A DNA stretch of 32,000 bases from Pseudomonadota bacterium (GTDB lineage: Bacteria > Pseudomonadota > Gammaproteobacteria > Burkholderiales > Burkholderiaceae_C). Under the pieces are notes generated by a model. It was not told the DNA's origin and did no database searches. It saw only the letters and a program-made list of their open reading frames with translations. Where the stretch lies: positions 7,556-39,555 of the forward strand of contig JAZKAP010000023.1 in the NCBI GenBank assembly GCA_040389085.1, in the 5' to 3' direction. The position numbers and the translations under genes were made by a program. Below are positions 1 to 32,000 of this stretch, piece by piece (within the stretch, counting starts at the first letter, position 1; each line of letters starts with the position of its first letter).

Positions 1-1092
1 AGCGGTTCCGCGGATCTGGTGGGTCAGTTCGTAGCATTGCGCCAAGCCAGTCGCACCCAGTGGATGTCCTTTGGACAGCAACCCACCCGAAGGGTTGACG
101 ACGACTGCTCCGCCATAGGTATTGGCCTCGGACTCGACGAAGGCCTGACCCTCGCCGACTGCGCAGAAACCAAGTGCCTCATAGCTGAGAAGCTCGTTCT
201 GCGCGAAACAATCGTGCAACTCGCACACGTCGATGTCCTGCGGCCCCACGCCTGCAGCCTCGTAGACTTGGCGAACGGCCTCACGCGACATATCGAATCC
301 CACGACGGATATCGCGGACTTGTCGCTGAACGTGCCATTACGGTCAGATACAAGCGACTGCCCCAGAACTTGGACAGCTGAGTTGAGGCCCATCTTCTGG
401 GCGAATTTTTTGCTTACAAAGATCGCGGCCTCGGCGCCACAGGTTGGCGGACAGGCCATTAAACGGGTCATGGAGCCGGGCACAATGGACGAGCTGGCCA
501 ACACTTCTTCCGGCGTCACCTCCCGGCGAAACAGTGCCAGCGGATTCCGGGCGGCGTGCCGGCTCGCCTTGGCCCGGATATTGGCGAAGGTTTTAAGTGA
601 GGTGCCATGTCGCTCCATGTGTTCCCGGCCTGCTGCAGCGAAGTAGCGGATCGCCATGGGCAATTCGGGATGGCCAAACACTTCGTCCATGACTCCATTG
701 AAATGGTCCAGCGGATCAGGCCTGTCATCCCAGTGATTTTTCAATGCACCAGAGGGCATCTGCTCGAAACCGACCGCCAAAGCGCAGTCAGCCGAGCCAT
801 TGGCTACCGCCTTGCGCGCAAGGTACAAGACCGTGGATCCGGAGACACAGTTGTTGTTGACATTGACCACCGGCACCCCGGTCATACCTACTTCATAGAC
901 CGCCCGCTGGCCGCTGGCCGAGTCTCCATAGACGTAGCCGGCGTAGACCTCCTGCACATCGGCGTAGGCCAGACCGGCGTCCTGCAGCGCCTGGCGGATC
1001 GCTTGGGCGGCCATCTCCTGATACGGCAGGTTGTCACCGGGTTTTTTGAATGAGGTCATGCCAACACCGGCAACGACAACTGGCTCTTGCAT
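1..1092 (-). CDS. SCP2/SCPx-type thiolase (lipid-transfer-protein-like acyl-CoA acetyltransferase); 3' end lies beyond the left window edge
   Basis: Absent from the ORF track because it has no in-window stop. Hand reverse-translation from ATG 1092..1090 is open over all 364 codons. It reads MQEPVVVAGVGMTSFKKPGDNLPYQEMAAQAIRQAL, then NVNNNCVSGS (nucleophile Cys motif), VCELHDCFAQNELLSYEALG and NPSGGLLSKGHPLGATGLAQCYELTHQIRGTA, all classic SCP2-thiolase motifs. Confidence 0.88.
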   Translation of the reverse strand, partial: MQEPVVVAGVGMTSFKKPGDNLPYQEMAAQAIRQALQDAGLAYADVQEVYAGYVYGDSASGQRAVYEVGMTGVPVVNVNNNCVSGSTVLYLARKAVANGSADCALAVGFEQMPSGALKNHWDDRPDPLDHFNGVMDEVFGHPELPMAIRYFAAAGREHMERHGTSLKTFANIRAKASRHAARNPLALFRREVTPEEVLASSSIVPGSMTRLMACPPTCGAEAAIFVSKKFAQKMGLNSAVQVLGQSLVSDRNGTFSDKSAISVVGFDMSREAVRQVYEAAGVGPQDIDVCELHDCFAQNELLSYEALGFCAVGEGQAFVESEANTYGGAVVVNPSGGLLSKGHPLGATGLAQCYELTHQIRGTA

Positions 1093-1150
1093 TGCTATAT
1101 CTCCTGGTTAAAGCATCGTTGTGTGTGCGTTCAGTCGACTCGTGCCGCGG

Positions 1151-2716
1151 TCACGAGACCATCCGTTCCTGCGCTTGCCAGTACTTCTTGCGTACTTCCT
1201 TCTTCAGAACCTTGCCCACCGCGCTGCGGGGCAACTGCTCGACGATCTCGACATCCTTGGGTGCCTTGACGCTACCCAGACGGTCCTTGACGAACTGGAT
1301 GAGGTCCGCTGGGGTCACAGACTGGTTCGGCCGCAACTCGATGACCGCCTTGACGGCCTCGCCCCACTTCTCATCGGGCACGCCGATGACCGCGCAGTCC
1401 TTCACGGCCGGGTGGGCCATGACCGCGGCTTCGACTTCCGACGAGAAGACGTTGAAGCCGCCGGTGACGATCATGTCCTTCTTGCGGTCGACGATGAACA
1501 AGAATCCCTGCTCGTCGAAGTAACCCACATCACCCGTGCAGTGCCAACCATAGCGCTGCACCTCGGCCGTGGCTTCGGGATTCTTGTAATAGCCCTGCAT
1601 CACGATGTCGCCCTGCGCGACGATTTCGCCCACGGCCCCCGGCTGAGCGAGCAGGTCGCCGTCGTCATCCATGATCGCTACCCGCGTGAACGGGAAGCGG
1701 CGCCCCGCGCTCAACAGACGCTGGCGAGGCGCCGCTTTCCCGTCGATCAGATGGTCCTCCACCCTGAGCACGGAGATGGCACCGGGCACTTCGGCCTGAC
1801 CATAGATCTGCAGCATGACCGGACCAAAGACCTCGATGGCCTCTGCCAGCTTGTCGGGCGACATCGGCGCTGCGCCGTACATGAGGTAGCGCAACGCGGA
1901 GAAGTCGAAGTCGCGCACGTTGGGCTGGGCCAGCAGGGTGTAGATGACCGTCGGCGGCAGGAACAGCATGTTGACCCGGTCCTGCGCGATCACACTGAGC
2001 AGGTTTTGCGGGTCGATGCCGTCCATCAGGATGACGCGGCCACCACGCGCCATGAACGACAGGGACACTATCCCCGCCGTGTGGGTGATGGGTGCCGCCG
2101 CCAGCACGGTCATGCGGTCGGTCACATGCATCGCCGACATGTGGTTGGCCAGGGTCGCCGTCACGTTGCGGTGGCTCAGCATGACGCCCTTGGAGCGGCC
2201 CGTGGTGCCACCGGTCCCCATGATCATGGCCAGCGCCTGCGGTTGCGATGACGCCGAGAACATCTCGGTCGAATGGCCCTGGATCAGCCGGTCGACCGAC
2301 AGGTCGACCCCGCTGGACTCGTCCAGCGAGATGTAGTGACGGATGCGGGGGACTTTGGTGCGGATTTCGGCAACCTGGTCGGCGTAGCGCGCCTGGTAGA
2401 AGAGTACGTCGCAGTCCATGTCCTGAAGGAACTCGATGTTGGTATCCACGCTGTTGCGCGCGTTGACCGGCAGCCAGACGCCTTGGGCACGCAGGACACC
2501 CAACAGCGCCGTGAACGCGGACCCGGCGTTGCCGCTGAGCACAGCACCATGAAAGCCGGGCCCAAATCCAAGGGCTTGCAGCCCGCGGGCGATCTGGCAG
2601 GTCAGTGCTCCCGCCTGGGCATAGGTGATGGCCGGGGCATCGCGTCCACAGTCCAAAAAACAGGGGGCATCCGGGTGGTTGGTGACACCGGCATCGAAGA
2701 AGTCGATTAGATTCAT
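1151..2716 (-). CDS. AMP-dependent acyl-CoA synthetase/ligase (ANL superfamily)
   Basis: ORF 1151..3037 trimmed to ATG 2716 (MNLIDFFDAGVTNHPDAPCFLD) preceded by a GGAGAA SD. Carries P-loop TGGTTGRSKGVMLSHRN, YGQAEV, GDVGYFDEQGFLFIVDRKKDMIVTGGFNV and a C-terminal GKVLKKEVR. Sits 58 nt upstream of the thiolase on the same strand. Confidence 0.9.
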   Translation of the reverse strand: MNLIDFFDAGVTNHPDAPCFLDCGRDAPAITYAQAGALTCQIARGLQALGFGPGFHGAVLSGNAGSAFTALLGVLRAQGVWLPVNARNSVDTNIEFLQDMDCDVLFYQARYADQVAEIRTKVPRIRHYISLDESSGVDLSVDRLIQGHSTEMFSASSQPQALAMIMGTGGTTGRSKGVMLSHRNVTATLANHMSAMHVTDRMTVLAAAPITHTAGIVSLSFMARGGRVILMDGIDPQNLLSVIAQDRVNMLFLPPTVIYTLLAQPNVRDFDFSALRYLMYGAAPMSPDKLAEAIEVFGPVMLQIYGQAEVPGAISVLRVEDHLIDGKAAPRQRLLSAGRRFPFTRVAIMDDDGDLLAQPGAVGEIVAQGDIVMQGYYKNPEATAEVQRYGWHCTGDVGYFDEQGFLFIVDRKKDMIVTGGFNVFSSEVEAAVMAHPAVKDCAVIGVPDEKWGEAVKAVIELRPNQSVTPADLIQFVKDRLGSVKAPKDVEIVEQLPRSAVGKVLKKEVRKKYWQAQERMVS

Positions 2717-2873
2717 CGCGGTGGTTCTCCGTTCAAGCCTTGGCCGATTGGACGAAGATCGCCGACAATTTGCCTGTCTTCGACAGCAACACAGGCATTG
2801 GCGGCCTGCCGTCAGATGACGGTGGGTTTGTTGGATCCTCTGTACGTGTAGGTGCGTTTTGCATATTGCCTCT

Positions 2874-2942
2874 TTGGTACTTTTGCGTGAATATTGGTAC
2901 CATTTGATCATCAGAAAGGTACTAATGCAATGTGTTTGGTAC
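2874..2942. promoter_or_regulatory. Candidate TetR operator region: three direct copies of TTGGTAC, the middle one within palindrome TGGTACCA
   Basis: TTGGTAC at 2874-2880, 2894-2900 and 2936-2942, plus AGGTAC at 2917-2922. All lie in the 250-bp AT-richer divergent region between the ligase start (2716) and the TetR start (2967). Confidence 0.35.
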
Positions 2943-2966
2943 CGAATTTCACTAAGGAAAACCCGC

Positions 2967-3683
2967 ATGAGAAAAACGCTCACAGACGACGAGTTCTTCG
3001 ATGCACTCACCAATCTGTTACTTGCAGAGGGCATCAAAAGCCTGACGGTGGGCGAGATTGCCTCGCGGATGCGCTGCTCGCGGCGTCGTCTTTACGACAT
3101 TGCACAGACGAAAGAGGAGATCTTCTGCGCGACAGTAGAACGCTTCTTCCATAGCGTTCTCGACGAGGGTGAAACGCTGATTCGGAGCGAGCAGAACCTG
3201 ACAGCGGCGATCGCCGCCTACCTTGGTGTGGGCGTTCGGGCGGCCAGTCGCATCAGCGTTCAGTTCCTGAAGGACGTTGAGGACTCTGAGCCAGCCAGGA
3301 CCATTTTCGACAACTATCAGCAGGCCCGTACCATGAGGTTGTCACAACTGATCGATGAGGGCGTGCGCCAAGGGGTATTCGTCGCATGCCACGGCTTGGT
3401 GGTGTCCGAACTCATCCTGGGCGCGGCACTGCGGCTGCGCCGACCGGCGTTTCTCGCCCAAGCCAATCTGACCATCGAAGAGGCATTCCAAGAGTTTTAC
3501 CGGATACTGCTGGGCGGACTCCTGGCCGACGCCACTGCGCCGAAGACCGTCCGGTGCGACGATCAAACGAACAGGGGCATCGCGCGAAGGGCTCAGCAAG
3601 CTACCTCAGAGAAGCAGAAGCGGCAAGACGTTGGCAATGACGATGCCGGCAGGATGCTGATAGCAGCCTGGAACCGCAGTTAG
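2967..3683 (+). CDS. TetR/AcrR family transcriptional regulator
   Basis: ORF 2859..3683 trimmed to ATG 2967 (MRKTLTDDEFFDAL) with an AAGGAAAA SD. N-terminal HTH LTVGEIASRMRCSRRRLYDIAQTKEEIF is typical of TetR_N. Divergent from the acyl-CoA ligase gene. Confidence 0.85.
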   Translation: MRKTLTDDEFFDALTNLLLAEGIKSLTVGEIASRMRCSRRRLYDIAQTKEEIFCATVERFFHSVLDEGETLIRSEQNLTAAIAAYLGVGVRAASRISVQFLKDVEDSEPARTIFDNYQQARTMRLSQLIDEGVRQGVFVACHGLVVSELILGAALRLRRPAFLAQANLTIEEAFQEFYRILLGGLLADATAPKTVRCDDQTNRGIARRAQQATSEKQKRQDVGNDDAGRMLIAAWNRS

Positions 3684-3958
3684 ATTTCGACAGATCTATT
3701 CGGAGTTACACGCAATTCGGCAGTTCATTTATCACCGGCAGGAACGAACGGGATGGGGTTCCCAAGTTTCCTGGATACTTTACTTGATCCATCACCTTCA
3801 CTCAAAATCGACTCACCCAAAGTCGACGGTCTGCTTTGGCGCCAACGGTCGAATACCCTCTTTGGGCACGAAGCTGTAGTGGCCAACGTCCGCAATGCTG
3901 CCGCAAAAATGCTTGCAGTTCCCCGGGATAAGCCCACAGTTGGACGCCCTCAATCAAC

Positions 3959-4193
3959 ATGGAGTCCCCCATGGAAAACGCAATCGAACACGTACAACAC
4001 AACCCCTGGAACAAGGGTGTGATCGTCGGACAAAAATCACCGTTCAGATTGAAAGAGATTTGGGCTATTCTGGTGCGACTTCAACTTCAACACAGAATTC
4101 GTGAACTCGCCATGTTTGATCTGGGGTTGGACAGCAAACTGCGCGCCTGTGACCTCGTAAAGCTTCGGGTGCGTGACATCTGCCATGGTGATC
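3959..4193 (+). pseudogene. Truncated tyrosine recombinase/phage-integrase family gene (N-terminal ~78 codons only)
   Basis: NPWNKGVIVGQKSPFRLKEIWAILVRLQLQHRIRELAMFDLGLDSKLRACDLVKLRVRDICHGD matches the N-terminal half of small site-specific integrases. Similarity ends near 4190 where IS1380-type transposase sequence starts. The catalytic C-terminal domain is absent. Confidence 0.6.
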
Positions 4194-4610
4194 ACCCGGC
4201 TGGAGTGGGGTGAGCAGGGCAACAACCCGCGGTATGTGGTGACCACCCTGAAGGGCGACGCCCGGGTGCTGTATGACCAGCTCTACTGTCAGCGCGGGGA
4301 GGCAGAGAACCGCATCAAAGAAGCCCAGGTGGGATTGTTCGCCACTCGTACGAGTTGTCACGTCTTGCGCAGCAACCAGTTGCGTGTGCTGCTGGTCGCG
4401 CTCGGCTACGTGCTCATTGAGCGGCTACGCACGCTGGCTCTGCAGGGCACGACCCTGGCTGTTGCGCAGGTCGATACCTTGCGCGTGAAGCTGCTCAAGG
4501 TGGCGGCTGTGGTTACACGTAATACCCGTCGCATTCGTCTTTATCTGGCTTCCAACTGGCCCAGTGCGGATATCTTTGCGCACGCTATGCGCATGTTGCG
4601 CTCTCCCTGA
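4190..4610 (+). pseudogene. IS1380-family DDE transposase, C-terminal ~140 codons only
   Basis: ITRLEWGEQGNNPRYVVTTLKGDARVLYDQLYCQRGEAENRIKEAQVGLFATRTSCHVLRSNQLRVLLVALGYVL. The NPR(F/Y)VVT..L and YC.RGE.ENRIKE......L.A.RTSC signature is characteristic of IS1380-family (DDE group 1) transposase C-termini. The N-terminal ~300 codons are missing. Confidence 0.7.
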
Positions 4611-4808
4611 GCCTCAACCCAGCGCATGGCCCGCGCGATGAAACAAGAGTGGCCCGCAACCCAAGTCGGGGTGGGGTCTTTGCGCCTGCGCGCAGTGTCA
4701 TCGCCACGCAAACCCTTGCTCATGCACTGTCAGACGCCAGTTGGCGTTGCAGCAGCTCCGAAAACGGCTCAGCGGACGCAGTTTGAAAATTTGCGTGAAA
4801 TATCCGGG
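4190..4808 (+). mobile_element. Right-end fragment of an IS1380-family insertion sequence, nested inside an IS66-family element
   Basis: Transposase 3' fragment plus ~200 bp of non-coding tail ending ...GAAATATCCGGG at ~4808. Read inward this terminus begins CC, as IS1380-family IRs do. It abuts the point where IS66 TnpB similarity breaks (after FANKRAN). Confidence 0.5.
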
Positions 4809-4960
4809 TTAGCCCGTTTGTTGGCGAATACGTAGGCATGGTGCGGCTGTGCTGCACCGAAGACGGCGACCACCCGCGCCAATGCAGAGTCAGTTCCGGC
4901 ACGCATGTCCAGCGGGGCGGTGGCCAGCCAGGCTGTGTCGATGCGGATCAACGCAGCCAC
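4808..4960 (-). pseudogene. tnpB: IS66-family TnpB (orfB), truncated after ~51 codons by the IS1380-family insertion
   Basis: MAALIRIDTAWLATAPLDMRAGTDSALARVVAVFGAAQPHHAYVFANKRAN matches the conserved IS66 TnpB N-terminus. The sequence after N51 (PDISRKFSNCVR) is unrelated. Confidence 0.65.
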
Positions 4961-5370
4961 TCACGCAGCACTTGCGCGCATTGGGCAGCACCGGCGAGTG
5001 GCCAGTGCACGTTCACCGTTGCGCCGCCACGTTGAATCTCGATGTGAATGATCTCGCAGGCAGGACTGGGTGCGTCTGACCCTGGCATGCGCTTGGGTTG
5101 GACTGAGTTTGCACCAACAGCCGCTGAAGCTTGCAGTTGCAGCGGTACGAACGCCGAGGCCGTCCGTTGCAGATCGACCACTATCTGGCGCTGTCGCTCC
5201 TCTCGCATCCATCGATGCACCATATTCGGATTGATTCCATGACTCAGGGCGACACCTGCAAGGGATGCGCCTGGCTGGCGACATTGCTCCAATACCGATG
5301 CCTTGAACTCCACGCTGTACTCGCGTCGCCGAGGGCGCTCTGCTGTCGACACTTTATCCATAGTCTCCAC
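4948..5370 (-). CDS. tnpA: IS66-family accessory protein TnpA (orfA, HTH)
   Basis: RRREYSVEFKASVLEQCRQPGASLAGVALSHGINPNMVHRWMRE is the IS66 orfA helix-turn-helix region. The stop overlaps the tnpB start. Start is GTG 5370 or ATG 5361, with a GAAGGAGA SD upstream. Confidence 0.7.
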   Translation of the reverse strand: METMDKVSTAERPRRREYSVEFKASVLEQCRQPGASLAGVALSHGINPNMVHRWMREERQRQIVVDLQRTASAFVPLQLQASAAVGANSVQPKRMPGSDAPSPACEIIHIEIQRGGATVNVHWPLAGAAQCAQVLREWLR

Positions 5371-5437
5371 GATCTCCTTCGTGGGGACGATGCCTGATCA
5401 CAGGCTTCTATTCAACATGGGATGGCCGGACGCATAC

Positions 5438-5607
5438 GTGCGGTCGGTAGCGGCGTCTTGTTTGCCTCCGCAACACCCGACCACATCGGCAAGACGCTGG
5501 CCTACGTGTCGGTGAAAGTGACGCTCGACGCACTCGACGGAGACATCGTGTCGCGCGGCATCGGCACCTATCGCATCTACACCAAGTCGCTGGTCAAGGC
5601 AGTCTGA
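5438..5607 (+). pseudogene. C-terminal remnant of a hotdog-fold (PaaI-like) thioesterase gene cut by the IS66 end
   Basis: GVLFASATPDHIGKTLAYVSVKVTLDALDGDIVSRGIGTYRIY fits the PaaI-type C-terminal pattern (..A.A...H.G.T.A...V......G.....G.GT..I). The ATG given in the ORF track (5422) lies inside the putative IS66 terminal repeat, so it is not a genuine start. Confidence 0.35.
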
Positions 5608-5647
5608 CCGGCGCAGGGCCGAAAGTCGCCTGGCAGCGTACTCCCGC

Positions 5648-7741
5648 TCAATGCACATGATCATCGGGCGGCGGCAGGATGCGCGGCTCGCGGTGGATGC
5701 GTTCGATTTGGTCGAGCAGAAACTGCGTGTCGCGCCAACCTTCACCGGCGCCCTCCTCGTCCTGCGGCAGCCAGCGCGCACGCACATAGCCGAATCGGTC
5801 GATCAGGAATTCCATGTGAGACGGTGGTTCCCCCAAGACGGTCTTGCCGGGGTCGTTCAAGGTACGCCGGAACAGCAAGTAGGCGGTCGCCGCCTCCTGC
5901 GCCCCGTCGGTGACGACGGAAAACGGCAACGACGGCGAAGAAGTGGCACCCGGCAACGCAATAGCAATCACCTCGGTGCCGCTTGATTGCAACTGCGGAT
6001 AGACACGCGCCAGTTCGGCCAGGCGTTGCGCGGAGAAGGGCTGCGAGTAAAAGACCAGCAGCACGGACTTGCGCTCCCTGTACGCCTTGAGCGCCGCGGC
6101 CAGTCCCGACCGGGTCACAAAATCGAAATCGGGCGGACCGAGCCAGGGCCGCCCGGGGACCACCTGCGGCGTCAGGATGCGGGCCTGGAAGCCCGCGGAG
6201 AAGGCGCGCAAGAAGTTCACCATGTCCCAGCGCTCCTCGTCGGTCATTTCCTGTGCAAAGCCGGGCATGGCGGTTTTCGGCTTGCCGTGGGTGAGCCACC
6301 AGAAGAGGTCGCCCGCCGTGTGCAACGCGGTATGCGGCTCGGTGAGGTCGGCGGGCCTGGTGGGCAAGCGGGCGGCCAGCGGACCGTCCCCCTTGCCACC
6401 CGGACCGTGACAGGACACGCAGTGCTGGGAAAACAGCGCCGCCCCGCGCGTGACCGACACCGCGTTGTAACTGACATCCGTGCGCCGGTAAGTGTCGGGA
6501 TAGGCGTCCACCGACAACGCGTATAGAACGATGGCCAGCCCCGAGAAAGTCACCAGCACGGCAGCACCCAAACGGATCCGGCGCCCGCCCTGCGCCGCGT
6601 CGGCGCAGGCCCCTGACACAAGGGCATGCACCAGCCAAGCCAGTCCGCCCATAGCCAGCAACGACGCACCCACGACCGTGCTCACCACCCCCGGTTTGTC
6701 CCAGGTGGCCGCGAGCGACAGACGAAACGGCAGCGGCCACAACATCTGCGCATGGGCCGCGGGCAGCGTACCTGTCAGACCGGCTGCGAAGAGCAGGATC
6801 AGCAGCACAACGCCCAGTTCCACCCGGACCAGACCGGCCGCGCCTTGCCACGCAAGACCCTGCTCGAATGCCACTTTGCCCATACGCGGCATCCAGACCC
6901 AGCGAACCCGCGCTGCAACAAGCAGCACCGGCACCAGCAGAACCATTTTGGCCAACACCTGCAGACCGAACGATGTACTGAGCAGCGGGGCCAGGCTGCG
7001 TTCGAGCACCGTCATCAGACCGCCGAAGATGTCGTCTGTCCGCGCGGGCCAGCGGGTCGGCGCGCCGAACTGCAGGTACGCGATGAGGGTGCCGGATGCA
7101 ACGATCAGGGCAACGCAAACCGTCGCAAGCACCGAGAAGCGGCGCACCACGCCGAAGAACATCTTCCGGAACAGCGGATCCCGGCCTCTCGCAGCCAGGT
7201 GAAGTCCGTAGGCCAGCGCCGGCAGGCCGCCAGCCCAAACGCCCGCCGCCAGCAGATGCACGACATGGCCGACACCTGCGAGCCAAAGCGGTTCCGTGAC
7301 TGCGCCGTGCCCGGTAAATACCGCGGCCGCGTTAATCAGCAGCGCCAGGGTGAGCAGCGCTACGTCGACGATGCGCTCACCGAACCGCGCGATCAGAGGC
7401 CCACGGCCCAACAGCAGCAGCAACAAGATCAGCGCTGTCGCCTGCCGCACCTGCCAGACCGCGCCGTAGCGCGTTCGCTCCAGCAGCCTGGCCCATTCGG
7501 ACCACTGAAAGGCCGCCTCGCCGCGGCCGCTGACCGAAGCCGCCTGCAACATCAACAGACCTGCCGCCGTGGCCAGCAACAGTGCCACCAGCCATGGCGC
7601 GGCAGCAAAGACCGCGCCACGCCAGCGCGCAGCATCCGGGCTTCGACCAGGACCTGCGAGCAACAGCAGGGAAAAGCTGCCCAACAGCACCAGGCCGCTG
7701 GTCAGTTGCAGCCAGCGCAGCGCCGTGCCGAGGAATTCCAT
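5648..7741 (-). CDS. copD: CopD-family membrane protein fused to a mono-haem cytochrome c domain and a C-terminal thioredoxin/peroxiredoxin-like domain lacking the CxxC
   Basis: 697 aa. Residues 1-~410 are a run of hydrophobic helices typical of CopD. CVSCH haem c motif is at aa 441-445 (nt 6407-6421, verified by hand). The C-terminal segment KSVLLVFYSQPFSAQRLAELARVYPQLQSSGTEVIAIAL is redoxin-like, with SQPFS where Cys-x-x-Cys is expected. ATG 7741 directly follows the copC TAA. Confidence 0.8.
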   Translation of the reverse strand: MEFLGTALRWLQLTSGLVLLGSFSLLLLAGPGRSPDAARWRGAVFAAAPWLVALLLATAAGLLMLQAASVSGRGEAAFQWSEWARLLERTRYGAVWQVRQATALILLLLLLGRGPLIARFGERIVDVALLTLALLINAAAVFTGHGAVTEPLWLAGVGHVVHLLAAGVWAGGLPALAYGLHLAARGRDPLFRKMFFGVVRRFSVLATVCVALIVASGTLIAYLQFGAPTRWPARTDDIFGGLMTVLERSLAPLLSTSFGLQVLAKMVLLVPVLLVAARVRWVWMPRMGKVAFEQGLAWQGAAGLVRVELGVVLLILLFAAGLTGTLPAAHAQMLWPLPFRLSLAATWDKPGVVSTVVGASLLAMGGLAWLVHALVSGACADAAQGGRRIRLGAAVLVTFSGLAIVLYALSVDAYPDTYRRTDVSYNAVSVTRGAALFSQHCVSCHGPGGKGDGPLAARLPTRPADLTEPHTALHTAGDLFWWLTHGKPKTAMPGFAQEMTDEERWDMVNFLRAFSAGFQARILTPQVVPGRPWLGPPDFDFVTRSGLAAALKAYRERKSVLLVFYSQPFSAQRLAELARVYPQLQSSGTEVIAIALPGATSSPSLPFSVVTDGAQEAATAYLLFRRTLNDPGKTVLGEPPSHMEFLIDRFGYVRARWLPQDEEGAGEGWRDTQFLLDQIERIHREPRILPPPDDHVH

Positions 7742-8110
7742 TTACTTCCCAGCGCCCTCGGCCTTCACGGTGAAGGTATAACCGTAATCGACCGTATGGC
7801 CATCGACCGAGAGCACCCGGTATTTCACGGTATAGGTACCCGGGCTGAGCATGGGCAATTCCAGCGCCAGCAGTTTGGGGTCGTCCTTGTCAACCCGGGC
7901 CTTCTGGGTCGTGACCGGGCCGGCACCTTCCCTGATCACGCTGATCGTCGCGTACTCGGGCTCCAGCCGCTCGTTGAACCACAGCCTGACCTGCGGCGGC
8001 GGTTTGGACAGCGTCGCCCGCCGTGCCGGTTCGGACTTGACCAGCGCGGCATGCGCCAGCGCCGTGCCAGTGGCGGCCATGGCCAGCAGCGCGACGAGCC
8101 ACGAAACCAT
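7742..8110 (-). CDS. copC: CopC-domain periplasmic copper-binding protein
   Basis: ORF 7742..8275 trimmed to ATG 8110. Signal peptide MVSWLVALLAMAATGTALA is followed by HAALVKSEPARRATL (mature N-terminal His as in CopC). The C-terminal segment GTYTVKYRVLSVDGHTVDYGYTFTV is the CopC signature. Confidence 0.88.
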   Translation of the reverse strand: MVSWLVALLAMAATGTALAHAALVKSEPARRATLSKPPPQVRLWFNERLEPEYATISVIREGAGPVTTQKARVDKDDPKLLALELPMLSPGTYTVKYRVLSVDGHTVDYGYTFTVKAEGAGK

Positions 8111-8124
8111 CTTGCGCCGGGCGT

Positions 8125-8580
8125 TCACTCGGCGCGCACCCAGGTTTGCGAGCGCCCTATCATCGGCACGCCGATGAAACCTCGAACCTCGAGTTTCTTG
8201 CCCCCGTCGGCGGGCCGCAGACGCAGCCGGTAGGTCGACCCATTCTCCGGATCGAGCACCTCGCCGCCGTCCCACAGCGCAGCGTCAGCGGTATTGTGTT
8301 TGATGCCGCGAATAATCGTCATCCCGACCACCGGCTTGTCCTTGCGGTCGTCGGTGCATTTCGTGCAGACGGTCGCCGCCTTGGGATCGAGGAGTTTCTC
8401 GATCACGCCACTGAGCACGCCAGCCGATTCGCTGATGCGTATCAAGGTTTTCACGGTCTTGCCGTCGTCGTCAATCGTCTTCCAGAGACCAACAGGTGTG
8501 TCCTGCGCAAAAGCAGGAGCGGCTGCCCAGGCAAGGAAAGCGATGGCGAGTACGTGTTTCAATGTTTTTTCGATTTTCAT
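8125..8580 (-). CDS. DUF2147 domain-containing secreted protein
   Basis: ORF 8125..8658 trimmed to ATG 8580 (alternative 8595). Signal peptide MKIEKTLKHVLAIAFLAWAAAPAFA, then QDTPVGLWKTIDDDGKTVKTLIRI, CTKCTDDRKDKPVVGM and GGEVLDPENGSTYRLRL..........LEVRGF, as in DUF2147 proteins. Confidence 0.8.
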   Translation of the reverse strand: MKIEKTLKHVLAIAFLAWAAAPAFAQDTPVGLWKTIDDDGKTVKTLIRISESAGVLSGVIEKLLDPKAATVCTKCTDDRKDKPVVGMTIIRGIKHNTADAALWDGGEVLDPENGSTYRLRLRPADGGKKLEVRGFIGVPMIGRSQTWVRAE

Positions 8581-8868
8581 GAGGCTTTCTTTCATTGTGG
8601 GTAAACGGGAAACGACTTCATGGGCCGATGACGCTATTACTTCAATAGCTGCTTGCACTCATATTCATTGGCTTCAGGGACGATTTGACTGTACGTTTAT
8701 GGTTTGGCCTTACCCTGATTCGGCACGACCACCACACTCACCTTCTGTACCGAGGATTCGATGGTCTTGTGGGACGCATCGGACCAGTACGCGCTGGCCG
8801 GGGTGCGCCAGCGAGATCAGCGCACGCACTCGCGCACGGTCACTCGGCGCCCTCCTTCGCGCTATCGG

Positions 8869-11034
8869 TTATTTCTTGGGCCGGATCGCATCGGCCGTGC
8901 CCTGGATAAAGGCCTTGATCTTCTCCACATCGTCTTTGCTGAGCTTGCCCGTGAAGTCAGGCATGCCCCGGTTCATGGCCGGGCCTTTGAAGACGAACTT
9001 GTCGAGGTTCTCGATATAGGGGGCTCCGATGTAGCCCAGGTTGGGAATGTTGCCGCCGCGGTCCACGCCGGGCACGCCGTGGCAGAACACGCAGTTGCTC
9101 ACATACAGCGCGGTGCCGGCCGGCACCTGGGCTGGGTCGTATTTCACGCCCGCCACCAACTCGTCCATGCGGTACTTCACAAACTCGGGCATCGGCGCCT
9201 TGCCGCCCACCGCGAAGGTATAAACCGTGCCCGGCCCCTGCCGGTCGGTGGCGCGCTGCGCCAAGCCATACACGCCGCCCCAGCCGACCGCAATCGACAC
9301 ATACTGCTTGCCGTCCACCAGGTAGGTCGATGGAGCGGCCACCACGCCAGTGCCTGTGGGCGACTCCCAGAGCTTCTCGCCGGTGCGTGCATTGAAGGCG
9401 ATGAAGCGGCCATCGGCCGTGCCCTGGAATACCAGGTCACCCGCGGTGGTCAGCGTACCGCCGTTCCACGGCGACACATGCTCCTGCGTCCAGGCGGCCT
9501 TTTGCTGCACAGGGTCCCAGGCGATCAGGCGGCCGAACGGGGCACTCTTGGGTGGCTCGACGTTGGCAAACGTCGCGATGTTCCAGCCCATGTTGCTGTG
9601 CGGCTCACCCGGGCGCACGCTGTTGAACTTCCAGTCCTTGTTGTCCATCAGCGTGAGCGGCACGCCCTGCGCCGGCAGGTAGACCAGCCCGGTCTGCGGG
9701 TTGAACGACATGGAGTGCCAGTTGTGCGCACCGAACGCGCTGGGAATGATCTCGCGCGGCCGGTCGGCCACGCGCGCGTTGGGCGTTTCGATCGGGCGGC
9801 CGTCCTTGTCGTAGCCCGTCGCCCAGTTCACGTCGACGAAGTTCTTGGCCGAGATGAACTTGCCGTTGGTACGGTCGATCACGAAGAAGAAGCCGTTCTT
9901 CGGCGCATGCAGGATCACCTTGCGCGGCTTGCCTTCTATCTTCAGGTCGGCCAGGATCATCGGCTGGGTCGAGGTGAAGTCCCAGTTGTCGCCGGGCGTT
10001 TGCTGGTAGTGCCAGACGTACTTGCCGGTGTCGGGGTTGAGCGCGACGATGGACGCGAGATACAGGTTGTCTCCGCCCGCGGGGCTGCGTTTGCTGCGCG
10101 CCCAGGGCGAGCCGTTGCCGGTGCCCACATACATCAGGTTCAGTTTGGGGTCGAAGGTCAGTGTGTCCCAGGCGGTGCCGCCGCCGCCGGCTTCCCAATA
10201 CTTGCCTGCGGGGTCCCAGGTCTTGGCGGCCTTGGCCATGGACTCGTCCTCGAACGGTTTGCTCGGGTCGCCGGGCACCGTGAACCAGCGCCATTTTTGC
10301 TCGCCGCTGGCGGCGTCGTAGGCCGTGATGTAGCCGCGCACGCCGTACTCGGCGCCGCCGTTGCCGATGATGACCTTGCCCTTGAACACGCGCGGTGCGC
10401 CGGTGATGGTGTACGAGAACTTGCGGTCGATGATGGTGTCTTTTTCCCAGACCTTGTTGCCGGTGGCCGCATCGAGCGCGATCAGCCGGCCGTCGTAGGC
10501 GGCGACGAAGACCTTGCCCTGGTACAGCGCCACGCCGCGGCTCACCACGTCACAGCAGCCCTTGTAGCCGGCCTCGCGCGGGACCTGCGGGTCGAAGGTC
10601 CAGATCTTTTTGCCGCTGCGCACATCAATGGCGTGGACGATGCTCCACGAAGCGCTGACATACATGATGCCGTCCACCACCAGCGGCGTGGCCTCGACGC
10701 CGCGCGTCGATTCGAGGTTGTACGACCAGACCAAGCCCAGGTCTTTCACGTTGGCGGCGTTGATCTGGTTCAGGCGCGAGAAGCGCGTCTCGGCATAGTC
10801 CAGGCCGTAGCTGGGCCAGTCGTTCGTGCGCGCCTCGTTGGCGCGGATAAATGCACCATCGACCTTCTTGGTCACGGCCGCAATGTGCGCCTTCGAGCCC
10901 TTGGCCCCCTCGGCCATGGCGGCTGGCGCTGCCGTGGCGAACAGCGAAGCCACCGCCAACGTCAAGACCATGGCAGGCCATTTTGCAGATTTCCCTTGCC
11001 GGGCCTGACTCGCCGGGTTCATCCAACTATTCAT
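8869..11034 (-). CDS. Type II quinohemoprotein alcohol dehydrogenase (PQQ beta-propeller plus C-terminal cytochrome c domain)
   Basis: ORF 8869..11166 trimmed to ATG 11034 (AAGGAG SD 6 nt upstream; alternative ATG 11052). Signal peptide ends AAMA. Motifs are NDWPSYGLDYAETRFSRLNQIN, vicinal-Cys motif YKGCCDVVSRG, repeated W-propeller motifs, and a C-terminal CVFCHGVPG haem c site. Confidence 0.92.
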   Translation of the reverse strand: MNSWMNPASQARQGKSAKWPAMVLTLAVASLFATAAPAAMAEGAKGSKAHIAAVTKKVDGAFIRANEARTNDWPSYGLDYAETRFSRLNQINAANVKDLGLVWSYNLESTRGVEATPLVVDGIMYVSASWSIVHAIDVRSGKKIWTFDPQVPREAGYKGCCDVVSRGVALYQGKVFVAAYDGRLIALDAATGNKVWEKDTIIDRKFSYTITGAPRVFKGKVIIGNGGAEYGVRGYITAYDAASGEQKWRWFTVPGDPSKPFEDESMAKAAKTWDPAGKYWEAGGGGTAWDTLTFDPKLNLMYVGTGNGSPWARSKRSPAGGDNLYLASIVALNPDTGKYVWHYQQTPGDNWDFTSTQPMILADLKIEGKPRKVILHAPKNGFFFVIDRTNGKFISAKNFVDVNWATGYDKDGRPIETPNARVADRPREIIPSAFGAHNWHSMSFNPQTGLVYLPAQGVPLTLMDNKDWKFNSVRPGEPHSNMGWNIATFANVEPPKSAPFGRLIAWDPVQQKAAWTQEHVSPWNGGTLTTAGDLVFQGTADGRFIAFNARTGEKLWESPTGTGVVAAPSTYLVDGKQYVSIAVGWGGVYGLAQRATDRQGPGTVYTFAVGGKAPMPEFVKYRMDELVAGVKYDPAQVPAGTALYVSNCVFCHGVPGVDRGGNIPNLGYIGAPYIENLDKFVFKGPAMNRGMPDFTGKLSKDDVEKIKAFIQGTADAIRPKK

Positions 11035-11057
11035 GCTGGCTCCTTTTTTCATGCTGT

Positions 11058-11669
11058 TTACTTTTGAGGTATGTCGGTAATTAGGGTTCTGCGCCGCTGT
11101 CCGGTGAGTCGGTACAAAAGCCAGGCCAGGCCGATAAAGAGCAAGGGCAATGGCAGGTATTTCCAATAGTTGCGCACGCCGACGCGAAACGGAAAGACCG
11201 AGTTCTCCGTCTTTCCGCTGGCCGCATCCGTCGCGCTGAGCAGGCCGATGTACCAGCCGGGCTCGCTGAACCTGTGGTCCAGGGTGACCGTGCCGCGCGG
11301 ATAAGCCTTGGCCGGCAGCGCCACCATCGTCCGCTGCGCGATCCTGCCCGTATCGCCAAGATCCTCGTAGCGTGCCTTGGCACCAAGCCCGTCCGCGTCA
11401 CGCAGGATGCGAAATTCGACCACGCGTTCGCGCAGTGCGGGCTGGATGAAGTCAATCACGATCACTGCCCGTCCGACTTCGGGGATGTCCTCGCAGAACT
11501 CCTGACTGGCACGGTGCTCGGGCTGGTAGCCGGCGAAATGGGCCCGGTCGCTGCCGATGCGCAGAATGCACTTGTCGTCTTCAATGCCGACCCCGCCATG
11601 CGCCCATGCCGATGCCGCAGCCACTGCAAGCAGCGCGGAACTCAACGTTCGGATCAGTCGCATCTGCAT
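11058..11669 (-). CDS. Secreted protein with a C-terminal membrane anchor; candidate PmoD/AmoD-like CuMMO accessory protein
   Basis: ORF 11058..11807 trimmed to ATG 11669, which shares one base with the xmoB TGA (TGATG). Signal peptide MQMRLIRTLSSALLAVAAASAWA is followed by HGGVGIEDDKCILRIGSDRAHF. C-terminal TM helix is YLPLPLLFIGLAWLLYRL. Position and topology match PmoD/AmoD; homology itself is not verified. Confidence 0.55.
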   Translation of the reverse strand: MQMRLIRTLSSALLAVAAASAWAHGGVGIEDDKCILRIGSDRAHFAGYQPEHRASQEFCEDIPEVGRAVIVIDFIQPALRERVVEFRILRDADGLGAKARYEDLGDTGRIAQRTMVALPAKAYPRGTVTLDHRFSEPGWYIGLLSATDAASGKTENSVFPFRVGVRNYWKYLPLPLLFIGLAWLLYRLTGQRRRTLITDIPQK

Positions 11670-12910
11670 CACCCTCCGAACAGCGGAATCATCGGTCCGC
11701 TGATCTCTACTGGATAGCGACGGCCCTGCGCATCGAAGAAGAACAGCATGCCGGCGACCACCGCATCCGGGGAAGCGATCATCGTCGTCATGCGCTGCGT
11801 CTCCCACATCGCATCGTCCGCATAGACCACGATCTTCTTCGTTTCTCCTGGATTGATCGAGCCGCCCTCCACGCGCAACGCGTCTGTCGCGACCAGATCA
11901 TCCTGGTCTTTTGGTGTGACCTTCAGCACCGCGGAATTGATAAAGCGAAGACCGCCTGAGGCAAACTCACCGACGCTCACGGGACTCTTCCCACTGTTGG
12001 TTACCGTGAGCTCGATACGGAAGCTCCGGCCCGGGATGCGGTAGCGTGCATCATCCATAGTGACCAACACTGGCGAAGGCTCCATCTTCAGGGTAGATGT
12101 CCTTATCTTGCCGGTCTGTAGCGGCGTCGTGACCGGCCAGCGCTCGGTGGCATAGAAAAACCCGCCAGCGATAAGCATCAGCGTAGCCACCAGGATAACC
12201 AGTGCCGCCTGACGGTCGCGCGTGGTGATCATGTCGTCGGCGTTCTCACCCAGCGCGCTGGCACGCCGGAACCTCGGCAAGATCAAAGGCACCTTGGTCA
12301 GCCAATAGCCAAACCAGACCAAACCAAGCACAACCCACACCGCTGACCAGGAAGCCGCATTAGCAAAGCCGTGCGTTTCCAAATCAAGGGTTTGGCCGAA
12401 CAACGTTTTGATGCTGTTTTCAAATGCCGCCGGGTCGCCCCCGACCTCGACCCAGATGCCGGGGCCAATCATCGGCCCGGCATCCAGCACGTTGATGATG
12501 GGATGCAGGTGATAGCGGCCGGGTGTGCGGGCCTTCAGCGTGATCTCGAAGTTGTACTGCTCACCGCGCTTATACGAACTACTGCGTATGGTGGGCACAC
12601 CGTTGACGCGGCTGTCCAAGCGCACAAAAGAAGGCCCGGGTACGCCCACATTGAGATAGGCGGTGTCCTCGATGGACGCGACATGCTCCGGCCAGGACAG
12701 GGAAGGAACAAAAGTTCCCTTGACGACCAGAATTTGGTTGACATCGAGCTTGCGCGTCGACAAATCCACGTCAAACCAATGCACGGTGCGCATACGCAAA
12801 GCGGGTTGCTGAGCCTTTTCACCATGGGCATACGTTGGCGTTGCCGAAAACGTGACCAGGACGACGATCAGGCCTTGAATGACTGCGAACAATTTTGCAA
12901 TGAAATTCAT
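11669..12910 (-). CDS. xmoB: Copper membrane monooxygenase subunit B (PmoB/AmoB family)
   Basis: ORF 11669..12967 trimmed to ATG 12910 (AAGGAAGAGG SD). Signal peptide ends PTYA, followed by HGEKAQQPALRMRTVHWFDV. RYHLHPIINV carries the His-x-His. Two central TM helices separate two periplasmic beta-rich domains, as in PmoB. Confidence 0.93.
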   Translation of the reverse strand: MNFIAKLFAVIQGLIVVLVTFSATPTYAHGEKAQQPALRMRTVHWFDVDLSTRKLDVNQILVVKGTFVPSLSWPEHVASIEDTAYLNVGVPGPSFVRLDSRVNGVPTIRSSSYKRGEQYNFEITLKARTPGRYHLHPIINVLDAGPMIGPGIWVEVGGDPAAFENSIKTLFGQTLDLETHGFANAASWSAVWVVLGLVWFGYWLTKVPLILPRFRRASALGENADDMITTRDRQAALVILVATLMLIAGGFFYATERWPVTTPLQTGKIRTSTLKMEPSPVLVTMDDARYRIPGRSFRIELTVTNSGKSPVSVGEFASGGLRFINSAVLKVTPKDQDDLVATDALRVEGGSINPGETKKIVVYADDAMWETQRMTTMIASPDAVVAGMLFFFDAQGRRYPVEISGPMIPLFGG

Positions 12911-12920
12911 GACCTCTTCC

Positions 12921-13673
12921 TTAAACAACTTTTCGCAGCCACACGGCCTTGACACCGAGTGAGCCAACCCAGGCCCAGAACCAGAGGCTTAATATGGTCA
13001 GGAAGCCCGCGAAAACCGCCGTCAACGGCGTGACTGCATCGCCGAATGTCCTCAAAGTACTCTGTTCGATGATGCGCACATATTCGGGCATGGCAGTGCG
13101 GATGTACTCAAAACCCATCACGTCCGCCACCGTCATCAGCGTGCCGTGCATTTCGACCGGCACCATGAACGGAGCCAGCAGTGGCCAGTTCATTGGGTAC
13201 AGAAGCAGCCCCGAAAGAAAGCCAGCAAAAATTCCCGTGAAAAACCAGCTGCGCGTGAGCAGCAAGGTGCAATCGATCAACAGACCAACGCCAATGAAAG
13301 TCGACGGCAGTACCATGTTCATCGGAAAACCCGCGAACTCATGAAAGTTCAAGTACCGGCTCAACCAGCCCGTCAGCGTCAGCCCGATAATGCTCAGCGT
13401 CGCACCCAGAGGTATGCGCAGCAAATGCCAAAAGGCATAGCCAAATACGCCGGGCAGAATAACCAGCACCAATGGCGTGACCAGCGGCCAATAACGGCGG
13501 TCCCGCCAATCGATCCAGTAATCCCAGTCCCCCACCAGCAAGGCAAACTGGAAGGCGAATACGGACCCCAGAAGCACCACAAAGAGCGGAATGACCACCC
13601 AGTCAACCTGGGCATCAACGCGGGCCGCTTCCTGCGGGCTAAAGGCGGCCTCAGCCGGAGTCAAAACGGACAT
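12921..13673 (-). CDS. xmoA: Copper membrane monooxygenase subunit A (PmoA/AmoA family)
   Basis: 250 aa; ATG 13673 with a TGGAGA SD. Carries the family signature GDWDYWIDWRDRRYWPLVTP and is polytopic and hydrophobic throughout. The stop lies 10 nt before the xmoB start. Confidence 0.95.
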   Translation of the reverse strand: MSVLTPAEAAFSPQEAARVDAQVDWVVIPLFVVLLGSVFAFQFALLVGDWDYWIDWRDRRYWPLVTPLVLVILPGVFGYAFWHLLRIPLGATLSIIGLTLTGWLSRYLNFHEFAGFPMNMVLPSTFIGVGLLIDCTLLLTRSWFFTGIFAGFLSGLLLYPMNWPLLAPFMVPVEMHGTLMTVADVMGFEYIRTAMPEYVRIIEQSTLRTFGDAVTPLTAVFAGFLTILSLWFWAWVGSLGVKAVWLRKVV

Positions 13674-13759
13674 TCAAAGTCTCCAGAAATAAATTGGGAG
13701 GTCAAGCGCACAACTTGTCATCGAGACCTAGCCCCGATGCATTTACCCGGAAAGGCGTA

Positions 13760-14539
13760 TCAGAGAGCCGCTTGAAGCTCGGCTTGCGGCGACACCGACT
13801 GCTTCGTCAGCTCGGCCACGCGACCCAGTATCTGCAGGAGCAATCCACCAGCCGCAAACGTAGACCAGCCCAGCAACACAAAGCCATAGTGAATCGGCGC
13901 GGAGAACAACTCCTCGGCATAGAAGAAAGTGTGACCCCACTCGTTGAAACCCACGTTGGGCATGATCATGAACGCGCCGGCGACGATGATCGCGAACGGC
14001 AGCGAAATGCGATTGCCAAAGAGCGGGATGCGCGTGTGAGCGTAGGCGAACGAGATGAAGCCCCAAAACACCAGCAAAGGCACGCAGAAATAAAACAGGC
14101 CAATGTGAGTAGGGGTGAAATCAGTATCCCTAATCGTCACCTGATGCCATGCTGCGTCAGCCTCCGTGTAGATTGAGCCCGTCACATAAAACATGATGGC
14201 AAATAGCAAAATTTGAGCCATCAGCACGAACAGGCGCCGTAATTCCTCTCGCGGCCCGATTCGGGAGAAATCGCGCTCTCGTGTGCGCCAGAGATACACC
14301 AGCGTGCCGGTGCCCAGCGCGCCAATCAGCAGCAACTGCCCGAACAGCAGACGCATCCAGTAAACGTCGAACTCAGCGCTGAAATAGTCGAGCCCGTAAG
14401 TGAACGCAGTCGCTTCTGAATAGATGCGATAAACGCCGAACAGCACCGCAAAGCCCAGCAGTGCAACAAAGAATTTGGCCCACGGAGCCCCTGTGGCCGC
14501 CCGCGCAGCTCCAGTGATGTTGGTAGAACTCGTTTTCAT
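13760..14539 (-). CDS. xmoC: Copper membrane monooxygenase subunit C (PmoC/AmoC family)
   Basis: ORF 13760..14686 trimmed to ATG 14539 (AGGAGA SD). Motifs are EADAAWHQVTIRDTDFTPTHIGLFYF and NEWGHTFFYAEELFSAPIHYGF (Asn/His, then a His 14 residues later), the hallmark PmoC/AmoC motifs. Confidence 0.93.
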   Translation of the reverse strand: MKTSSTNITGAARAATGAPWAKFFVALLGFAVLFGVYRIYSEATAFTYGLDYFSAEFDVYWMRLLFGQLLLIGALGTGTLVYLWRTRERDFSRIGPREELRRLFVLMAQILLFAIMFYVTGSIYTEADAAWHQVTIRDTDFTPTHIGLFYFCVPLLVFWGFISFAYAHTRIPLFGNRISLPFAIIVAGAFMIMPNVGFNEWGHTFFYAEELFSAPIHYGFVLLGWSTFAAGGLLLQILGRVAELTKQSVSPQAELQAAL

Positions 14540-14659
14540 CGTCTTGTCTCCTGTTGTGTGAAGTAAACGTCGGGCCATTGAAAGCCTGCTTGTCGAATGG
14601 CGCGATCGGACTTCGTGCCAATGTGCTGGGAATGTTAGAGCCAAGCGTCTGCAACTACA

Positions 14660-14699
14660 CCTAACTTTCGTTAGGGTGTTTTTCATGGCGCATCGCCAT
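14660..14699. promoter_or_regulatory. Two perfect short palindromes in the xmoC / aldehyde dehydrogenase divergent region (candidate operator sites)
   Basis: CCTAAC-TTTC-GTTAGG at 14660-14675 and ATGGCG-CAT-CGCCAT at 14685-14699. Both lie within the 222-bp region between ATG 14539 (minus) and ATG 14762 (plus). Confidence 0.3.
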
Positions 14700-14761
14700 A
14701 GACTTGCGCCAACCTCGAATTGCCATCACAAAAGAGGACAAACAATATGAAGGAGACAAAA

Positions 14762-16213
14762 ATGAAGCTTGCTTCCCCTGCAATGCATCTTGTAAGCCCG
14801 GGCGAGCCCGTCGAGCAGTCCGAAATAGACCGCATCTTCGCCGCGCAGCGTGAGACGGCCTTACGGCTTCGTCAATCAACCGCCGCGCAGCGGCTCGACA
14901 AGATTGACCGCCTGAAGCGGGCCGTCCTGGCGCGCCAGGCTGACATCCAGCGCGCCGGCGCCCTGGACTTCGGCAAACCAGCCGCCGAGGTCGATCTGAC
15001 CGAAATTCTGCCGGTCGTGGCCGAGGCCAACGACGCGCGTCGCCACCTGCGCCGCTGGATGAAGCCGAACAAGGTTTTCCCCACCCTGTTGATGTTTGGC
15101 ACGTCAAGCTACGTGCAGTGCGAGCCCAAGGGCCGCTGCCTGATCATCTCGCCCTGGAACTATCCCGTCAACCTGACCTTCGGCCCGTTGATCTCGGCCA
15201 TCGCCGCCGGCAACACGGCCATTCTCAAACCCTCGGAGATGACACCGCATCTGTCGGCGCTGATGGCGGAGATCGTGCGCGAGGTGTTTCCCGAAGACGA
15301 GGTGGCCCTGTTCCAGGGCGACGCTTCGGTCTCGCAGGCCCTGCTGGATCTGCCGTTCGATCACATCTTCTTTACCGGCTCACCAGCGATTGGGCGCGTG
15401 GTGATGGCCGCGGCGGCCAAGCACCTGACCAGCGTGACCCTGGAACTGGGCGGCAAGAGCCCGACCATCGTTGACGCCACGGCGGACCTGAAGGCGGCAG
15501 CGGCGAACCTGATGTGGTCCAAATGCACCAACAGCGGCCAGACCTGCATTGCGCCGGATCACGTCTACGTTCATGAGTCAGTCAAGGAGTCCTTTGTCCA
15601 GCACTGCCGGGAGGCCCTGGCCAAAGCCTATGGCGAGGGCGACGCCACGCGCGGCAGTCCGCACTTGGCTCGCATCGTCAACCATAGCCATACCCAGCGG
15701 ATCATCGGACTGCTCGACGACTCGCTGCGCAAGGGTGCCCGCGTGCTCGTCGGCGGACAGCACCAGGCCGATCAGAAGTTCGTGACACCCACCTTGATCG
15801 ACCAGGTCAGCCCAGATGCGAAGATCATGCAGGAAGAAATTTTCGGCCCGCTGCTGCCCGTTATCGCCTACCGCGATCTCGACGAAGTCATCGGCAAAAT
15901 CAACGCCCAACCCAAGCCGCTCGCGCTGTACATCTGGACCAAGAATGGAAAGGTCGCCGACAAGGTGCTGCGGGAAACGAGTTCTGGCGGCGCCTGCGTC
16001 AACCACAGCGTCGTGCAGTTCCTGCACGGCCGGTTGCCGTTCGGTGGTGTCAACAACTCCGGCCTGGGCAGCGCGCACGGGATTTACGGGTTCAATGCCT
16101 TCAGCCATGAGCGCGCGGTCGTCAAAACCTGGCTGTTGCTGGCCTCGACCTTCTACCCGCCCTACACCCATCTGTCGCGACGGCTGATCAACTGGACGCT
16201 GCGTCTGGTCTGA
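14762..16213 (+). CDS. NAD(P)+-dependent aldehyde dehydrogenase, class 3 / AlkH-like
   Basis: ORF 14720..16213 trimmed to ATG 14762 (AAGGAG SD at 14750-14755); 483 aa. Motifs are LELGGKSP (catalytic Glu), NSGQTCIAPDHVYV (catalytic Cys), PWNYPVNL and EEIFGPLLPV. Confidence 0.9.
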   Translation: MKLASPAMHLVSPGEPVEQSEIDRIFAAQRETALRLRQSTAAQRLDKIDRLKRAVLARQADIQRAGALDFGKPAAEVDLTEILPVVAEANDARRHLRRWMKPNKVFPTLLMFGTSSYVQCEPKGRCLIISPWNYPVNLTFGPLISAIAAGNTAILKPSEMTPHLSALMAEIVREVFPEDEVALFQGDASVSQALLDLPFDHIFFTGSPAIGRVVMAAAAKHLTSVTLELGGKSPTIVDATADLKAAAANLMWSKCTNSGQTCIAPDHVYVHESVKESFVQHCREALAKAYGEGDATRGSPHLARIVNHSHTQRIIGLLDDSLRKGARVLVGGQHQADQKFVTPTLIDQVSPDAKIMQEEIFGPLLPVIAYRDLDEVIGKINAQPKPLALYIWTKNGKVADKVLRETSSGGACVNHSVVQFLHGRLPFGGVNNSGLGSAHGIYGFNAFSHERAVVKTWLLLASTFYPPYTHLSRRLINWTLRLV

Positions 16214-16223
16214 TGGTCTCGGT

Positions 16224-16256
16224 TGCACCGAGCTAGCCTGGTGCATTTCTTTTTTC
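16224..16256 (+). terminator. Possible weak intrinsic terminator/attenuator between the aldehyde dehydrogenase and GMC oxidoreductase genes
   Basis: TGCACC (16224-16229) pairs with GGTGCA (16240-16245) across a 10-nt loop. It is followed by TTTCTTTTTTC (16246-16256). Confidence 0.35.
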
Positions 16257-16279
16257 TCTGAATCGCATAGGGACAAATC

Positions 16280-17878
16280 TTGAAATTCGATTACATCATC
16301 GTGGGCGCCGGTTCGGCCGGCTGTGTCTTGGCCAACCGATTGAGCGCGGATCCGTCTAACCGCGTGTGCCTGCTCGAAGCGGGGCGATCCGACGACTCAC
16401 CGCTGATCCGCACGCCCATGGGCCTCGTGGGCTTGCTCGCCACCCGCAAGTACAACTGGTATTTCGACACCGAACCACAAGCCGAACTCGAAGGTCGTCG
16501 CCTGTACTGGCCGCGGGGAAAAACAATCGGGGGCAGCAGCTCGATCAATGCCATGGTCTACATGCGCGGGCACCAGGCTGATTACGACGCATGGGCAGCA
16601 GCGGGAAACGCCGGATGGGCCTACAAGGATCTGCTGCCGATCTTTATGGAACATGAGAATAACGAGCGCGGTGTCTCGACCTACCACAGAACAAATGGAC
16701 CACTGAACGTCGCCGATGTGCGCTCGCCCAACCCGTTGTCGGGCCGCTTCATCGACGCCGCCGTGCAATGCGGCATTCCGCGCAACATGGACTTCAACGG
16801 AGCGCAACAGGAAGGTGCAGGGCCTCACCAGGTGACCCAGAAGAACGGGGAACGCTGGAGCAGCGCTCGGGCATTCCTGCACCCTGTCATGGACAGGTCG
16901 AATCTGACCGTGCTCACCGGCGCCCATGTCACGCGCATCCTGTTCTCTGGCAAACAGGCCGTGGGGGTCGAGATCGAGCGCAAAGGCGAACGCCAGCGCA
17001 TCGAGGCCGAGCGTGAAATCGTGTTGAGCGGCGGCGCCATCAATTCGCCGCAATTGCTGCTGCTGTCGGGCGTGGGATCCAAGCAGACGCTGGCACAGCA
17101 CGGCATCGCACAAGTGGCCGATTTGCCAGGCGTGGGCCAGAACCTGCAGGACCATCTCGACGTGACGGTGATGATCCGCGACCGCAGCAAGCAGGCTGTT
17201 GGCGTAGCACCCGGATTTCTACCGAGAGCGGTCGCCGGGCTCTGGCAATATTGGCGCAGGCGCGAAGGCTTCCTGTCCAGCAACGTGGCAGAGACAGGGG
17301 GCTTCGCCAGGCTCTCGCCGCAATCGGCGCTGCCGGAGGTGCAATTCCACTTCCTGCCAACCTACCTGCGCAACCACGGCCGTGACCTGGCCCCGGGCTA
17401 CGGCGCCACCTTGCACATGTGCCAGTTGCGCCCCCAAAGCCGTGGTTTCATCGGCCTCAAAAGCGCCGACCCGCTGGCCGCACCGATGATTCAGCCCAAC
17501 TACCTGAGCCATGCCGACGACTGGGACGAGATGCTGCGTGGCCTGAAACTTGCGCGACGCATCTTTGAGGCCAAGGCCTTCCACGACATCAATGGCGGCG
17601 AAGTGGCGCCGGGTGCCGGCGTGCGCAGCGACCAGGATCTGAAGGCCTACATCCGGCGCAGTGCGGAAACCATTTACCACCCGGTCGGCAGTTGCAAGAT
17701 GGGCAATGACGACATGGCCGTGGTCGATGCGCAGTTGCGGGTGCACGGGCTTTCGGGCCTGCGTGTCGCCGACGCATCGATCATGCCTACGGTTATCGGC
17801 GGCAACACCAATGCCCCTTGCATGGTGATCGGCGAGAAGTGTGCGCGGGCCATCCTGTCAAGCCACAAACTTCAGTAG
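16280..17878 (+). CDS. GMC-family FAD oxidoreductase (choline/alcohol dehydrogenase, AlkJ-like)
   Basis: TTG start at 16280 (AGGGA SD upstream). Motifs are MKFDYIIVGAGSAGCVLANRLSADPSNRVCLLEAG (Rossmann FAD motif), GKTIGGSSSINAMVYMRG, and C-terminal HPVGSCKMG...VADASIMPTVIGGNTNAP. Confidence 0.92.
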   Translation: MKFDYIIVGAGSAGCVLANRLSADPSNRVCLLEAGRSDDSPLIRTPMGLVGLLATRKYNWYFDTEPQAELEGRRLYWPRGKTIGGSSSINAMVYMRGHQADYDAWAAAGNAGWAYKDLLPIFMEHENNERGVSTYHRTNGPLNVADVRSPNPLSGRFIDAAVQCGIPRNMDFNGAQQEGAGPHQVTQKNGERWSSARAFLHPVMDRSNLTVLTGAHVTRILFSGKQAVGVEIERKGERQRIEAEREIVLSGGAINSPQLLLLSGVGSKQTLAQHGIAQVADLPGVGQNLQDHLDVTVMIRDRSKQAVGVAPGFLPRAVAGLWQYWRRREGFLSSNVAETGGFARLSPQSALPEVQFHFLPTYLRNHGRDLAPGYGATLHMCQLRPQSRGFIGLKSADPLAAPMIQPNYLSHADDWDEMLRGLKLARRIFEAKAFHDINGGEVAPGAGVRSDQDLKAYIRRSAETIYHPVGSCKMGNDDMAVVDAQLRVHGLSGLRVADASIMPTVIGGNTNAPCMVIGEKCARAILSSHKLQ

Positions 17879-17987
17879 ATTCATTCGCATAAAAGTCACC
17901 ACTCCGGAGAGGCGCTATGGCACCTCTCAACACGATACCCGGCCAGTGGCCGGATTTAGCCTTAACCAAAAAACCCAAGGAGACTTC

Positions 17988-19628
17988 ATGAATGGTCAAA
18001 TGATGAGCGCCCCCCTGCTCATTTCCTCACTCATCACCCATGCGGCGCGCCATAGCGGCGATGTGCCCATCGTCTCGCGCCGCGTCGAAGGTGACATCCA
18101 CCGCACCACCTATGCGCAATTGCATGACCGTTCGCGCCAGATGGCCCATGCGCTCGGCGGTCTCGGGGTGCAAGCGTCGCAGCGCGTCGCCACGCTGGCC
18201 TGGAACGGCTACCGTCACCTGGAGCTGTATTTCGCCGCCTCCGGCAGCGGTTCGGTGCTGCACACCCTCAACCCGCGCCTGCACCCGGACCAGTTGCTCT
18301 ACATCCTCGACCATGCCGAGGACCAGGTGCTGTTCTTTGACCTGACCTTCCTGCCCCTGGTCGAGGCCGTGGCGGGGCGCTGCAAGACGGTGCGTCACTT
18401 TGTCGCGATGATCGACAAGGACAAGATGCCGGCGAGCAAGCTGCCCAAGCTGCTGTGCTACGAAGACCTGATCTCGGCGCACAAGCCCGACTTTGCATGG
18501 CCCACCTTCGACGAGAACACTGCCTCGTCGCTGTGCTACACCTCGGGCACCACCGGCAACCCCAAGGGCGTGCTCTACAGCCATCGCTCGACGATGCTGC
18601 ACACCTATGCCTCGCTCATGCCGGACGCGATCTCCATCTCATCGCGCGACTGCGTGATGCCGGTGGTGCCGATGTTCCACGCCAATGCCTGGGGCCTGCC
18701 CTACAGTTGCGCGATGGTCGGCGCCAAGCTGGTGCTGCCGGGGTCGGCGCTGGACGGCAAATCGCTGCACGAACTGATCGCCGCCGAACAAGTGTCGTTT
18801 GCGGCCGGCGTGCCCACGATCTGGCTTGGCATGCTCCAGTATGCCGAACAAAACGCGCTCAGCCTCGCCCCCCTGAAGCGCACCATCATCGGTGGCTCGG
18901 CCGTGCCGCCAAGCATGATGCGGGCATTTGAAGATAACCATGGCATCGAAGTCATCCACGCCTGGGGCATGACGGAGATGTCGCCCCTGGGCACGGTCAG
19001 CCGGCTGAAGCAGAAACACCTGTCCATGCCACTGGACGAACAGCATGCGCTGCTCGCCAAGCAAGGCAAGGCCGTGTTCGGCGTGGACATGCGCATCGTC
19101 GATCCGCAGGGGGTCGATGTCCCCTGGGACGGCAAGACGCAAGGCGATCTGCTGGTGCGCGGACTGTGGGTGGTTCAGAGCTACTTTGGCGCTGATGGTG
19201 CCAAACCCCTGGTGAGTGACGCAGCAGGCGTGCCCTGGTTCCCCACCGGCGACGTGGCCATGATCGACGCCGACGGCTACATGCAAATCACTGATCGCAG
19301 CAAGGACGTGATCAAGTCCGGCGGCGAATGGATCGGTTCGATCGATCTGGAAAACGTCGCCATGGCGCACCCGGCGGTGGCGATGGCTGCCGCCATCGCC
19401 GTGCCGCACCCGAAATGGGATGAACGGCCCTTGCTCGTGGTGGTGCGCAAGCCGGGCGCGGAGGTCACCCGCGAAGCGCTGATTGAACACTACAAAGGCA
19501 AGGTCGCCTCCTGGTGGGTGCCTGACGACGTGGTGTTCGTCGAGGCCATCCCCATCGGCGCCACTGGCAAGATGCTGAAGAACCAGTTGCGTGAGCAGTT
19601 CAAGGACCACCGGCTGCCGGGGGTCTAA
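17988..19628 (+). CDS. Medium/long-chain fatty-acid--CoA ligase, AlkK-like
   Basis: ORF 17841..19628 trimmed to ATG 17988 (AAGGAG SD at 17977-17982); 546 aa. Motifs are [23 protein letters not shown]-loop [55 protein letters not shown] and [10 protein letters not shown]. Confidence 0.92.
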
Positions 19629-19632
19629 AAGA

Positions 19633-19665
19633 TTTGCGGTAAACATATTCAATGAATGCCGCAAA
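19633..19665. terminator. Interrupted hairpin between the convergent ligase and LuxR-type genes
   Basis: TTTGCGG (19633-19639) pairs with CCGCAAA (19659-19665), with an inner ATTC/GAAT stem. On the minus strand it is followed by TCTTTTA, so it is most plausibly the terminator of the regulator gene. Confidence 0.35.
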
Positions 19666-19676
19666 AGCAAGCCCCA

Positions 19677-22364
19677 TCAAACTAGCCAGGCCCGAGTGCG
19701 AGCTTCGCGCAAAGCACCCGTGCGATTTTTCACGCCCAGCTTCGCGTAGATGTTGTGAAGATGCCATTTCACCGTGCCCTCGGTCAACACAAGCCGACCC
19801 GCCACTTCGCCATTGGACAGGCCATCTGCCAGCAGGCGAAGGATCTGCAGTTCGCGCTCGGTTGGTCGCTCCTGGTCCGCGGGCGCCGCATCCTGACGTG
19901 CAGATGCAGCGCCCGCGGCAAGCAGCAGCGTTCGCGCGTATAAAAACGCCGGCGTGGGACTCTGCGGCTTGTCAGCCACGCGGCGCAAAAGGCTCTCCAA
20001 CTCGGGGCCTTCGTCAAGGTACAGGCGCACGTAGCCGTTCGATGCCGCGATGCGAAGGCTTTCCATCACCGCGTCGTGCCCACCCTCGGCATCTCCTGTT
20101 CGCACCAACGCCAGTGAGCGCAGCATCAACAACTCGGCCAGCTTGTGCTGCTGGTGGCTGCGTCGCGCCCTGGCGATGCCGGAATCGACCCATTGCAGAG
20201 CGAGATCGGGCCGCCCCTGCGCGAGATCGAGGCGGGCCCAGAGGCGCTCGGCCTTGTCTCTGTGCAGATTGGTCTGCGGCCCTTGCGGCAGCAACCCATT
20301 ATCGTTGGCCATTTGTCGCGCCGCCTCGACGTCGCCGGCGCGCAACAGCAGCAGCGCACGTTCGGCCACCATCGTGAGCTGCAGGCGCACGAAGCCGCGC
20401 GCCAGTCCCACGCGCTCGCCCTCCGCCGCCGCATCGAGCGCACCGGATATGTCGCCCCGCGCCGCCTGCAGACGTGACGCCGCCACGTAGCCCGCGACCA
20501 TCGCATCGACAATGCCCTGGTGCGGCAGCAGTGGCAGTGCCGCTTCCACTTCCACCATCGCGTCAGTGCACTGGTTGCGTTCATACAGCAGCAACGCGCG
20601 GATCGCGCGCAGCATGGCCGCCAGGCCCGCGGCGCCGGGAGCGAAAGCTGGCTCTTCGGCCAGCGCCGAGGCGCTGTCTGCCAGGGCATCACGATGCCGC
20701 CCCGCCTTGAGCAGCGAGGCGGCCGAGATCACCCGCACCCACATGTGGCCGTAAGGTGAAGGAGCCTCCTCGAACTTCACTTGCGCCTCGCGCAAGGACT
20801 GGGCAGCCTCGGCGAAGCGTCCATTGCATTTGTGCGCATAGGCCAGCACCGTTTGTGCGGCTCCATAGTGGAATGGGTCCGGATCGGGTGGCCCTGCCAG
20901 CCACCGGCGCACAAAGACCTCGGCATCGGCCTCGTTATCACGCAGGCCGGCGATCACGCCGCGCTGAAGGACGGTCGTATGCAGGATCAAGCGAACGCCG
21001 GCTGATTGTCCCTTGCCACAAGCCCGCTCAATGCGCGTCAGCCACGCTGCCGCCTCGGCATAGCGGCGCAAAAACACCAGCGCCCACACCGCTTGCAACA
21101 TCAGCGCGCAGTCTGGCTCCACGCCGCGTGATTCCAATTGCGCGAGCAGGTCCAGGAAGGTCTCGTGCCGGCCCTCGCCCTGCACCAGTTGACGCGCGTA
21201 GCCGGTCAGATAAGCCGACGCCAGCCTTGCGTCATCACCTTCCAGGGCCACGCGGATCGCACGGTAGACCTCGCCCCGGGCATGCCACCATTGCGCACAA
21301 CGCGTTCGCAGTATGCGCACAAACACAGGCCTCAGCCCCATGTCGGCCAATCGCGTCAGTGCGCGCTCCGCCACCAGCGCATGCAAGGCGTAGAACGGCT
21401 CGCCAGCCACGCGTCCCCGACGCTGCACGATGCCCAGTTGCTCGCCTTCGGCGATCGCCTCCGCCCCCTCGGGCGCATCGAGCGCGACCAGCAGCGGCAG
21501 CGTGAAGTCGCCAATGGCGGCCATCACGAACAGCGCCTGCCGTCGGGCCGGCGCGAGGCCCTTGAAGAAGCTCTCGTAAACGAAGCTGTCCATTAGCAAG
21601 TTACTGCTGCCCCCGGCGGCCTCCTGTACGCCCTCGCCGCTGGCGAGGGCAAGCTGTACCAATGCCGGCCAACCCTCGGTGATCCCGACGATATGCTCAA
21701 CCTCTTCGTCACCGGCCGACAGGCGGCGCCGCCGCACCAGTTCCCGCACATCCTGCGCGTCGAGCTTCAGCTCGTGCTGTGTCACCCAGCGTACCAGCCC
21801 GCGCGCGGTCAGCACGGCCAGATCGAAATCCATCCCTTCGCGGCCGCAAACGACGAACCTCAAGTAGTCGGGTGCCGCCACCAACAGACGGCTCAGGGTG
21901 TGAGCGCTCTCGCTGCCACGCAACACATGCACATCGTCGAAGAACAGCACCATGGGACGACGACGTTGGCCAAGGGCCTGCAACAACGCCAGCAAGCCGC
22001 TCTCGACCGCCGCCGTCGCGTCGATGGCACCCATCGCGACAGGCTCCGACGGACCTCCGACTGCATTCAACAAAGAGCGCACAAAGAACACCTGGTCGCG
22101 CCAGGAAGCGTCGAGCCCCACCCACACGGGGTCGGCGTCTTTGCAAGCGCGAAACCATCCTCCCATCAATGTCGTCTTGCCATAGCCGGCCGGCGCAACG
22201 ATGGCCACGATCCGATCACGCATGGACAAGGGCGCAATCGCCCGCCGCGCAACCGTGGCCGTCGTCAGGTCAGGGGGGCCCCCCTCGACTAACGCCTGGG
22301 AGGACGACGCAGCGAAATGGGGCCAGCGAAATCTCGCTTTGGGTTGGGTCATGCCTTCAGACAC
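19677..22364 (-). CDS. Large ATP-binding LuxR-family transcriptional regulator (MalT/AlkS-type, STAND ATPase plus C-terminal GerE HTH)
   Basis: 895 aa. Walker A is IVAPAGYGKTTLMGGW and Walker B is MVLFFDDVH, followed by a long helical-repeat middle. The C-terminal segment TERELQILRLLADGLSNGEVAGRLVLTEGTVKWHLHNIYAKLGVKNRTGA is a LuxR/GerE HTH. Start is ambiguous (GTG 22364 or ATG 22352). Confidence 0.88.
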   Translation of the reverse strand: MSEGMTQPKARFRWPHFAASSSQALVEGGPPDLTTATVARRAIAPLSMRDRIVAIVAPAGYGKTTLMGGWFRACKDADPVWVGLDASWRDQVFFVRSLLNAVGGPSEPVAMGAIDATAAVESGLLALLQALGQRRRPMVLFFDDVHVLRGSESAHTLSRLLVAAPDYLRFVVCGREGMDFDLAVLTARGLVRWVTQHELKLDAQDVRELVRRRRLSAGDEEVEHIVGITEGWPALVQLALASGEGVQEAAGGSSNLLMDSFVYESFFKGLAPARRQALFVMAAIGDFTLPLLVALDAPEGAEAIAEGEQLGIVQRRGRVAGEPFYALHALVAERALTRLADMGLRPVFVRILRTRCAQWWHARGEVYRAIRVALEGDDARLASAYLTGYARQLVQGEGRHETFLDLLAQLESRGVEPDCALMLQAVWALVFLRRYAEAAAWLTRIERACGKGQSAGVRLILHTTVLQRGVIAGLRDNEADAEVFVRRWLAGPPDPDPFHYGAAQTVLAYAHKCNGRFAEAAQSLREAQVKFEEAPSPYGHMWVRVISAASLLKAGRHRDALADSASALAEEPAFAPGAAGLAAMLRAIRALLLYERNQCTDAMVEVEAALPLLPHQGIVDAMVAGYVAASRLQAARGDISGALDAAAEGERVGLARGFVRLQLTMVAERALLLLRAGDVEAARQMANDNGLLPQGPQTNLHRDKAERLWARLDLAQGRPDLALQWVDSGIARARRSHQQHKLAELLMLRSLALVRTGDAEGGHDAVMESLRIAASNGYVRLYLDEGPELESLLRRVADKPQSPTPAFLYARTLLLAAGAASARQDAAPADQERPTERELQILRLLADGLSNGEVAGRLVLTEGTVKWHLHNIYAKLGVKNRTGALREARTRAWLV

Positions 22365-22389
22365 TCAGAAGGCGCACGAAGACGCTGTT

Positions 22390-22821
22390 TCACGCTTGAA
22401 GTCCGGCCGCCCGGAATCGCGGCAGCGACACACCGCCACCGACAGGCTCGCAAACCAGCTCGACCACCATGTCGAAGGTGACCGCCGAAGGGTCTGGACC
22501 GACGAAGGCGCTGATCATCCGCGGACCTTCTTCGAGTTCGACCAGCAGCACGGCATAGGGCGTGTCCTGTTTGAAGGCCGGGCCGGGCGCCCGGTGCACC
22601 ACGCTGAACGAATACACCTTGGCGCGACCGCTGGCGGCGCGGTGCTCAAGGCGCTCGCTACCGCACTCACGGCAGATCGCCTGCTGGTAGAGCTGCACAT
22701 GACCGCACGCAGGGCAGTGCTGCAGCAGCAGCTTGCCCTCCCGAATGCCACGCCAATAGGTTTGCGAATCCGCATCCGGTGTCGGCCGCGGCTTGAGGTG
22801 GGCGTCCTTCGGGTTGATCAC
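22390..22821 (-). CDS. DUF35 Zn-ribbon / OB-fold protein (thiolase-associated)
   Basis: 143 aa. Zn-ribbon is CPACGHVQLYQQAICRECGS, followed by an OB-fold-like VYSFSVVHRAPGPAFKQDTPYAVLLVELEEGPRM. The GTG start overlaps the thiolase-like stop (GTGA, 22818-22821). Confidence 0.82.
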   Translation of the reverse strand: MINPKDAHLKPRPTPDADSQTYWRGIREGKLLLQHCPACGHVQLYQQAICRECGSERLEHRAASGRAKVYSFSVVHRAPGPAFKQDTPYAVLLVELEEGPRMISAFVGPDPSAVTFDMVVELVCEPVGGGVSLPRFRAAGLQA

Positions 22822-24020
22822 AGTGTGGCCTCCGTTCCCAGGATGGTGGTGGCGTTGGTCGCAAAGCCCGCGCCCAGGCTGTGCACCAGGCCGAGTTCAG
22901 CGCCCGCGACCTGGCGTTCACCGCAGCTTCCGCGCAGTTGGTTGACGACCTCGTAGAAATGAAACAAGGAACCCGGCATGCCCGAGTGCGCAAACGACAG
23001 CAGGCCGCCATGGGTGTTGCAGGGAATCGCGCCGCCGTAGGTGATCTGCCCGTCCTCGACGAAGCGCCCACCCTCCCCCTTGGGGCAGAAGCCGAGGTCC
23101 TCCAGCATCATGATCACCGTGCCGGTGAAGCAGTCATAGACCCCGGCCAGGTCGATGTCCTTCGGCCCGCAGCCCGCCATGGCGTAGGCCCTGGCACTCG
23201 ACTGCACGGCGCCCGTGGTGGTCAGCGAGGGCATCAGGAAGATGTGCTCGTGCGTGTAGCATTCGCCGCCGCCCAGGATGTAGATCGGCTTGGCAATGCC
23301 CAGCGCCCTGGCGCGCTCGGCCGAGGTGACGATGAAAGCCGCGCCACCATCGGAGATGAGCGAGCAGTCGAGCTTGTGGTAAGGCGTTGTCACCCAGCCG
23401 GAATTCAGCACGTCATCAACACTCAACTGATCGGTCATCTGCGCGCCTGGCGTGCGCCGCGCATGGTCGCGGTGGATCACTGCGACCTTGGCGAACTGCT
23501 CGGAAGTAGTGCCGAATTCTTTCATGTGCCGGTGTGCGGTCATGGCGAAGGTGTTGGCCACGGGAATGCCGAAGGGCATTTCGTATTGCTGGTCCCGGCT
23601 TTCGGTCATGGAGCGCAGGGCCAGGTCGGGCGACAGGCCGGTCAGCAGGCTGTCGCCGCCCACCACCAGCACGGTCTCGGCCAGGCCGCCGGCAATGGCG
23701 GCGGCGGCGATGTTGAACATCGTCGCCGCCGTGGCGCCCGAGACCTGCAGAGTGTTGGAAAACGTGGGCTGTATGCCCAGGTACTCGCTGAAGGCCACGC
23801 TGAAGCGGTGGAACGGCGAGGCAAAGGCGGAGCTTGAGAGCACGCCATCGATCTGGTGCTTGCCGATGCCGGCGTCGGCCAGCGCCTTGCCTGCCGCGTC
23901 GGCGGCCAACGCGAGCGCGCTCTTGCCCGGCACGCGGCCAACTGCGGAAATGCCTGCGCCGATGATCGCGGTTTTACCCCGAAGCGTATGTGTCGAGGGG
24001 GCGGATTTGATGTTTGCCAT
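22818..24020 (-). CDS. SCP2-thiolase-like protein lacking the nucleophile Cys (possible aldolase-type or non-canonical thiolase)
   Basis: 400 aa. The C-terminal segment NTHGGLLSFAHSGMPGSLFHFYEVVNQLRGSCGERQV aligns with NPSGGL.SKGHP.GATG.....E...QLRG of SCP2 thiolases. The region equivalent to NNNC(S/V)(T/S)GS reads TLQVSGATAATMFNIAAAAIAGGLAETVLVVGGDS, so no Cys sits at the acyl-enzyme position. Confidence 0.8.
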   Translation of the reverse strand: MANIKSAPSTHTLRGKTAIIGAGISAVGRVPGKSALALAADAAGKALADAGIGKHQIDGVLSSSAFASPFHRFSVAFSEYLGIQPTFSNTLQVSGATAATMFNIAAAAIAGGLAETVLVVGGDSLLTGLSPDLALRSMTESRDQQYEMPFGIPVANTFAMTAHRHMKEFGTTSEQFAKVAVIHRDHARRTPGAQMTDQLSVDDVLNSGWVTTPYHKLDCSLISDGGAAFIVTSAERARALGIAKPIYILGGGECYTHEHIFLMPSLTTTGAVQSSARAYAMAGCGPKDIDLAGVYDCFTGTVIMMLEDLGFCPKGEGGRFVEDGQITYGGAIPCNTHGGLLSFAHSGMPGSLFHFYEVVNQLRGSCGERQVAGAELGLVHSLGAGFATNATTILGTEATL

Positions 24021-24046
24021 AACAGGGTTCAGGGGTTGGGGTTGGT

Positions 24047-25684
24047 TCAGGCGGCCGCTGAACGCACACGTTGTCGCAGCTGCGCCTTCAAAATTTTCCC
24101 CACCGGGTTGCGCGGGATGATGTCAAGGTACTCGATGTGTTCGGGCAACTTGTAGGCCGCCACGCCGATCTGCTTCAGGTGGCCGACAATATCCTCCAGC
24201 GTCGGCGGCTGCGCCTTGTCCTTGGGCACGACGTAGATACAGGTCTTTTCGCCCATGATCTCGTCGGGCACCGCCACCGCCGCCACCTCCTGCACGCCGG
24301 GATGGGTCAGCACCAGGTTCTCGACCTCGGCGGCGCTGACGTTGTAGCCACCGCGAATGATAATGTCCTTCTTGCGGTCGAAAAACCCGATGTGGTGCGC
24401 GTCGCGCACGATGAAGAAGTCCCCGGTGCGGCAAAAACCGTCAGGCGTGAACGTGCTTTTCGCCAGGTCCGGCCGCTGGTAGTAGCCGGCAAACACGTTG
24501 GGCCCGCGGTAGACCAGCTCGCCCACCTGGCCCGGCTGCGTGCATTCGGCGTCGACCTCGTCGAGCAGCTTCATCTCGACACCCCGTATGCCCGAGGGCC
24601 ACGCAACGCCCGGAAGACCCCACCACGGAAAGTGATCGGCCCGCTTGGCGAAGTCGGGCACGTCCCGCGCGCCGGCAAACACCGCGGTGCCTTCGGTCTG
24701 CCCCCAGGCATGCAGGATTTCGATGTTCCAGCGCCGCTTGAACTCCTCCATGCTCCAGCGCGAGGGCTGCGCCGAACCCGAGGCGATGCAACGCACGCCG
24801 GAAAAGTCGAGCTGGTCGACGTTGGGCAGCTTGAGAATCATGTTCAGCACGGCCGGCACCAGCAGGGTGAAGTGCACCTGGTCGTGCATCAACTGCTTGA
24901 GCAGTAGCGGCATGTTCAGCGGGTGATGCAGGAGCGTCGTGCCACCGATGGCCAGCGAGGCCAGCCAGGTCGCCACGCCGGTCATGTTGACCACCGGCGC
25001 CGTTGCCAGCACCCGGTCGCCTTCGTGCAGCCCGGCGGTCTGCGGGATCAGGTTCATCTGGAAGAGCCAGTTATTGTGCGACATCGGGCAGCCCTTGGAG
25101 AGGGCTTCGGTTCCGGACGACCAGCACAGGCTGAAAATGTCGTTGGCATCGACGACGATGGCGTCGAGCCGGGCGATGTCAGCCGCACCGCGCGCCATCT
25201 CGGCGATGCGCTCGATCGGCAGCGCGACAAAGCCGGTCTTCTCGGCGATGGCCATTTGGTCGGCGCCCTTGAAATCGCGCATCCCGAAGAAAAAGCGCGC
25301 CTCGGTGAGGTTCTTGACGTTCTGGAACTCATTGTCGCGCCATTGAATCGGCATCGGCGAAAGCACGCCCCCGGCACGGCTGACCGCGAGAAACATGGCT
25401 ACCAACTCCCAGACGTTGGGCAGTTGCACGACGACGATCTCGTCCTTGCGCAAGCCCATGTCCAGCAGCCCGGTCGCGATGGCATCGACCGCTGCCGACA
25501 ACTCCCGATAACTCAGGCTCTGTGCCGCTGTGCCGGTGAGATCCGGCCGATCCGCCGGGTCGACCACGGCGGGCCGCTCCGGCGCCTTGGCCGCCGTCTC
25601 GCGCAGCAAATCGAGCAGGGTACGTCGTCCCCAGTGACCGCTTTCGGTGTAGTGCTTCAAAGCCTCTGTGCTGTGCAGAATCAT
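24047..25684 (-). CDS. AMP-dependent synthetase/ligase (aryl/alicyclic-acid-CoA ligase-like) with a divergent P-loop
   Basis: 545 aa; AAGAGGAGA SD. The N-terminus YTESGHWGRRTLLDLLRETAAKAPERPAVVD resembles the DhbE/EntE-like ligase subgroup. The P-loop reads WSSGTEALSKGCPMSH instead of SSGTTGxPKG. Later motifs are TGDFFIVRDAHHIGFFDRKKDIIIRGGYNV and GKILKAQLR. Confidence 0.85.
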   Translation of the reverse strand: MILHSTEALKHYTESGHWGRRTLLDLLRETAAKAPERPAVVDPADRPDLTGTAAQSLSYRELSAAVDAIATGLLDMGLRKDEIVVVQLPNVWELVAMFLAVSRAGGVLSPMPIQWRDNEFQNVKNLTEARFFFGMRDFKGADQMAIAEKTGFVALPIERIAEMARGAADIARLDAIVVDANDIFSLCWSSGTEALSKGCPMSHNNWLFQMNLIPQTAGLHEGDRVLATAPVVNMTGVATWLASLAIGGTTLLHHPLNMPLLLKQLMHDQVHFTLLVPAVLNMILKLPNVDQLDFSGVRCIASGSAQPSRWSMEEFKRRWNIEILHAWGQTEGTAVFAGARDVPDFAKRADHFPWWGLPGVAWPSGIRGVEMKLLDEVDAECTQPGQVGELVYRGPNVFAGYYQRPDLAKSTFTPDGFCRTGDFFIVRDAHHIGFFDRKKDIIIRGGYNVSAAEVENLVLTHPGVQEVAAVAVPDEIMGEKTCIYVVPKDKAQPPTLEDIVGHLKQIGVAAYKLPEHIEYLDIIPRNPVGKILKAQLRQRVRSAAA

Positions 25685-25761
25685 GATCAGTCTCCTCTTT
25701 TAATGTATTGCCGGGGAGAGGGGAAGACGCATCCGCCGGCGCGCAATCCCGGCAAGCGGAA

Positions 25762-26433
25762 TCAGAAACCGTGAAAGCTGGCGAAGGCCTCCACCTCGGC
25801 ACGCTCGGTTATAAAAGCGTTCTCCGGGGCCGACAGATCCTCGTGCCCGAGGGCGATGCCGCAGGCGAGAATTTCATGGTCGCTGATAGGCAGTTGAGCA
25901 CGCGCCACCTTGTGGTACCAGGCAAACGCCGCCTGCGCACAGGTGTGCAGGCCCTGTGCGCGGGCGGCCACCAAAATGTTCTGGATGAACATGCCCAGAT
26001 CCATGAAGCTGCCGGTATTCAGGCGGCGGTCGAGCGTGACGAGCAGCCCGACCGGCGCGTCAAAGAACGTGTAGTTGCGCAACATCTGGTGCTCACGCGC
26101 CGCCACATCATCGCGGGCGATGCCCAGGGTGGCATACAGACCGAAGCCGCAGCGACGCCGGCGCTCCAGATAGGGTTCGACCCAGGTGGTGGGGTAATAA
26201 GCGTACTCGGGCTGGTGGCGATCAGGCTCGTGCGTGGCCGCATCGATGAATGCCTCGCACAGCCGATGCCGGGCCTCGCCCGCCACCGCATACACCTTCC
26301 ACGGCTGCACATTGTTGCCACTCGGGGCCCGCGCCGCCACGCGCAGGATGTGCTGCACGACCGAAGTGGGTACGGACGTGGATAGAAACCGCCTGACCGA
26401 TTTCCGGCTGCGGATCGCTTCATCGACATGCAC
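25762..26433 (-). CDS. Nitroreductase-family flavoprotein
   Basis: EAIRSRKSVRRFLSTSVPTSVVQHILRVAARAPSGNNVQPWKVYAV and the C-terminal ACGIALGHED are typical of the family. I prefer GTG 26433 (VHVDEAIRSRKSVRRF, family-typical N-terminus, 223 aa). An in-frame ATG at 26544 would give 260 aa but overlaps the divergent gene start. Confidence 0.8.
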   Translation of the reverse strand: MHVDEAIRSRKSVRRFLSTSVPTSVVQHILRVAARAPSGNNVQPWKVYAVAGEARHRLCEAFIDAATHEPDRHQPEYAYYPTTWVEPYLERRRRCGFGLYATLGIARDDVAAREHQMLRNYTFFDAPVGLLVTLDRRLNTGSFMDLGMFIQNILVAARAQGLHTCAQAAFAWYHKVARAQLPISDHEILACGIALGHEDLSAPENAFITERAEVEAFASFHGF

Positions 26434-26542
26434 GGATGGACCGCCTTTCTGTGCTTTCTGACTGCGTAGCGTTACGGAGAAGAAACGATGCGCGGAGACT
26501 GGACCGCTGGACTCCAACACGACGTTCGGATAGGATTGCGAC

Positions 26543-28513
26543 ATGAATTCTACCAAACAACCGTTTGACTGGGTGCCCACCCAGGAACTGATTGTGCAAT
26601 CAAACCTCACGGCATTCCTGCACAAAGTCAGCGAGTCCAGCTTCGAGAGCCTGGGCGCTCGTGCCGATGCCGATCCGGCCTGGCTGATGCAAGAGGTGTT
26701 CGAATTTTGCGACATGCGCTTCTACCAACCCTACACGCAGATGCTCGACACCTCGCGCGGCATTGAATGGGGTCGCTGGTGTGTCGGCGGCACCACCAAC
26801 ATCGTGCTGAACTGCCTGGACCGGCACCGCGGCACGCCGGTGTGGGATCAGACCTTCCTGGTGTGGGAAGGTGAAGACCCGAAAAACCGCAAATCATTAA
26901 GCTACGGCGAGTTTGACGCCGAAGTCTGTCGCCTGGCCGCGGCGTTGCAGTCGCTGGGTATTGGCCGAGGCGACCGGGTCGGCCTGTACCTGCCCAACCT
27001 GCCGGAGACCTTCGTCGCGTTTTTTGCCGTACTGAAGATCGGTGCCGTGTTGATGCCCCTGTTTTCGGGCTTCGGGCCGCAACCCATCGTCGCCCGCCTG
27101 AACGACGGCGAGGCCAAGGCGGTACTGACGGTGGACGGCACCTGGCGGCGCGGCACCCCCGGCGTCATGAAGTCGGTGCTTGACGAAGCCCTGCGCGAGG
27201 TACCCAGCGTGCAGCACGTGGTGGTGCTGCGCCACCTGGGTGAAGCGTCCCCATGCCCAATGACACCGGGACGCGACCACGACTGGGCCAGCCTGGTCGC
27301 CGCCCAACCCCATGACCTCCCGACCGCCGAGATGGAGGCCGACGCCCCCGCCGTGCTTCTCTACACCTCGGGCACTACCGGCAAGCCCAAGGGCTGTGTC
27401 TGGACGCACGTCAGCTTCCTCGGCTCGATGGTCACGCGCGACATGCACATCTGCGCTGATTTCAAACCGAATGATCGCTTCTTCTTCATGAGCGACATGG
27501 GCTGGATGGTGGGCGCCATGTGCGCCTGCATTCCCAGCTATTTCGGTGGCAGCCTGCTGGTGGCCGAGGGCACGCCCGACTTTCCCGACACGGGTCGCTT
27601 CTGGCGCCTGGTGCAGGACCACAAAGTCACCTATCTGGGTGTCGCGCCCACGCTGATCCGCAGCCTGATGCGCTACGGCGACGAAGAGGTCGAACGCTAC
27701 GACCTGTCCTCACTGCGCATCACCTGCTCCGGCGGCGAGGCCTGGACCGAGGCGCCCTGGCGCTGGTTCTTCAAGCACGTCTGCAGGGAACGTCTGCCCT
27801 TCCTCAACATTGTCGGCGGCACCGAGGTGGGCGGCTGCAACTTCACCGGCACCCTGCACCATCCCTTGCGGCCGGGCTCGTTCGGCGCGCGCGGGCTTGG
27901 CGCCGGGGTCGATATCGTCAATGATAACGGCCAACCGGTCGGCGCGGGCCAGGTCGGCGAGCTGGTGCTGCGCAACCCCAACATCGGCTTCACCAAGAGC
28001 CTGTGGCAGGACGATGAGCGCTACCTCGACAGCTACTGGCGCACCCTGCCCGGCGTCTGGGTGCATGGCGACTTCGCGATGCGCGACGAGGACGGCCTGT
28101 TCTACATCCTGGGGCGCAGCGACGACACGATCAAGGTCTCGGGCAAGCGCACCGGCCCGTCGGAGATCGAGACCCTGCTCACCGGCACCGGCAAGGTGTC
28201 GGAGGCCGCGGTGATCGGCGTGCCCGACGAGATCAAGGGTTCGGCCATCGTCTGCGTCTGCGTGCCGATGCCCGGCGTGGCGGCGGACGCGGCGCTGCAG
28301 GCCGAACTGTCGCAGGCGGTCGTCCATGGCATGGGCGCCTCCTACCGCCCCAGGCAGGTGCTGCTGGTCAGCGACCTGCCCAAGACGCGCAACATGAAAA
28401 TCATGCGCCGCGTGGTGCGGGCCGTGTACCGGGGCGACAATCCGGGCGACCTGTCTTCGCTGGTCAACCCGGAGGCGGTGGCCGAGTTGCAGGGCAAACT
28501 TGCAAAAGTTTGA
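26543..28513 (+). CDS. Acetate/propionate--CoA ligase-family (ACS-like) acyl-CoA synthetase
   Basis: 656 aa. The ACS-type N-terminal domain reads GIEWGRWCVGGTTNIVLNCLDRH. Other motifs are P-loop YTSGTTGKPKGCVWTH, WMVG, GGTEVGG, HGDFAMRDEDGLFYILGRSDDTIKVSGKRTGPSEIE and LPKTRNMKIMRR. Confidence 0.88.
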   Translation: MNSTKQPFDWVPTQELIVQSNLTAFLHKVSESSFESLGARADADPAWLMQEVFEFCDMRFYQPYTQMLDTSRGIEWGRWCVGGTTNIVLNCLDRHRGTPVWDQTFLVWEGEDPKNRKSLSYGEFDAEVCRLAAALQSLGIGRGDRVGLYLPNLPETFVAFFAVLKIGAVLMPLFSGFGPQPIVARLNDGEAKAVLTVDGTWRRGTPGVMKSVLDEALREVPSVQHVVVLRHLGEASPCPMTPGRDHDWASLVAAQPHDLPTAEMEADAPAVLLYTSGTTGKPKGCVWTHVSFLGSMVTRDMHICADFKPNDRFFFMSDMGWMVGAMCACIPSYFGGSLLVAEGTPDFPDTGRFWRLVQDHKVTYLGVAPTLIRSLMRYGDEEVERYDLSSLRITCSGGEAWTEAPWRWFFKHVCRERLPFLNIVGGTEVGGCNFTGTLHHPLRPGSFGARGLGAGVDIVNDNGQPVGAGQVGELVLRNPNIGFTKSLWQDDERYLDSYWRTLPGVWVHGDFAMRDEDGLFYILGRSDDTIKVSGKRTGPSEIETLLTGTGKVSEAAVIGVPDEIKGSAIVCVCVPMPGVAADAALQAELSQAVVHGMGASYRPRQVLLVSDLPKTRNMKIMRRVVRAVYRGDNPGDLSSLVNPEAVAELQGKLAKV

Positions 28514-28532
28514 GGCTGGTTGTGCGCCACCC

Positions 28533-28550
28533 CCTGCCCTGACGGGCAGG
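28533..28550. terminator. GC-rich hairpin between convergent genes
   Basis: CCTGCCC-TGAC-GGGCAGG (7-bp stem, 4-nt loop). The T-run (28564-28568) lies 13 nt downstream, so this is not a textbook intrinsic terminator. Confidence 0.3.
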
Positions 28551-28567
28551 ATGGGCCCCCGGATTTT

Positions 28568-29038
28568 TCACGCCTTTGACGACGTCGCCGCGGTATGCGA
28601 CGCCGTCAGCAAATCGCAAACAACCTGCAGTTCCTCGTCGTCACGCGGCCCATAGACCATCACGATGTTCCCGGGCAGGCCATATTGACCCGCCAGCGGA
28701 TGCAACTCCGCCCAGCCGTTTTCGATGACCTGGGGAACGCTCTCGGGCGGCAAGGTCATGTGCAGGCTGCCGTCACTGGGCGGGTGGATGTGGGCAAACT
28801 CCTTGCCGAACATGAAGGCGCCGAAGGACTGGCATCCGCATCGCGGTAAATAAAAGGCGCGCGCTCCGGGAACAGACACCTGGCTCGGGCCAACTTCTAC
28901 GCCGCCCAGAGACTGCCCCCTCTCGAAAACAAGCTCTTGCAGTTCTACCGGCGCATTCTGTTCAAGCTGCGTATGCGGGTTGCTTGGCGTCGTCCGCGGG
29001 CGAGCGCCACGGCGCTGATGGCTGAGATAACTTGTCAT
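28568..29038 (-). CDS. Hypothetical protein, luciferase-like-domain (DUF5519-type) family
   Basis: 156 aa. The pattern GKEFAHIHPPSDGSLHMTLPPESVPQVIENGWAELHP....G.....VMVYGPRDDEELQVVCDLLTASH matches what I recall for the small bacterial 'luciferase family protein'. Assignment is from memory only. Confidence 0.5.
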   Translation of the reverse strand: MTSYLSHQRRGARPRTTPSNPHTQLEQNAPVELQELVFERGQSLGGVEVGPSQVSVPGARAFYLPRCGCQSFGAFMFGKEFAHIHPPSDGSLHMTLPPESVPQVIENGWAELHPLAGQYGLPGNIVMVYGPRDDEELQVVCDLLTASHTAATSSKA

Positions 29039-29148
29039 GCGGTTCTCCGTCTTCGCACTTCATCGTTTGTCGCTGTACACCTGCCGCGTGGGTTACAGGA
29101 AACACCCCCCGGCGACAGGCGCCTACCGGCCCAGCAAGCCACCGCCAT

Positions 29149-29970
29149 TCAGACCCCGCCTTCCTGGCCGAACCTGAAGCTGGAGACGGTGACGCCGCCA
29201 AAGAAGCCTTCCTCGTGGTACACGCACACGGCTTCATCATGCCCGGCGGCGCCCACCGCCACCATCAGGGGCAGCAGATGGTCTTCTTGCGGATGGGCCA
29301 CGCGGGCGGCCGGCGCGTCTTGCCAGTCGATCAGTCGCTGCGCACGCTGCTGCGAATCGGTGGTGATCAAGGTCTGCTGCAGCCAGTCATCGAATTGCTT
29401 TGACGGCACAGCGGCGGACGGCCCCATGCGGCGCAGGTTGTGGTAGCTCAGGCCGCTGCCGACGATCAGCACGCCCTGCTCGCGCAGCGGCGCCAGGGCA
29501 CGGCCGACGGCCAAATGCTCCGCCGGGTCATAGCCCACACGCAAGGACAGTTGCACGACCGGCAGGTCGGCCAGCGGGTACATCACAACCAGCGGCGCGA
29601 AGGTGCCGTGGTCAAAACCGCGCTGGGCATCAAGCCGCGCCGAGAACCCTGCGACCTGGATCAACTGCCGCACCTGCTCGGCCAGTGTGGGCAGGCCCGG
29701 CGCCGGGTACTGGACGTGGTAGGTGTGTTCGGGAAAACCGAAGTAGTCGTAGACCATGGGCGGCCGCGCGGCGGCCATCACGGTGAACTCGCGCTCCTCC
29801 CAATGGGCGGAGATCACGAGCACAGCCTTCGGTCGGGCGCCGAGCTGGCGCGGCATATCCCGCAGGGACTGCGCCAGACGGTCGTACATGCCGTTGGATT
29901 GCGCCATCATGTACGGCCAGGGTCCGCCGCCGTGCGAGATGAAGTAGGTCGGCAATCGCTCCGTTGTCAT
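29149..29970 (-). CDS. Class III extradiol ring-cleavage dioxygenase (LigB superfamily, DODA/YgiD-like)
   Basis: 273 aa. Motifs are PTYFISHGGGPW, VLVISAHWE, MVYDYFGFPEHTYHVQYPAPG, FDHGTFAPLVVMYP, VLIVGSGLSYHNL and HPQEDHLLPLMVAVGAAG, the YgiD/4,5-DOPA-dioxygenase pattern. Confidence 0.88.
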   Translation of the reverse strand: MTTERLPTYFISHGGGPWPYMMAQSNGMYDRLAQSLRDMPRQLGARPKAVLVISAHWEEREFTVMAAARPPMVYDYFGFPEHTYHVQYPAPGLPTLAEQVRQLIQVAGFSARLDAQRGFDHGTFAPLVVMYPLADLPVVQLSLRVGYDPAEHLAVGRALAPLREQGVLIVGSGLSYHNLRRMGPSAAVPSKQFDDWLQQTLITTDSQQRAQRLIDWQDAPAARVAHPQEDHLLPLMVAVGAAGHDEAVCVYHEEGFFGGVTVSSFRFGQEGGV

Positions 29971-30053
29971 GGGTGCGGCCCGCGGCGATGCTGAATAAGT
30001 CCTGGCGCTGGGCTGCGCCCCGCAGCGGGATGGGATGCAAGGCGCAAACCACA

Positions 30054-30073
30054 GCCATAGCCCAAGCTATGGC
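30054..30073 (-). other. Perfect 8-bp-stem hairpin between the CDGSH and dioxygenase genes (possible attenuator or RNA-processing site)
   Basis: GCCATAGC-CCAA-GCTATGGC at 30054-30073, inside the 174-nt gap between the two same-strand genes. Confidence 0.3.
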
Positions 30074-30144
30074 GCGGATTTGCAACGCCGCAGACCGCCC
30101 GTTGCGGGGATGCAGAGCGCGCTGAGGACTTGTTCAGCATTGCC

Positions 30145-30384
30145 CTACAGTGCTTTATGCGTGCCGTCGCAAAGCGCGCCGTTCTTGCTCTGCTTGCAGC
30201 CGCAAAAATACACCGTCTTGCTTTCATCGGCGCTGTACTTGGTCGGCACGAACTCGCCACCCTTGTGGCTGCCGTCGCAGAACGGCTGCGACTTGCTGAG
30301 ACCGCAGGCACACCAGTAGTAATCCTTGTCTTTTTTCACATCAATTGCGAACGGGGTGGTCGCGGCGATCTGCGGCTTGCTCAT
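30145..30384 (-). CDS. CDGSH-type iron-sulfur domain protein (two CDGSH motifs)
   Basis: 79 aa; AGGAGA SD. The two copies of the zf-CDGSH signature are CACGLSKSQPFCDGSH and CGCKQSKNGALCDGTH. Confidence 0.9.
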   Translation of the reverse strand: MSKPQIAATTPFAIDVKKDKDYYWCACGLSKSQPFCDGSHKGGEFVPTKYSADESKTVYFCGCKQSKNGALCDGTHKAL

Positions 30385-30533
30385 GTTGCTCTCCTGAGAA
30401 TGATTAAGAAATTAAAAAGTGGTACTGCATTGGTTCAAGGTATCAACGAAAACGTGGTTTATGGGCTGCCTCTTTGAGACTGGATGTCTACGACTGGACT
30501 GACCATGAGGAATAGCTTAATGTTTCATTTCGG

Positions 30534-30556
30534 TTAATCAATAGCTATAAAATTAA
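30534..30556. promoter_or_regulatory. AT-rich imperfect dyad, candidate LysR-type regulator binding site
   Basis: TTAAT-CAATAGCTATAAA-ATTAA with the central palindrome ATAGCTAT. It lies 29-51 bp upstream of the LysR ATG, in the divergent region shared with the CDGSH gene. Confidence 0.3.
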
Positions 30557-30584
30557 CACATCATTTCCTCACAAGAAACCATAA

Positions 30585-31484
30585 ATGGATCGACTGACCA
30601 GCCTTCGCGTCTTCAGGGAAGTGGTCGAGGCCGGCGGCTTTTCCCGCGCCGCAGCGCGCCTCACCTTGTCTGCGCCGATGGCGAGCAAGCATGTCGCCCA
30701 GCTCGAACGCGACCTCGGTGCGAGGCTGCTGCACCGGACCAGCCGCAAGCTCAGCCTGACGGAGGCCGGCGCGGTGTACTACGCACAATGCTGCGAGGCG
30801 CTCGACACGCTGCAGGCGGCCGAAGCGGCGCTTCGGCAAAGCGCGCAGGCACCACGCGGACAACTCAAGATCAGCGCCCCCGTCTGGTGTGCAAACCGGC
30901 GTTTCGCCGACGTACTGGTGGCCTACCGCAACAGATATCCCGAGGTGCTGGTCGACATGCGGCTGGAGAATCGCAAGATCGACCTGGTGGCCGATGGCTA
31001 CGATCTCGCGCTGCGCGCCACGCGCGAACTGTCCCCGGCGCTGATTGCACGGCCGATTTGTCCCGTGCAGTTCCACCTGGTCGCAACCCCGGCCTACCTG
31101 AAGCGCGAAGGCTCTCCTCGCAGACCCGCCGATCTGTCCAGGTGCAGCGCCGTGGTGCCCAACTACGTGAACGTCGATGGCCTCGAAATGCAGGGGCCTG
31201 CCGGCAAGGCGCGGATCAAGCTGCATGCGGTGATGCGCTCGGACGACAGCACGCTCACCTATCATGCGGTGCACGCCGGCATGGGCGTGGCGCTCCTGCC
31301 CGAGTGGACGGTAGACGACGATCTGGCCGCGGGCCGCCTCGCGCGCGTGCTGCCGGCCTACACGGTGCCCCCATTCACGCTGTACGCGGTTTACACGAAT
31401 CGACAGTACATGACACCCAAGCTAAGGACCTTCATCGACTTCTTCAGTGAAGCGCTTGGTGCTGGCAAGTCTGTGGCGCAATAG
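30585..31484 (+). CDS. LysR family transcriptional regulator
   Basis: 299 aa. The N-terminal HTH reads MDRLTSLRVFREVVEAGGFSRAAARLTLSAPMASKHVAQLERDLGARLLHRTSRKLSLTEAG. The C-terminal substrate-binding domain reads AVYTNRQYMTPKLRTFIDFF. Confidence 0.92.
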   Translation: MDRLTSLRVFREVVEAGGFSRAAARLTLSAPMASKHVAQLERDLGARLLHRTSRKLSLTEAGAVYYAQCCEALDTLQAAEAALRQSAQAPRGQLKISAPVWCANRRFADVLVAYRNRYPEVLVDMRLENRKIDLVADGYDLALRATRELSPALIARPICPVQFHLVATPAYLKREGSPRRPADLSRCSAVVPNYVNVDGLEMQGPAGKARIKLHAVMRSDDSTLTYHAVHAGMGVALLPEWTVDDDLAAGRLARVLPAYTVPPFTLYAVYTNRQYMTPKLRTFIDFFSEALGAGKSVAQ

Positions 31485-31526
31485 CCAGATCAATGAGCTG
31501 AGACTGTTGTGAGCCCCGGGTGTCGA

Positions 31527-32000
31527 TCACTTCGCCGCTGATCGTGCGCACAAAAGCTGCGCCTGAACAGACCGCACAAAATCAACGATGGACACGTCGG
31601 CAGCCAACACGCTGTTGCCGATCAATACGTTCCAGTGCGCTTCCGAGCCGTGGGCGATGCGCCACTCGTGCAGGCGCCGGGTCAGCAATTGCAGGTCATA
31701 TTCTTCGGCAATGCCAATCGCGCCGTGCAGCGCGTGGGCAATGGATGCAACCAGCACCGCCGCCTCGCTGGTGCGGGATTTGGCCATCGCGGCGGCGAGC
31801 AGGGACGGTGCCGCAGCGTCGGTGTGGAAGGCGGCCTCGGCTGCCATCGAGGCCGCAGCGACGTGTTCGGCCATGACGCTCAACTGGTGCTGTACCGCCT
31901 GGAACTTGCCCAGCGTTTTGCCGAACTGGACGCGGTCATTACAGTATTGCAGTGTCATTTCGAACACACGGGTCATGGCCCCGCTGAGCAGAGCGGCGTA
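31527..32000 (-). CDS. Acyl-CoA dehydrogenase, C-terminal domain; 5' end lies beyond the right window edge
   Basis: The frame stays open to nt 32000 (YAALLSGAMTRVFEMTLQYCNDRVQFGKTLGKFQAVQHQLSVMAE...AHALHGAIGIAEEYDLQLLTRRL), the typical ACAD C-terminal helical domain. Confidence 0.85.
   Translation of the reverse strand, partial: YAALLSGAMTRVFEMTLQYCNDRVQFGKTLGKFQAVQHQLSVMAEHVAAASMAAEAAFHTDAAAPSLLAAAMAKSRTSEAAVLVASIAHALHGAIGIAEEYDLQLLTRRLHEWRIAHGSEAHWNVLIGNSVLAADVSIVDFVRSVQAQLLCARSAAK

Follow-up and report, generated by a model that had tools for sequence, protein, structure and literature searches.

Gene identity, ligand conservation and synteny show that the xmoCABD locus is a genuine operon for a copper membrane monooxygenase (CuMMO) and that it is intact. 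We consider it likely that XmoCAB, together with the accessory copper protein XmoD, performs the initial hydroxylation for a self-contained cassette of alkane oxidation genes, the host being a member of the Comamonadaceae, with C2-C4 n-alkanes as the most likely substrate range. The operon lies in the 32,000-nucleotide stretch of DNA that was analysed (the window), which has a GC content of 62.5% overall and 56-68% per kb, lower than the 63-73% background given in the original prediction.

Organization of the xmoCABD operon

Reading of the ORFs confirms three adjacent, intact minus-strand genes in C-A-B order, as had been predicted, and the Pfam models AmoC, AMO and Monooxygenase_B all match far above their gathering thresholds. 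They are followed by a PmoD-type gene:

13760..14539, minus strand, xmoC, CuMMO subunit C, 259 aa (Pfam AmoC 7.1e-72, 242 bits)
12921..13673, minus strand, xmoA, CuMMO subunit A, 250 aa (Pfam AMO 6e-76, 256 bits)
11669..12910, minus strand, xmoB, CuMMO subunit B, 413 aa (Pfam Monooxygenase_B 1.7e-122, 410 bits)
11058..11669, minus strand, xmoD, PmoD/AmoD homologue, 203 aa (match to PmoD 6CPD and direct reading)

The gaps along the string from xmoC through xmoA, xmoB and xmoD to an alcohol dehydrogenase gene are 86, 10, -1 and 23 nt, the first two exactly as claimed before. The xmoC start at 14539 is preceded by a GGAGA Shine-Dalgarno sequence, both being conserved in an alignment of seven related loci; TAAGGAAGAGGTCATG lies at the xmoA-xmoB junction, and the stop of xmoB and the start of xmoD overlap within TGATG. 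We infer that the string is co-transcribed.

All nine copper ligands (CuB, CuC and CuD) are kept in XmoB and XmoC when these are aligned to solved pMMO structures, and the motifs originally quoted for the two subunits are all present and align to these ligands. XmoC matches the PmoC subunits of 3RFR, 4PHZ and 1YEW at ~1e-60 with six of six ligands conserved. Its CuC site (Asp/His/His) reads DAAWH followed by twelve residues and a His (D-x3-H-x12-H), and its CuD site (Asn/His/His) NEWGH followed by thirteen residues and a His (N-x3-H-x13-H). XmoB has a signal peptide and then a mature N-terminal His (TYA/HGEK); in the alignment this His and the H-x-H of RYHLHP (CuB) correspond to His33, His137 and His139 of Methylococcus capsulatus Bath PmoB, and a Val occupies the place of Bath His72. 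XmoA is matched by Bath PmoA at 2e-62. The intact xmoA, xmoB and xmoD genes are under purifying selection (dN/dS 0-0.19); between xmoA and its counterpart in related locus L002 there are ten synonymous and no nonsynonymous changes.

XmoD comprises a signal peptide, a cupredoxin-like domain containing two Cys, plus a transmembrane helix at the C terminus. PmoD 6CPD is its only PDB sequence match (E = 7e-19), and comparison with Fisher et al. 2018 (PMC6189053) assigns its motif to the Cx9HxnC class. The gene follows xmoB in 75 of 86 related loci.

Downstream alcohol dehydrogenase and copper genes

The minus-strand genes beyond xmoD are the following:

8869..11034, minus strand, type II quinohemoprotein (PQQ and heme c) alcohol dehydrogenase, 721 aa (Pfam PQQ and Cytochrome_CBB3)
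8697..8790, minus strand, 3' relic of ~30 codons of a His/Met-rich periplasmic ORF of ~160 aa (blastn and translation)
8125..8595, minus strand, DUF2147 protein, ~156 aa, with signal peptide (Pfam DUF2147 2e-28)
7742..8110, minus strand, copC, periplasmic copper-binding protein (Pfam CopC 2e-23)
5648..7741, minus strand, copD-cytochrome c-thioredoxin-like (AhpC/TSA) fusion, 697 aa (Pfam CopD, Cytochrom_C and AhpC-TSA)

The earlier reading had overlooked xmoD, copC, the copD fusion, the DUF2147 gene and the co-oriented quinohemoprotein alcohol dehydrogenase. Its statement that MxaF/XoxF is missing holds in that no orthologue is present within the window, but an alcohol dehydrogenase of the same PQQ superfamily starts 23 nt downstream of xmoD. 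This protein scores 687 bits with TIGR03075 (methanol/ethanol family), and its residues 46-720 match the Comamonas testosteroni qhEDH (1KB0) with 1256 bits; judged by sequence, it is an ethanol-type type II quinohemoprotein and not MxaF or XoxF.

Each of the six closely related contigs has the His/Met-rich ORF in full, while ~510 bp are deleted in the window; blastn alignments of the related contigs stop at ~8795, and the L002 ORF was translated for comparison. The DUF2147 gene keeps its position in L001-L010 and is separated from copC by 14 nt and copC from copD by 0 nt. After predicted signal-peptide cleavage CopC would begin with His (ALA/HAAL). In the Nevskiales-labelled and other gammaproteobacterial loci that carry copC the gene lies downstream of xmoD, directly after it in most, and the copD fusion accompanies copC in related loci too, the NCBIfam copper_CopD model matching it at 4e-22, under the cut-off.

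Divergent genes and control region

Pfam and NCBIfam bear out that enzymes of multi-carbon alcohol, aldehyde and acyl-CoA metabolism are neighbours of the operon. Upstream of xmoC the features are:

14540..14761, no strand, intergenic control region between xmoC and the divergent aldehyde dehydrogenase gene (read directly)
14762..16213, plus strand, NAD(P)-dependent aldehyde dehydrogenase, 483 aa (Pfam Aldedh 4e-102)
16280..17878, plus strand, GMC flavoprotein oxidoreductase, 532 aa (Pfam GMC_oxred_N and GMC_oxred_C)
17988..19628, plus strand, acyl-CoA ligase, 546 aa (Pfam AMP-binding)
19677..22364, minus strand, MalT/LuxR-type STAND regulator, ~891-895 aa (Pfam TPR_MalT, GerE and AAA_16)

The GMC oxidoreductase, which matches the NCBIfam subfamily PRK02106 with 646 bits, is a candidate second alcohol dehydrogenase. 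The acyl-CoA ligase passes the cut-off of NCBIfam PRK07008 with 966 bits and also matches long-chain-fatty-acid--CoA ligase subfamilies. The order aldehyde dehydrogenase, GMC oxidoreductase, ligase (and OmpW) presumably parallels alkH-J-K-L, and we take the alkHJK(L)/alkS system of Pseudomonas putida GPo1 to be the analogue.

Within the control region the palindrome CCTAAC-GAAA-GTTAGG (14660-14675) is found exactly and at the same position in L001-L012, and it forms the most conserved block of the control-region alignment (seven loci, mean identity 72%). A sigma-70 or sigma-54 consensus site was not found in 14540..14761, nor was a promoter or terminator of the xmo string identified. The MalT/LuxR-type protein, with AAA, TPR_MalT and GerE helix-turn-helix domains, is the candidate regulator of the cassette. 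It is kept in L002, L003, L006-L008 and L010; in L001, L004 and L005 OmpW and ABC transporter genes take its place.

Exchange of the hydroxylase in Polaromonas sp. JS666

On plasmid 2 of Polaromonas sp. JS666 (NC_007950.1) the cassette recurs: the genes for the quinohemoprotein alcohol dehydrogenase, aldehyde dehydrogenase, GMC oxidoreductase, acyl-CoA ligase and LuxR/MalT regulator have orthologues there with 82-92% amino-acid identity (92% for the aldehyde dehydrogenase), and the promoter region is the same. The regulator is truncated there by an IS6 element. The plasmid cassette is without xmoCABD and carries instead a P450 whose best match, along the entire sequence, is PDB 7ANT (965 bits), followed by CYP153A7. 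A CYP153 hydroxylase takes the place of xmoCABD in a homologous cassette; in contrast to the membrane-bound copper enzyme, this P450 is soluble and comes with a ferredoxin and a reductase. No intact cop genes are left on the plasmid, where copC/copD and the 3' end of xmoD persist as relics. Experiments have shown the JS666 CYP153A to hydroxylate alkanes at the omega position (PMC8479775; Scheps 2011, as referenced in PMC3604635). Because the JS666 cassette has this CYP153A instead, together with xmoD/copC relics, an alkane hydroxylase role for xmoCABD is supported.

Relatives and previous knowledge

The host is a Comamonadaceae bacterium of the Polaromonas/Hydrogenophaga type; relatives in public databases bear the labels Polaromonas, Hydrogenophaga or Rhodoferax. 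Public genomes of these three genera encode proteins with 97-100% identity to XmoA. The 100% matches of XmoA occur on at least 68 public contigs, among them Polaromonas isolates, MAGs and 'Hydrogenophaga' proteins, and XmoC, XmoB and XmoD are 100% identical to one public Polaromonas MAG. The novelty of the operon had hence been overstated in the original prediction, which had correctly named alkane-associated CuMMOs of Betaproteobacteria: the lineage of this locus occurs in Polaromonas, Rhodoferax and Hydrogenophaga. The cultured Polaromonas isolates carrying the operon came from R2A agar, not from alkanes. The same gene context was found in six independent contigs and seven species-representative genome loci of the genome collection.

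The Rochman study of 2020 reportedly described three lineages, the main one with <59% identity to then-known genes, and is said to have obtained SIP labelling with ethane and propane and propane-induced xmoA transcription without methane assimilation. This kind of enzyme is already known, with identical proteins public and a description in alkane-using Betaproteobacteria. PMC8630023 and PMC9213486 cite Rochman et al. 2020 for CuMMOs of alkane-utilising Polaromonas and Rhodoferax and for Hydrogenophaga sp. T4. The CuMMOs of Polaromonas and Rhodoferax are listed as of unknown function in PMC8630023, and at a gas seep Hydrogenophaga was the top 13C-propane-labelled MAG, in which no CuMMO was reported (PMC9213486).

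Alternative substrates

XmoB falls into a clade of Burkholderiales and Nevskiales that is split from the PmoB and AmoB proteins of solved structure with 100% bootstrap, in a tree drawn without actinobacterial Hmo/Bmo and Haliea references. XmoA and XmoC score under the NCBI AmoA/AmoC and TIGR03080/TIGR03078 equivalog cut-offs; the enzyme does not nest within canonical pMMO or AMO. That the enzyme is a particulate methane monooxygenase and its host an unrecognised (facultative) methanotroph is extremely unlikely on this placement and on the 40-42% identity of XmoB to PmoB. The copper ligand sets as in pMMO, the passing of a generic methane/ammonia monooxygenase B model by XmoB, the public annotation of the proteins as 'methane/ammonia monooxygenase' and the adjacent PQQ dehydrogenase of the methanol/ethanol family would fit methane. 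However, that dehydrogenase is of the ethanol type (1KB0), the downstream genes would yield acyl-CoA and not C1 units, a CYP153 alkane hydroxylase can replace the enzyme in the cassette, and carriers in the Rochman study of 2020 reportedly did not assimilate 13C-methane. We give hardly any probability to an ammonia monooxygenase serving heterotrophic or lithotrophic nitrification. The best NCBIfam models are indeed bacterial AmoA, AmoB and AmoC, with AmoB_BACT passed by XmoB at 525 bits. Betaproteobacterial amoCABED is linked to copCD, and the C-A-B genes with a D gene and copCD resemble this amoCABED-copCD arrangement. Against this, the AmoA and AmoC scores stay under the cut-offs, XmoB branches separately from the AmoB of 9CL6 and 9LEG and shares 39% identity with it, the genes around the operon encode carbon-oxidation enzymes, and the 32-kb window holds no cytochrome c554 or cM552 gene and, as had been noted, no hao-like gene for a hydroxylamine oxidoreductase.

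An alkene (ethylene/propylene) or chloroethene monooxygenase, with epoxides as products, as has been suggested for CuMMOs of the Haliea type, or with co-metabolism of chlorinated ethenes, is very unlikely. We count in its favour that the P450 of the equivalent JS666 cassette presumably attacks cis-dichloroethene as well. The related loci include Porticoccaceae and Azotimanducaceae (Haliea-related) MAGs, and CuMMOs are promiscuous (PMC6215863); yet Porticoccaceae-type XmoB has only ~41% identity and does not belong to the clade of Burkholderiales and Nevskiales, the ORFs scanned include none for handling epoxides (CoM pathway, epoxide hydrolase, GST), and the cassette would encode a route from alcohol through aldehyde and acid to CoA. 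Improbable, too, is a main substrate that is an oxygenated or other small molecule (acetone to acetol, as for PmoCAB3 of Methylacidiphilum) or a C5-C10 alkane as for CYP153. The SIP substrates of the Rochman study were reportedly ethane and propane, which counts against it, and the ORFs scanned contain no acetol or methylglyoxal pathway genes. The module in place of xmoCABD in JS666 is a medium-chain alkane hydroxylase, the ligase matches medium- and long-chain subfamilies, and a CuMMO homologue oxidises acetone (PMC8630023), whereas characterised CuMMOs all prefer substrates of ≤C5 (PMC8262859).

Proposed pathway

For the preferred role in short-chain alkane oxidation, membrane-bound XmoCAB would convert a short-chain n-alkane, most likely of C2-C4 and with less probability one of medium length, to the alcohol using O2 and two electrons, most likely from quinol, as is generally assumed for CuMMOs. 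If pMMO and AMO are a guide, the active site would be CuC/CuD in XmoC; XmoB also has its CuB site. The periplasmic PQQ/heme-c alcohol dehydrogenase, and perhaps the GMC flavoprotein, would then form the aldehyde, from which the aldehyde dehydrogenase of the divergent gene set would produce the acid, and the acyl-CoA ligase would activate the acid for beta-oxidation. CopC, the CopD-cytochrome c fusion, the DUF2147 protein and XmoD may provide the enzyme with periplasmic copper and manage this metal. Control of the divergent promoters probably lies with the MalT/LuxR-type regulator, perhaps via the conserved palindrome.

Comparison with known systems

The actinobacterial HMO (Mycolicibacterium NBB4) and BMO (Nocardioides CF8) are likewise CuMMOs for C2-C4 alkanes in non-methanotrophs (PMC6215863, PMC8262859). 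They differ in phylum and clade, their references being absent from the XmoB tree, and these actinobacterial hydrocarbon/butane CuMMO genomes are without PmoD (PMC6189053), whereas XmoD is near-universal in the XmoB clade here. Betaproteobacterial AMO (9CL6, 9LEG, 9PXF) shares the bacterial class and a C-A-B order followed by PmoD-family genes. Apart from the distance of XmoB, it differs in having E and D genes (amoCABED, PMC13058606) where the window has a single D gene, carbon-oxidation genes and no hao cluster. The pMMO of M. capsulatus Bath (3RGB, 7S4H) resembles the present enzyme in its three homologous subunits, encoded in the same order, in identical ligands for CuB, CuC and CuD and in a PmoD-type gene. 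In contrast to it, XmoB is 42% identical and in a separate clade, a Val instead of His72 leaves its bis-His site (His48/His72) incomplete, XmoD is of the Cx9H class without the CuA Met, and the associated alcohol dehydrogenase is a C2+ quinohemoprotein and not MxaFI or XoxF. The xmoCABD operon of Polaromonas and Rhodoferax (Rochman et al. 2020, ISME J 14:714) agrees with the present locus in host group and C-A-B-D order and reportedly in being without MxaF/XoxF methanol dehydrogenase or hao (here within the 32 kb), and a role in n-alkane oxidation is proposed for both.

Results

Identification of a copper membrane monooxygenase cassette

As the original prediction had proposed, the minus strand between 11669 and 14539 carries three intact, adjacent open reading frames in the order C-A-B, which belong to a longer cassette with the following parts:

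19677-22364, convergent to the acyl-CoA ligase gene: MalT/LuxR-type regulator
14660-14675, xmoC/aldehyde dehydrogenase intergenic region: palindrome, candidate operator
13760-14539, minus strand: xmoC
12921-13673, minus strand: xmoA
11669-12910, minus strand: xmoB
11058-11669, minus strand: xmoD, 203 amino acids
8869-11034, co-oriented with xmoD: alcohol dehydrogenase (qhADH), 721 amino acids
5648-7741, co-oriented with qhADH: copD-cytochrome c-thioredoxin-like fusion, 697 amino acids

The family models that had been named as a check all match far above their gathering thresholds: XmoC matches AmoC (PF04896; E = 7.1e-72, 242 bits against a threshold of 26.7), XmoA matches AMO (PF02461; 6e-76, 256 bits against 27.5) and XmoB matches Monooxygenase_B (PF04744; 1.7e-122, 410 bits against 22.7). 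The predicted spacers hold as well, with 86 nt between xmoC and xmoA and 10 nt between xmoA and xmoB, where TAAGGAAGAGGTCATG is found at the A-B junction. The xmoC start at 14539 is preceded by GGAGA, an arrangement kept in seven related loci.

Alignment to solved structures confirms every copper-ligand motif that had been quoted. In XmoB, HGEK after the signal peptide and RYHLHP correspond to His33, His137 and His139 of Bath PmoB, i.e. the CuB ligands, and the second histidine of the Bath-specific bis-His site is a valine. In XmoC, DAAWH-x12-H (D-x3-H-x12-H) and NEWGH-x13-H (N-x3-H-x13-H) occupy the columns of the CuC (Asp/His/His) and CuD (Asn/His/His) sites in PmoC of 3RFR and 4PHZ; current structural work, in which these sites are defined, places the pMMO/AMO active site at CuC/CuD (PMC13058606). 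Based on the three Pfam families and the CuB, CuC and CuD ligands, XmoCAB is classified as a member of the CuMMO superfamily. The predicted GC background of 63-73% proved too high, as GC content per kb varies between 56 and 68% and the whole window has 62.5%. Over its full length the window gave no match to Rfam and no tRNA.

XmoCAB is distinct from canonical pMMO and AMO

With 262 bits for the NCBIfam equivalog AmoA_BACT (cut-off 290) and 257 for TIGR03080 (cut-off 318), XmoA falls short of both models, and XmoC likewise stays below both of its equivalog cut-offs (271.5 against 319 and 234 against 281), leaving XmoB as the only subunit above its own. We then placed XmoB in a bootstrapped neighbour-joining tree of 36 sequences, which contains four pMMO/AMO references only (PmoB of Bath and 20Z, AmoB of 9CL6 and 9LEG) and no actinobacterial or Haliea sequences, and thus bears on nesting in pMMO/AMO and not on the global placement of the clade. 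The window XmoB clusters with those of Polaromonas, Hydrogenophaga and Rhodoferax, and this group lies inside a clade of Burkholderiales and Nevskiales, both at 100% bootstrap. Nesting in pMMO/AMO is rejected by the tree: the PmoB and AmoB references, to which the window XmoB is only 39-42% identical, are separated from every Xmo sequence with 100% bootstrap support. Identity with a canonical pMMO or AMO is rejected, given the XmoA and XmoC scores below the equivalog cut-offs and the position of XmoB outside these PmoB and AmoB references.

Among the genes of the 32-kb window there is no MxaF/XoxF, C1 assimilation partner or HAO. The predicted lack of hydroxylamine oxidoreductase therefore stands within the window; that of MxaF/XoxF is literally true there, but the same gene string holds a C2+ member of the same superfamily, the qhADH.

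XmoD and the alcohol dehydrogenase

Several genes of the cassette had been overlooked, among them copC, copD, xmoD, whose start overlaps the xmoB stop in a TGATG junction, and the qhADH gene, which starts 23 nt downstream of xmoD. No Pfam or NCBIfam model recognises XmoD; only the search of PDB sequences did, with PmoD (6CPD, E = 7e-19) as the sole match. The protein has a signal peptide, two invariant cysteines (Cys34 and Cys59 of the precursor, both aligning to 6CPD) and a hydrophobic C-terminal transmembrane segment. As a signal peptide, a periplasmic two-Cys domain, a C-terminal transmembrane helix and a gene adjoining the CuMMO define PmoD/AmoD (PMC6189053), XmoD is by these features a member of this family. 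The CuA-forming subclass of PmoD carries the motif Cx7MxHxnC, i.e. Cys41, Met49 and His51 of the Methylocystis protein (PMC6189053). Since XmoD has an arginine at the Met49 position, its motif is Cx9HxnC and it lies outside the CuA-forming subclass; none of the 75 XmoDs of the clade has methionine here. The Cx9HxnC class binds copper and forms no CuA (PMC6189053).

The mature N-terminus of XmoD in all 75 clade members (from the related public loci L001-L086) reads H-G-G-[VM]-x-x-x-[DE]-D-x-C, almost always HGGV…, with the conserved N-terminal histidine roughly 10 residues ahead of the first invariant cysteine. Judged from the 6CPD chain alignment, the PmoD construct of Methylocystis seems to lack this HGGV-type extension. 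The N-terminal histidine may form a histidine-brace-like copper site.

The qhADH matches Pfam PQQ and Cytochrome_CBB3 and the TIGR03075 methanol/ethanol family, and it contains a CVFCHG heme motif. It aligns with the qhEDH of Comamonas testosteroni (1KB0) along 675 residues with a score of 1256 bits, and there are further matches to 1KV9 and 1YIQ, which identifies it at the sequence level as a type II quinohemoprotein (PQQ and heme c) alcohol dehydrogenase.

Copper-related genes and neighbouring operons

Downstream of qhADH and co-oriented with it follow DUF2147, copC and the copD fusion, with gaps of 14 and 0 nt. The fusion has a cytochrome c domain at residues ~430-512 and an AhpC/TSA thioredoxin-like domain at ~537-655; in related loci, homologues that span half of its length or more adjoin copC. 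The fusion may reduce or deliver copper. XmoD, CopC, CopD-cytochrome c and DUF2147 all have signal peptides or membrane domains, and for XmoD and CopC an N-terminal histidine is predicted after signal-peptide cleavage.

Between qhADH and DUF2147 all six close contigs (e.g. L002, a close sister contig, at 14930-15421) encode a secreted His/Met-rich protein of ~160 amino acids (…DEHSHGGHGSHAM…) with no Pfam match. At 8697-8868 of the window ~510 bp are deleted, and of this gene the last ~30 codons are left. It looks like another periplasmic copper-binding protein, lost by the window's strain. Synteny with related contigs stops at 5433. The stretch 3700-5640 is insertion-sequence debris: 4173-4610 encode the C-terminal part of a DDE_Tnp_1_4 transposase and 4948-5370 an HTH OrfA of IS3 type. 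In the sister locus L003 this edge is occupied by an IS110 element.

Divergent from xmoC are genes for an aldehyde dehydrogenase, a GMC oxidoreductase and an acyl-CoA ligase, followed by the convergent regulator of MalT/LuxR type, a STAND protein. The expected multi-carbon alcohol, aldehyde and acyl-CoA enzymes are thus present on both sides of xmoCAB, with qhADH on one and the aldehyde dehydrogenase-GMC-ligase genes on the other. Positions 22400-28513 encode a thiolase-like protein, which in related loci has a partner of ChsH2 type, a further two AMP-binding ligases, one of them acetyl/propionyl-CoA synthetase-like, and a nitroreductase; these right-hand acyl-CoA genes may process short acyl-CoA products.

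A conserved palindrome in the divergent promoter region

The palindrome CCTAAC-GAAA-GTTAGG recurs without a mismatch and without a shift in position in loci L001-L012, although the flanking intergenic sequence has diverged. Nothing else in the divergent promoter region is as well conserved across all Comamonadaceae loci. It is a candidate operator, and the cassette is probably regulated by the MalT/LuxR protein. Scans of 5400-14900 were not informative, neither for sigma-70 promoters (none found) nor for terminators (13 terminator-like sites against 9.1 +/- 3.0 expected); the same holds for the sigma-54 consensus search (56 matches against 52.8 expected). In L001, L004 and L005 the regulator is replaced by an OmpW-family outer-membrane protein and a branched-chain-type ABC transporter, and the resulting aldehyde dehydrogenase-GMC-ligase-OmpW order presumably recalls alkH-J-K-L of Pseudomonas putida GPo1.

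Distribution of the cassette

XmoA is 100% identical to a public protein on at least 68 contigs, which NCBI labels 'Hydrogenophaga sp.' and UniRef 'unclassified Polaromonas'. In a survey of one genome per species, Polaromonas sp. AET17H-212 and two MAGs of this genus have an identical XmoA (100%). Identity is 99% for Polaromonas eurypsychrophila AER18D-145, 97% for MAGs of Rhodoferax and Hydrogenophaga, 89% for one of Acidovorax and 76% for those of other Burkholderiales; loci under the labels Solimonas, Nevskia, Panacagrimonas, Sinimarinibacterium and related taxa follow with 63-72%. Both AER18D-145 and AET17H-212 were cultured from uranium tailings, and their genome note leaves the operon unmentioned. 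XmoC, XmoB, XmoD and qhADH are 100% identical to those of one Polaromonas MAG; at the nucleotide level the window is 93-98.6% identical to the related contigs compared, none being exact.

Comparison of 86 loci shows a conserved core of xmoCAB followed by xmoD, with copC and copD directly after xmoD in most gammaproteobacterial relatives. The qhADH, DUF2147 and the aldehyde dehydrogenase-GMC-ligase operon are a Comamonadaceae elaboration of this core. A distant DNA search of xmoCABD against a plasmid collection returned only weak 100-nt matches to methanotroph plasmids and a relic in Polaromonas sp. JS666; the operon is therefore on no plasmid of that collection.

The same cassette carries a P450 in Polaromonas sp. 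JS666

Plasmid 2 of JS666 (NC_007950.1:48000-72000), found by the plasmid search, carries the same cassette as positions 5433-20834 of the window. Amino-acid identity is 82% for qhADH, 92% for the aldehyde dehydrogenase, GMC oxidoreductase and acyl-CoA ligase and 91% for the regulator, which in JS666 is truncated by an IS6 element; from the promoter region through the ligase gene nucleotide identity is 88.7%. The JS666 cassette has no xmoCABD and no copD. Beyond its qhADH gene lies a CYP153A P450 with ferredoxin and ferredoxin reductase. The best match of this P450 is PDB 7ANT, full-length at 965 bits, and the next is CYP153A7; experiments have established the CYP153A of JS666 as an alkane omega-hydroxylase. 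As a stretch of ~95 nt from the 3' end of xmoD, upstream of qhADH, and a fragment of the copC/copD junction remain, the ancestor of the JS666 cassette most likely had both xmo and cop genes. These relics suggest that membrane copper and soluble P450 hydroxylases are exchangeable within one downstream pathway.

The genes are under purifying selection (dN/dS 0-0.19), and xmoA differs from that of L002 by 10 synonymous and 0 nonsynonymous changes. Divergence from L002 across 8869-13673 is mosaic, with a dS of 0.056 for xmoA and 0.51 for the adjacent qhADH, and GC3 is 0.70 in xmoCAB compared to 0.78-0.88 in flanking genes. The low GC3 of xmoCAB and the low dS of xmoA relative to qhADH point to a separate history of the hydroxylase module in the cassette, suggesting recombination or separate acquisition.

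Discussion

XmoCAB is probably an alkane hydroxylase, as CYP153A serves the same downstream route in JS666. Two unrelated hydroxylases would thus feed one alcohol-aldehyde-acid-acyl-CoA route, which is the best available genomic argument for alkane hydroxylation. By ligand conservation and analogy to pMMO/AMO, alkane, O2 and two electrons would be converted to alcohol at the XmoC copper site(s). The periplasmic quinohemoprotein dehydrogenase, possibly together with the GMC enzyme, would oxidize the alcohol to the aldehyde, the aldehyde dehydrogenase would yield the acid and the acyl-CoA ligase the acyl-CoA, with copper handled by XmoD, CopC, CopD-cytochrome c and DUF2147. The substrates would be C2-C4 or longer alkanes. 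The xmoCABD clusters of Polaromonas, Rhodoferax and Hydrogenophaga reportedly form several paralogous lineages; ethane and propane, not methane, are said to be assimilated, and xmoA transcription to be propane-induced.

The co-encoded heme proteins possibly bear on the electron-donor question. It is a long shot that the CuMMO has its physiological reductant among the periplasmic heme proteins encoded in the same orientation, with qhADH (through its cytochrome c domain) and CopD-cytochrome c as candidates, possibly via XmoD. If so, electrons released when the alcohol product is oxidized would return directly to the hydroxylation of alkane. With its cultured Polaromonas carriers and the naturally xmo-less JS666, the cassette would be a tractable system for this long-open question.

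XmoA and its relatives carry the public name 'methane monooxygenase/ammonia monooxygenase subunit A', though XmoA and XmoC score below the equivalog cut-offs, and a 2026 data-mining paper lists MAGs of Burkholderiales, Pseudomonadales and Nevskiales with a 'particulate methane/ammonia monooxygenase' (pmoCAB) operon under one label. Such annotation of CuMMOs outside methanotrophs and nitrifiers can lead to miscounting in methane- and nitrogen-cycle surveys, as those counting pmoA or amoA by annotation may include XmoA of this clade. Recognising the clade as a probable alkane enzyme avoids this.

The observation behind the original prediction is real and its interpretation right, and the current picture of CuMMO biology is unchanged. 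Practical interest lies in the cultured carriers AER18D-145 and AET17H-212, with identical operons, and in JS666, whose homologous cassette without the copper enzyme lends itself to complementation; together they make experiments on substrate range, copper supply and electron donor feasible. Polaromonas and Rhodoferax CuMMOs are still given as of unknown function in PMC8630023. Rochman et al. 2020 (ISME J 14:714) is cited for the CuMMOs of these two genera, and also in connection with Hydrogenophaga sp. T4, which is named as having a gaseous-hydrocarbon monooxygenase. The xmoCABD order, with XmoA 97-100% identical in Polaromonas, Rhodoferax and Hydrogenophaga records, fits the betaproteobacterial alkane-associated XmoCABD of that work. 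With identical public sequences and a published operon of the same kind in the same genera, the system is of a known kind and not a discovery.

Follow-up and report, generated by a model that had tools for sequence, protein, structure and literature searches.

A PmoD/AmoD-family protein encoded directly after xmoCAB, with arginine at the position of a CuA methionine ligand

The window, that is, the whole stretch of 32,000 nucleotides of DNA that was analysed, carries on its minus strand the genes of a copper membrane monooxygenase (CuMMO), in the order xmoC, xmoA and xmoB, followed by a fourth gene, xmoD, whose product is assigned below to PmoD/AmoD, the accessory protein with the tightest link to the copper membrane monooxygenases. 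The name xmoCABD is reportedly in use for operons of this kind in Polaromonas and Rhodoferax. Further downstream, Pfam models identify a PQQ alcohol dehydrogenase (ADH) with a cytochrome c domain, a DUF2147 protein, CopC and a CopD-cytochrome c-AhpC/TSA fusion (Table 1). A preliminary description of this DNA had assigned xmoD the operon position of PmoD/AmoD, and the Pfam-identified genes upstream bear this out, because xmoD lies directly after xmoB. The genome (4.7 Mb in 38 contigs) holds one xmoA and one XmoD copy.

Table 1. Features of xmoD and its operon, with positions in the window
Feature	Position	Strand	Basis
xmoC	13760-14686	-	Pfam AmoC, 7e-72
xmoA	12921-13673	-	Pfam AMO, 6e-76
xmoB	11669-12967	-	Pfam Monooxygenase_B, 2e-122
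GGAGG Shine-Dalgarno, within final xmoB codons	11673-11677	-	read from sequence
xmoD, PmoD/AmoD-family ORF	11058-11669	-	homology and predicted fold
Signal peptide, residues 1-23, predicted cleavage AWA-H	11601-11669	-	AF2 helix 2-21, hydropathy
His24, predicted N-terminus of the mature protein (Fisher et al.: "H1")	11598-11600	-	
Periplasmic cupredoxin-like beta-sandwich domain, residues 24-166	11172-11600	-	AF2, Foldseek
Motif C34-x7-R42-A43-H44-x14-C59 (Cx9HxnC class)	11493-11570	-	alignment to PmoD
Cys34 codon	11568-11570	-	
Arg42 codon	11544-11546	-	
His44 codon	11538-11540	-	
Cys59 codon	11493-11495	-	
C-terminal transmembrane helix, about residues 171-188	11106-11159	-	AF2 helix, hydropathy
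Basic cytoplasmic tail of XmoD	11061-11105	-	
PQQ alcohol dehydrogenase with cytochrome c domain	8869 to 11034 or 11052	-	Pfam
DUF2147	8125-8658	-	Pfam
CopC	7742-8275	-	Pfam
CopD-cytochrome c-AhpC/TSA fusion, 697 aa	5648-7741	-	Pfam

Translation of the minus strand reproduces the 203-aa open reading frame and the residues quoted for it in the preliminary description; the frame ends on a TAA stop at 11058-11060. The start had been placed on the last base of the xmoB stop, and this is confirmed in the sequence, where the TGA (11669-11671) and the ATG (11667-11669) have one base in common within TGATG and the junction reads ...TTC GGA GGG TGA TGC AGA TG... The nuance to be added is a second, in-frame ATG 6 nt downstream (11661-11663), from which the product would have 201 aa (ATG 11663) instead of 203 aa (ATG 11669). 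The Shine-Dalgarno sequence stands 3 nt from the xmoB-overlapping ATG and 9 nt from the second, which is the start in most database gene models of orthologs and, given its more usual spacing, may be the better placed. The tight coupling of xmoB and xmoD holds for both starts, because each lies no more than 6 nt from the xmoB stop. At the other end of xmoD, the start of the ADH gene is ambiguous: an ATG at 11052 lies 5 nt past the TAA without a Shine-Dalgarno sequence, and an ATG at 11034 lies 23 nt past it with AAAGGAG; judged from these signals, the latter is the more likely start. A long ORF beginning with TTG at 11166 overlaps xmoD and is probably an unused ADH start.

A chance reading frame can be excluded for xmoD, because the query finds 152 homologs in 90 % clusters at E ≤ 1e-3, 571 clusters at 50 % identity in a phmmer search of 1.84 billion representatives at the same threshold, and 203 loci with homologs in species genomes. 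Public annotations of the orthologs read "hypothetical". One 99-aa database protein (P0140) is 95 % identical to XmoD residues 3-68 and diverges thereafter, probably because the gene call, made on a metagenome contig, contains a frameshift or is truncated.

The architecture first proposed for XmoD, namely a signal peptide, a periplasmic domain and one C-terminal transmembrane helix, is that of the PmoD/AmoD family and is seen alike in the sequence, the AF2 model and the hydropathy profile. The model places helices at residues 2-21 and 173-189, and the most hydrophobic stretches are residues 5-23 and 172-190. The signal peptide ends in ...ASAWA-HGG and obeys the AxA rule; among the species-level loci, the residue at -1 before the histidine is A, G, S or T in all 79 that were scored from the set of 80, with mostly A, V, L, G or S at -3, a pattern that points to cleavage at AWA-H. 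Since the tail beyond the second helix is basic (QRRR), XmoD would be oriented N-out, C-in. The AF2 model, based on an alignment of 119 sequences, has a mean pLDDT of 86, with values above 90 across most of the periplasmic domain and below 50 at residues 24-28, around His24. When this predicted structure is searched against the PDB with Foldseek, the top matches are chains A and B of 6CPD, the soluble domain of PmoD (TM score 0.85-0.87), the best of which has E 1.7e-12, a target TM score of 0.87 and an rmsd of 2.5 Å; the matches that follow are at least four orders of magnitude weaker. Those to AA10 LPMOs and CrdA, with TM scores of 0.3-0.4, were discarded as too weak for use.

The sequence comparisons lead to the same protein. 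In a phmmer search against all PDB sequences, 6CPD is the single match (E 7e-19, XmoD residues 33-164), and the profile-profile comparison that the preliminary description had proposed, carried out with hhalign between 119 XmoD homologs and 32 Methylocystis-type PmoDs, gives a probability of 99.9 % (E 8e-33) over an alignment that extends from the signal peptide through the transmembrane helix. Because phmmer, hhalign and the AF2/Foldseek comparison agree, the homology to PmoD/AmoD, which the preliminary description had stated conditionally, is firmly established by sequence, profile and predicted fold, and the structure prediction that it had also proposed points the same way. Two further family traits are present: the equivalents of Cys41 and Cys65 are Cys34 and Cys59, and xmoCAB lies immediately upstream. 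With a cut-off as loose as E 10, Pfam and NCBIfam give no match to xmoD except one at 0.15 that carries no meaning; this is not evidence of novelty, because those libraries have no model for the PmoD/AmoD family. The alternative of a new CuMMO-coupled periplasmic protein unrelated to PmoD is ruled out by the 6CPD matches and the hhalign result.

Among named genomes, the best match to XmoD is a Polaromonas sp. MAG (100 %), followed by Polaromonas, Rhodoferax and Hydrogenophaga loci at 88-95 %. One of these is from a cultured isolate, Polaromonas eurypsychrophila AER18D-145 (locus L005), which carries the same operon with an XmoD that is 93 % identical and was isolated from uranium tailings (PMC9022503). 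In BLASTP comparisons with other members of the family, the closest named relative is AmoD/orf5 of N. europaea (NE0941; 40 %, E 9e-38); a second Solimonas XmoD of the Cx8MH type gives 41 % over a shorter span, and lower values are obtained for N. oceani AmoD (35 %), MCA2130 (35 %), Methylocystis PmoD (30 %), MettrDRAFT_0370 (28 %) and AmoE (26 %). In a quick maximum-likelihood (ML) tree of 126 proteins, some on long branches, XmoD falls in a group of 44 rows, all of them "x-A-H" Cx9H proteins (SH-aLRT 86), which is nested in a starred clade of 54 rows.

The residues on which the copper chemistry of the family depends can be compared directly. XmoD contains C34-ILRIGSD-R42-A43-H44 and, within QEFCEDIP, a second cysteine, C59; in the phmmer and hhalign alignments, C34, R42, H44 and C59 align with Cys41, Met49, His51 and Cys65 of PmoD. 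The C-x7-M-x-H motif cited in the preliminary description is the published CuA ligand set Cys41/Met49/His51, and its reading of XmoD as C-x7-R-x-H, with arginine replacing the methionine ligand, is upheld by both alignments. According to Fisher et al. 2018 (PMC6189053), CuA needs Cys41, Met49 and His51, in that C41S, M49A and H51A each abolish it, and Cys65 is conserved yet is no CuA ligand. The same study classed 860 PmoD homologs by motif, with shares of 29 % for CxnC only, 23.6 % for Cx7MxHxnC, 22.2 % for Cx9HxnC, 13.4 % for Cx8MHxnC (the AmoD type) and 7.9 % for Cx8MxnC (PMC6189053). With C34-x9-H44-x14-C59 and no methionine at either flanking position, XmoD belongs to the Cx9HxnC class. 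It stands outside the CuA subclass (Cx7MxHxnC; PmoD and AmoE), having Arg42 at the Met49 position, where its clade has R, K, Q, T, L or V and never Met, and outside the AmoD/orf5 subclass (Cx8MHxnC), having Ala43 before the histidine. The Arg-for-Met motif is accordingly not new, the Cx9HxnC class having already been defined by Fisher et al. 2018.

Membership in this class says little about descent. Across the starred branches of the ML tree, the Cx9H label requires at least six changes, and MettrDRAFT_0370, which shares the label, pairs elsewhere with a Cx8MH protein (99*); a grouping of MettrDRAFT_0370 with the x-A-H proteins is rejected by an AU test (p 1e-5), for which the group was picked once the tree had been seen. 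On this quick tree, the Cx9HxnC class is polyphyletic, a grade and not a clade. Since MettrDRAFT_0370 sits in another clade, its copper data can serve XmoD as an analogy only, and a direct transfer of its biochemistry is weakened by the 28 % identity and the separate placement.

Conservation around the motif is uneven. Cys34, His44 and Cys59 are invariant in 119 homologs, and the invariant or near-invariant positions comprise H24-G-G-V, D32, C34, H44, G47, Y48, Q56-E-F-C59-E-D-I-P, D73 and R80. At the Met49 position, the 119 close homologs have R 88 times, K 17, Q 6, T 3, L 2 and V 1, and the 78 parsed species-level loci have R in 47, K in 22, Q and T in 3 each, and L, E and S in 1 each, so that Arg or Lys makes up about 88 %; the residue that follows is Ala in 72, Ser in 5 and Met in 1 (L082). 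Even a Rhodoferax ortholog that is 88 % identical to XmoD has Gln at position 42. As a basic residue is preferred there yet replaceable, position 42 is unlikely to be a ligand or essential, and the idea of Arg42 as an essential new ligand was rejected in view of the Gln in Rhodoferax and of T, L, E or S elsewhere. The AF2 model predicts a beta-strand (E41-48) that contains both R42 and H44; since these are spaced by two residues, they should face the same side. Speculatively, a basic side chain at position 42 could be the partner of the conserved EDD segment or modulate the site.

The other conserved feature of note is the residue that follows the signal peptide. HGG occurs in 80 of 80 loci, and His24 is invariant in the homolog alignment; together with the small residue at -1 in the 79 scored loci, this makes His24 the predicted mature N-terminus throughout. 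AmoD, AmoE, MCA2130 and MettrDRAFT_0370 all have a histidine at the H1 position, and the in-operon PmoD of alpha-methanotrophs matures to EGGAGPEAMSMGNMC..., with Glu at H1 and a Met-rich insert. Within the x-A-H proteins, a well-supported subclade (P0133, P0155, P0163 and P0172) has GGGV in place of HGGV after the signal peptide; the predicted N-terminal His is lost there, and the Cys, His and Cys are kept.

Gene order was compared over the 80 species-level loci that were fetched, which come from Comamonadaceae, Nevskiales, Porticoccaceae, other Gammaproteobacteria and Alphaproteobacteria. An xmoB homolog lies directly upstream of xmoD in every one of them, with xmoA and usually xmoC ahead of it. 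The median spacing between the xmoB stop and the His1 codon is 77 nt, about one signal peptide, and the values range from 25 to 241 nt with one outlier; the tight packing of xmoB and xmoD is thus common, not universal. In L082, the interval between the xmoB stop and the Cys codon of xmoD measures about 990 nt, and the motif reads R-M-H (the AmoD type); an extra gene may have been inserted there. Downstream, copC and copD are found in 29 of the 80 loci, nearly always straight after xmoD. Only in Comamonadaceae/Burkholderiales loci (L003-L010) does a PQQ-ADH gene separate xmoD from the cop genes; in Nevskiales and others (L011-L082), xmoD is followed directly by copC-copD, as in alpha-methanotroph pmo operons, and in several of these loci an ADH homolog is encoded on the other strand, about 4 kb further downstream. 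Many distant xmoCABD loci match the CopD-cytochrome c-AhpC/TSA-like fusion at 33-42 % identity over some 1.6-2.0 kb, and the fusion therefore appears to be conserved with this operon type. XmoD diverges together with the monooxygenase: its identity covaries with that of XmoB (Spearman 0.83) and XmoA (0.73), which fits inheritance as one unit, and relatedness alone would give some correlation too.

From these observations, XmoD is best read, with a probability of roughly 70 %, as the PmoD/AmoD-family fourth gene product of a Polaromonas short-alkane-type xmoCABD operon and as a membrane-anchored periplasmic copper-handling partner without a Met-dependent CuA centre. Homology, predicted fold, topology, motif state, synteny and co-divergence with XmoB are observed, whereas the copper binding, ligands and role that this reading attributes to XmoD are inferred. 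The protein would be exported by Sec and, after signal-peptide cleavage, become a type-I membrane protein, with a cupredoxin-like domain of about 143 aa held in the periplasm by a single C-terminal helix. Copper would be bound at the C34/H44/C59 cluster, whose counterparts are neighbours in the 6CPD structure, probably with help from carboxylates in the vicinity and from His24 as the free N-terminus; lacking both the Met49-type methionine (Arg42) and the AmoD-type methionine (Ala43), XmoD would not form a dimeric, Met-dependent CuA. Its presumed task would be that of a non-stoichiometric, transient partner in the copper loading, maintenance or maturation of the CuMMO, acting with CopC/CopD. 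[quoted passage not shown] The supernumerary helix of these structures was considered as the PmoD transmembrane helix and rejected, because in the publications it is attributed to different small proteins.

A narrower proposal on the copper site itself can be offered tentatively, as possible but doubtful. The [R/K]-A-H clade of XmoD might use a histidine-brace-like Cu(II) site, to which mature His24 contributes its free amino group and its imidazole, together with His44 and a carboxylate (Asp32 or Glu57/60); such a site may even be ancestral to the PmoD/AmoD family as a whole. On that view, because PmoD of alpha-methanotrophs begins with Glu once mature, its Met-rich CuA would be a derived special case. 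Every published PmoD construct began with a Ser-Met that came from the vector (PMC6189053), and an N-terminal His site would for that reason not have been visible in published work.

Other roles have to be weighed against copper handling. XmoD might instead be an electron-transfer cupredoxin that supplies the monooxygenase with electrons taken from the ADH cytochrome c domain or a different donor in the periplasm; the cupredoxin-like predicted fold, the ADH/cytochrome c gene starting 5-23 nt past the xmoD stop and the literature proposal of PmoD as an electron-transfer partner all suit such a role. However, the ADH adjoins xmoD only in L003-L010, with copC-copD directly after xmoD elsewhere, XmoD has no type-1 ligand set and an incomplete CuA set from which the Met is missing, and the signals of the Cx9H homolog that was tested are those of type-2 Cu(II), which leaves electron transfer unlikely.

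Very unlikely, in turn, is a protein that is no metalloprotein in vivo, in which Cys34 and Cys59 form a structural disulfide and XmoD, anchored in the membrane, helps to assemble the CuMMO or to organise its arrays. The two cysteines of PmoD are indeed disulfide-bonded in the 6CPD crystal, where His51 lies beside Cys41 (PMC6189053), XmoD matures in the oxidising periplasm, and the strict synteny with xmoB and the tightly coupled start codon would suit an assembly factor; if the disulfide were the native periplasmic state, Cys34 would be no ligand. Against this, each of the four PmoD motif classes that were tested proved able to bind copper, the invariant His24, Asp32, His44, Glu57 and Glu60 are typical metal ligands clustered round the cysteines, copC-copD are frequent neighbours, and PmoD is missing from native-membrane CuMMO structures. 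Finally, a dimeric CuA-like Cys2His2 core whose axial Met is absent or substituted by another ligand would agree with the invariance of Cys34 and His44, which occupy the in-plane CuA positions of Cys41 and His51, but this is the least probable of the three, given that M49A abolishes the CuA of PmoD, that CuA was seen only in Cx7MxH proteins, that the variable position 42 (R/K/Q/T/L/E/S) offers no conserved ligand and that the Met-rich N-terminal insert of PmoD is missing.

The XmoD feature is real, was correctly interpreted in the preliminary description and is essentially known: the locus reveals no new kind of protein, as the family, the motif class and an in-operon Arg ortholog are already in the literature. 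What is added here is modest, namely the coherence of the clade, its strict synteny with xmoCAB and a predicted N-terminal His beyond the reach of Ser-Met constructs. The 80 of 80 loci show that alkane-type CuMMOs of non-methanotrophs retain the D gene as strictly as those of methanotrophs and nitrifiers. XmoD forms a coherent clade of its own, without methionine ligands and with an invariant predicted N-terminal His, distinct from the Cx9H protein tested so far. Because a cultured carrier exists in AER18D-145, this clade offers a convenient route to the conserved core of the family without CuA chemistry.

Among the known systems, PmoD of Methylocystis sp. Rockwell (Met49242_1452; 6CPD; PMC6189053) shares with XmoD the family, the predicted fold and the architecture, as well as two cysteines and a histidine and a gene placed right after that of the B subunit and often followed by copC-copD. 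The two differ in that they are only 30 % identical, Met49 corresponds to Arg42, the Met-rich AMSMGNMCMVM before the first Cys of PmoD contrasts with HGGVGIEDDKC in XmoD, and the mature N-terminus is Glu in PmoD and His in XmoD; owing to these differences, XmoD is not expected to form CuA. The AmoD (orf5) proteins of Nitrosomonas europaea (NE0941 and NE2060) and Nitrosococcus oceani (Noc_2500), which are of the Cx8MHxnC class, resemble XmoD in their AHGG mature N-terminus, their EFCEDIP second-Cys motif and their in-operon place after amoB, and Noc_2500 even has Arg at the Met49 position (YRMH). They have Met before the His (MH), where XmoD has Ala (RAH), and the host of XmoD belongs to neither the nitrifiers nor the methanotrophs. 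Arginine at this position is listed for the in-operon Nitrosococcus oceani AmoD (YRMH), and lysine for MettrDRAFT_0370 (VKVH), by Fisher et al. 2018 (PMC6189053).

MettrDRAFT_0370, the sole Cx9H protein tested biochemically, has KVH, is encoded outside a pmo operon and is 28 % identical to XmoD; it bound 1.40 Cu per protein and gave type-2 EPR signals without CuA, and of the four motif classes tested, all of which bound copper, CuA was formed only by Cx7MxH proteins (PMC6189053). Supplementary Data 2 of Fisher 2018 also lists Solimonas aquatica Ga0070002_104146 in the group "other", within a CuMMO operon, with H1 = H, R at the Met position (YRA), H2 = H, the Cx9HxnC motif and the neighbourhood "cabdcd" (PMC6189053). 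This protein, found here as locus L034 with the gene order xmoCAB-D-copC-copD, is an ortholog of XmoD with 53 % identity and the same motif state. Closer still are the Rhodoferax and Polaromonas loci L004-L007, whose XmoD proteins are 88-93 % identical. Alkane-utilising members of these same two genera are said to carry xmoCABD clusters, and the gene order of the four loci is that reported for them.

Follow-up and report, generated by a model that had tools for sequence, protein, structure and literature searches.

The locus examined here raises the question of whether a copper monooxygenase (CuMMO) and three divergently oriented genes for alcohol, aldehyde, and fatty-acid conversion form one alkane-catabolic unit or are merely neighbors. 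A sequence-only reading of the window (the whole 32,000-nucleotide stretch of DNA analyzed) had described an alkH-alkJ-alkK-like trio and a large regulator next to xmoCAB, and all four genes were located at the positions it had given. Its gene inventory was nevertheless incomplete, as it had overlooked a 727-aa quinohaemoprotein alcohol dehydrogenase beside xmoD, with which the cluster has two alcohol dehydrogenases. The trio of aldehyde dehydrogenase (ALDH), GMC flavoprotein, and ligase genes diverges from xmoCAB, and the regulator gene is convergent to the ligase gene, as laid out below.

5648-7741, minus strand: CopD / cytochrome c / AhpC-TSA fusion (Pfam; mapped coordinates)
7742-8110, minus strand: CopC gene (Pfam; mapped coordinates)
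8125-8580, minus strand: DUF2147 gene (Pfam; mapped coordinates)
8869-11052, minus strand: type II quinohaemoprotein (PQQ + haem c) alcohol dehydrogenase (PQQ-ADH), 727 aa, signal peptide (Pfam PQQ + Cytochrome_CBB3)
11058-11669, minus strand: xmoD-like gene, 203 aa, no Pfam family, conserved directly 3' of xmoB in all related loci
11669-12910, minus strand: xmoB, CuMMO subunit B, 413 aa (Pfam Monooxygenase_B; coordinates mapped from the gene calls of relative L004)
12921-13673, minus strand: xmoA, CuMMO subunit A, 250 aa (Pfam AMO)
13760-14539, minus strand: xmoC, CuMMO subunit C, 259 aa (Pfam AmoC)
14540-14761: intergenic (promoter) region, 222 bp, separating the divergent xmoC and ALDH genes
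14658-14678: near-palindrome, candidate operator of the MalT-type regulator (conservation across loci)
14762-16213, plus strand: class-3 NAD(P)+ aldehyde dehydrogenase, AlkH-like, 483 aa (Pfam Aldedh)
16280-17878, plus strand: GMC flavoprotein alcohol dehydrogenase, AlkJ-like, 532 aa (GMC_oxred_N + GMC_oxred_C)
17988-19628 (ATG 17988), plus strand: short/medium-chain acyl-CoA ligase, AlkK/DmdB family, 546 aa (AMP-binding + AMP-binding_C)
19677-22364, minus strand: STAND regulator of MalT/AlkS architecture, 895 aa (AAA_16, TPR_MalT, GerE)

The hydroxylase genes, arranged in the order C-A-B, matched Pfam AmoC, AMO, and Monooxygenase_B with E-values of 7e-72, 6e-76, and 2e-122, respectively. The A and C subunits did not reach the NCBIfam ammonia/methane equivalog cut-offs, which is consistent, at the level of sequence, with a divergent CuMMO lineage that is neither AMO nor pMMO. 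XmoA was 100% identical to its counterparts in Polaromonas sp. AET17H-212 and several MAGs. The PQQ-ADH gene is co-oriented with xmoCABD, its ATG lying 5 nt after the xmoD stop codon, and its product, with a CVFCH motif and a hydrophobic N-terminus, scored 687 bits against TIGR03075 and 1256 bits against 1KB0 (QH-ADH of Comamonas testosteroni). The genes for DUF2147, CopC, and the CopD fusion, whose order is identical in all close relatives, are presumed to be copper-handling accessory genes. Using tblastn (E<=1e-3; queries including three AlkB proteins, three rubredoxin sequences, and one AlkT fragment), we found no match in the window to AlkB, rubredoxin, rubredoxin reductase, P450, ferredoxin, or AlkL, in agreement with what had been said earlier of the first three, and neither the FA_desaturase nor the Rubredoxin Pfam family was found among the window ORFs scanned.

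The trio was compared with the alkT-alkS / alkB-F-G-H-J-K-L cluster on plasmid pCP7-41 of Pseudomonas sp. 7-41 (NZ_CP089552.1), and its three genes follow the proposed alkH-alkJ-alkK order, with identities of 51%, 55%, and 53%. The first occupies an ORF at 14720-16213, with a likely ATG at 14762, 5 nt after AAGGAGA, and an alternative ATG at 14747. Its product was 50.8% identical to AlkH over 480 aa, compared with 28.8% for E. coli BetB, shares the catalytic motifs NSGQTCIAPDH, LELGGKSP, and EIFGP with AlkH, and ranks the NCBIfam models in the same order. The closest solved structures were rat class-3 ALDH (1AD3), a fatty aldehyde dehydrogenase (4QGK), and ALDH3A1 (3SZA), so that the class-3 label assigned beforehand was correct; in type, in length (~483 aa), and in being nearer to AlkH than to other ALDH subfamilies, the enzyme groups with AlkH.

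The GMC protein, which carries a GAGSAG FAD motif and both GMC signatures, was 55.4% identical to AlkJ over 527 aa (602 bits), compared with 42.3% (405 bits) for BetA, and its gene lies between the alkH-like and alkK-like genes, matching the position of alkJ in pCP7-41. Both features place it with AlkJ, a membrane-associated, quinone-linked enzyme for primary aliphatic alcohols, of which no structure was found in the PDB. Database names for this protein read "choline dehydrogenase", and it scored 646 bits against the NCBIfam subfamily of that name (PRK02106; cut-off 605), as would be expected if the GMC protein and the ALDH were a BetA/BetB pair converting choline to glycine betaine. However, genuine AlkJ matches the same NCBIfam models and bears the same label because the profile is shared. 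The betA equivalog model yielded 554, under its cut-off of 732; the ALDH is a class-3 enzyme just 29% identical to BetB, and neither betI nor betT, nor any other bet gene, lies nearby. The betaine pair is thus effectively refuted, and the affiliation to an unrelated subfamily such as BetA, named earlier as the finding that would speak against an alk-type trio, was not seen.

The ligase was 52.8% identical to AlkK of pCP7-41 over 540 aa. Its N-terminus aligns with AlkK MIGQMMRQPLIISSLIEHAARYHG in the common pattern MxGQMM..PL.ISSLI.HAAR, and its P-loop (20 residues) is identical to that of AlkK, bearing out the AlkK-like appearance that had been ascribed to both segments; as an ANL-superfamily protein of 546 aa encoded after an alkJ-like gene, it falls with AlkK in these respects as well. 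Among NCBIfam models, both proteins matched best to PRK07008, the DmdB-type 3-(methylthio)propionyl-CoA ligase, against which the window ligase scored 967 bits, above the equivalog cut-off of 822, and AlkK 798, just under it. The best solved relative of the ligase was 6IHK/6IJB (691 bits), which we take to be a DmdB, followed by 1ULT, and the RefSeq name of the orthologue in Polaromonas JS666 is 3-(methylthio)propionyl-CoA ligase. These matches would suit a DmdB in a locus whose substrates are not alkane-derived acids but organosulfur or other short acids, of which 3-methylmercaptopropionate is an example. We regard this as very unlikely, because PRK07008 is also the best match of AlkK and therefore does not separate AlkK from DmdB, the ligase gene sits in the alkK position after AlkH- and AlkJ-like genes, the genes identified in the window by general annotation, as opposed to a targeted search, included no dmdA, dmdC, or dmdD candidate, and the plasmid sequences that best match the GMC gene each lie next to an AlkK-like ligase gene.

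Since xmoC starts at ATG 14539 (with AGGAGA ahead of the start codon) and the ALDH gene at ATG 14762, positions 14540-14761 constitute the divergent intergenic region, the start of which coincides with the start coordinate chosen in the sequence-only reading. The region is 79-89% homologous to the PQQ-ADH/ALDH intergenic region of Polaromonas JS666 plasmid 2, and scanning it for promoters revealed no sigma-70 consensus site. It contains a palindrome at 14658-14678, CACCTAAC-TTTC-GTTAGGGTG, with the core CCTAAC-N4-GTTAGG at 14660-14675, which occurs once in the window and is the best-conserved block in the intergenic alignment of Comamonadaceae loci and JS666; the xmoC-proximal flank in the same alignment has diverged into two types. 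All close loci conserve the palindrome, with a one-base change in a single copy (L013). Variants were located ahead of xmoC in L014/L015, two loci with a 52% regulator homologue alongside. L064 carries variants both between xmoC and the ALDH gene and before its LIG2-regulator operon, L067 has one before alkB, and JS666 has one before CYP153. The recurrence of such variants ahead of xmoC, alkB, CYP153, and a regulator operon points to the palindrome as a candidate operator of the MalT-type regulator.

The regulator combines an N-terminal AAA_16 domain bearing the Walker A motif APAGYGKT, a central TPR_MalT region, and a C-terminal LuxR/GerE HTH. The AlkS/MalT-type architecture previously proposed for it therefore holds, but orthology to AlkS in sequence does not, as identity to AlkS was 22.7% over 794 aa (120 bits) and E. 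coli MalT was similarly distant (75 + 52 bits). The AlkS proteins of GPo1 and Alcanivorax borkumensis share 32% identity; AlkS, an activator of the LuxR/MalT family, recognizes an inverted repeat located ahead of PalkB as well as ahead of its own promoter (PMC8784404). Homologues of the window regulator were found beside alkB in Rugosibacter (70%) and Fontimonas (36.5%), as well as in L064 (66%) and L014/L015 (52%); in JS666, an IS6 element truncates the gene, and the retained C-terminal half is 91% identical. The regulator gene is not in the immediate neighborhood at four otherwise near-identical loci (L001, L004, L005, L009), which carry OmpW and an ABC transporter in its place and keep the palindrome.

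The gene order recurs with CuMMO genes in Polaromonas, Rhodoferax, Hydrogenophaga, Acidovorax, and metagenome contigs, a recurrence on which the earlier proposal had been made to depend. The divergent arrangement was present in every examined Comamonadaceae locus with XmoA at least 88% identical, indicating that the adjacency is not due to chance. ALDH and GMC remain paired beside xmoCAB in loci where XmoA is 80% and 70% identical, with ALDH/GMC identities of 83/80% and 72/75%, respectively. No trio was present at xmo loci with XmoA identity of 76% or less, which makes the pairing clade-restricted. In four related loci, the alkL position after the ligase gene is taken by a gene of the OmpW family whose product is 30-33% identical to AlkL.

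This distribution bears on a different view of the trio, namely that it is a general alcohol/aldehyde/fatty-acid module serving another hydroxylase or exogenous alcohols, that the CuMMO has only PQQ-ADH as a partner, and that their adjacency reflects a catabolic island. The tight spacing of PQQ-ADH behind xmoD, with the trio on the other strand, would agree with that view, as would the retention of xmoCABD, PQQ-ADH, and the regulator without the trio in L014/L015 and the service of the same trio to a P450 in JS666. Conversely, the trio and xmoC have a common short control region with a conserved palindrome, three CuMMO loci (L063-L065) keep ALDH-GMC divergent from xmoC though PQQ-ADH, like the AlkK-like ligase, is absent, and the co-divergence of ALDH-GMC and xmoCAB, which extends to loci with XmoA at 70% identity, points to selection acting on their linkage. 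We consequently judge an independent general module to be unlikely, and the cluster is probably one alkane-catabolic unit assembled from interchangeable modules.

In such a unit, XmoCAB(D) would hydroxylate an n-alkane, the substrate being deduced from context, with copper presumably supplied by CopC, the CopD-cytochrome c fusion, and DUF2147. The resulting alcohol would be oxidized by two enzymes, the periplasmic quinohaemoprotein PQQ-ADH and the AlkJ-like GMC flavoprotein, the aldehyde would be converted to the acid by the AlkH-like class-3 ALDH, and the AlkK/DmdB-type ligase would form the acyl-CoA that feeds beta-oxidation. The two divergent operons, each putatively co-transcribed, would use the common 222-bp control region with its single conserved palindrome, to which the MalT/AlkS-type regulator may bind, by analogy with AlkS, as an alkane- or alcohol-responsive activator. 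More speculatively, a quinone-reducing AlkJ-type enzyme might feed a quinol-dependent CuMMO; such coupling, if real, would account for the lack of dedicated electron-transfer genes. A bolder and rather doubtful extension, which we put forward tentatively, is that the CuMMO is interchangeable with CYP153/AlkB for liquid medium-chain n-alkanes and not only for C2-C4 gases, that its activators are MalT/AlkS-like alkane sensors of a separate clade acting via CCTAAC-N4-GTTAGG, and that the AlkJ-type enzyme returns alcohol electrons to the quinone pool driving the CuMMO. Hints in favor of this extension come from the back end, which is ~90% identical to that serving the octane-hydroxylating CYP153A of JS666, and from the AlkL-like outer-membrane channel gene in sister loci. 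If true, the regulator and CCTAAC-N4-GTTAGG would represent the first defined transcription factor/operator pair for any CuMMO.

Among known systems, the OCT-type alkBFGHJKL cluster of pCP7-41 resembles the window cluster in its near-identical protein lengths (483, 532-552, and 546 aa), in the OmpW/AlkL-like gene that follows the ligase gene in some relatives of the latter, and in the pairing of a large LuxR/MalT-family ATP-binding regulator with an inverted repeat, here a candidate operator. It differs in that the window has, in place of AlkB, rubredoxin, and rubredoxin reductase, a CuMMO encoded on the opposite strand, that the distant regulator gene is convergent to the ligase gene rather than part of an alkST unit, and that the window cluster additionally encodes copper-handling proteins and a periplasmic PQQ quinohaemoprotein ADH.

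Isotope probing and RT-PCR have reportedly tied CuMMOs of alkane-utilizing Betaproteobacteria to the use of ethane and propane. The xmoCABD clusters concerned (Rochman et al. 2020, ISME J 14:714) come from the same genera, Polaromonas and Rhodoferax. In the literature searched, no paper was found to report a copper monooxygenase together with alkH/alkJ/alkK, and none to use the name xmoCABD. Relative to Rochman et al. 2020, it is uncertain how far the OCT alkHJK comparison, the replacement of the cassette in JS666, and the palindrome common to these loci are new.

A further parallel is plasmid 2 of JS666 (NC_007950.1, 52.5-66.2 kb), where a stretch running from a PaaI thioesterase gene to PQQ-ADH diverges from ALDH-GMC-ligase, with a convergent regulator and the palindrome in the same place within the divergent region. 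Proteins are 80-92% identical (ALDH 90.5%, GMC 91.9%, ligase 88%), and the DNA is 88.7% identical over window positions 14541-19623. In contrast to the window, JS666 lacks xmoCABD, apart from decayed remnants of the xmoD 3' end and the copC/copD junction, and carries CYP153A, ferredoxin reductase, and ferredoxin genes, which have a related palindrome of their own, at the place taken in the window by an orf163 remnant, DUF2147, CopC, and CopD. Its P450 is that of PDB 7ANT, with the CYP153A7 alkane hydroxylase as second-best match, and converts octane to 1-octanol (PMC8479775). In the alkB clusters of Fontimonas and Rugosibacter (Nevskiales and Rhodocyclales-type), the GMC protein is 64-65% and the ALDH 63% identical to ours. 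A Rugosibacter MAG (DATCQI010000126) has its regulator gene divergent from an alkB-OmpW-ligase-reductase-GMC-ALDH operon, thus sharing the OmpW gene, with a related palindrome upstream of alkB, and Fontimonas thermophila (FOOC01000020) has alkB-rubredoxin-GMC (65%)-ligase-WS/DGAT with a convergent regulator. Unlike the window cluster, both use AlkB, with a rubredoxin or a ferredoxin-reductase-type partner, their ligases are more distant (35-48%), and they contain neither copper genes nor PQQ-ADH. The joining of the same back end to a P450 or to AlkB in these relatives indicates that the enzyme opening alkane breakdown is exchangeable, which supports the original description of the locus as a modular hybrid of a copper hydroxylase and an alk-type back end.

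A map of the window built from six-frame ORFs and Pfam/NCBIfam scans bore out, in every particular, the gene content and coordinates that the sequence-only reading had assigned to xmoCAB, the alk-like trio and the regulator:

5648-7741, minus, CopD / cytochrome c / AhpC-TSA fusion
7742-8110, minus, CopC
8125-8580, minus, DUF2147
8869-11052, minus, PQQ/haem-c alcohol dehydrogenase (PQQ-ADH)
11058-11669, minus, xmoD-like gene
11669-12910, minus, xmoB
12921-13673, minus, xmoA
13760-14539, minus, xmoC (ATG at 14539, AGGAGA before it)
14762-16213, plus, aldehyde dehydrogenase (ALDH), 483 aa (ATG at 14762, preceded by AAGGAGA)
16280-17878, plus, GMC oxidoreductase, 532 aa
17988-19628, plus, AMP-forming acyl-CoA ligase, 546 aa (ATG at 17988)
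19677-22364, convergent on the ligase gene, regulator, 895 aa (AAA_16, MalT-like TPR and GerE/LuxR domains)

By start codons, the divergent region between xmoC and the ALDH gene measures 222 bp, and its first base coincides with the first coordinate of the sequence-only reading. A longer, 308-aa xmoC ORF was dismissed as an extension artefact running 49 codons into intergenic DNA (14540-14686), because that stretch is homologous to non-coding DNA of Polaromonas sp. JS666; the real start is at 14539. The one omission from the earlier inventory of alcohol oxidation was the PQQ-ADH gene, which starts 5 nt past the xmoD stop and whose product carries a signal-peptide-like N-terminus and a CVFCH haem site and scores 1256 bits against 1KB0, the quinohaemoprotein alcohol dehydrogenase of Comamonas testosteroni. 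Downstream, the window also holds a thiolase-like/DUF35 pair, a second ligase and an acetyl-CoA-synthetase-like enzyme. The stated absence of AlkB, rubredoxin and rubredoxin reductase held, as tblastn with AlkB, rubredoxin, AlkT, CYP153, ferredoxin, ferredoxin reductase and AlkL gave no match anywhere in the window. A terminator-like hairpin at 16224-16245, followed by TTTCTTTTTT, lies inside the 66-bp ALDH-GMC gap and could be an internal attenuator or mRNA-stability element; terminator counts in the window did not exceed shuffled expectation.

Reference Alk proteins were all taken from the annotated cluster of plasmid pCP7-41 (Pseudomonas sp. 7-41), reached by a search with an AlkK probe (80.8% match). 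Its order of alkT, a LuxR-type regulator in the alkS position, an alkane 1-monooxygenase, two rubredoxins, ALDH, a 'choline dehydrogenase', a ligase, an OmpW-family protein and a chemotaxis protein is a genuine alkST/alkBFGHJKLN arrangement. In BLASTP, the proposed likeness to alkH-alkJ-alkK was sustained by identities of 50.8% between the window ALDH and AlkH (480 aa), 55.4% between the GMC protein and AlkJ (527 aa, 602 bits) and 52.8% between the ligase and AlkK (540 aa). A betaine-pathway reading of the dehydrogenases was rejected, since identity was only 28.8% to E. coli BetB and 42.3% (405 bits) to E. coli BetA. NCBIfam rankings were identical for the window proteins and genuine AlkH, AlkJ and AlkK; genuine AlkJ also scored above the cut-off of the 'choline dehydrogenase' subfamily model, and that automatic name therefore carries no weight. 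The class 3 assignment of the ALDH agreed with its solved relatives, and the catalytic and cofactor motifs of the window enzymes were intact, often identical to those of the Alk proteins. For the ligase, the rival identity is a DmdB-type 3-(methylthio)propionyl-CoA ligase: it reached 967 bits on the PRK07008 model of that name (cut-off 822; AlkK 798), and among solved structures 6IHK/6IJB is its closest relative. At the sequence level, one family evidently embraces both AlkK and DmdB-type enzymes, and genomic context speaks against DmdB, making that identity unlikely; the chain-length preference of this AlkK-like ligase is not fixed by sequence alone.

Identical XmoA sequences occurred on many contigs, traced by a genome scan to Polaromonas (AET17H-212, AER18D-145 and MAGs), with relatives at 88-97% in Rhodoferax, Hydrogenophaga and Acidovorax. 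All loci in this range carried ligase-GMC-ALDH divergent from xmoCAB, so that the synteny expected by the sequence-only reading extends over these four genera, and, contig permitting, they also carried xmoD, PQQ-ADH, orf163, DUF2147, CopC and CopD. Beyond the ligase, the flank was either of the window's type, with the regulator and the DUF35/thiolase pair, or comprised an OmpW-family gene in the alkL position (30-33% to AlkL) and a branched-chain-type ABC transporter. The trio was generally missing from xmo loci with XmoA of 76% identity or less. On contigs found through the GMC protein, ALDH-GMC remained divergent from xmoCAB at 80% and 70% XmoA, all proteins diverging in parallel, which makes the AlkK-like ligase the last gene to have joined the CuMMO-linked module. 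The best GMC-gene matches among the plasmids of the collection each adjoined an AlkK-like ligase.

Several features are particular to the window copy. In six of six close relatives, orf163 (157-165 aa) lies between the PQQ-ADH and DUF2147 genes; its product has a signal peptide and is His-rich (AEHAHGGHGSHAM), and may for these reasons bind metal. Window 8580-8869 lacks most of this gene, and the remnant at 8700-8795, only its last 32 codons, points to a deletion of ~0.45-0.5 kb. At the left edge (4173-5598), the conserved locus is broken, with a PaaI-thioesterase remnant (5433-5598, 89% to JS666), an HTH_Tnp_1 ORF (4948-5370) and a C-terminal fragment of a DDE transposase (4173-4610), where relatives have an intact thioesterase and two SDR genes. 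Across 8792-23630, none of the fetched loci L001-L010 matched throughout: 8792-17863 is 98.6% identical to a Polaromonas MAG locus with the OmpW flank (L004), and the regulator flank is ~95% identical to L002 and L003, which suggests recombination between locus variants.

The sequence-only reading had described the cluster as a modular hybrid, and related downstream genes indeed also serve CYP153A in JS666 and AlkB in Rugosibacter and Fontimonas. The strongest evidence for modularity is plasmid 2 of Polaromonas sp. JS666. Its DNA is 88.7% identical to window 14541-19623, the entire intergenic region and trio, and 90% identical over the C-terminal half of the regulator gene, which in JS666 is truncated by an IS6 element; the PQQ-ADH gene (78%) and the thioesterase remnant (89%) also match. 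The stretch from PQQ-ADH to the divergent region is taken up by 3.4 kb of xmoCABD in the window and measures 86 bp in JS666; on the other side of PQQ-ADH, JS666 carries a P450, ferredoxin reductase and ferredoxin in place of DUF2147, CopC and CopD. The window's xmoCABD sits between PQQ-ADH and DNA that in JS666 is the upstream region of PQQ-ADH itself. This P450 is the solved protein 7ANT (next-best match CYP153A7, 'alkane hydroxylase'), which hydroxylates octane and, in a mutant form, butane (PMC8479775). Two remnants were retained in JS666: the last ~90 bp of xmoD upstream of its PQQ-ADH (plasmid locus 12075-12166; window 11061-11147; 77% identity, 5-bp indel) and ~290 bp of the copC/copD junction (9581-9785; window 7682-7970). 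These scars mark the P450 locus as a derivative of a CuMMO locus, formed by deletion and replacement.

The regulator, with the Walker A motif APAGYGKT, has the AlkS/MalT architecture ascribed to it earlier; in sequence, it shares only 22.7% identity with pCP7-41 AlkS over 794 aa, and E. coli MalT is roughly as far. By association, it is an alkane-cluster regulator. A 70% homologue in a Rugosibacter MAG is divergent from an alkB-OmpW-ligase-reductase-GMC-ALDH operon, a 66% homologue on a metagenome contig is convergent after xmoCABD and the divergent ALDH-GMC-OmpW, a 52% homologue lies directly 5' of xmoCABD-PQQ-ADH in two Burkholderiales MAGs without the trio (L014, L015), and a 36.5% homologue in Fontimonas thermophila is convergent after alkB-rubredoxin-GMC-ligase-WS/DGAT. 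A 50% homologue, followed by an OmpW gene, stands ~3.5 kb upstream of a distant xmoCAB (L068). A 41% homologue in Panacagrimonas had no hydroxylase within 10 kb, and the family is therefore not exclusively hydroxylase-linked. The L068 contig (ENA ctg28258, 1-22592; XmoA 43%) also encodes, near xmoCAB, two pyridine-nucleotide-disulfide oxidoreductase-family proteins with dimerisation domains, an SDR and a sulfonate-type ABC transporter; because these neighbours recall coenzyme-M epoxide pathways, the CuMMO there may be alkene-oxidising. Beyond the regulator, window 22390-28513 is partly conserved with 11527-16471 of L064, a CuMMO locus with ALDH-GMC and no AlkK-like ligase, whose counterparts include the second acyl-CoA ligase (79% identical) and a nitroreductase; the acetyl-CoA-synthetase-like ligase has its counterpart in the sister contig L063.

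Alignment of the intergenic regions revealed two divergent xmoC-proximal types and a conserved core, CACCTAAC-TTTC-GTTAGGGTG (window 14658-14678). This palindrome occurs once in the window, its centre 94 bp from the start codon of the ALDH gene and 128 bp from that of xmoC; such short-armed palindromes were found by a custom scan and were missed by a repeat search with a minimum length of 12. All close loci and JS666 carry it at the corresponding position, the related locus L013 with a one-base change, and JS666 has a further, related site, CCTATC-TAAA-GATAGG, ~123 bp upstream of the CYP153 ATG. Exact or near-exact versions were also located upstream of xmoC in a further locus (L035), in L014/L015 in the stretch that separates xmoC from the 52% regulator gene, and in Rugosibacter in the one that separates alkB from the 70% regulator gene. 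Sinimarinibacterium sp. CAU 1509 (L018), a gammaproteobacterium, has an exact CCTAAC-N4-GTTAGG at 19689-19704; it precedes by ~125 bp a run of four minus-strand ORFs, the last of which is a 65%-identical GMC gene, ~3 kb downstream of xmoCABD. No regulator homologue was found within the 20 kb fetched. The relaxed pattern fixes 9 bases only, and for the 1.2 Mb scanned, both strands included, we estimate about nine chance matches; the matches fall in promoter-like intergenic positions, apart from one inside copD (L063/L064), apparently a chance match, and two sites in the locus L017. From its co-occurrence with regulator homologues, the palindrome is a candidate site for the window's MalT-type regulator, and it is also kept in L001, L004, L005 and L009, where the regulator is not adjacent. 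The sigma-70 scan called no promoter within 14540-14761, and its results did not exceed shuffled expectation; if the weak TAGACT at 14700-14705 is taken as a guide, the palindrome would lie ~40-45 bp 5' of a presumed start site. A sigma-54-type promoter was rejected by eye for its spacing. AlkS is known to switch on both PalkB and the promoter of its own gene by way of an inverted repeat of the kind usual for LuxR-family proteins, and the review reporting this names no LuxR/MalT regulator of a CuMMO (PMC8784404). In L064, the palindrome occurs both in the xmoC/ALDH intergenic region and upstream of a ligase-2/regulator operon, the latter site recalling AlkS autoregulation; no second site before these genes was found in the window.

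In the proposed route, an n-alkane would be hydroxylated by XmoCAB(D), and the alcohol would be oxidised by the periplasmic quinohaemoprotein dehydrogenase, the AlkJ-like flavoprotein or both. Judging from family membership, the AlkH-like enzyme would then form the acid and the AlkK/DmdB-like ligase the acyl-CoA. More speculatively, a quinone-reducing AlkJ-type enzyme could help to supply the CuMMO with reductant, which would fit the absence of dedicated electron-transfer genes. Ethane and propane use has reportedly been attributed to this CuMMO lineage by Rochman et al. in 2020; in JS666, the back end that serves the octane-active P450 is ~90% identical to the window's, and sister loci include genes for AlkL-like channels.

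Inventories of alkane degraders usually go by the hydroxylase gene (alkB, CYP153, SDIMO or CuMMO); across the window locus and its relatives, one downstream module and one regulator family serve three mechanistically unrelated hydroxylases, and JS666 bears the scars of a CuMMO replaced in situ by a P450. To our knowledge, essentially no transcriptional control has been defined for CuMMOs, and the locus offers a concrete, testable candidate regulator and operator, with potential use in biosensors. It also provides a genomic signature for separating alkane-oxidising CuMMOs from methane and ammonia monooxygenases in metagenomes, and a natural experiment on the chain lengths that this CuMMO handles and the source of its electrons. 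Catabolic genes are well known to be exchanged as modules, and this is not a new kind of biology, the CuMMO lineage being published and the genomes public; the term 'xmoCABD' was found in no paper of the literature searched. As far as the searchable literature goes, three elements may be new: that the flanking genes are explicitly equated with alkHJK(L), that AlkB, CYP153 and CuMMO clusters have a regulator family and palindrome in common, and that in JS666 a CuMMO was replaced in situ by a P450, with scars left behind.

Follow-up and report, generated by a model that had tools for sequence, protein, structure and literature searches.

A thiolase-like/DUF35 gene pair in a Burkholderiaceae_C genome predicted to encode an acyl-CoA retro-aldolase

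Gene organization of the locus

The window that we analyzed comprises 32,000 nt of a Pseudomonadota bacterium (Burkholderiaceae_C; assembly GCA_040389085.1, contig JAZKAP010000023.1, positions 7,556-39,555 of the forward strand). Our reading of its ORFs indicates that all four minus-strand ORFs in the row under study are real genes. They encode a nitroreductase-family flavoprotein (NTR, 223 aa; 25762..26433), an AMP-forming acyl-CoA ligase (LIG545; 24047..25684), an SCP2-thiolase-fold protein without the nucleophilic Cys (THL; 22818..24020) and a free-standing DUF35 protein with a Zn ribbon and an OB fold (22390..22821). Gaps of 77 nt and 26 nt separate the first three genes, and THL and DUF35 overlap by 4 nt, exactly as an initial annotation of this DNA had described. 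The motifs that it quoted are also present, namely TLQVSGATAAT and AHSGMPGS...QLRG in THL, WSSGTEALSKGC in the ligase, and NNNCVSGS in the bona fide thiolase paralogue at 1-1092. Divergently from this row, the plus strand encodes an ACS-family ligase with a large acyl pocket (ACS656; 26543..28513). A MalT/AlkS-type LuxR regulator (19677..22364, minus strand; AAA_16, TPR_MalT and GerE in Pfam) begins 25 nt past the end of DUF35 and runs in the same direction, a distance and orientation that had been given correctly.

The nitroreductase gene is well supported (Pfam PF00881, E 1.4e-29), but its start was previously placed at the ATG at 26544, which would yield 260 aa. The GTG at 26433 is the likelier start, because relatives and PDB homologues align only from residue 37/38. 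Specifically, alignments to the best PDB matches (3gr3 at 2e-60, 7dp0-2 and NfnB 2wzv) all begin at residue 38, and the match to the nitroreductase ORFs of 17 relatives starts at query residue 37 or 38, which is where these ORFs themselves begin, or nearly so (residue 1 in 12 of the 17, residue 17 in two). With this corrected start, the divergent control region between NTR and ACS656 is 109 bp long (26434..26542). No palindrome of at least 6 bp and no promoter-like site was detected in this region.

The thiolase-like protein and its DUF35 partner

THL matches the Pfam family Thiolase_C_1 (7.6e-57) and, weakly, Thiolase_N; its score of 371 bits against NCBIfam NF004811 is under that model's cut-off of 421. 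When THL is aligned by MAFFT with three Cys-bearing SCP2-type thiolase paralogues from the same genome, the column of the nucleophilic Cys is occupied by Gly95 (codon 23736-23738, minus strand), and phmmer pairwise alignments to thiolases and aldolases in the PDB (7yvy, 9myr and 6ok1) agree on this placement. The protein had been called Cys-less, which holds for the nucleophile but not for the protein as a whole, as Cys297 (codon 23130-23132, minus strand) is kept in a Y295-D-C297-F motif. Tyr295 (23136-23138, minus strand) and His345 (22986-22988, minus strand) are invariant down to 39-47% identity, and position 297 varies among Cys, Ala and Ser.

The previously proposed kinship to retro-aldolases is borne out by both sequence and fold. 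The best PDB matches by phmmer are 4u4e (2e-81), 9myr_A (4e-56) and 6ok1_A (5e-53), and Foldseek gives the same order for an AF2 model of THL that is itself of only moderate confidence (pLDDT 64); in both searches, these structures rank above true thiolases. The closest solved structure, 4u4e (42% identity, Foldseek rank 1), is a putative thiolase of Sphaerobacter thermophilus from structural genomics, for which we found no published function in the literature. Like THL, it has no nucleophilic Cys (VGGSS) and keeps the Tyr and the His (THPGM). It reads YDSF where THL reads YDCF, so the Cys of this motif is not shared by all members of the wider family.

The second-ranking structure in Foldseek is CtSal-CtShy(DUF35), the bile-acid side-chain aldolase of Comamonas testosteroni (PDB 9myr; PMC12329534), at about 32% identity. 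This complex shares with THL-DUF35 the SCP2-thiolase fold, the Gly at the nucleophile position, a DUF35 partner with Zn ribbon and OB fold, and a Tyr-Asp-Cys motif (YDCY in CtSal). Mutagenesis of the CtSal motif, Y302-D-C304-Y, established that the Tyr and the Cys are both essential, the Cys being the catalytic acid (PMC12329534). There are also differences. In Sal, DUF35 is fused to a MaoC hydratase as its C-terminal domain and the ribbon is of the Cys3His type, while in the module it is a free-standing Cys4 protein; Gln347 and Gln352 of Sal correspond to Leu340 and His345 of THL; and a steroid gene cluster surrounds Sal, while ligases, a nitroreductase and a carboxylase island accompany the module. 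The substrate of the module certainly differs from that of Sal.

The initial annotation had instead named Ltp2 as its example. TcLtp2-ChsH2(DUF35), a steroid C3 side-chain aldolase (PDB 6ok1), is indeed alike in fold, in the nucleophile-position Gly, in the Tyr of YDxF and in its Cys4 DUF35 partner. However, Ltp2, whose motif is YDHF, uses Tyr294 and Tyr344. In THL the motif is YDCF and Tyr344 is replaced by His345, which leaves it without the acid of Ltp2. For this reason, the active site of THL, as judged from its sequence, is Sal/SLP-like and not Ltp2-like. The retention of His345, where Sal has Gln and Ltp2 has Tyr, means that the chemistry may differ. The SLP of this comparison is TbSLP, an SCP2-thiolase-like protein of Trypanosoma brucei (PDB 5ab4-5ab7; phmmer 1.6e-29), which likewise has YDCF and no nucleophilic Cys; unlike THL, it is eukaryotic, has no described DUF35 partner and is only about 26% identical.

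The DUF35 protein has both expected Pfam domains (zf-ChsH2, 1.8e-11; OB_ChsH2_C, 2.2e-20) and a Cys4 zinc ribbon formed by C36, C39, C50 and C53 (22663-22716). Its PDB matches (9myr_B, 2e-18; 6ok1_B, 5e-17; 6esq_E, 5e-14) include the DUF35 chains of the same Sal and Ltp2 complexes that THL matches. The end of THL and the start of DUF35 read ACA CTG TGA / GTG ATC, with a GTGA overlap, and we read the two genes as translationally coupled. By tblastn, the genome has no other DUF35 gene than the module's copy.

The two ligases

LIG545 has clear AMP-binding (E 1.4e-65) and AMP-binding_C domains, and the PDB entries that it matches best belong to aryl-acid adenylating enzymes (5wm2 and DhbE 1md9), with which the TE, TGD and GK core motifs align. 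It was described as atypical on account of its P-loop, WSSGTEALSKGC (residues 188-199; 25088-25123), and this loop does differ from SSGTTGxPKG. However, orthologues, a 69% identical paralogue and, down to 48% identity, 119 of the 120 homologues aligned all keep the variant, with the subfamily consensus W[ST]SGTE[AS]x[PSA]KG. On this sequence evidence, the odd loop is a hallmark of the whole ligase subfamily and no defect. The subfamily is found in ordinary beta-oxidation-like clusters.

ACS656 (ACAS_N, AMP-binding and AMP-binding_C) does not reach the cut-off scores of the NCBIfam models for acetate-, propionate- and acetoacetate-CoA ligase. Alignment to Salmonella Acs places Gly397 and Gly425 at the positions of Val386 and Trp414, respectively, and because of these two Gly residues the sequence identifies ACS656 as an enzyme that is not acetate-specific.

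Conservation of gene order

We compared 80 related loci, with denominators that differ per feature (56 to 83); the loci are phylogenetically non-independent and the module appears to be horizontally transferred, so that all synteny counts are inflated. The gene order recurs across many genomes, and its most constant element is the pair itself, with DUF35 directly downstream of THL in 77 of 78 loci. An AMP-ligase lies at most 1 kb upstream of THL on the same strand in 46 of 70 loci, and in Comamonadaceae and Bradyrhizobium-type loci this slot is filled by non-orthologous ligases. The nitroreductase is upstream of THL in 29/70 loci; although present here, it is thus an optional member. A relative of ACS656 (at least 60% identity) occurs within 10 kb of THL in 43 of 56 loci, so that the proposed four-gene module, whose genes are all real, omitted a steadier partner than the nitroreductase. 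ACS656 is likely a functional member.

The steady wider company of the module is an island of acyl-CoA carboxylase, acyl-CoA dehydrogenase (ACAD) and hydratase genes. THL homologues at 42-47% identity adjoin DUF35, MaoC and crotonase hydratases, ACADs, and CoA-transferases or ligases. The island comprises a biotin carboxylase (BC) and a carboxyltransferase (CT), a beta-carbonic anhydrase, crotonase and MaoC hydratases, several ACADs and a CoA-transferase; in the present genome, two ECH genes, MaoC, six ACAD genes, the CoA-transferase, BC, CT and carbonic anhydrase lie within 17 kb. The THL operon itself has no hydratase and no dehydrogenase. Orthologues of the ACAD/hydratase/carboxylase block abut ACS656 in Hydrogenophaga loci, and in 28/83 loci CT and BC lie no more than 10 kb from THL. 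The island is patchily distributed and probably moves horizontally. Here, it is 7-17 kb from the module with a LysR-regulated operon in between, so that the link is one of proximity.

Relationship to the neighboring alkane-oxidation genes

It had been suggested that the module belongs to a hydrocarbon regulon. In such a case, the module would be controlled along with the CuMMO genes by the AlkS/MalT-type regulator and would process an alkane-derived metabolite, which is compatible with the aldolase function proposed below. The adjacency of the regulator is consistent with this idea, and the DUF35-regulator junction is shared by six Polaromonas/Rhodoferax loci, three of which have CuMMO and alkHJK-like genes beyond the regulator; in one locus (L008), an AlkB/XylM-type hydroxylase follows the regulator in place of CuMMO. 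Relatives of LIG545 also occur in Marinobacter and Alcanivorax. However, the regulator is downstream of DUF35 in only 6/73 loci, being absent from that position in 67, and CuMMO genes are near the module in 3/64, being missing from the other 61, which include 97-98% identical modules of Hydrogenophaga, Acidovorax and Noviherbaspirillum. Moreover, the NTR/ACS656 and xmoC/aldehyde dehydrogenase control regions have no operator-like motif in common, and share a single 8-mer, which is the level expected by chance. Transposase remnants in the window and in another locus (L023) suggest that rearrangement assembled these genes. We therefore regard it as doubtful that the regulator is a module member, and membership in an alkane regulon as unlikely.

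Proposed function and alternative explanations

Our best reading retains the earlier proposal of an uncharacterized module for CoA-dependent C-C cleavage. Based on homology, THL-DUF35 is probably a heteromeric acyl-CoA retro-aldolase similar to Sal and Ltp2, and the operon a Sal-type lyase module. It would split a 3-hydroxyacyl-CoA into acetyl-CoA (or a short acyl-CoA) and an aldehyde, ketone or 3-oxoacid. In a mechanism modeled on that of the homologous CtSal, Tyr295 would accept the proton of the beta-hydroxyl and Cys297 would protonate the acetyl-CoA enolate, with the retained thiolase His345 as an alternative. DUF35 may be a structural subunit that shapes the substrate cleft. LIG545 and ACS656 would form the CoA thioesters of the substrate acid and/or the released oxo-acid, and NTR might be an accessory flavoenzyme that reduces a carbonyl or a nitro/quinone group of the substrate or product. 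The module would represent a known kind of enzyme, whose activity, substrate and complex formation we infer from the domains, residues and synteny observed above.

A precedent is found in ibuprofen degradation. In Sphingomonas Ibu-2, the product of ipfD is a thiolase-like protein of the SCPx type, and that of ipfE belongs to DUF35. In this organism and in Rhizorhabdus wittichii MPO218, ipfF provides a CoA ligase and ipfDE a thiolase-type enzyme that releases propionyl-CoA (PMC9195938). The operon logic is the same, in that a ligase activates an acid and a thiolase-type pair then removes an acyl-CoA side chain. In the Ipf pathway, however, a Rieske dioxygenase makes the beta-hydroxyl, whereas the only redox enzyme of the module operon is the nitroreductase.

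The surroundings suggest that the module is probably the lyase/ligase part of a larger catabolic island for branched acids. The gene set of the island resembles that of the Liu/Atu routes for beta-methyl-branched acids, except that it has no HMG-CoA lyase gene; no HMGL-like gene lies within 10 kb of THL in any of 83 loci. In the Liu/Atu pathways, HMG-CoA lyase (LiuE) carries out a retro-aldol-type cleavage of a 3-hydroxy-3-substituted acyl-CoA after the actions of a biotin carboxylase and a crotonase. LiuE is a metal-dependent TIM-barrel enzyme and hence unrelated in fold, but it could be a functional analogue of THL-DUF35. Our tentative guess, which we hold with low confidence, is that THL-DUF35 fills this step. 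The absence of an HMGL-like gene near THL is no proof that a lyase is lacking, since another contig of this genome (C12) carries one in a canonical liu cluster.

Other activities of THL were also considered. THL might be a thiolase-fold acyl-CoA decarboxylase or a non-catalytic scaffold subunit. It shares YDCF with TbSLP, whose sole measured activity is a slow decarboxylation of malonyl-CoA (PMC12329534), it still has the thiolase His345, and carboxylase genes often adjoin it. Also, THL evolves unusually slowly (between-class identity of 85%, versus 62-68% for its partners), which would suit a complex-bound protein. On the other hand, the authors of the Sal study consider TbSLP to be probably an aldolase, and found no decarboxylase activity in CtSal (PMC12329534). 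The invariance of the catalytic Tyr throughout the family speaks against a dead scaffold, and the nearest characterized homologues are aldolases. We thus consider a decarboxylase or scaffold quite improbable.

Because aldol chemistry is reversible, THL-DUF35 could instead form C-C bonds, joining acetyl-CoA to an aldehyde or ketone, e.g., acetone or acetaldehyde from the oxidation of short alkanes, whose product would feed the adjacent hydratase and carboxylase enzymes. CuMMO, alcohol dehydrogenase and aldehyde dehydrogenase genes adjoin the module here, the same island includes an MCC-type carboxylase, crotonases and carbonic anhydrase, and in Desulfotomaculum arcticum a DUF35 protein encoded beside an acetyl-CoA acetyltransferase gene was detected only on acetone/isopropanol (PMC8084838). 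However, the CuMMO neighborhood is missing from most genomes with the module, the two ligases suggest that free acids are the entry substrates, and without a driving step, joining acetyl-CoA to a ketone by aldol addition is thermodynamically unfavorable. A synthetic role is accordingly very unlikely.

Finally, an ordinary 3-ketoacyl-CoA thiolase, as database names such as "acetyl-CoA acetyltransferase", the SCP2-thiolase fold and the retained His and HDCF-loop Cys would imply, is contradicted by the sequence and hardly conceivable: every THL orthologue examined has Gly95 in place of the acyl-accepting Cys, which would make thiolysis impossible, and Tyr in place of the HDCF His, and CtSal, with the same Gly, is incapable of thiolysis (PMC12329534).

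Gene organization and start sites

Five closely packed ORFs on the minus strand of the window encode a nitroreductase (NTR, stop at 25762), a 545-aa AMP-ligase (LIG545, 24047-25684), a 400-aa thiolase-like protein (THL, 22818-24020), a 143-aa DUF35 protein (22390-22821) and an 895-aa MalT/LuxR regulator (19677-22364). Pfam and NCBIfam give strong E-values for every domain of this ORF set. The gaps that the initial annotation reported between the first four genes are correct (77, 26 and -4 nt), and the GTGA overlap of the THL and DUF35 genes can be read directly. The DUF35 gene is separated from the regulator gene by 25 nt.

The NTR start, previously assigned to the ATG at 26544, is probably too far upstream. 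In 17 relatives, the NTR ORF aligns with the query only from residue 37 or 38, which corresponds to its own first residue or lies close to it; alignments to PDB homologues begin at residue 38. We therefore consider the GTG at 26433, which gives a protein of 223 aa, to be the likelier start. With this start, a 109-bp divergent region separates NTR from an ACS-family ligase gene on the plus strand (ACS656, 26543-28513). A promoter and terminator scan of 19500-27000 yielded the same counts as shuffled sequence, and is thus uninformative on the limits of the operon.

Active site of the thiolase-like protein

THL matches Pfam Thiolase_C_1 (7.6e-57), which places it in the SCP2-type thiolase fold. 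It had been proposed that the protein has lost the nucleophilic Cys of thiolases, and two kinds of alignment agree with this proposal. When THL is aligned by MAFFT with three SCP2-type thiolase paralogues from the same genome that do carry the Cys, Gly95 occupies the column of this acyl-accepting residue (VSGATAA in THL versus NACATSS, NNCVSGS and NACASGS in the paralogues). In phmmer alignments to PDB chains, Gly95 corresponds to the Cys of 7yvy and to a Gly in both the bile-acid aldolase CtSal (Sal) and the steroid side-chain aldolase Ltp2. Gly95 is invariant in all 18 aligned sequences; Sal, which likewise has Gly at the nucleophile position, is incapable of thiolysis (PMC12329534). The earlier description of THL as "Cys-less" is, however, too broad, as a different cysteine, Cys297, is kept in the HDCF loop, which reads Y295-D-C297-F.

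Within this loop, Tyr295 replaces the His and aligns with Tyr302 of Sal and Tyr294 of Ltp2, and the GHP histidine of thiolases is retained as His345. Tyr295 is invariant down to 39% identity and Cys297 is nearly invariant in close orthologues; family members of 39-47% identity always have the Tyr and the His, but show C, A or S at the Cys position. That THL is a true thiolase (SCP2 or thiolase II) is contradicted by Gly95 and Tyr295 at the positions of the Cys and of the HDCF-loop His.

According to a 2025 study of CtSal, its essential base is Tyr302 and its essential acid Cys304, both in the motif YDCY, whereas the catalytic pair of Ltp2 consists of Tyr294 (in YDHF) and Tyr344; the trypanosome SCP2-thiolase-like protein TbSLP has YDCF (PMC12329534). 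Given these motifs and the YDCF of THL, we assign to THL a predicted active site of the Sal/SLP type, not of the Ltp2 type. Moreover, the Ltp2-type catalytic acid Tyr344 was not found in the THL alignment, where His345 stands at this position, so the second catalytic residue is not Ltp2-like. Judged by its residues, the site is a hybrid that combines a Sal-type Tyr/Cys with the thiolase His.

A Cys-bearing SCP2-thiolase paralogue is encoded within the window itself (1-1092, minus strand). Its conserved C-terminal pattern is gone after ...QIRGTAEAR, and the stop-to-stop frame continues 684 aa into SDR-like sequence, past the window edge on the same contig. This paralogue may represent a frameshift, a pseudogene or an assembly error.

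Relationship to known thiolase-fold aldolases

According to phmmer, the closest solved structure to THL is 4u4e (2e-81, 42% identity), an uncharacterised protein that reads YDSF. It is followed by Sal (9myr_A) and then Ltp2 (6ok1_A), and all three outrank true thiolases as well as TbSLP, BbsB and PhlC. A Foldseek search with an AF2 model of THL gave the same order, with TM-scores of 0.75-0.77 to 9myr and 6ok1. The alignment behind this model was shallow and its sequences nearly identical, and the model reached a pLDDT of only 64 (pTM 0.71), so we used the Foldseek result for fold ranking only.

These rankings might be taken to mean that THL is an orthologue of Sal or Ltp2. However, it is only ~32% identical to both. 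In addition, in the Sal and Ltp2 systems (Shy/ChsH2), DUF35 is fused to a MaoC hydratase in a steroid gene context, whereas the DUF35 protein studied here is free-standing, its gene neighbours are ligase, nitroreductase, regulator and carboxylase genes, and there is no steroid context. We therefore reject orthology. The kind of enzyme is already known, and the THL clade is a separate, uncharacterised, 4u4e-like one. To our knowledge, thiolase-fold aldolases with a DUF35 partner have been characterised for steroid side chains only (Ltp2 and Sal). The ipfDE genes for ibuprofen have been inferred to encode an analogue of the Ltp2/Sal kind of enzyme (PMC9195938). THL scores slightly under the cut-off of NCBIfam NF004811, and members of its clade are everywhere named "acetyl-CoA acetyltransferase" in databases.

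The DUF35 protein

The DUF35 protein has a Cys4 ribbon (C36, C39, C50 and C53) and an OB fold (Pfam zf-ChsH2 and OB_ChsH2_C), and it matches the DUF35 chains of Sal (9myr), Ltp2 (6ok1) and archaeal thiolase/HMGCS complexes. A Zn-ribbon/OB subunit is encoded together with THL, and the complex of the two proteins is putative. Its gene is the only DUF35 gene that tblastn detected in this genome.

A full-text literature search joining DUF35, nitroreductase and thiolase found no paper. Two published systems are nonetheless relevant. In Desulfotomaculum arcticum, a DUF35 protein whose gene adjoins acetyl-CoA acetyltransferase, crotonase and HMG-CoA lyase (HMGL)-like genes was seen only in acetone- and isopropanol-grown cells (PMC8084838); this hints that thiolase/DUF35 pairs are possibly active in ketone metabolism. 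In Alcaligenes faecalis, a seven-gene cluster that includes oxidoreductase, ligase, thiolase and DUF35 genes is up-regulated in heterotrophic nitrification (PMC11160463). One of its genes, AFN_v2_0078, encodes a p-cumate dioxygenase beta subunit, so this cluster is built differently and is not the same module; we read it as ipf-like.

Conservation of the module

We examined synteny in 80 related genome loci (L004-L083), with denominators that vary by feature; since these loci are related to one another, the counts are descriptive and not statistical. The initial annotation treated the genes from NTR to DUF35 as one four-gene unit. The THL-DUF35 part of this unit is nearly constant, with DUF35 directly downstream of THL in 77/78 loci, but a nitroreductase is upstream in only 29/70 and a LIG545 orthologue adjoins THL in only 18/70. 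Some AMP-ligase lies at most 1 kb upstream on the same strand in 46/70 loci. After DUF35, the most constant neighbour is an ACS656-like gene (at least 60% identity, at most 10 kb from THL; 43/56 loci).

THL proteins of 80-90% identity occur in Comamonadaceae, Noviherbaspirillum, Bradyrhizobium, Afipia, Rhodopseudomonas, Acidocella, Xanthobacteraceae and some MAGs of other phyla. Yet orthologues were present in just 7 of 300 sampled genomes of the organism's own family (~2-3%) and in 1 of 250 of its order. This combination of high identity across taxa and rarity is the pattern of an accessory module, which probably moves horizontally. No plasmid in a searched collection carries a THL orthologue of more than 60% identity; the relatives there are family members at 42-47%, which are located beside genes for DUF35, MaoC and crotonase hydratases, acyl-CoA dehydrogenases (ACADs), and CoA-transferases or ACS-like ligases. 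Between Alpha- and Betaproteobacteria, THL is ~85% identical, versus 62-68% for the DUF35, ACS656 and NTR proteins of the same loci; by this comparison, THL evolves much more slowly than its partner genes.

Nitroreductase and ligases

NTR matches PF00881 over its full length (positions 1-167 of 167). Its closest PDB matches are 3gr3 (2e-60), 7dp0 (7dp0-2; 2e-41) and NfnB (2wzv, 6e-29), by which we classify it in the NfnB/3gr3-like group of the nitroreductase superfamily. It also weakly matches RutE, a malonic semialdehyde reductase of the nitroreductase family; RutE shows that members of the superfamily can reduce aldehydes, a precedent that we take only as a lead. The gene is found upstream of THL in Comamonadaceae (~90% identity) and in Bradyrhizobium and Afipia (~62%), and is optional in the module.

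LIG545 resembles aryl-acid and medium-chain adenylating enzymes. Its core motifs (A5 TE, A7 TGD, A8 hinge Arg and A10 Lys) align with those of 5wm2 and DhbE, while the A3 P-loop deviates, with TE[AS] in place of T[TS]G. The atypical P-loop recognized earlier, WSSGTEALSKGC, is thus present, but it appears to be a subfamily signature, and it does not by itself mark the enzyme as aberrant or impaired. Its pattern, W[ST]SGTE[AS]x[PSA]KG, is kept in all LIG545 orthologues and in a 69%-identical paralogue that stands in tandem with LIG545 in four loci (L004, L025, L026 and L027; P-loop WSSGTESHAKGC). Of 120 aligned homologues with identities as low as 48%, 119 carry the variant; they come from Marinobacter, Alcanivorax, Stutzerimonas, Peptococcaceae and Archaeoglobales. 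The loci of these homologues are beta-oxidation-like clusters with ACADs, crotonases, MaoC and TRAP transporters, one of which also has two carboxyltransferases and a biotin carboxylase. Such wide conservation in such clusters indicates a signature under selection, and suggests that the P-loop is a functional variant. Four Comamonadaceae loci (L010, L015, L017 and L022) have NTR, THL and DUF35 genes with no LIG545 between NTR and THL, and in Bradyrhizobium-type loci the position of LIG545 is held by a different ligase with a canonical P-loop.

ACS656 does not reach the cut-offs that NCBIfam sets for acetate-, propionate- and acetoacetate-CoA ligases. In an alignment to Salmonella Acs, its Gly425 and Gly397 are at the positions of Trp414 and Val386, respectively, a change that, by the precedent of Acs pocket mutants, enlarges the acyl pocket. 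Given these substitutions, ACS656 should accept acids larger than acetate.

Carboxylase genes and predicted function

In Bradyrhizobium-type loci, the module is found among ACADs, crotonases, two carboxyltransferases and one biotin carboxylase. Overall, a carboxyltransferase and biotin carboxylase pair is at most 10 kb from THL in 28/83 loci, and no HMGL-like gene was found within this distance in any of the 83. The organism studied here has orthologues of the carboxylase genes that lie beside THL in Bradyrhizobium (73% identity for the carboxyltransferase, 61% for the biotin carboxylase); here they are located 7-14 kb past the right end of the window on its contig (C23). They belong to an acyl-CoA island of 17 genes in a minus-strand array immediately to the right of the window (C23:39000-57655). 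This island encodes a split ACAD alpha/beta pair and four more ACADs, a PrpD/MmgE-family protein, a beta-carbonic anhydrase, two crotonases, an MBL-fold hydrolase, the biotin carboxylase and carboxyltransferase, a family III CoA-transferase, an SDR and a MaoC hydratase; no HMG-CoA lyase gene was found in it. Orthologues of the first part of the island (88-97% identity) abut ACS656 in Hydrogenophaga loci. Therefore, an operon encoding LysR, CDGSH, LigB and luciferase-domain proteins looks like an insertion that has split one island into two parts here.

THL-DUF35 is most likely a retro-aldol lyase acting on a 3-hydroxyacyl-CoA that is blocked for the normal dehydrogenase and thiolase steps of beta-oxidation. 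This reading draws on the active-site residues, the DUF35 partner, the closest homologues of characterised function, and the ligases, hydratases and dehydrogenases that recur in the neighbourhood. The repeated presence of an MCC/GCC-type carboxylase in neighbourhoods that lack an HMG-CoA lyase gene further suggests that THL-DUF35 may catalyse the lyase reaction in a Liu/Atu-like pathway for some beta-substituted acid, in which ACS656 would activate the released oxo-acid. Specific to the module are two unusual ligases, the optional nitroreductase, the carboxylase island, and high conservation with patchy distribution. If the lyase function were confirmed, hundreds of database annotations would need correction, the known substrate range of thiolase-fold/DUF35 aldolases would extend beyond steroids, and THL-DUF35 might prove to be the lyase that a carboxylase pathway of the Liu/Atu kind is missing.

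A more elaborate version, which we regard as very improbable, is that THL-DUF35 is a thiolase-fold substitute for HMG-CoA lyase that links CuMMO-derived ketones or branched acids to the carboxylase island. Its reaction would run, in either direction, between a 3-hydroxy-3-substituted acyl-CoA and the pair of acetyl-CoA and a methyl ketone or 3-oxoacid. In this Polaromonas, acetone and butanone, from subterminal oxidation of short alkanes by the neighbouring CuMMO, or beta-methyl-branched acids would then be fed into the adjacent island of carboxylase, crotonase and carbonic anhydrase genes, and processing of the carbonyl or oxo-acid product would fall to the nitroreductase and to the ACS-like ligase with its large pocket. 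If true, this would be a route of ketone or branched-chain assimilation that has had no assigned genes so far. That THL is the sole HMG-CoA lyase of the genome is ruled out by a canonical liu-type cluster on another contig (C12), which includes an HMGL-like gene.

Regulator and alkane oxidation genes

The module had been suggested to belong to a hydrocarbon regulon governed by the AlkS-type regulator encoded downstream. Our data did not bear this out: the MalT regulator is downstream in only 6/73 loci, CuMMO genes are near THL in only 3/64, and there is no shared operator-like motif. A search of the xmoC/ALDH and NTR/ACS656 intergenic regions for a common operator returned one 8-mer, where ~1 is expected by chance. 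The THL module leaves our view of how this organism oxidizes alkanes unchanged.

Linkage to the regulator is limited to a few Polaromonas and Rhodoferax genomes. In one Polaromonas MAG (L008:8425-10793), the same NTR-LIG545-THL-DUF35-MalT block is followed not by CuMMO genes but instead by an AlkB/XylM-type membrane hydroxylase (FA_desaturase family), a Fer2-FAD-NAD reductase and a MetA-pathway outer-membrane protein; the hydroxylase that accompanies the regulator varies. In another locus (L023), the regulator is followed by an IS1595 transposase. Transposase remnants are also present in the window at 4173-4610 (plus strand) and 4948-5370 (minus strand), comprising the C-terminal part of DDE_Tnp_1_4 and an HTH_Tnp_1 ORF, and indicate past rearrangement around 4173-5370.
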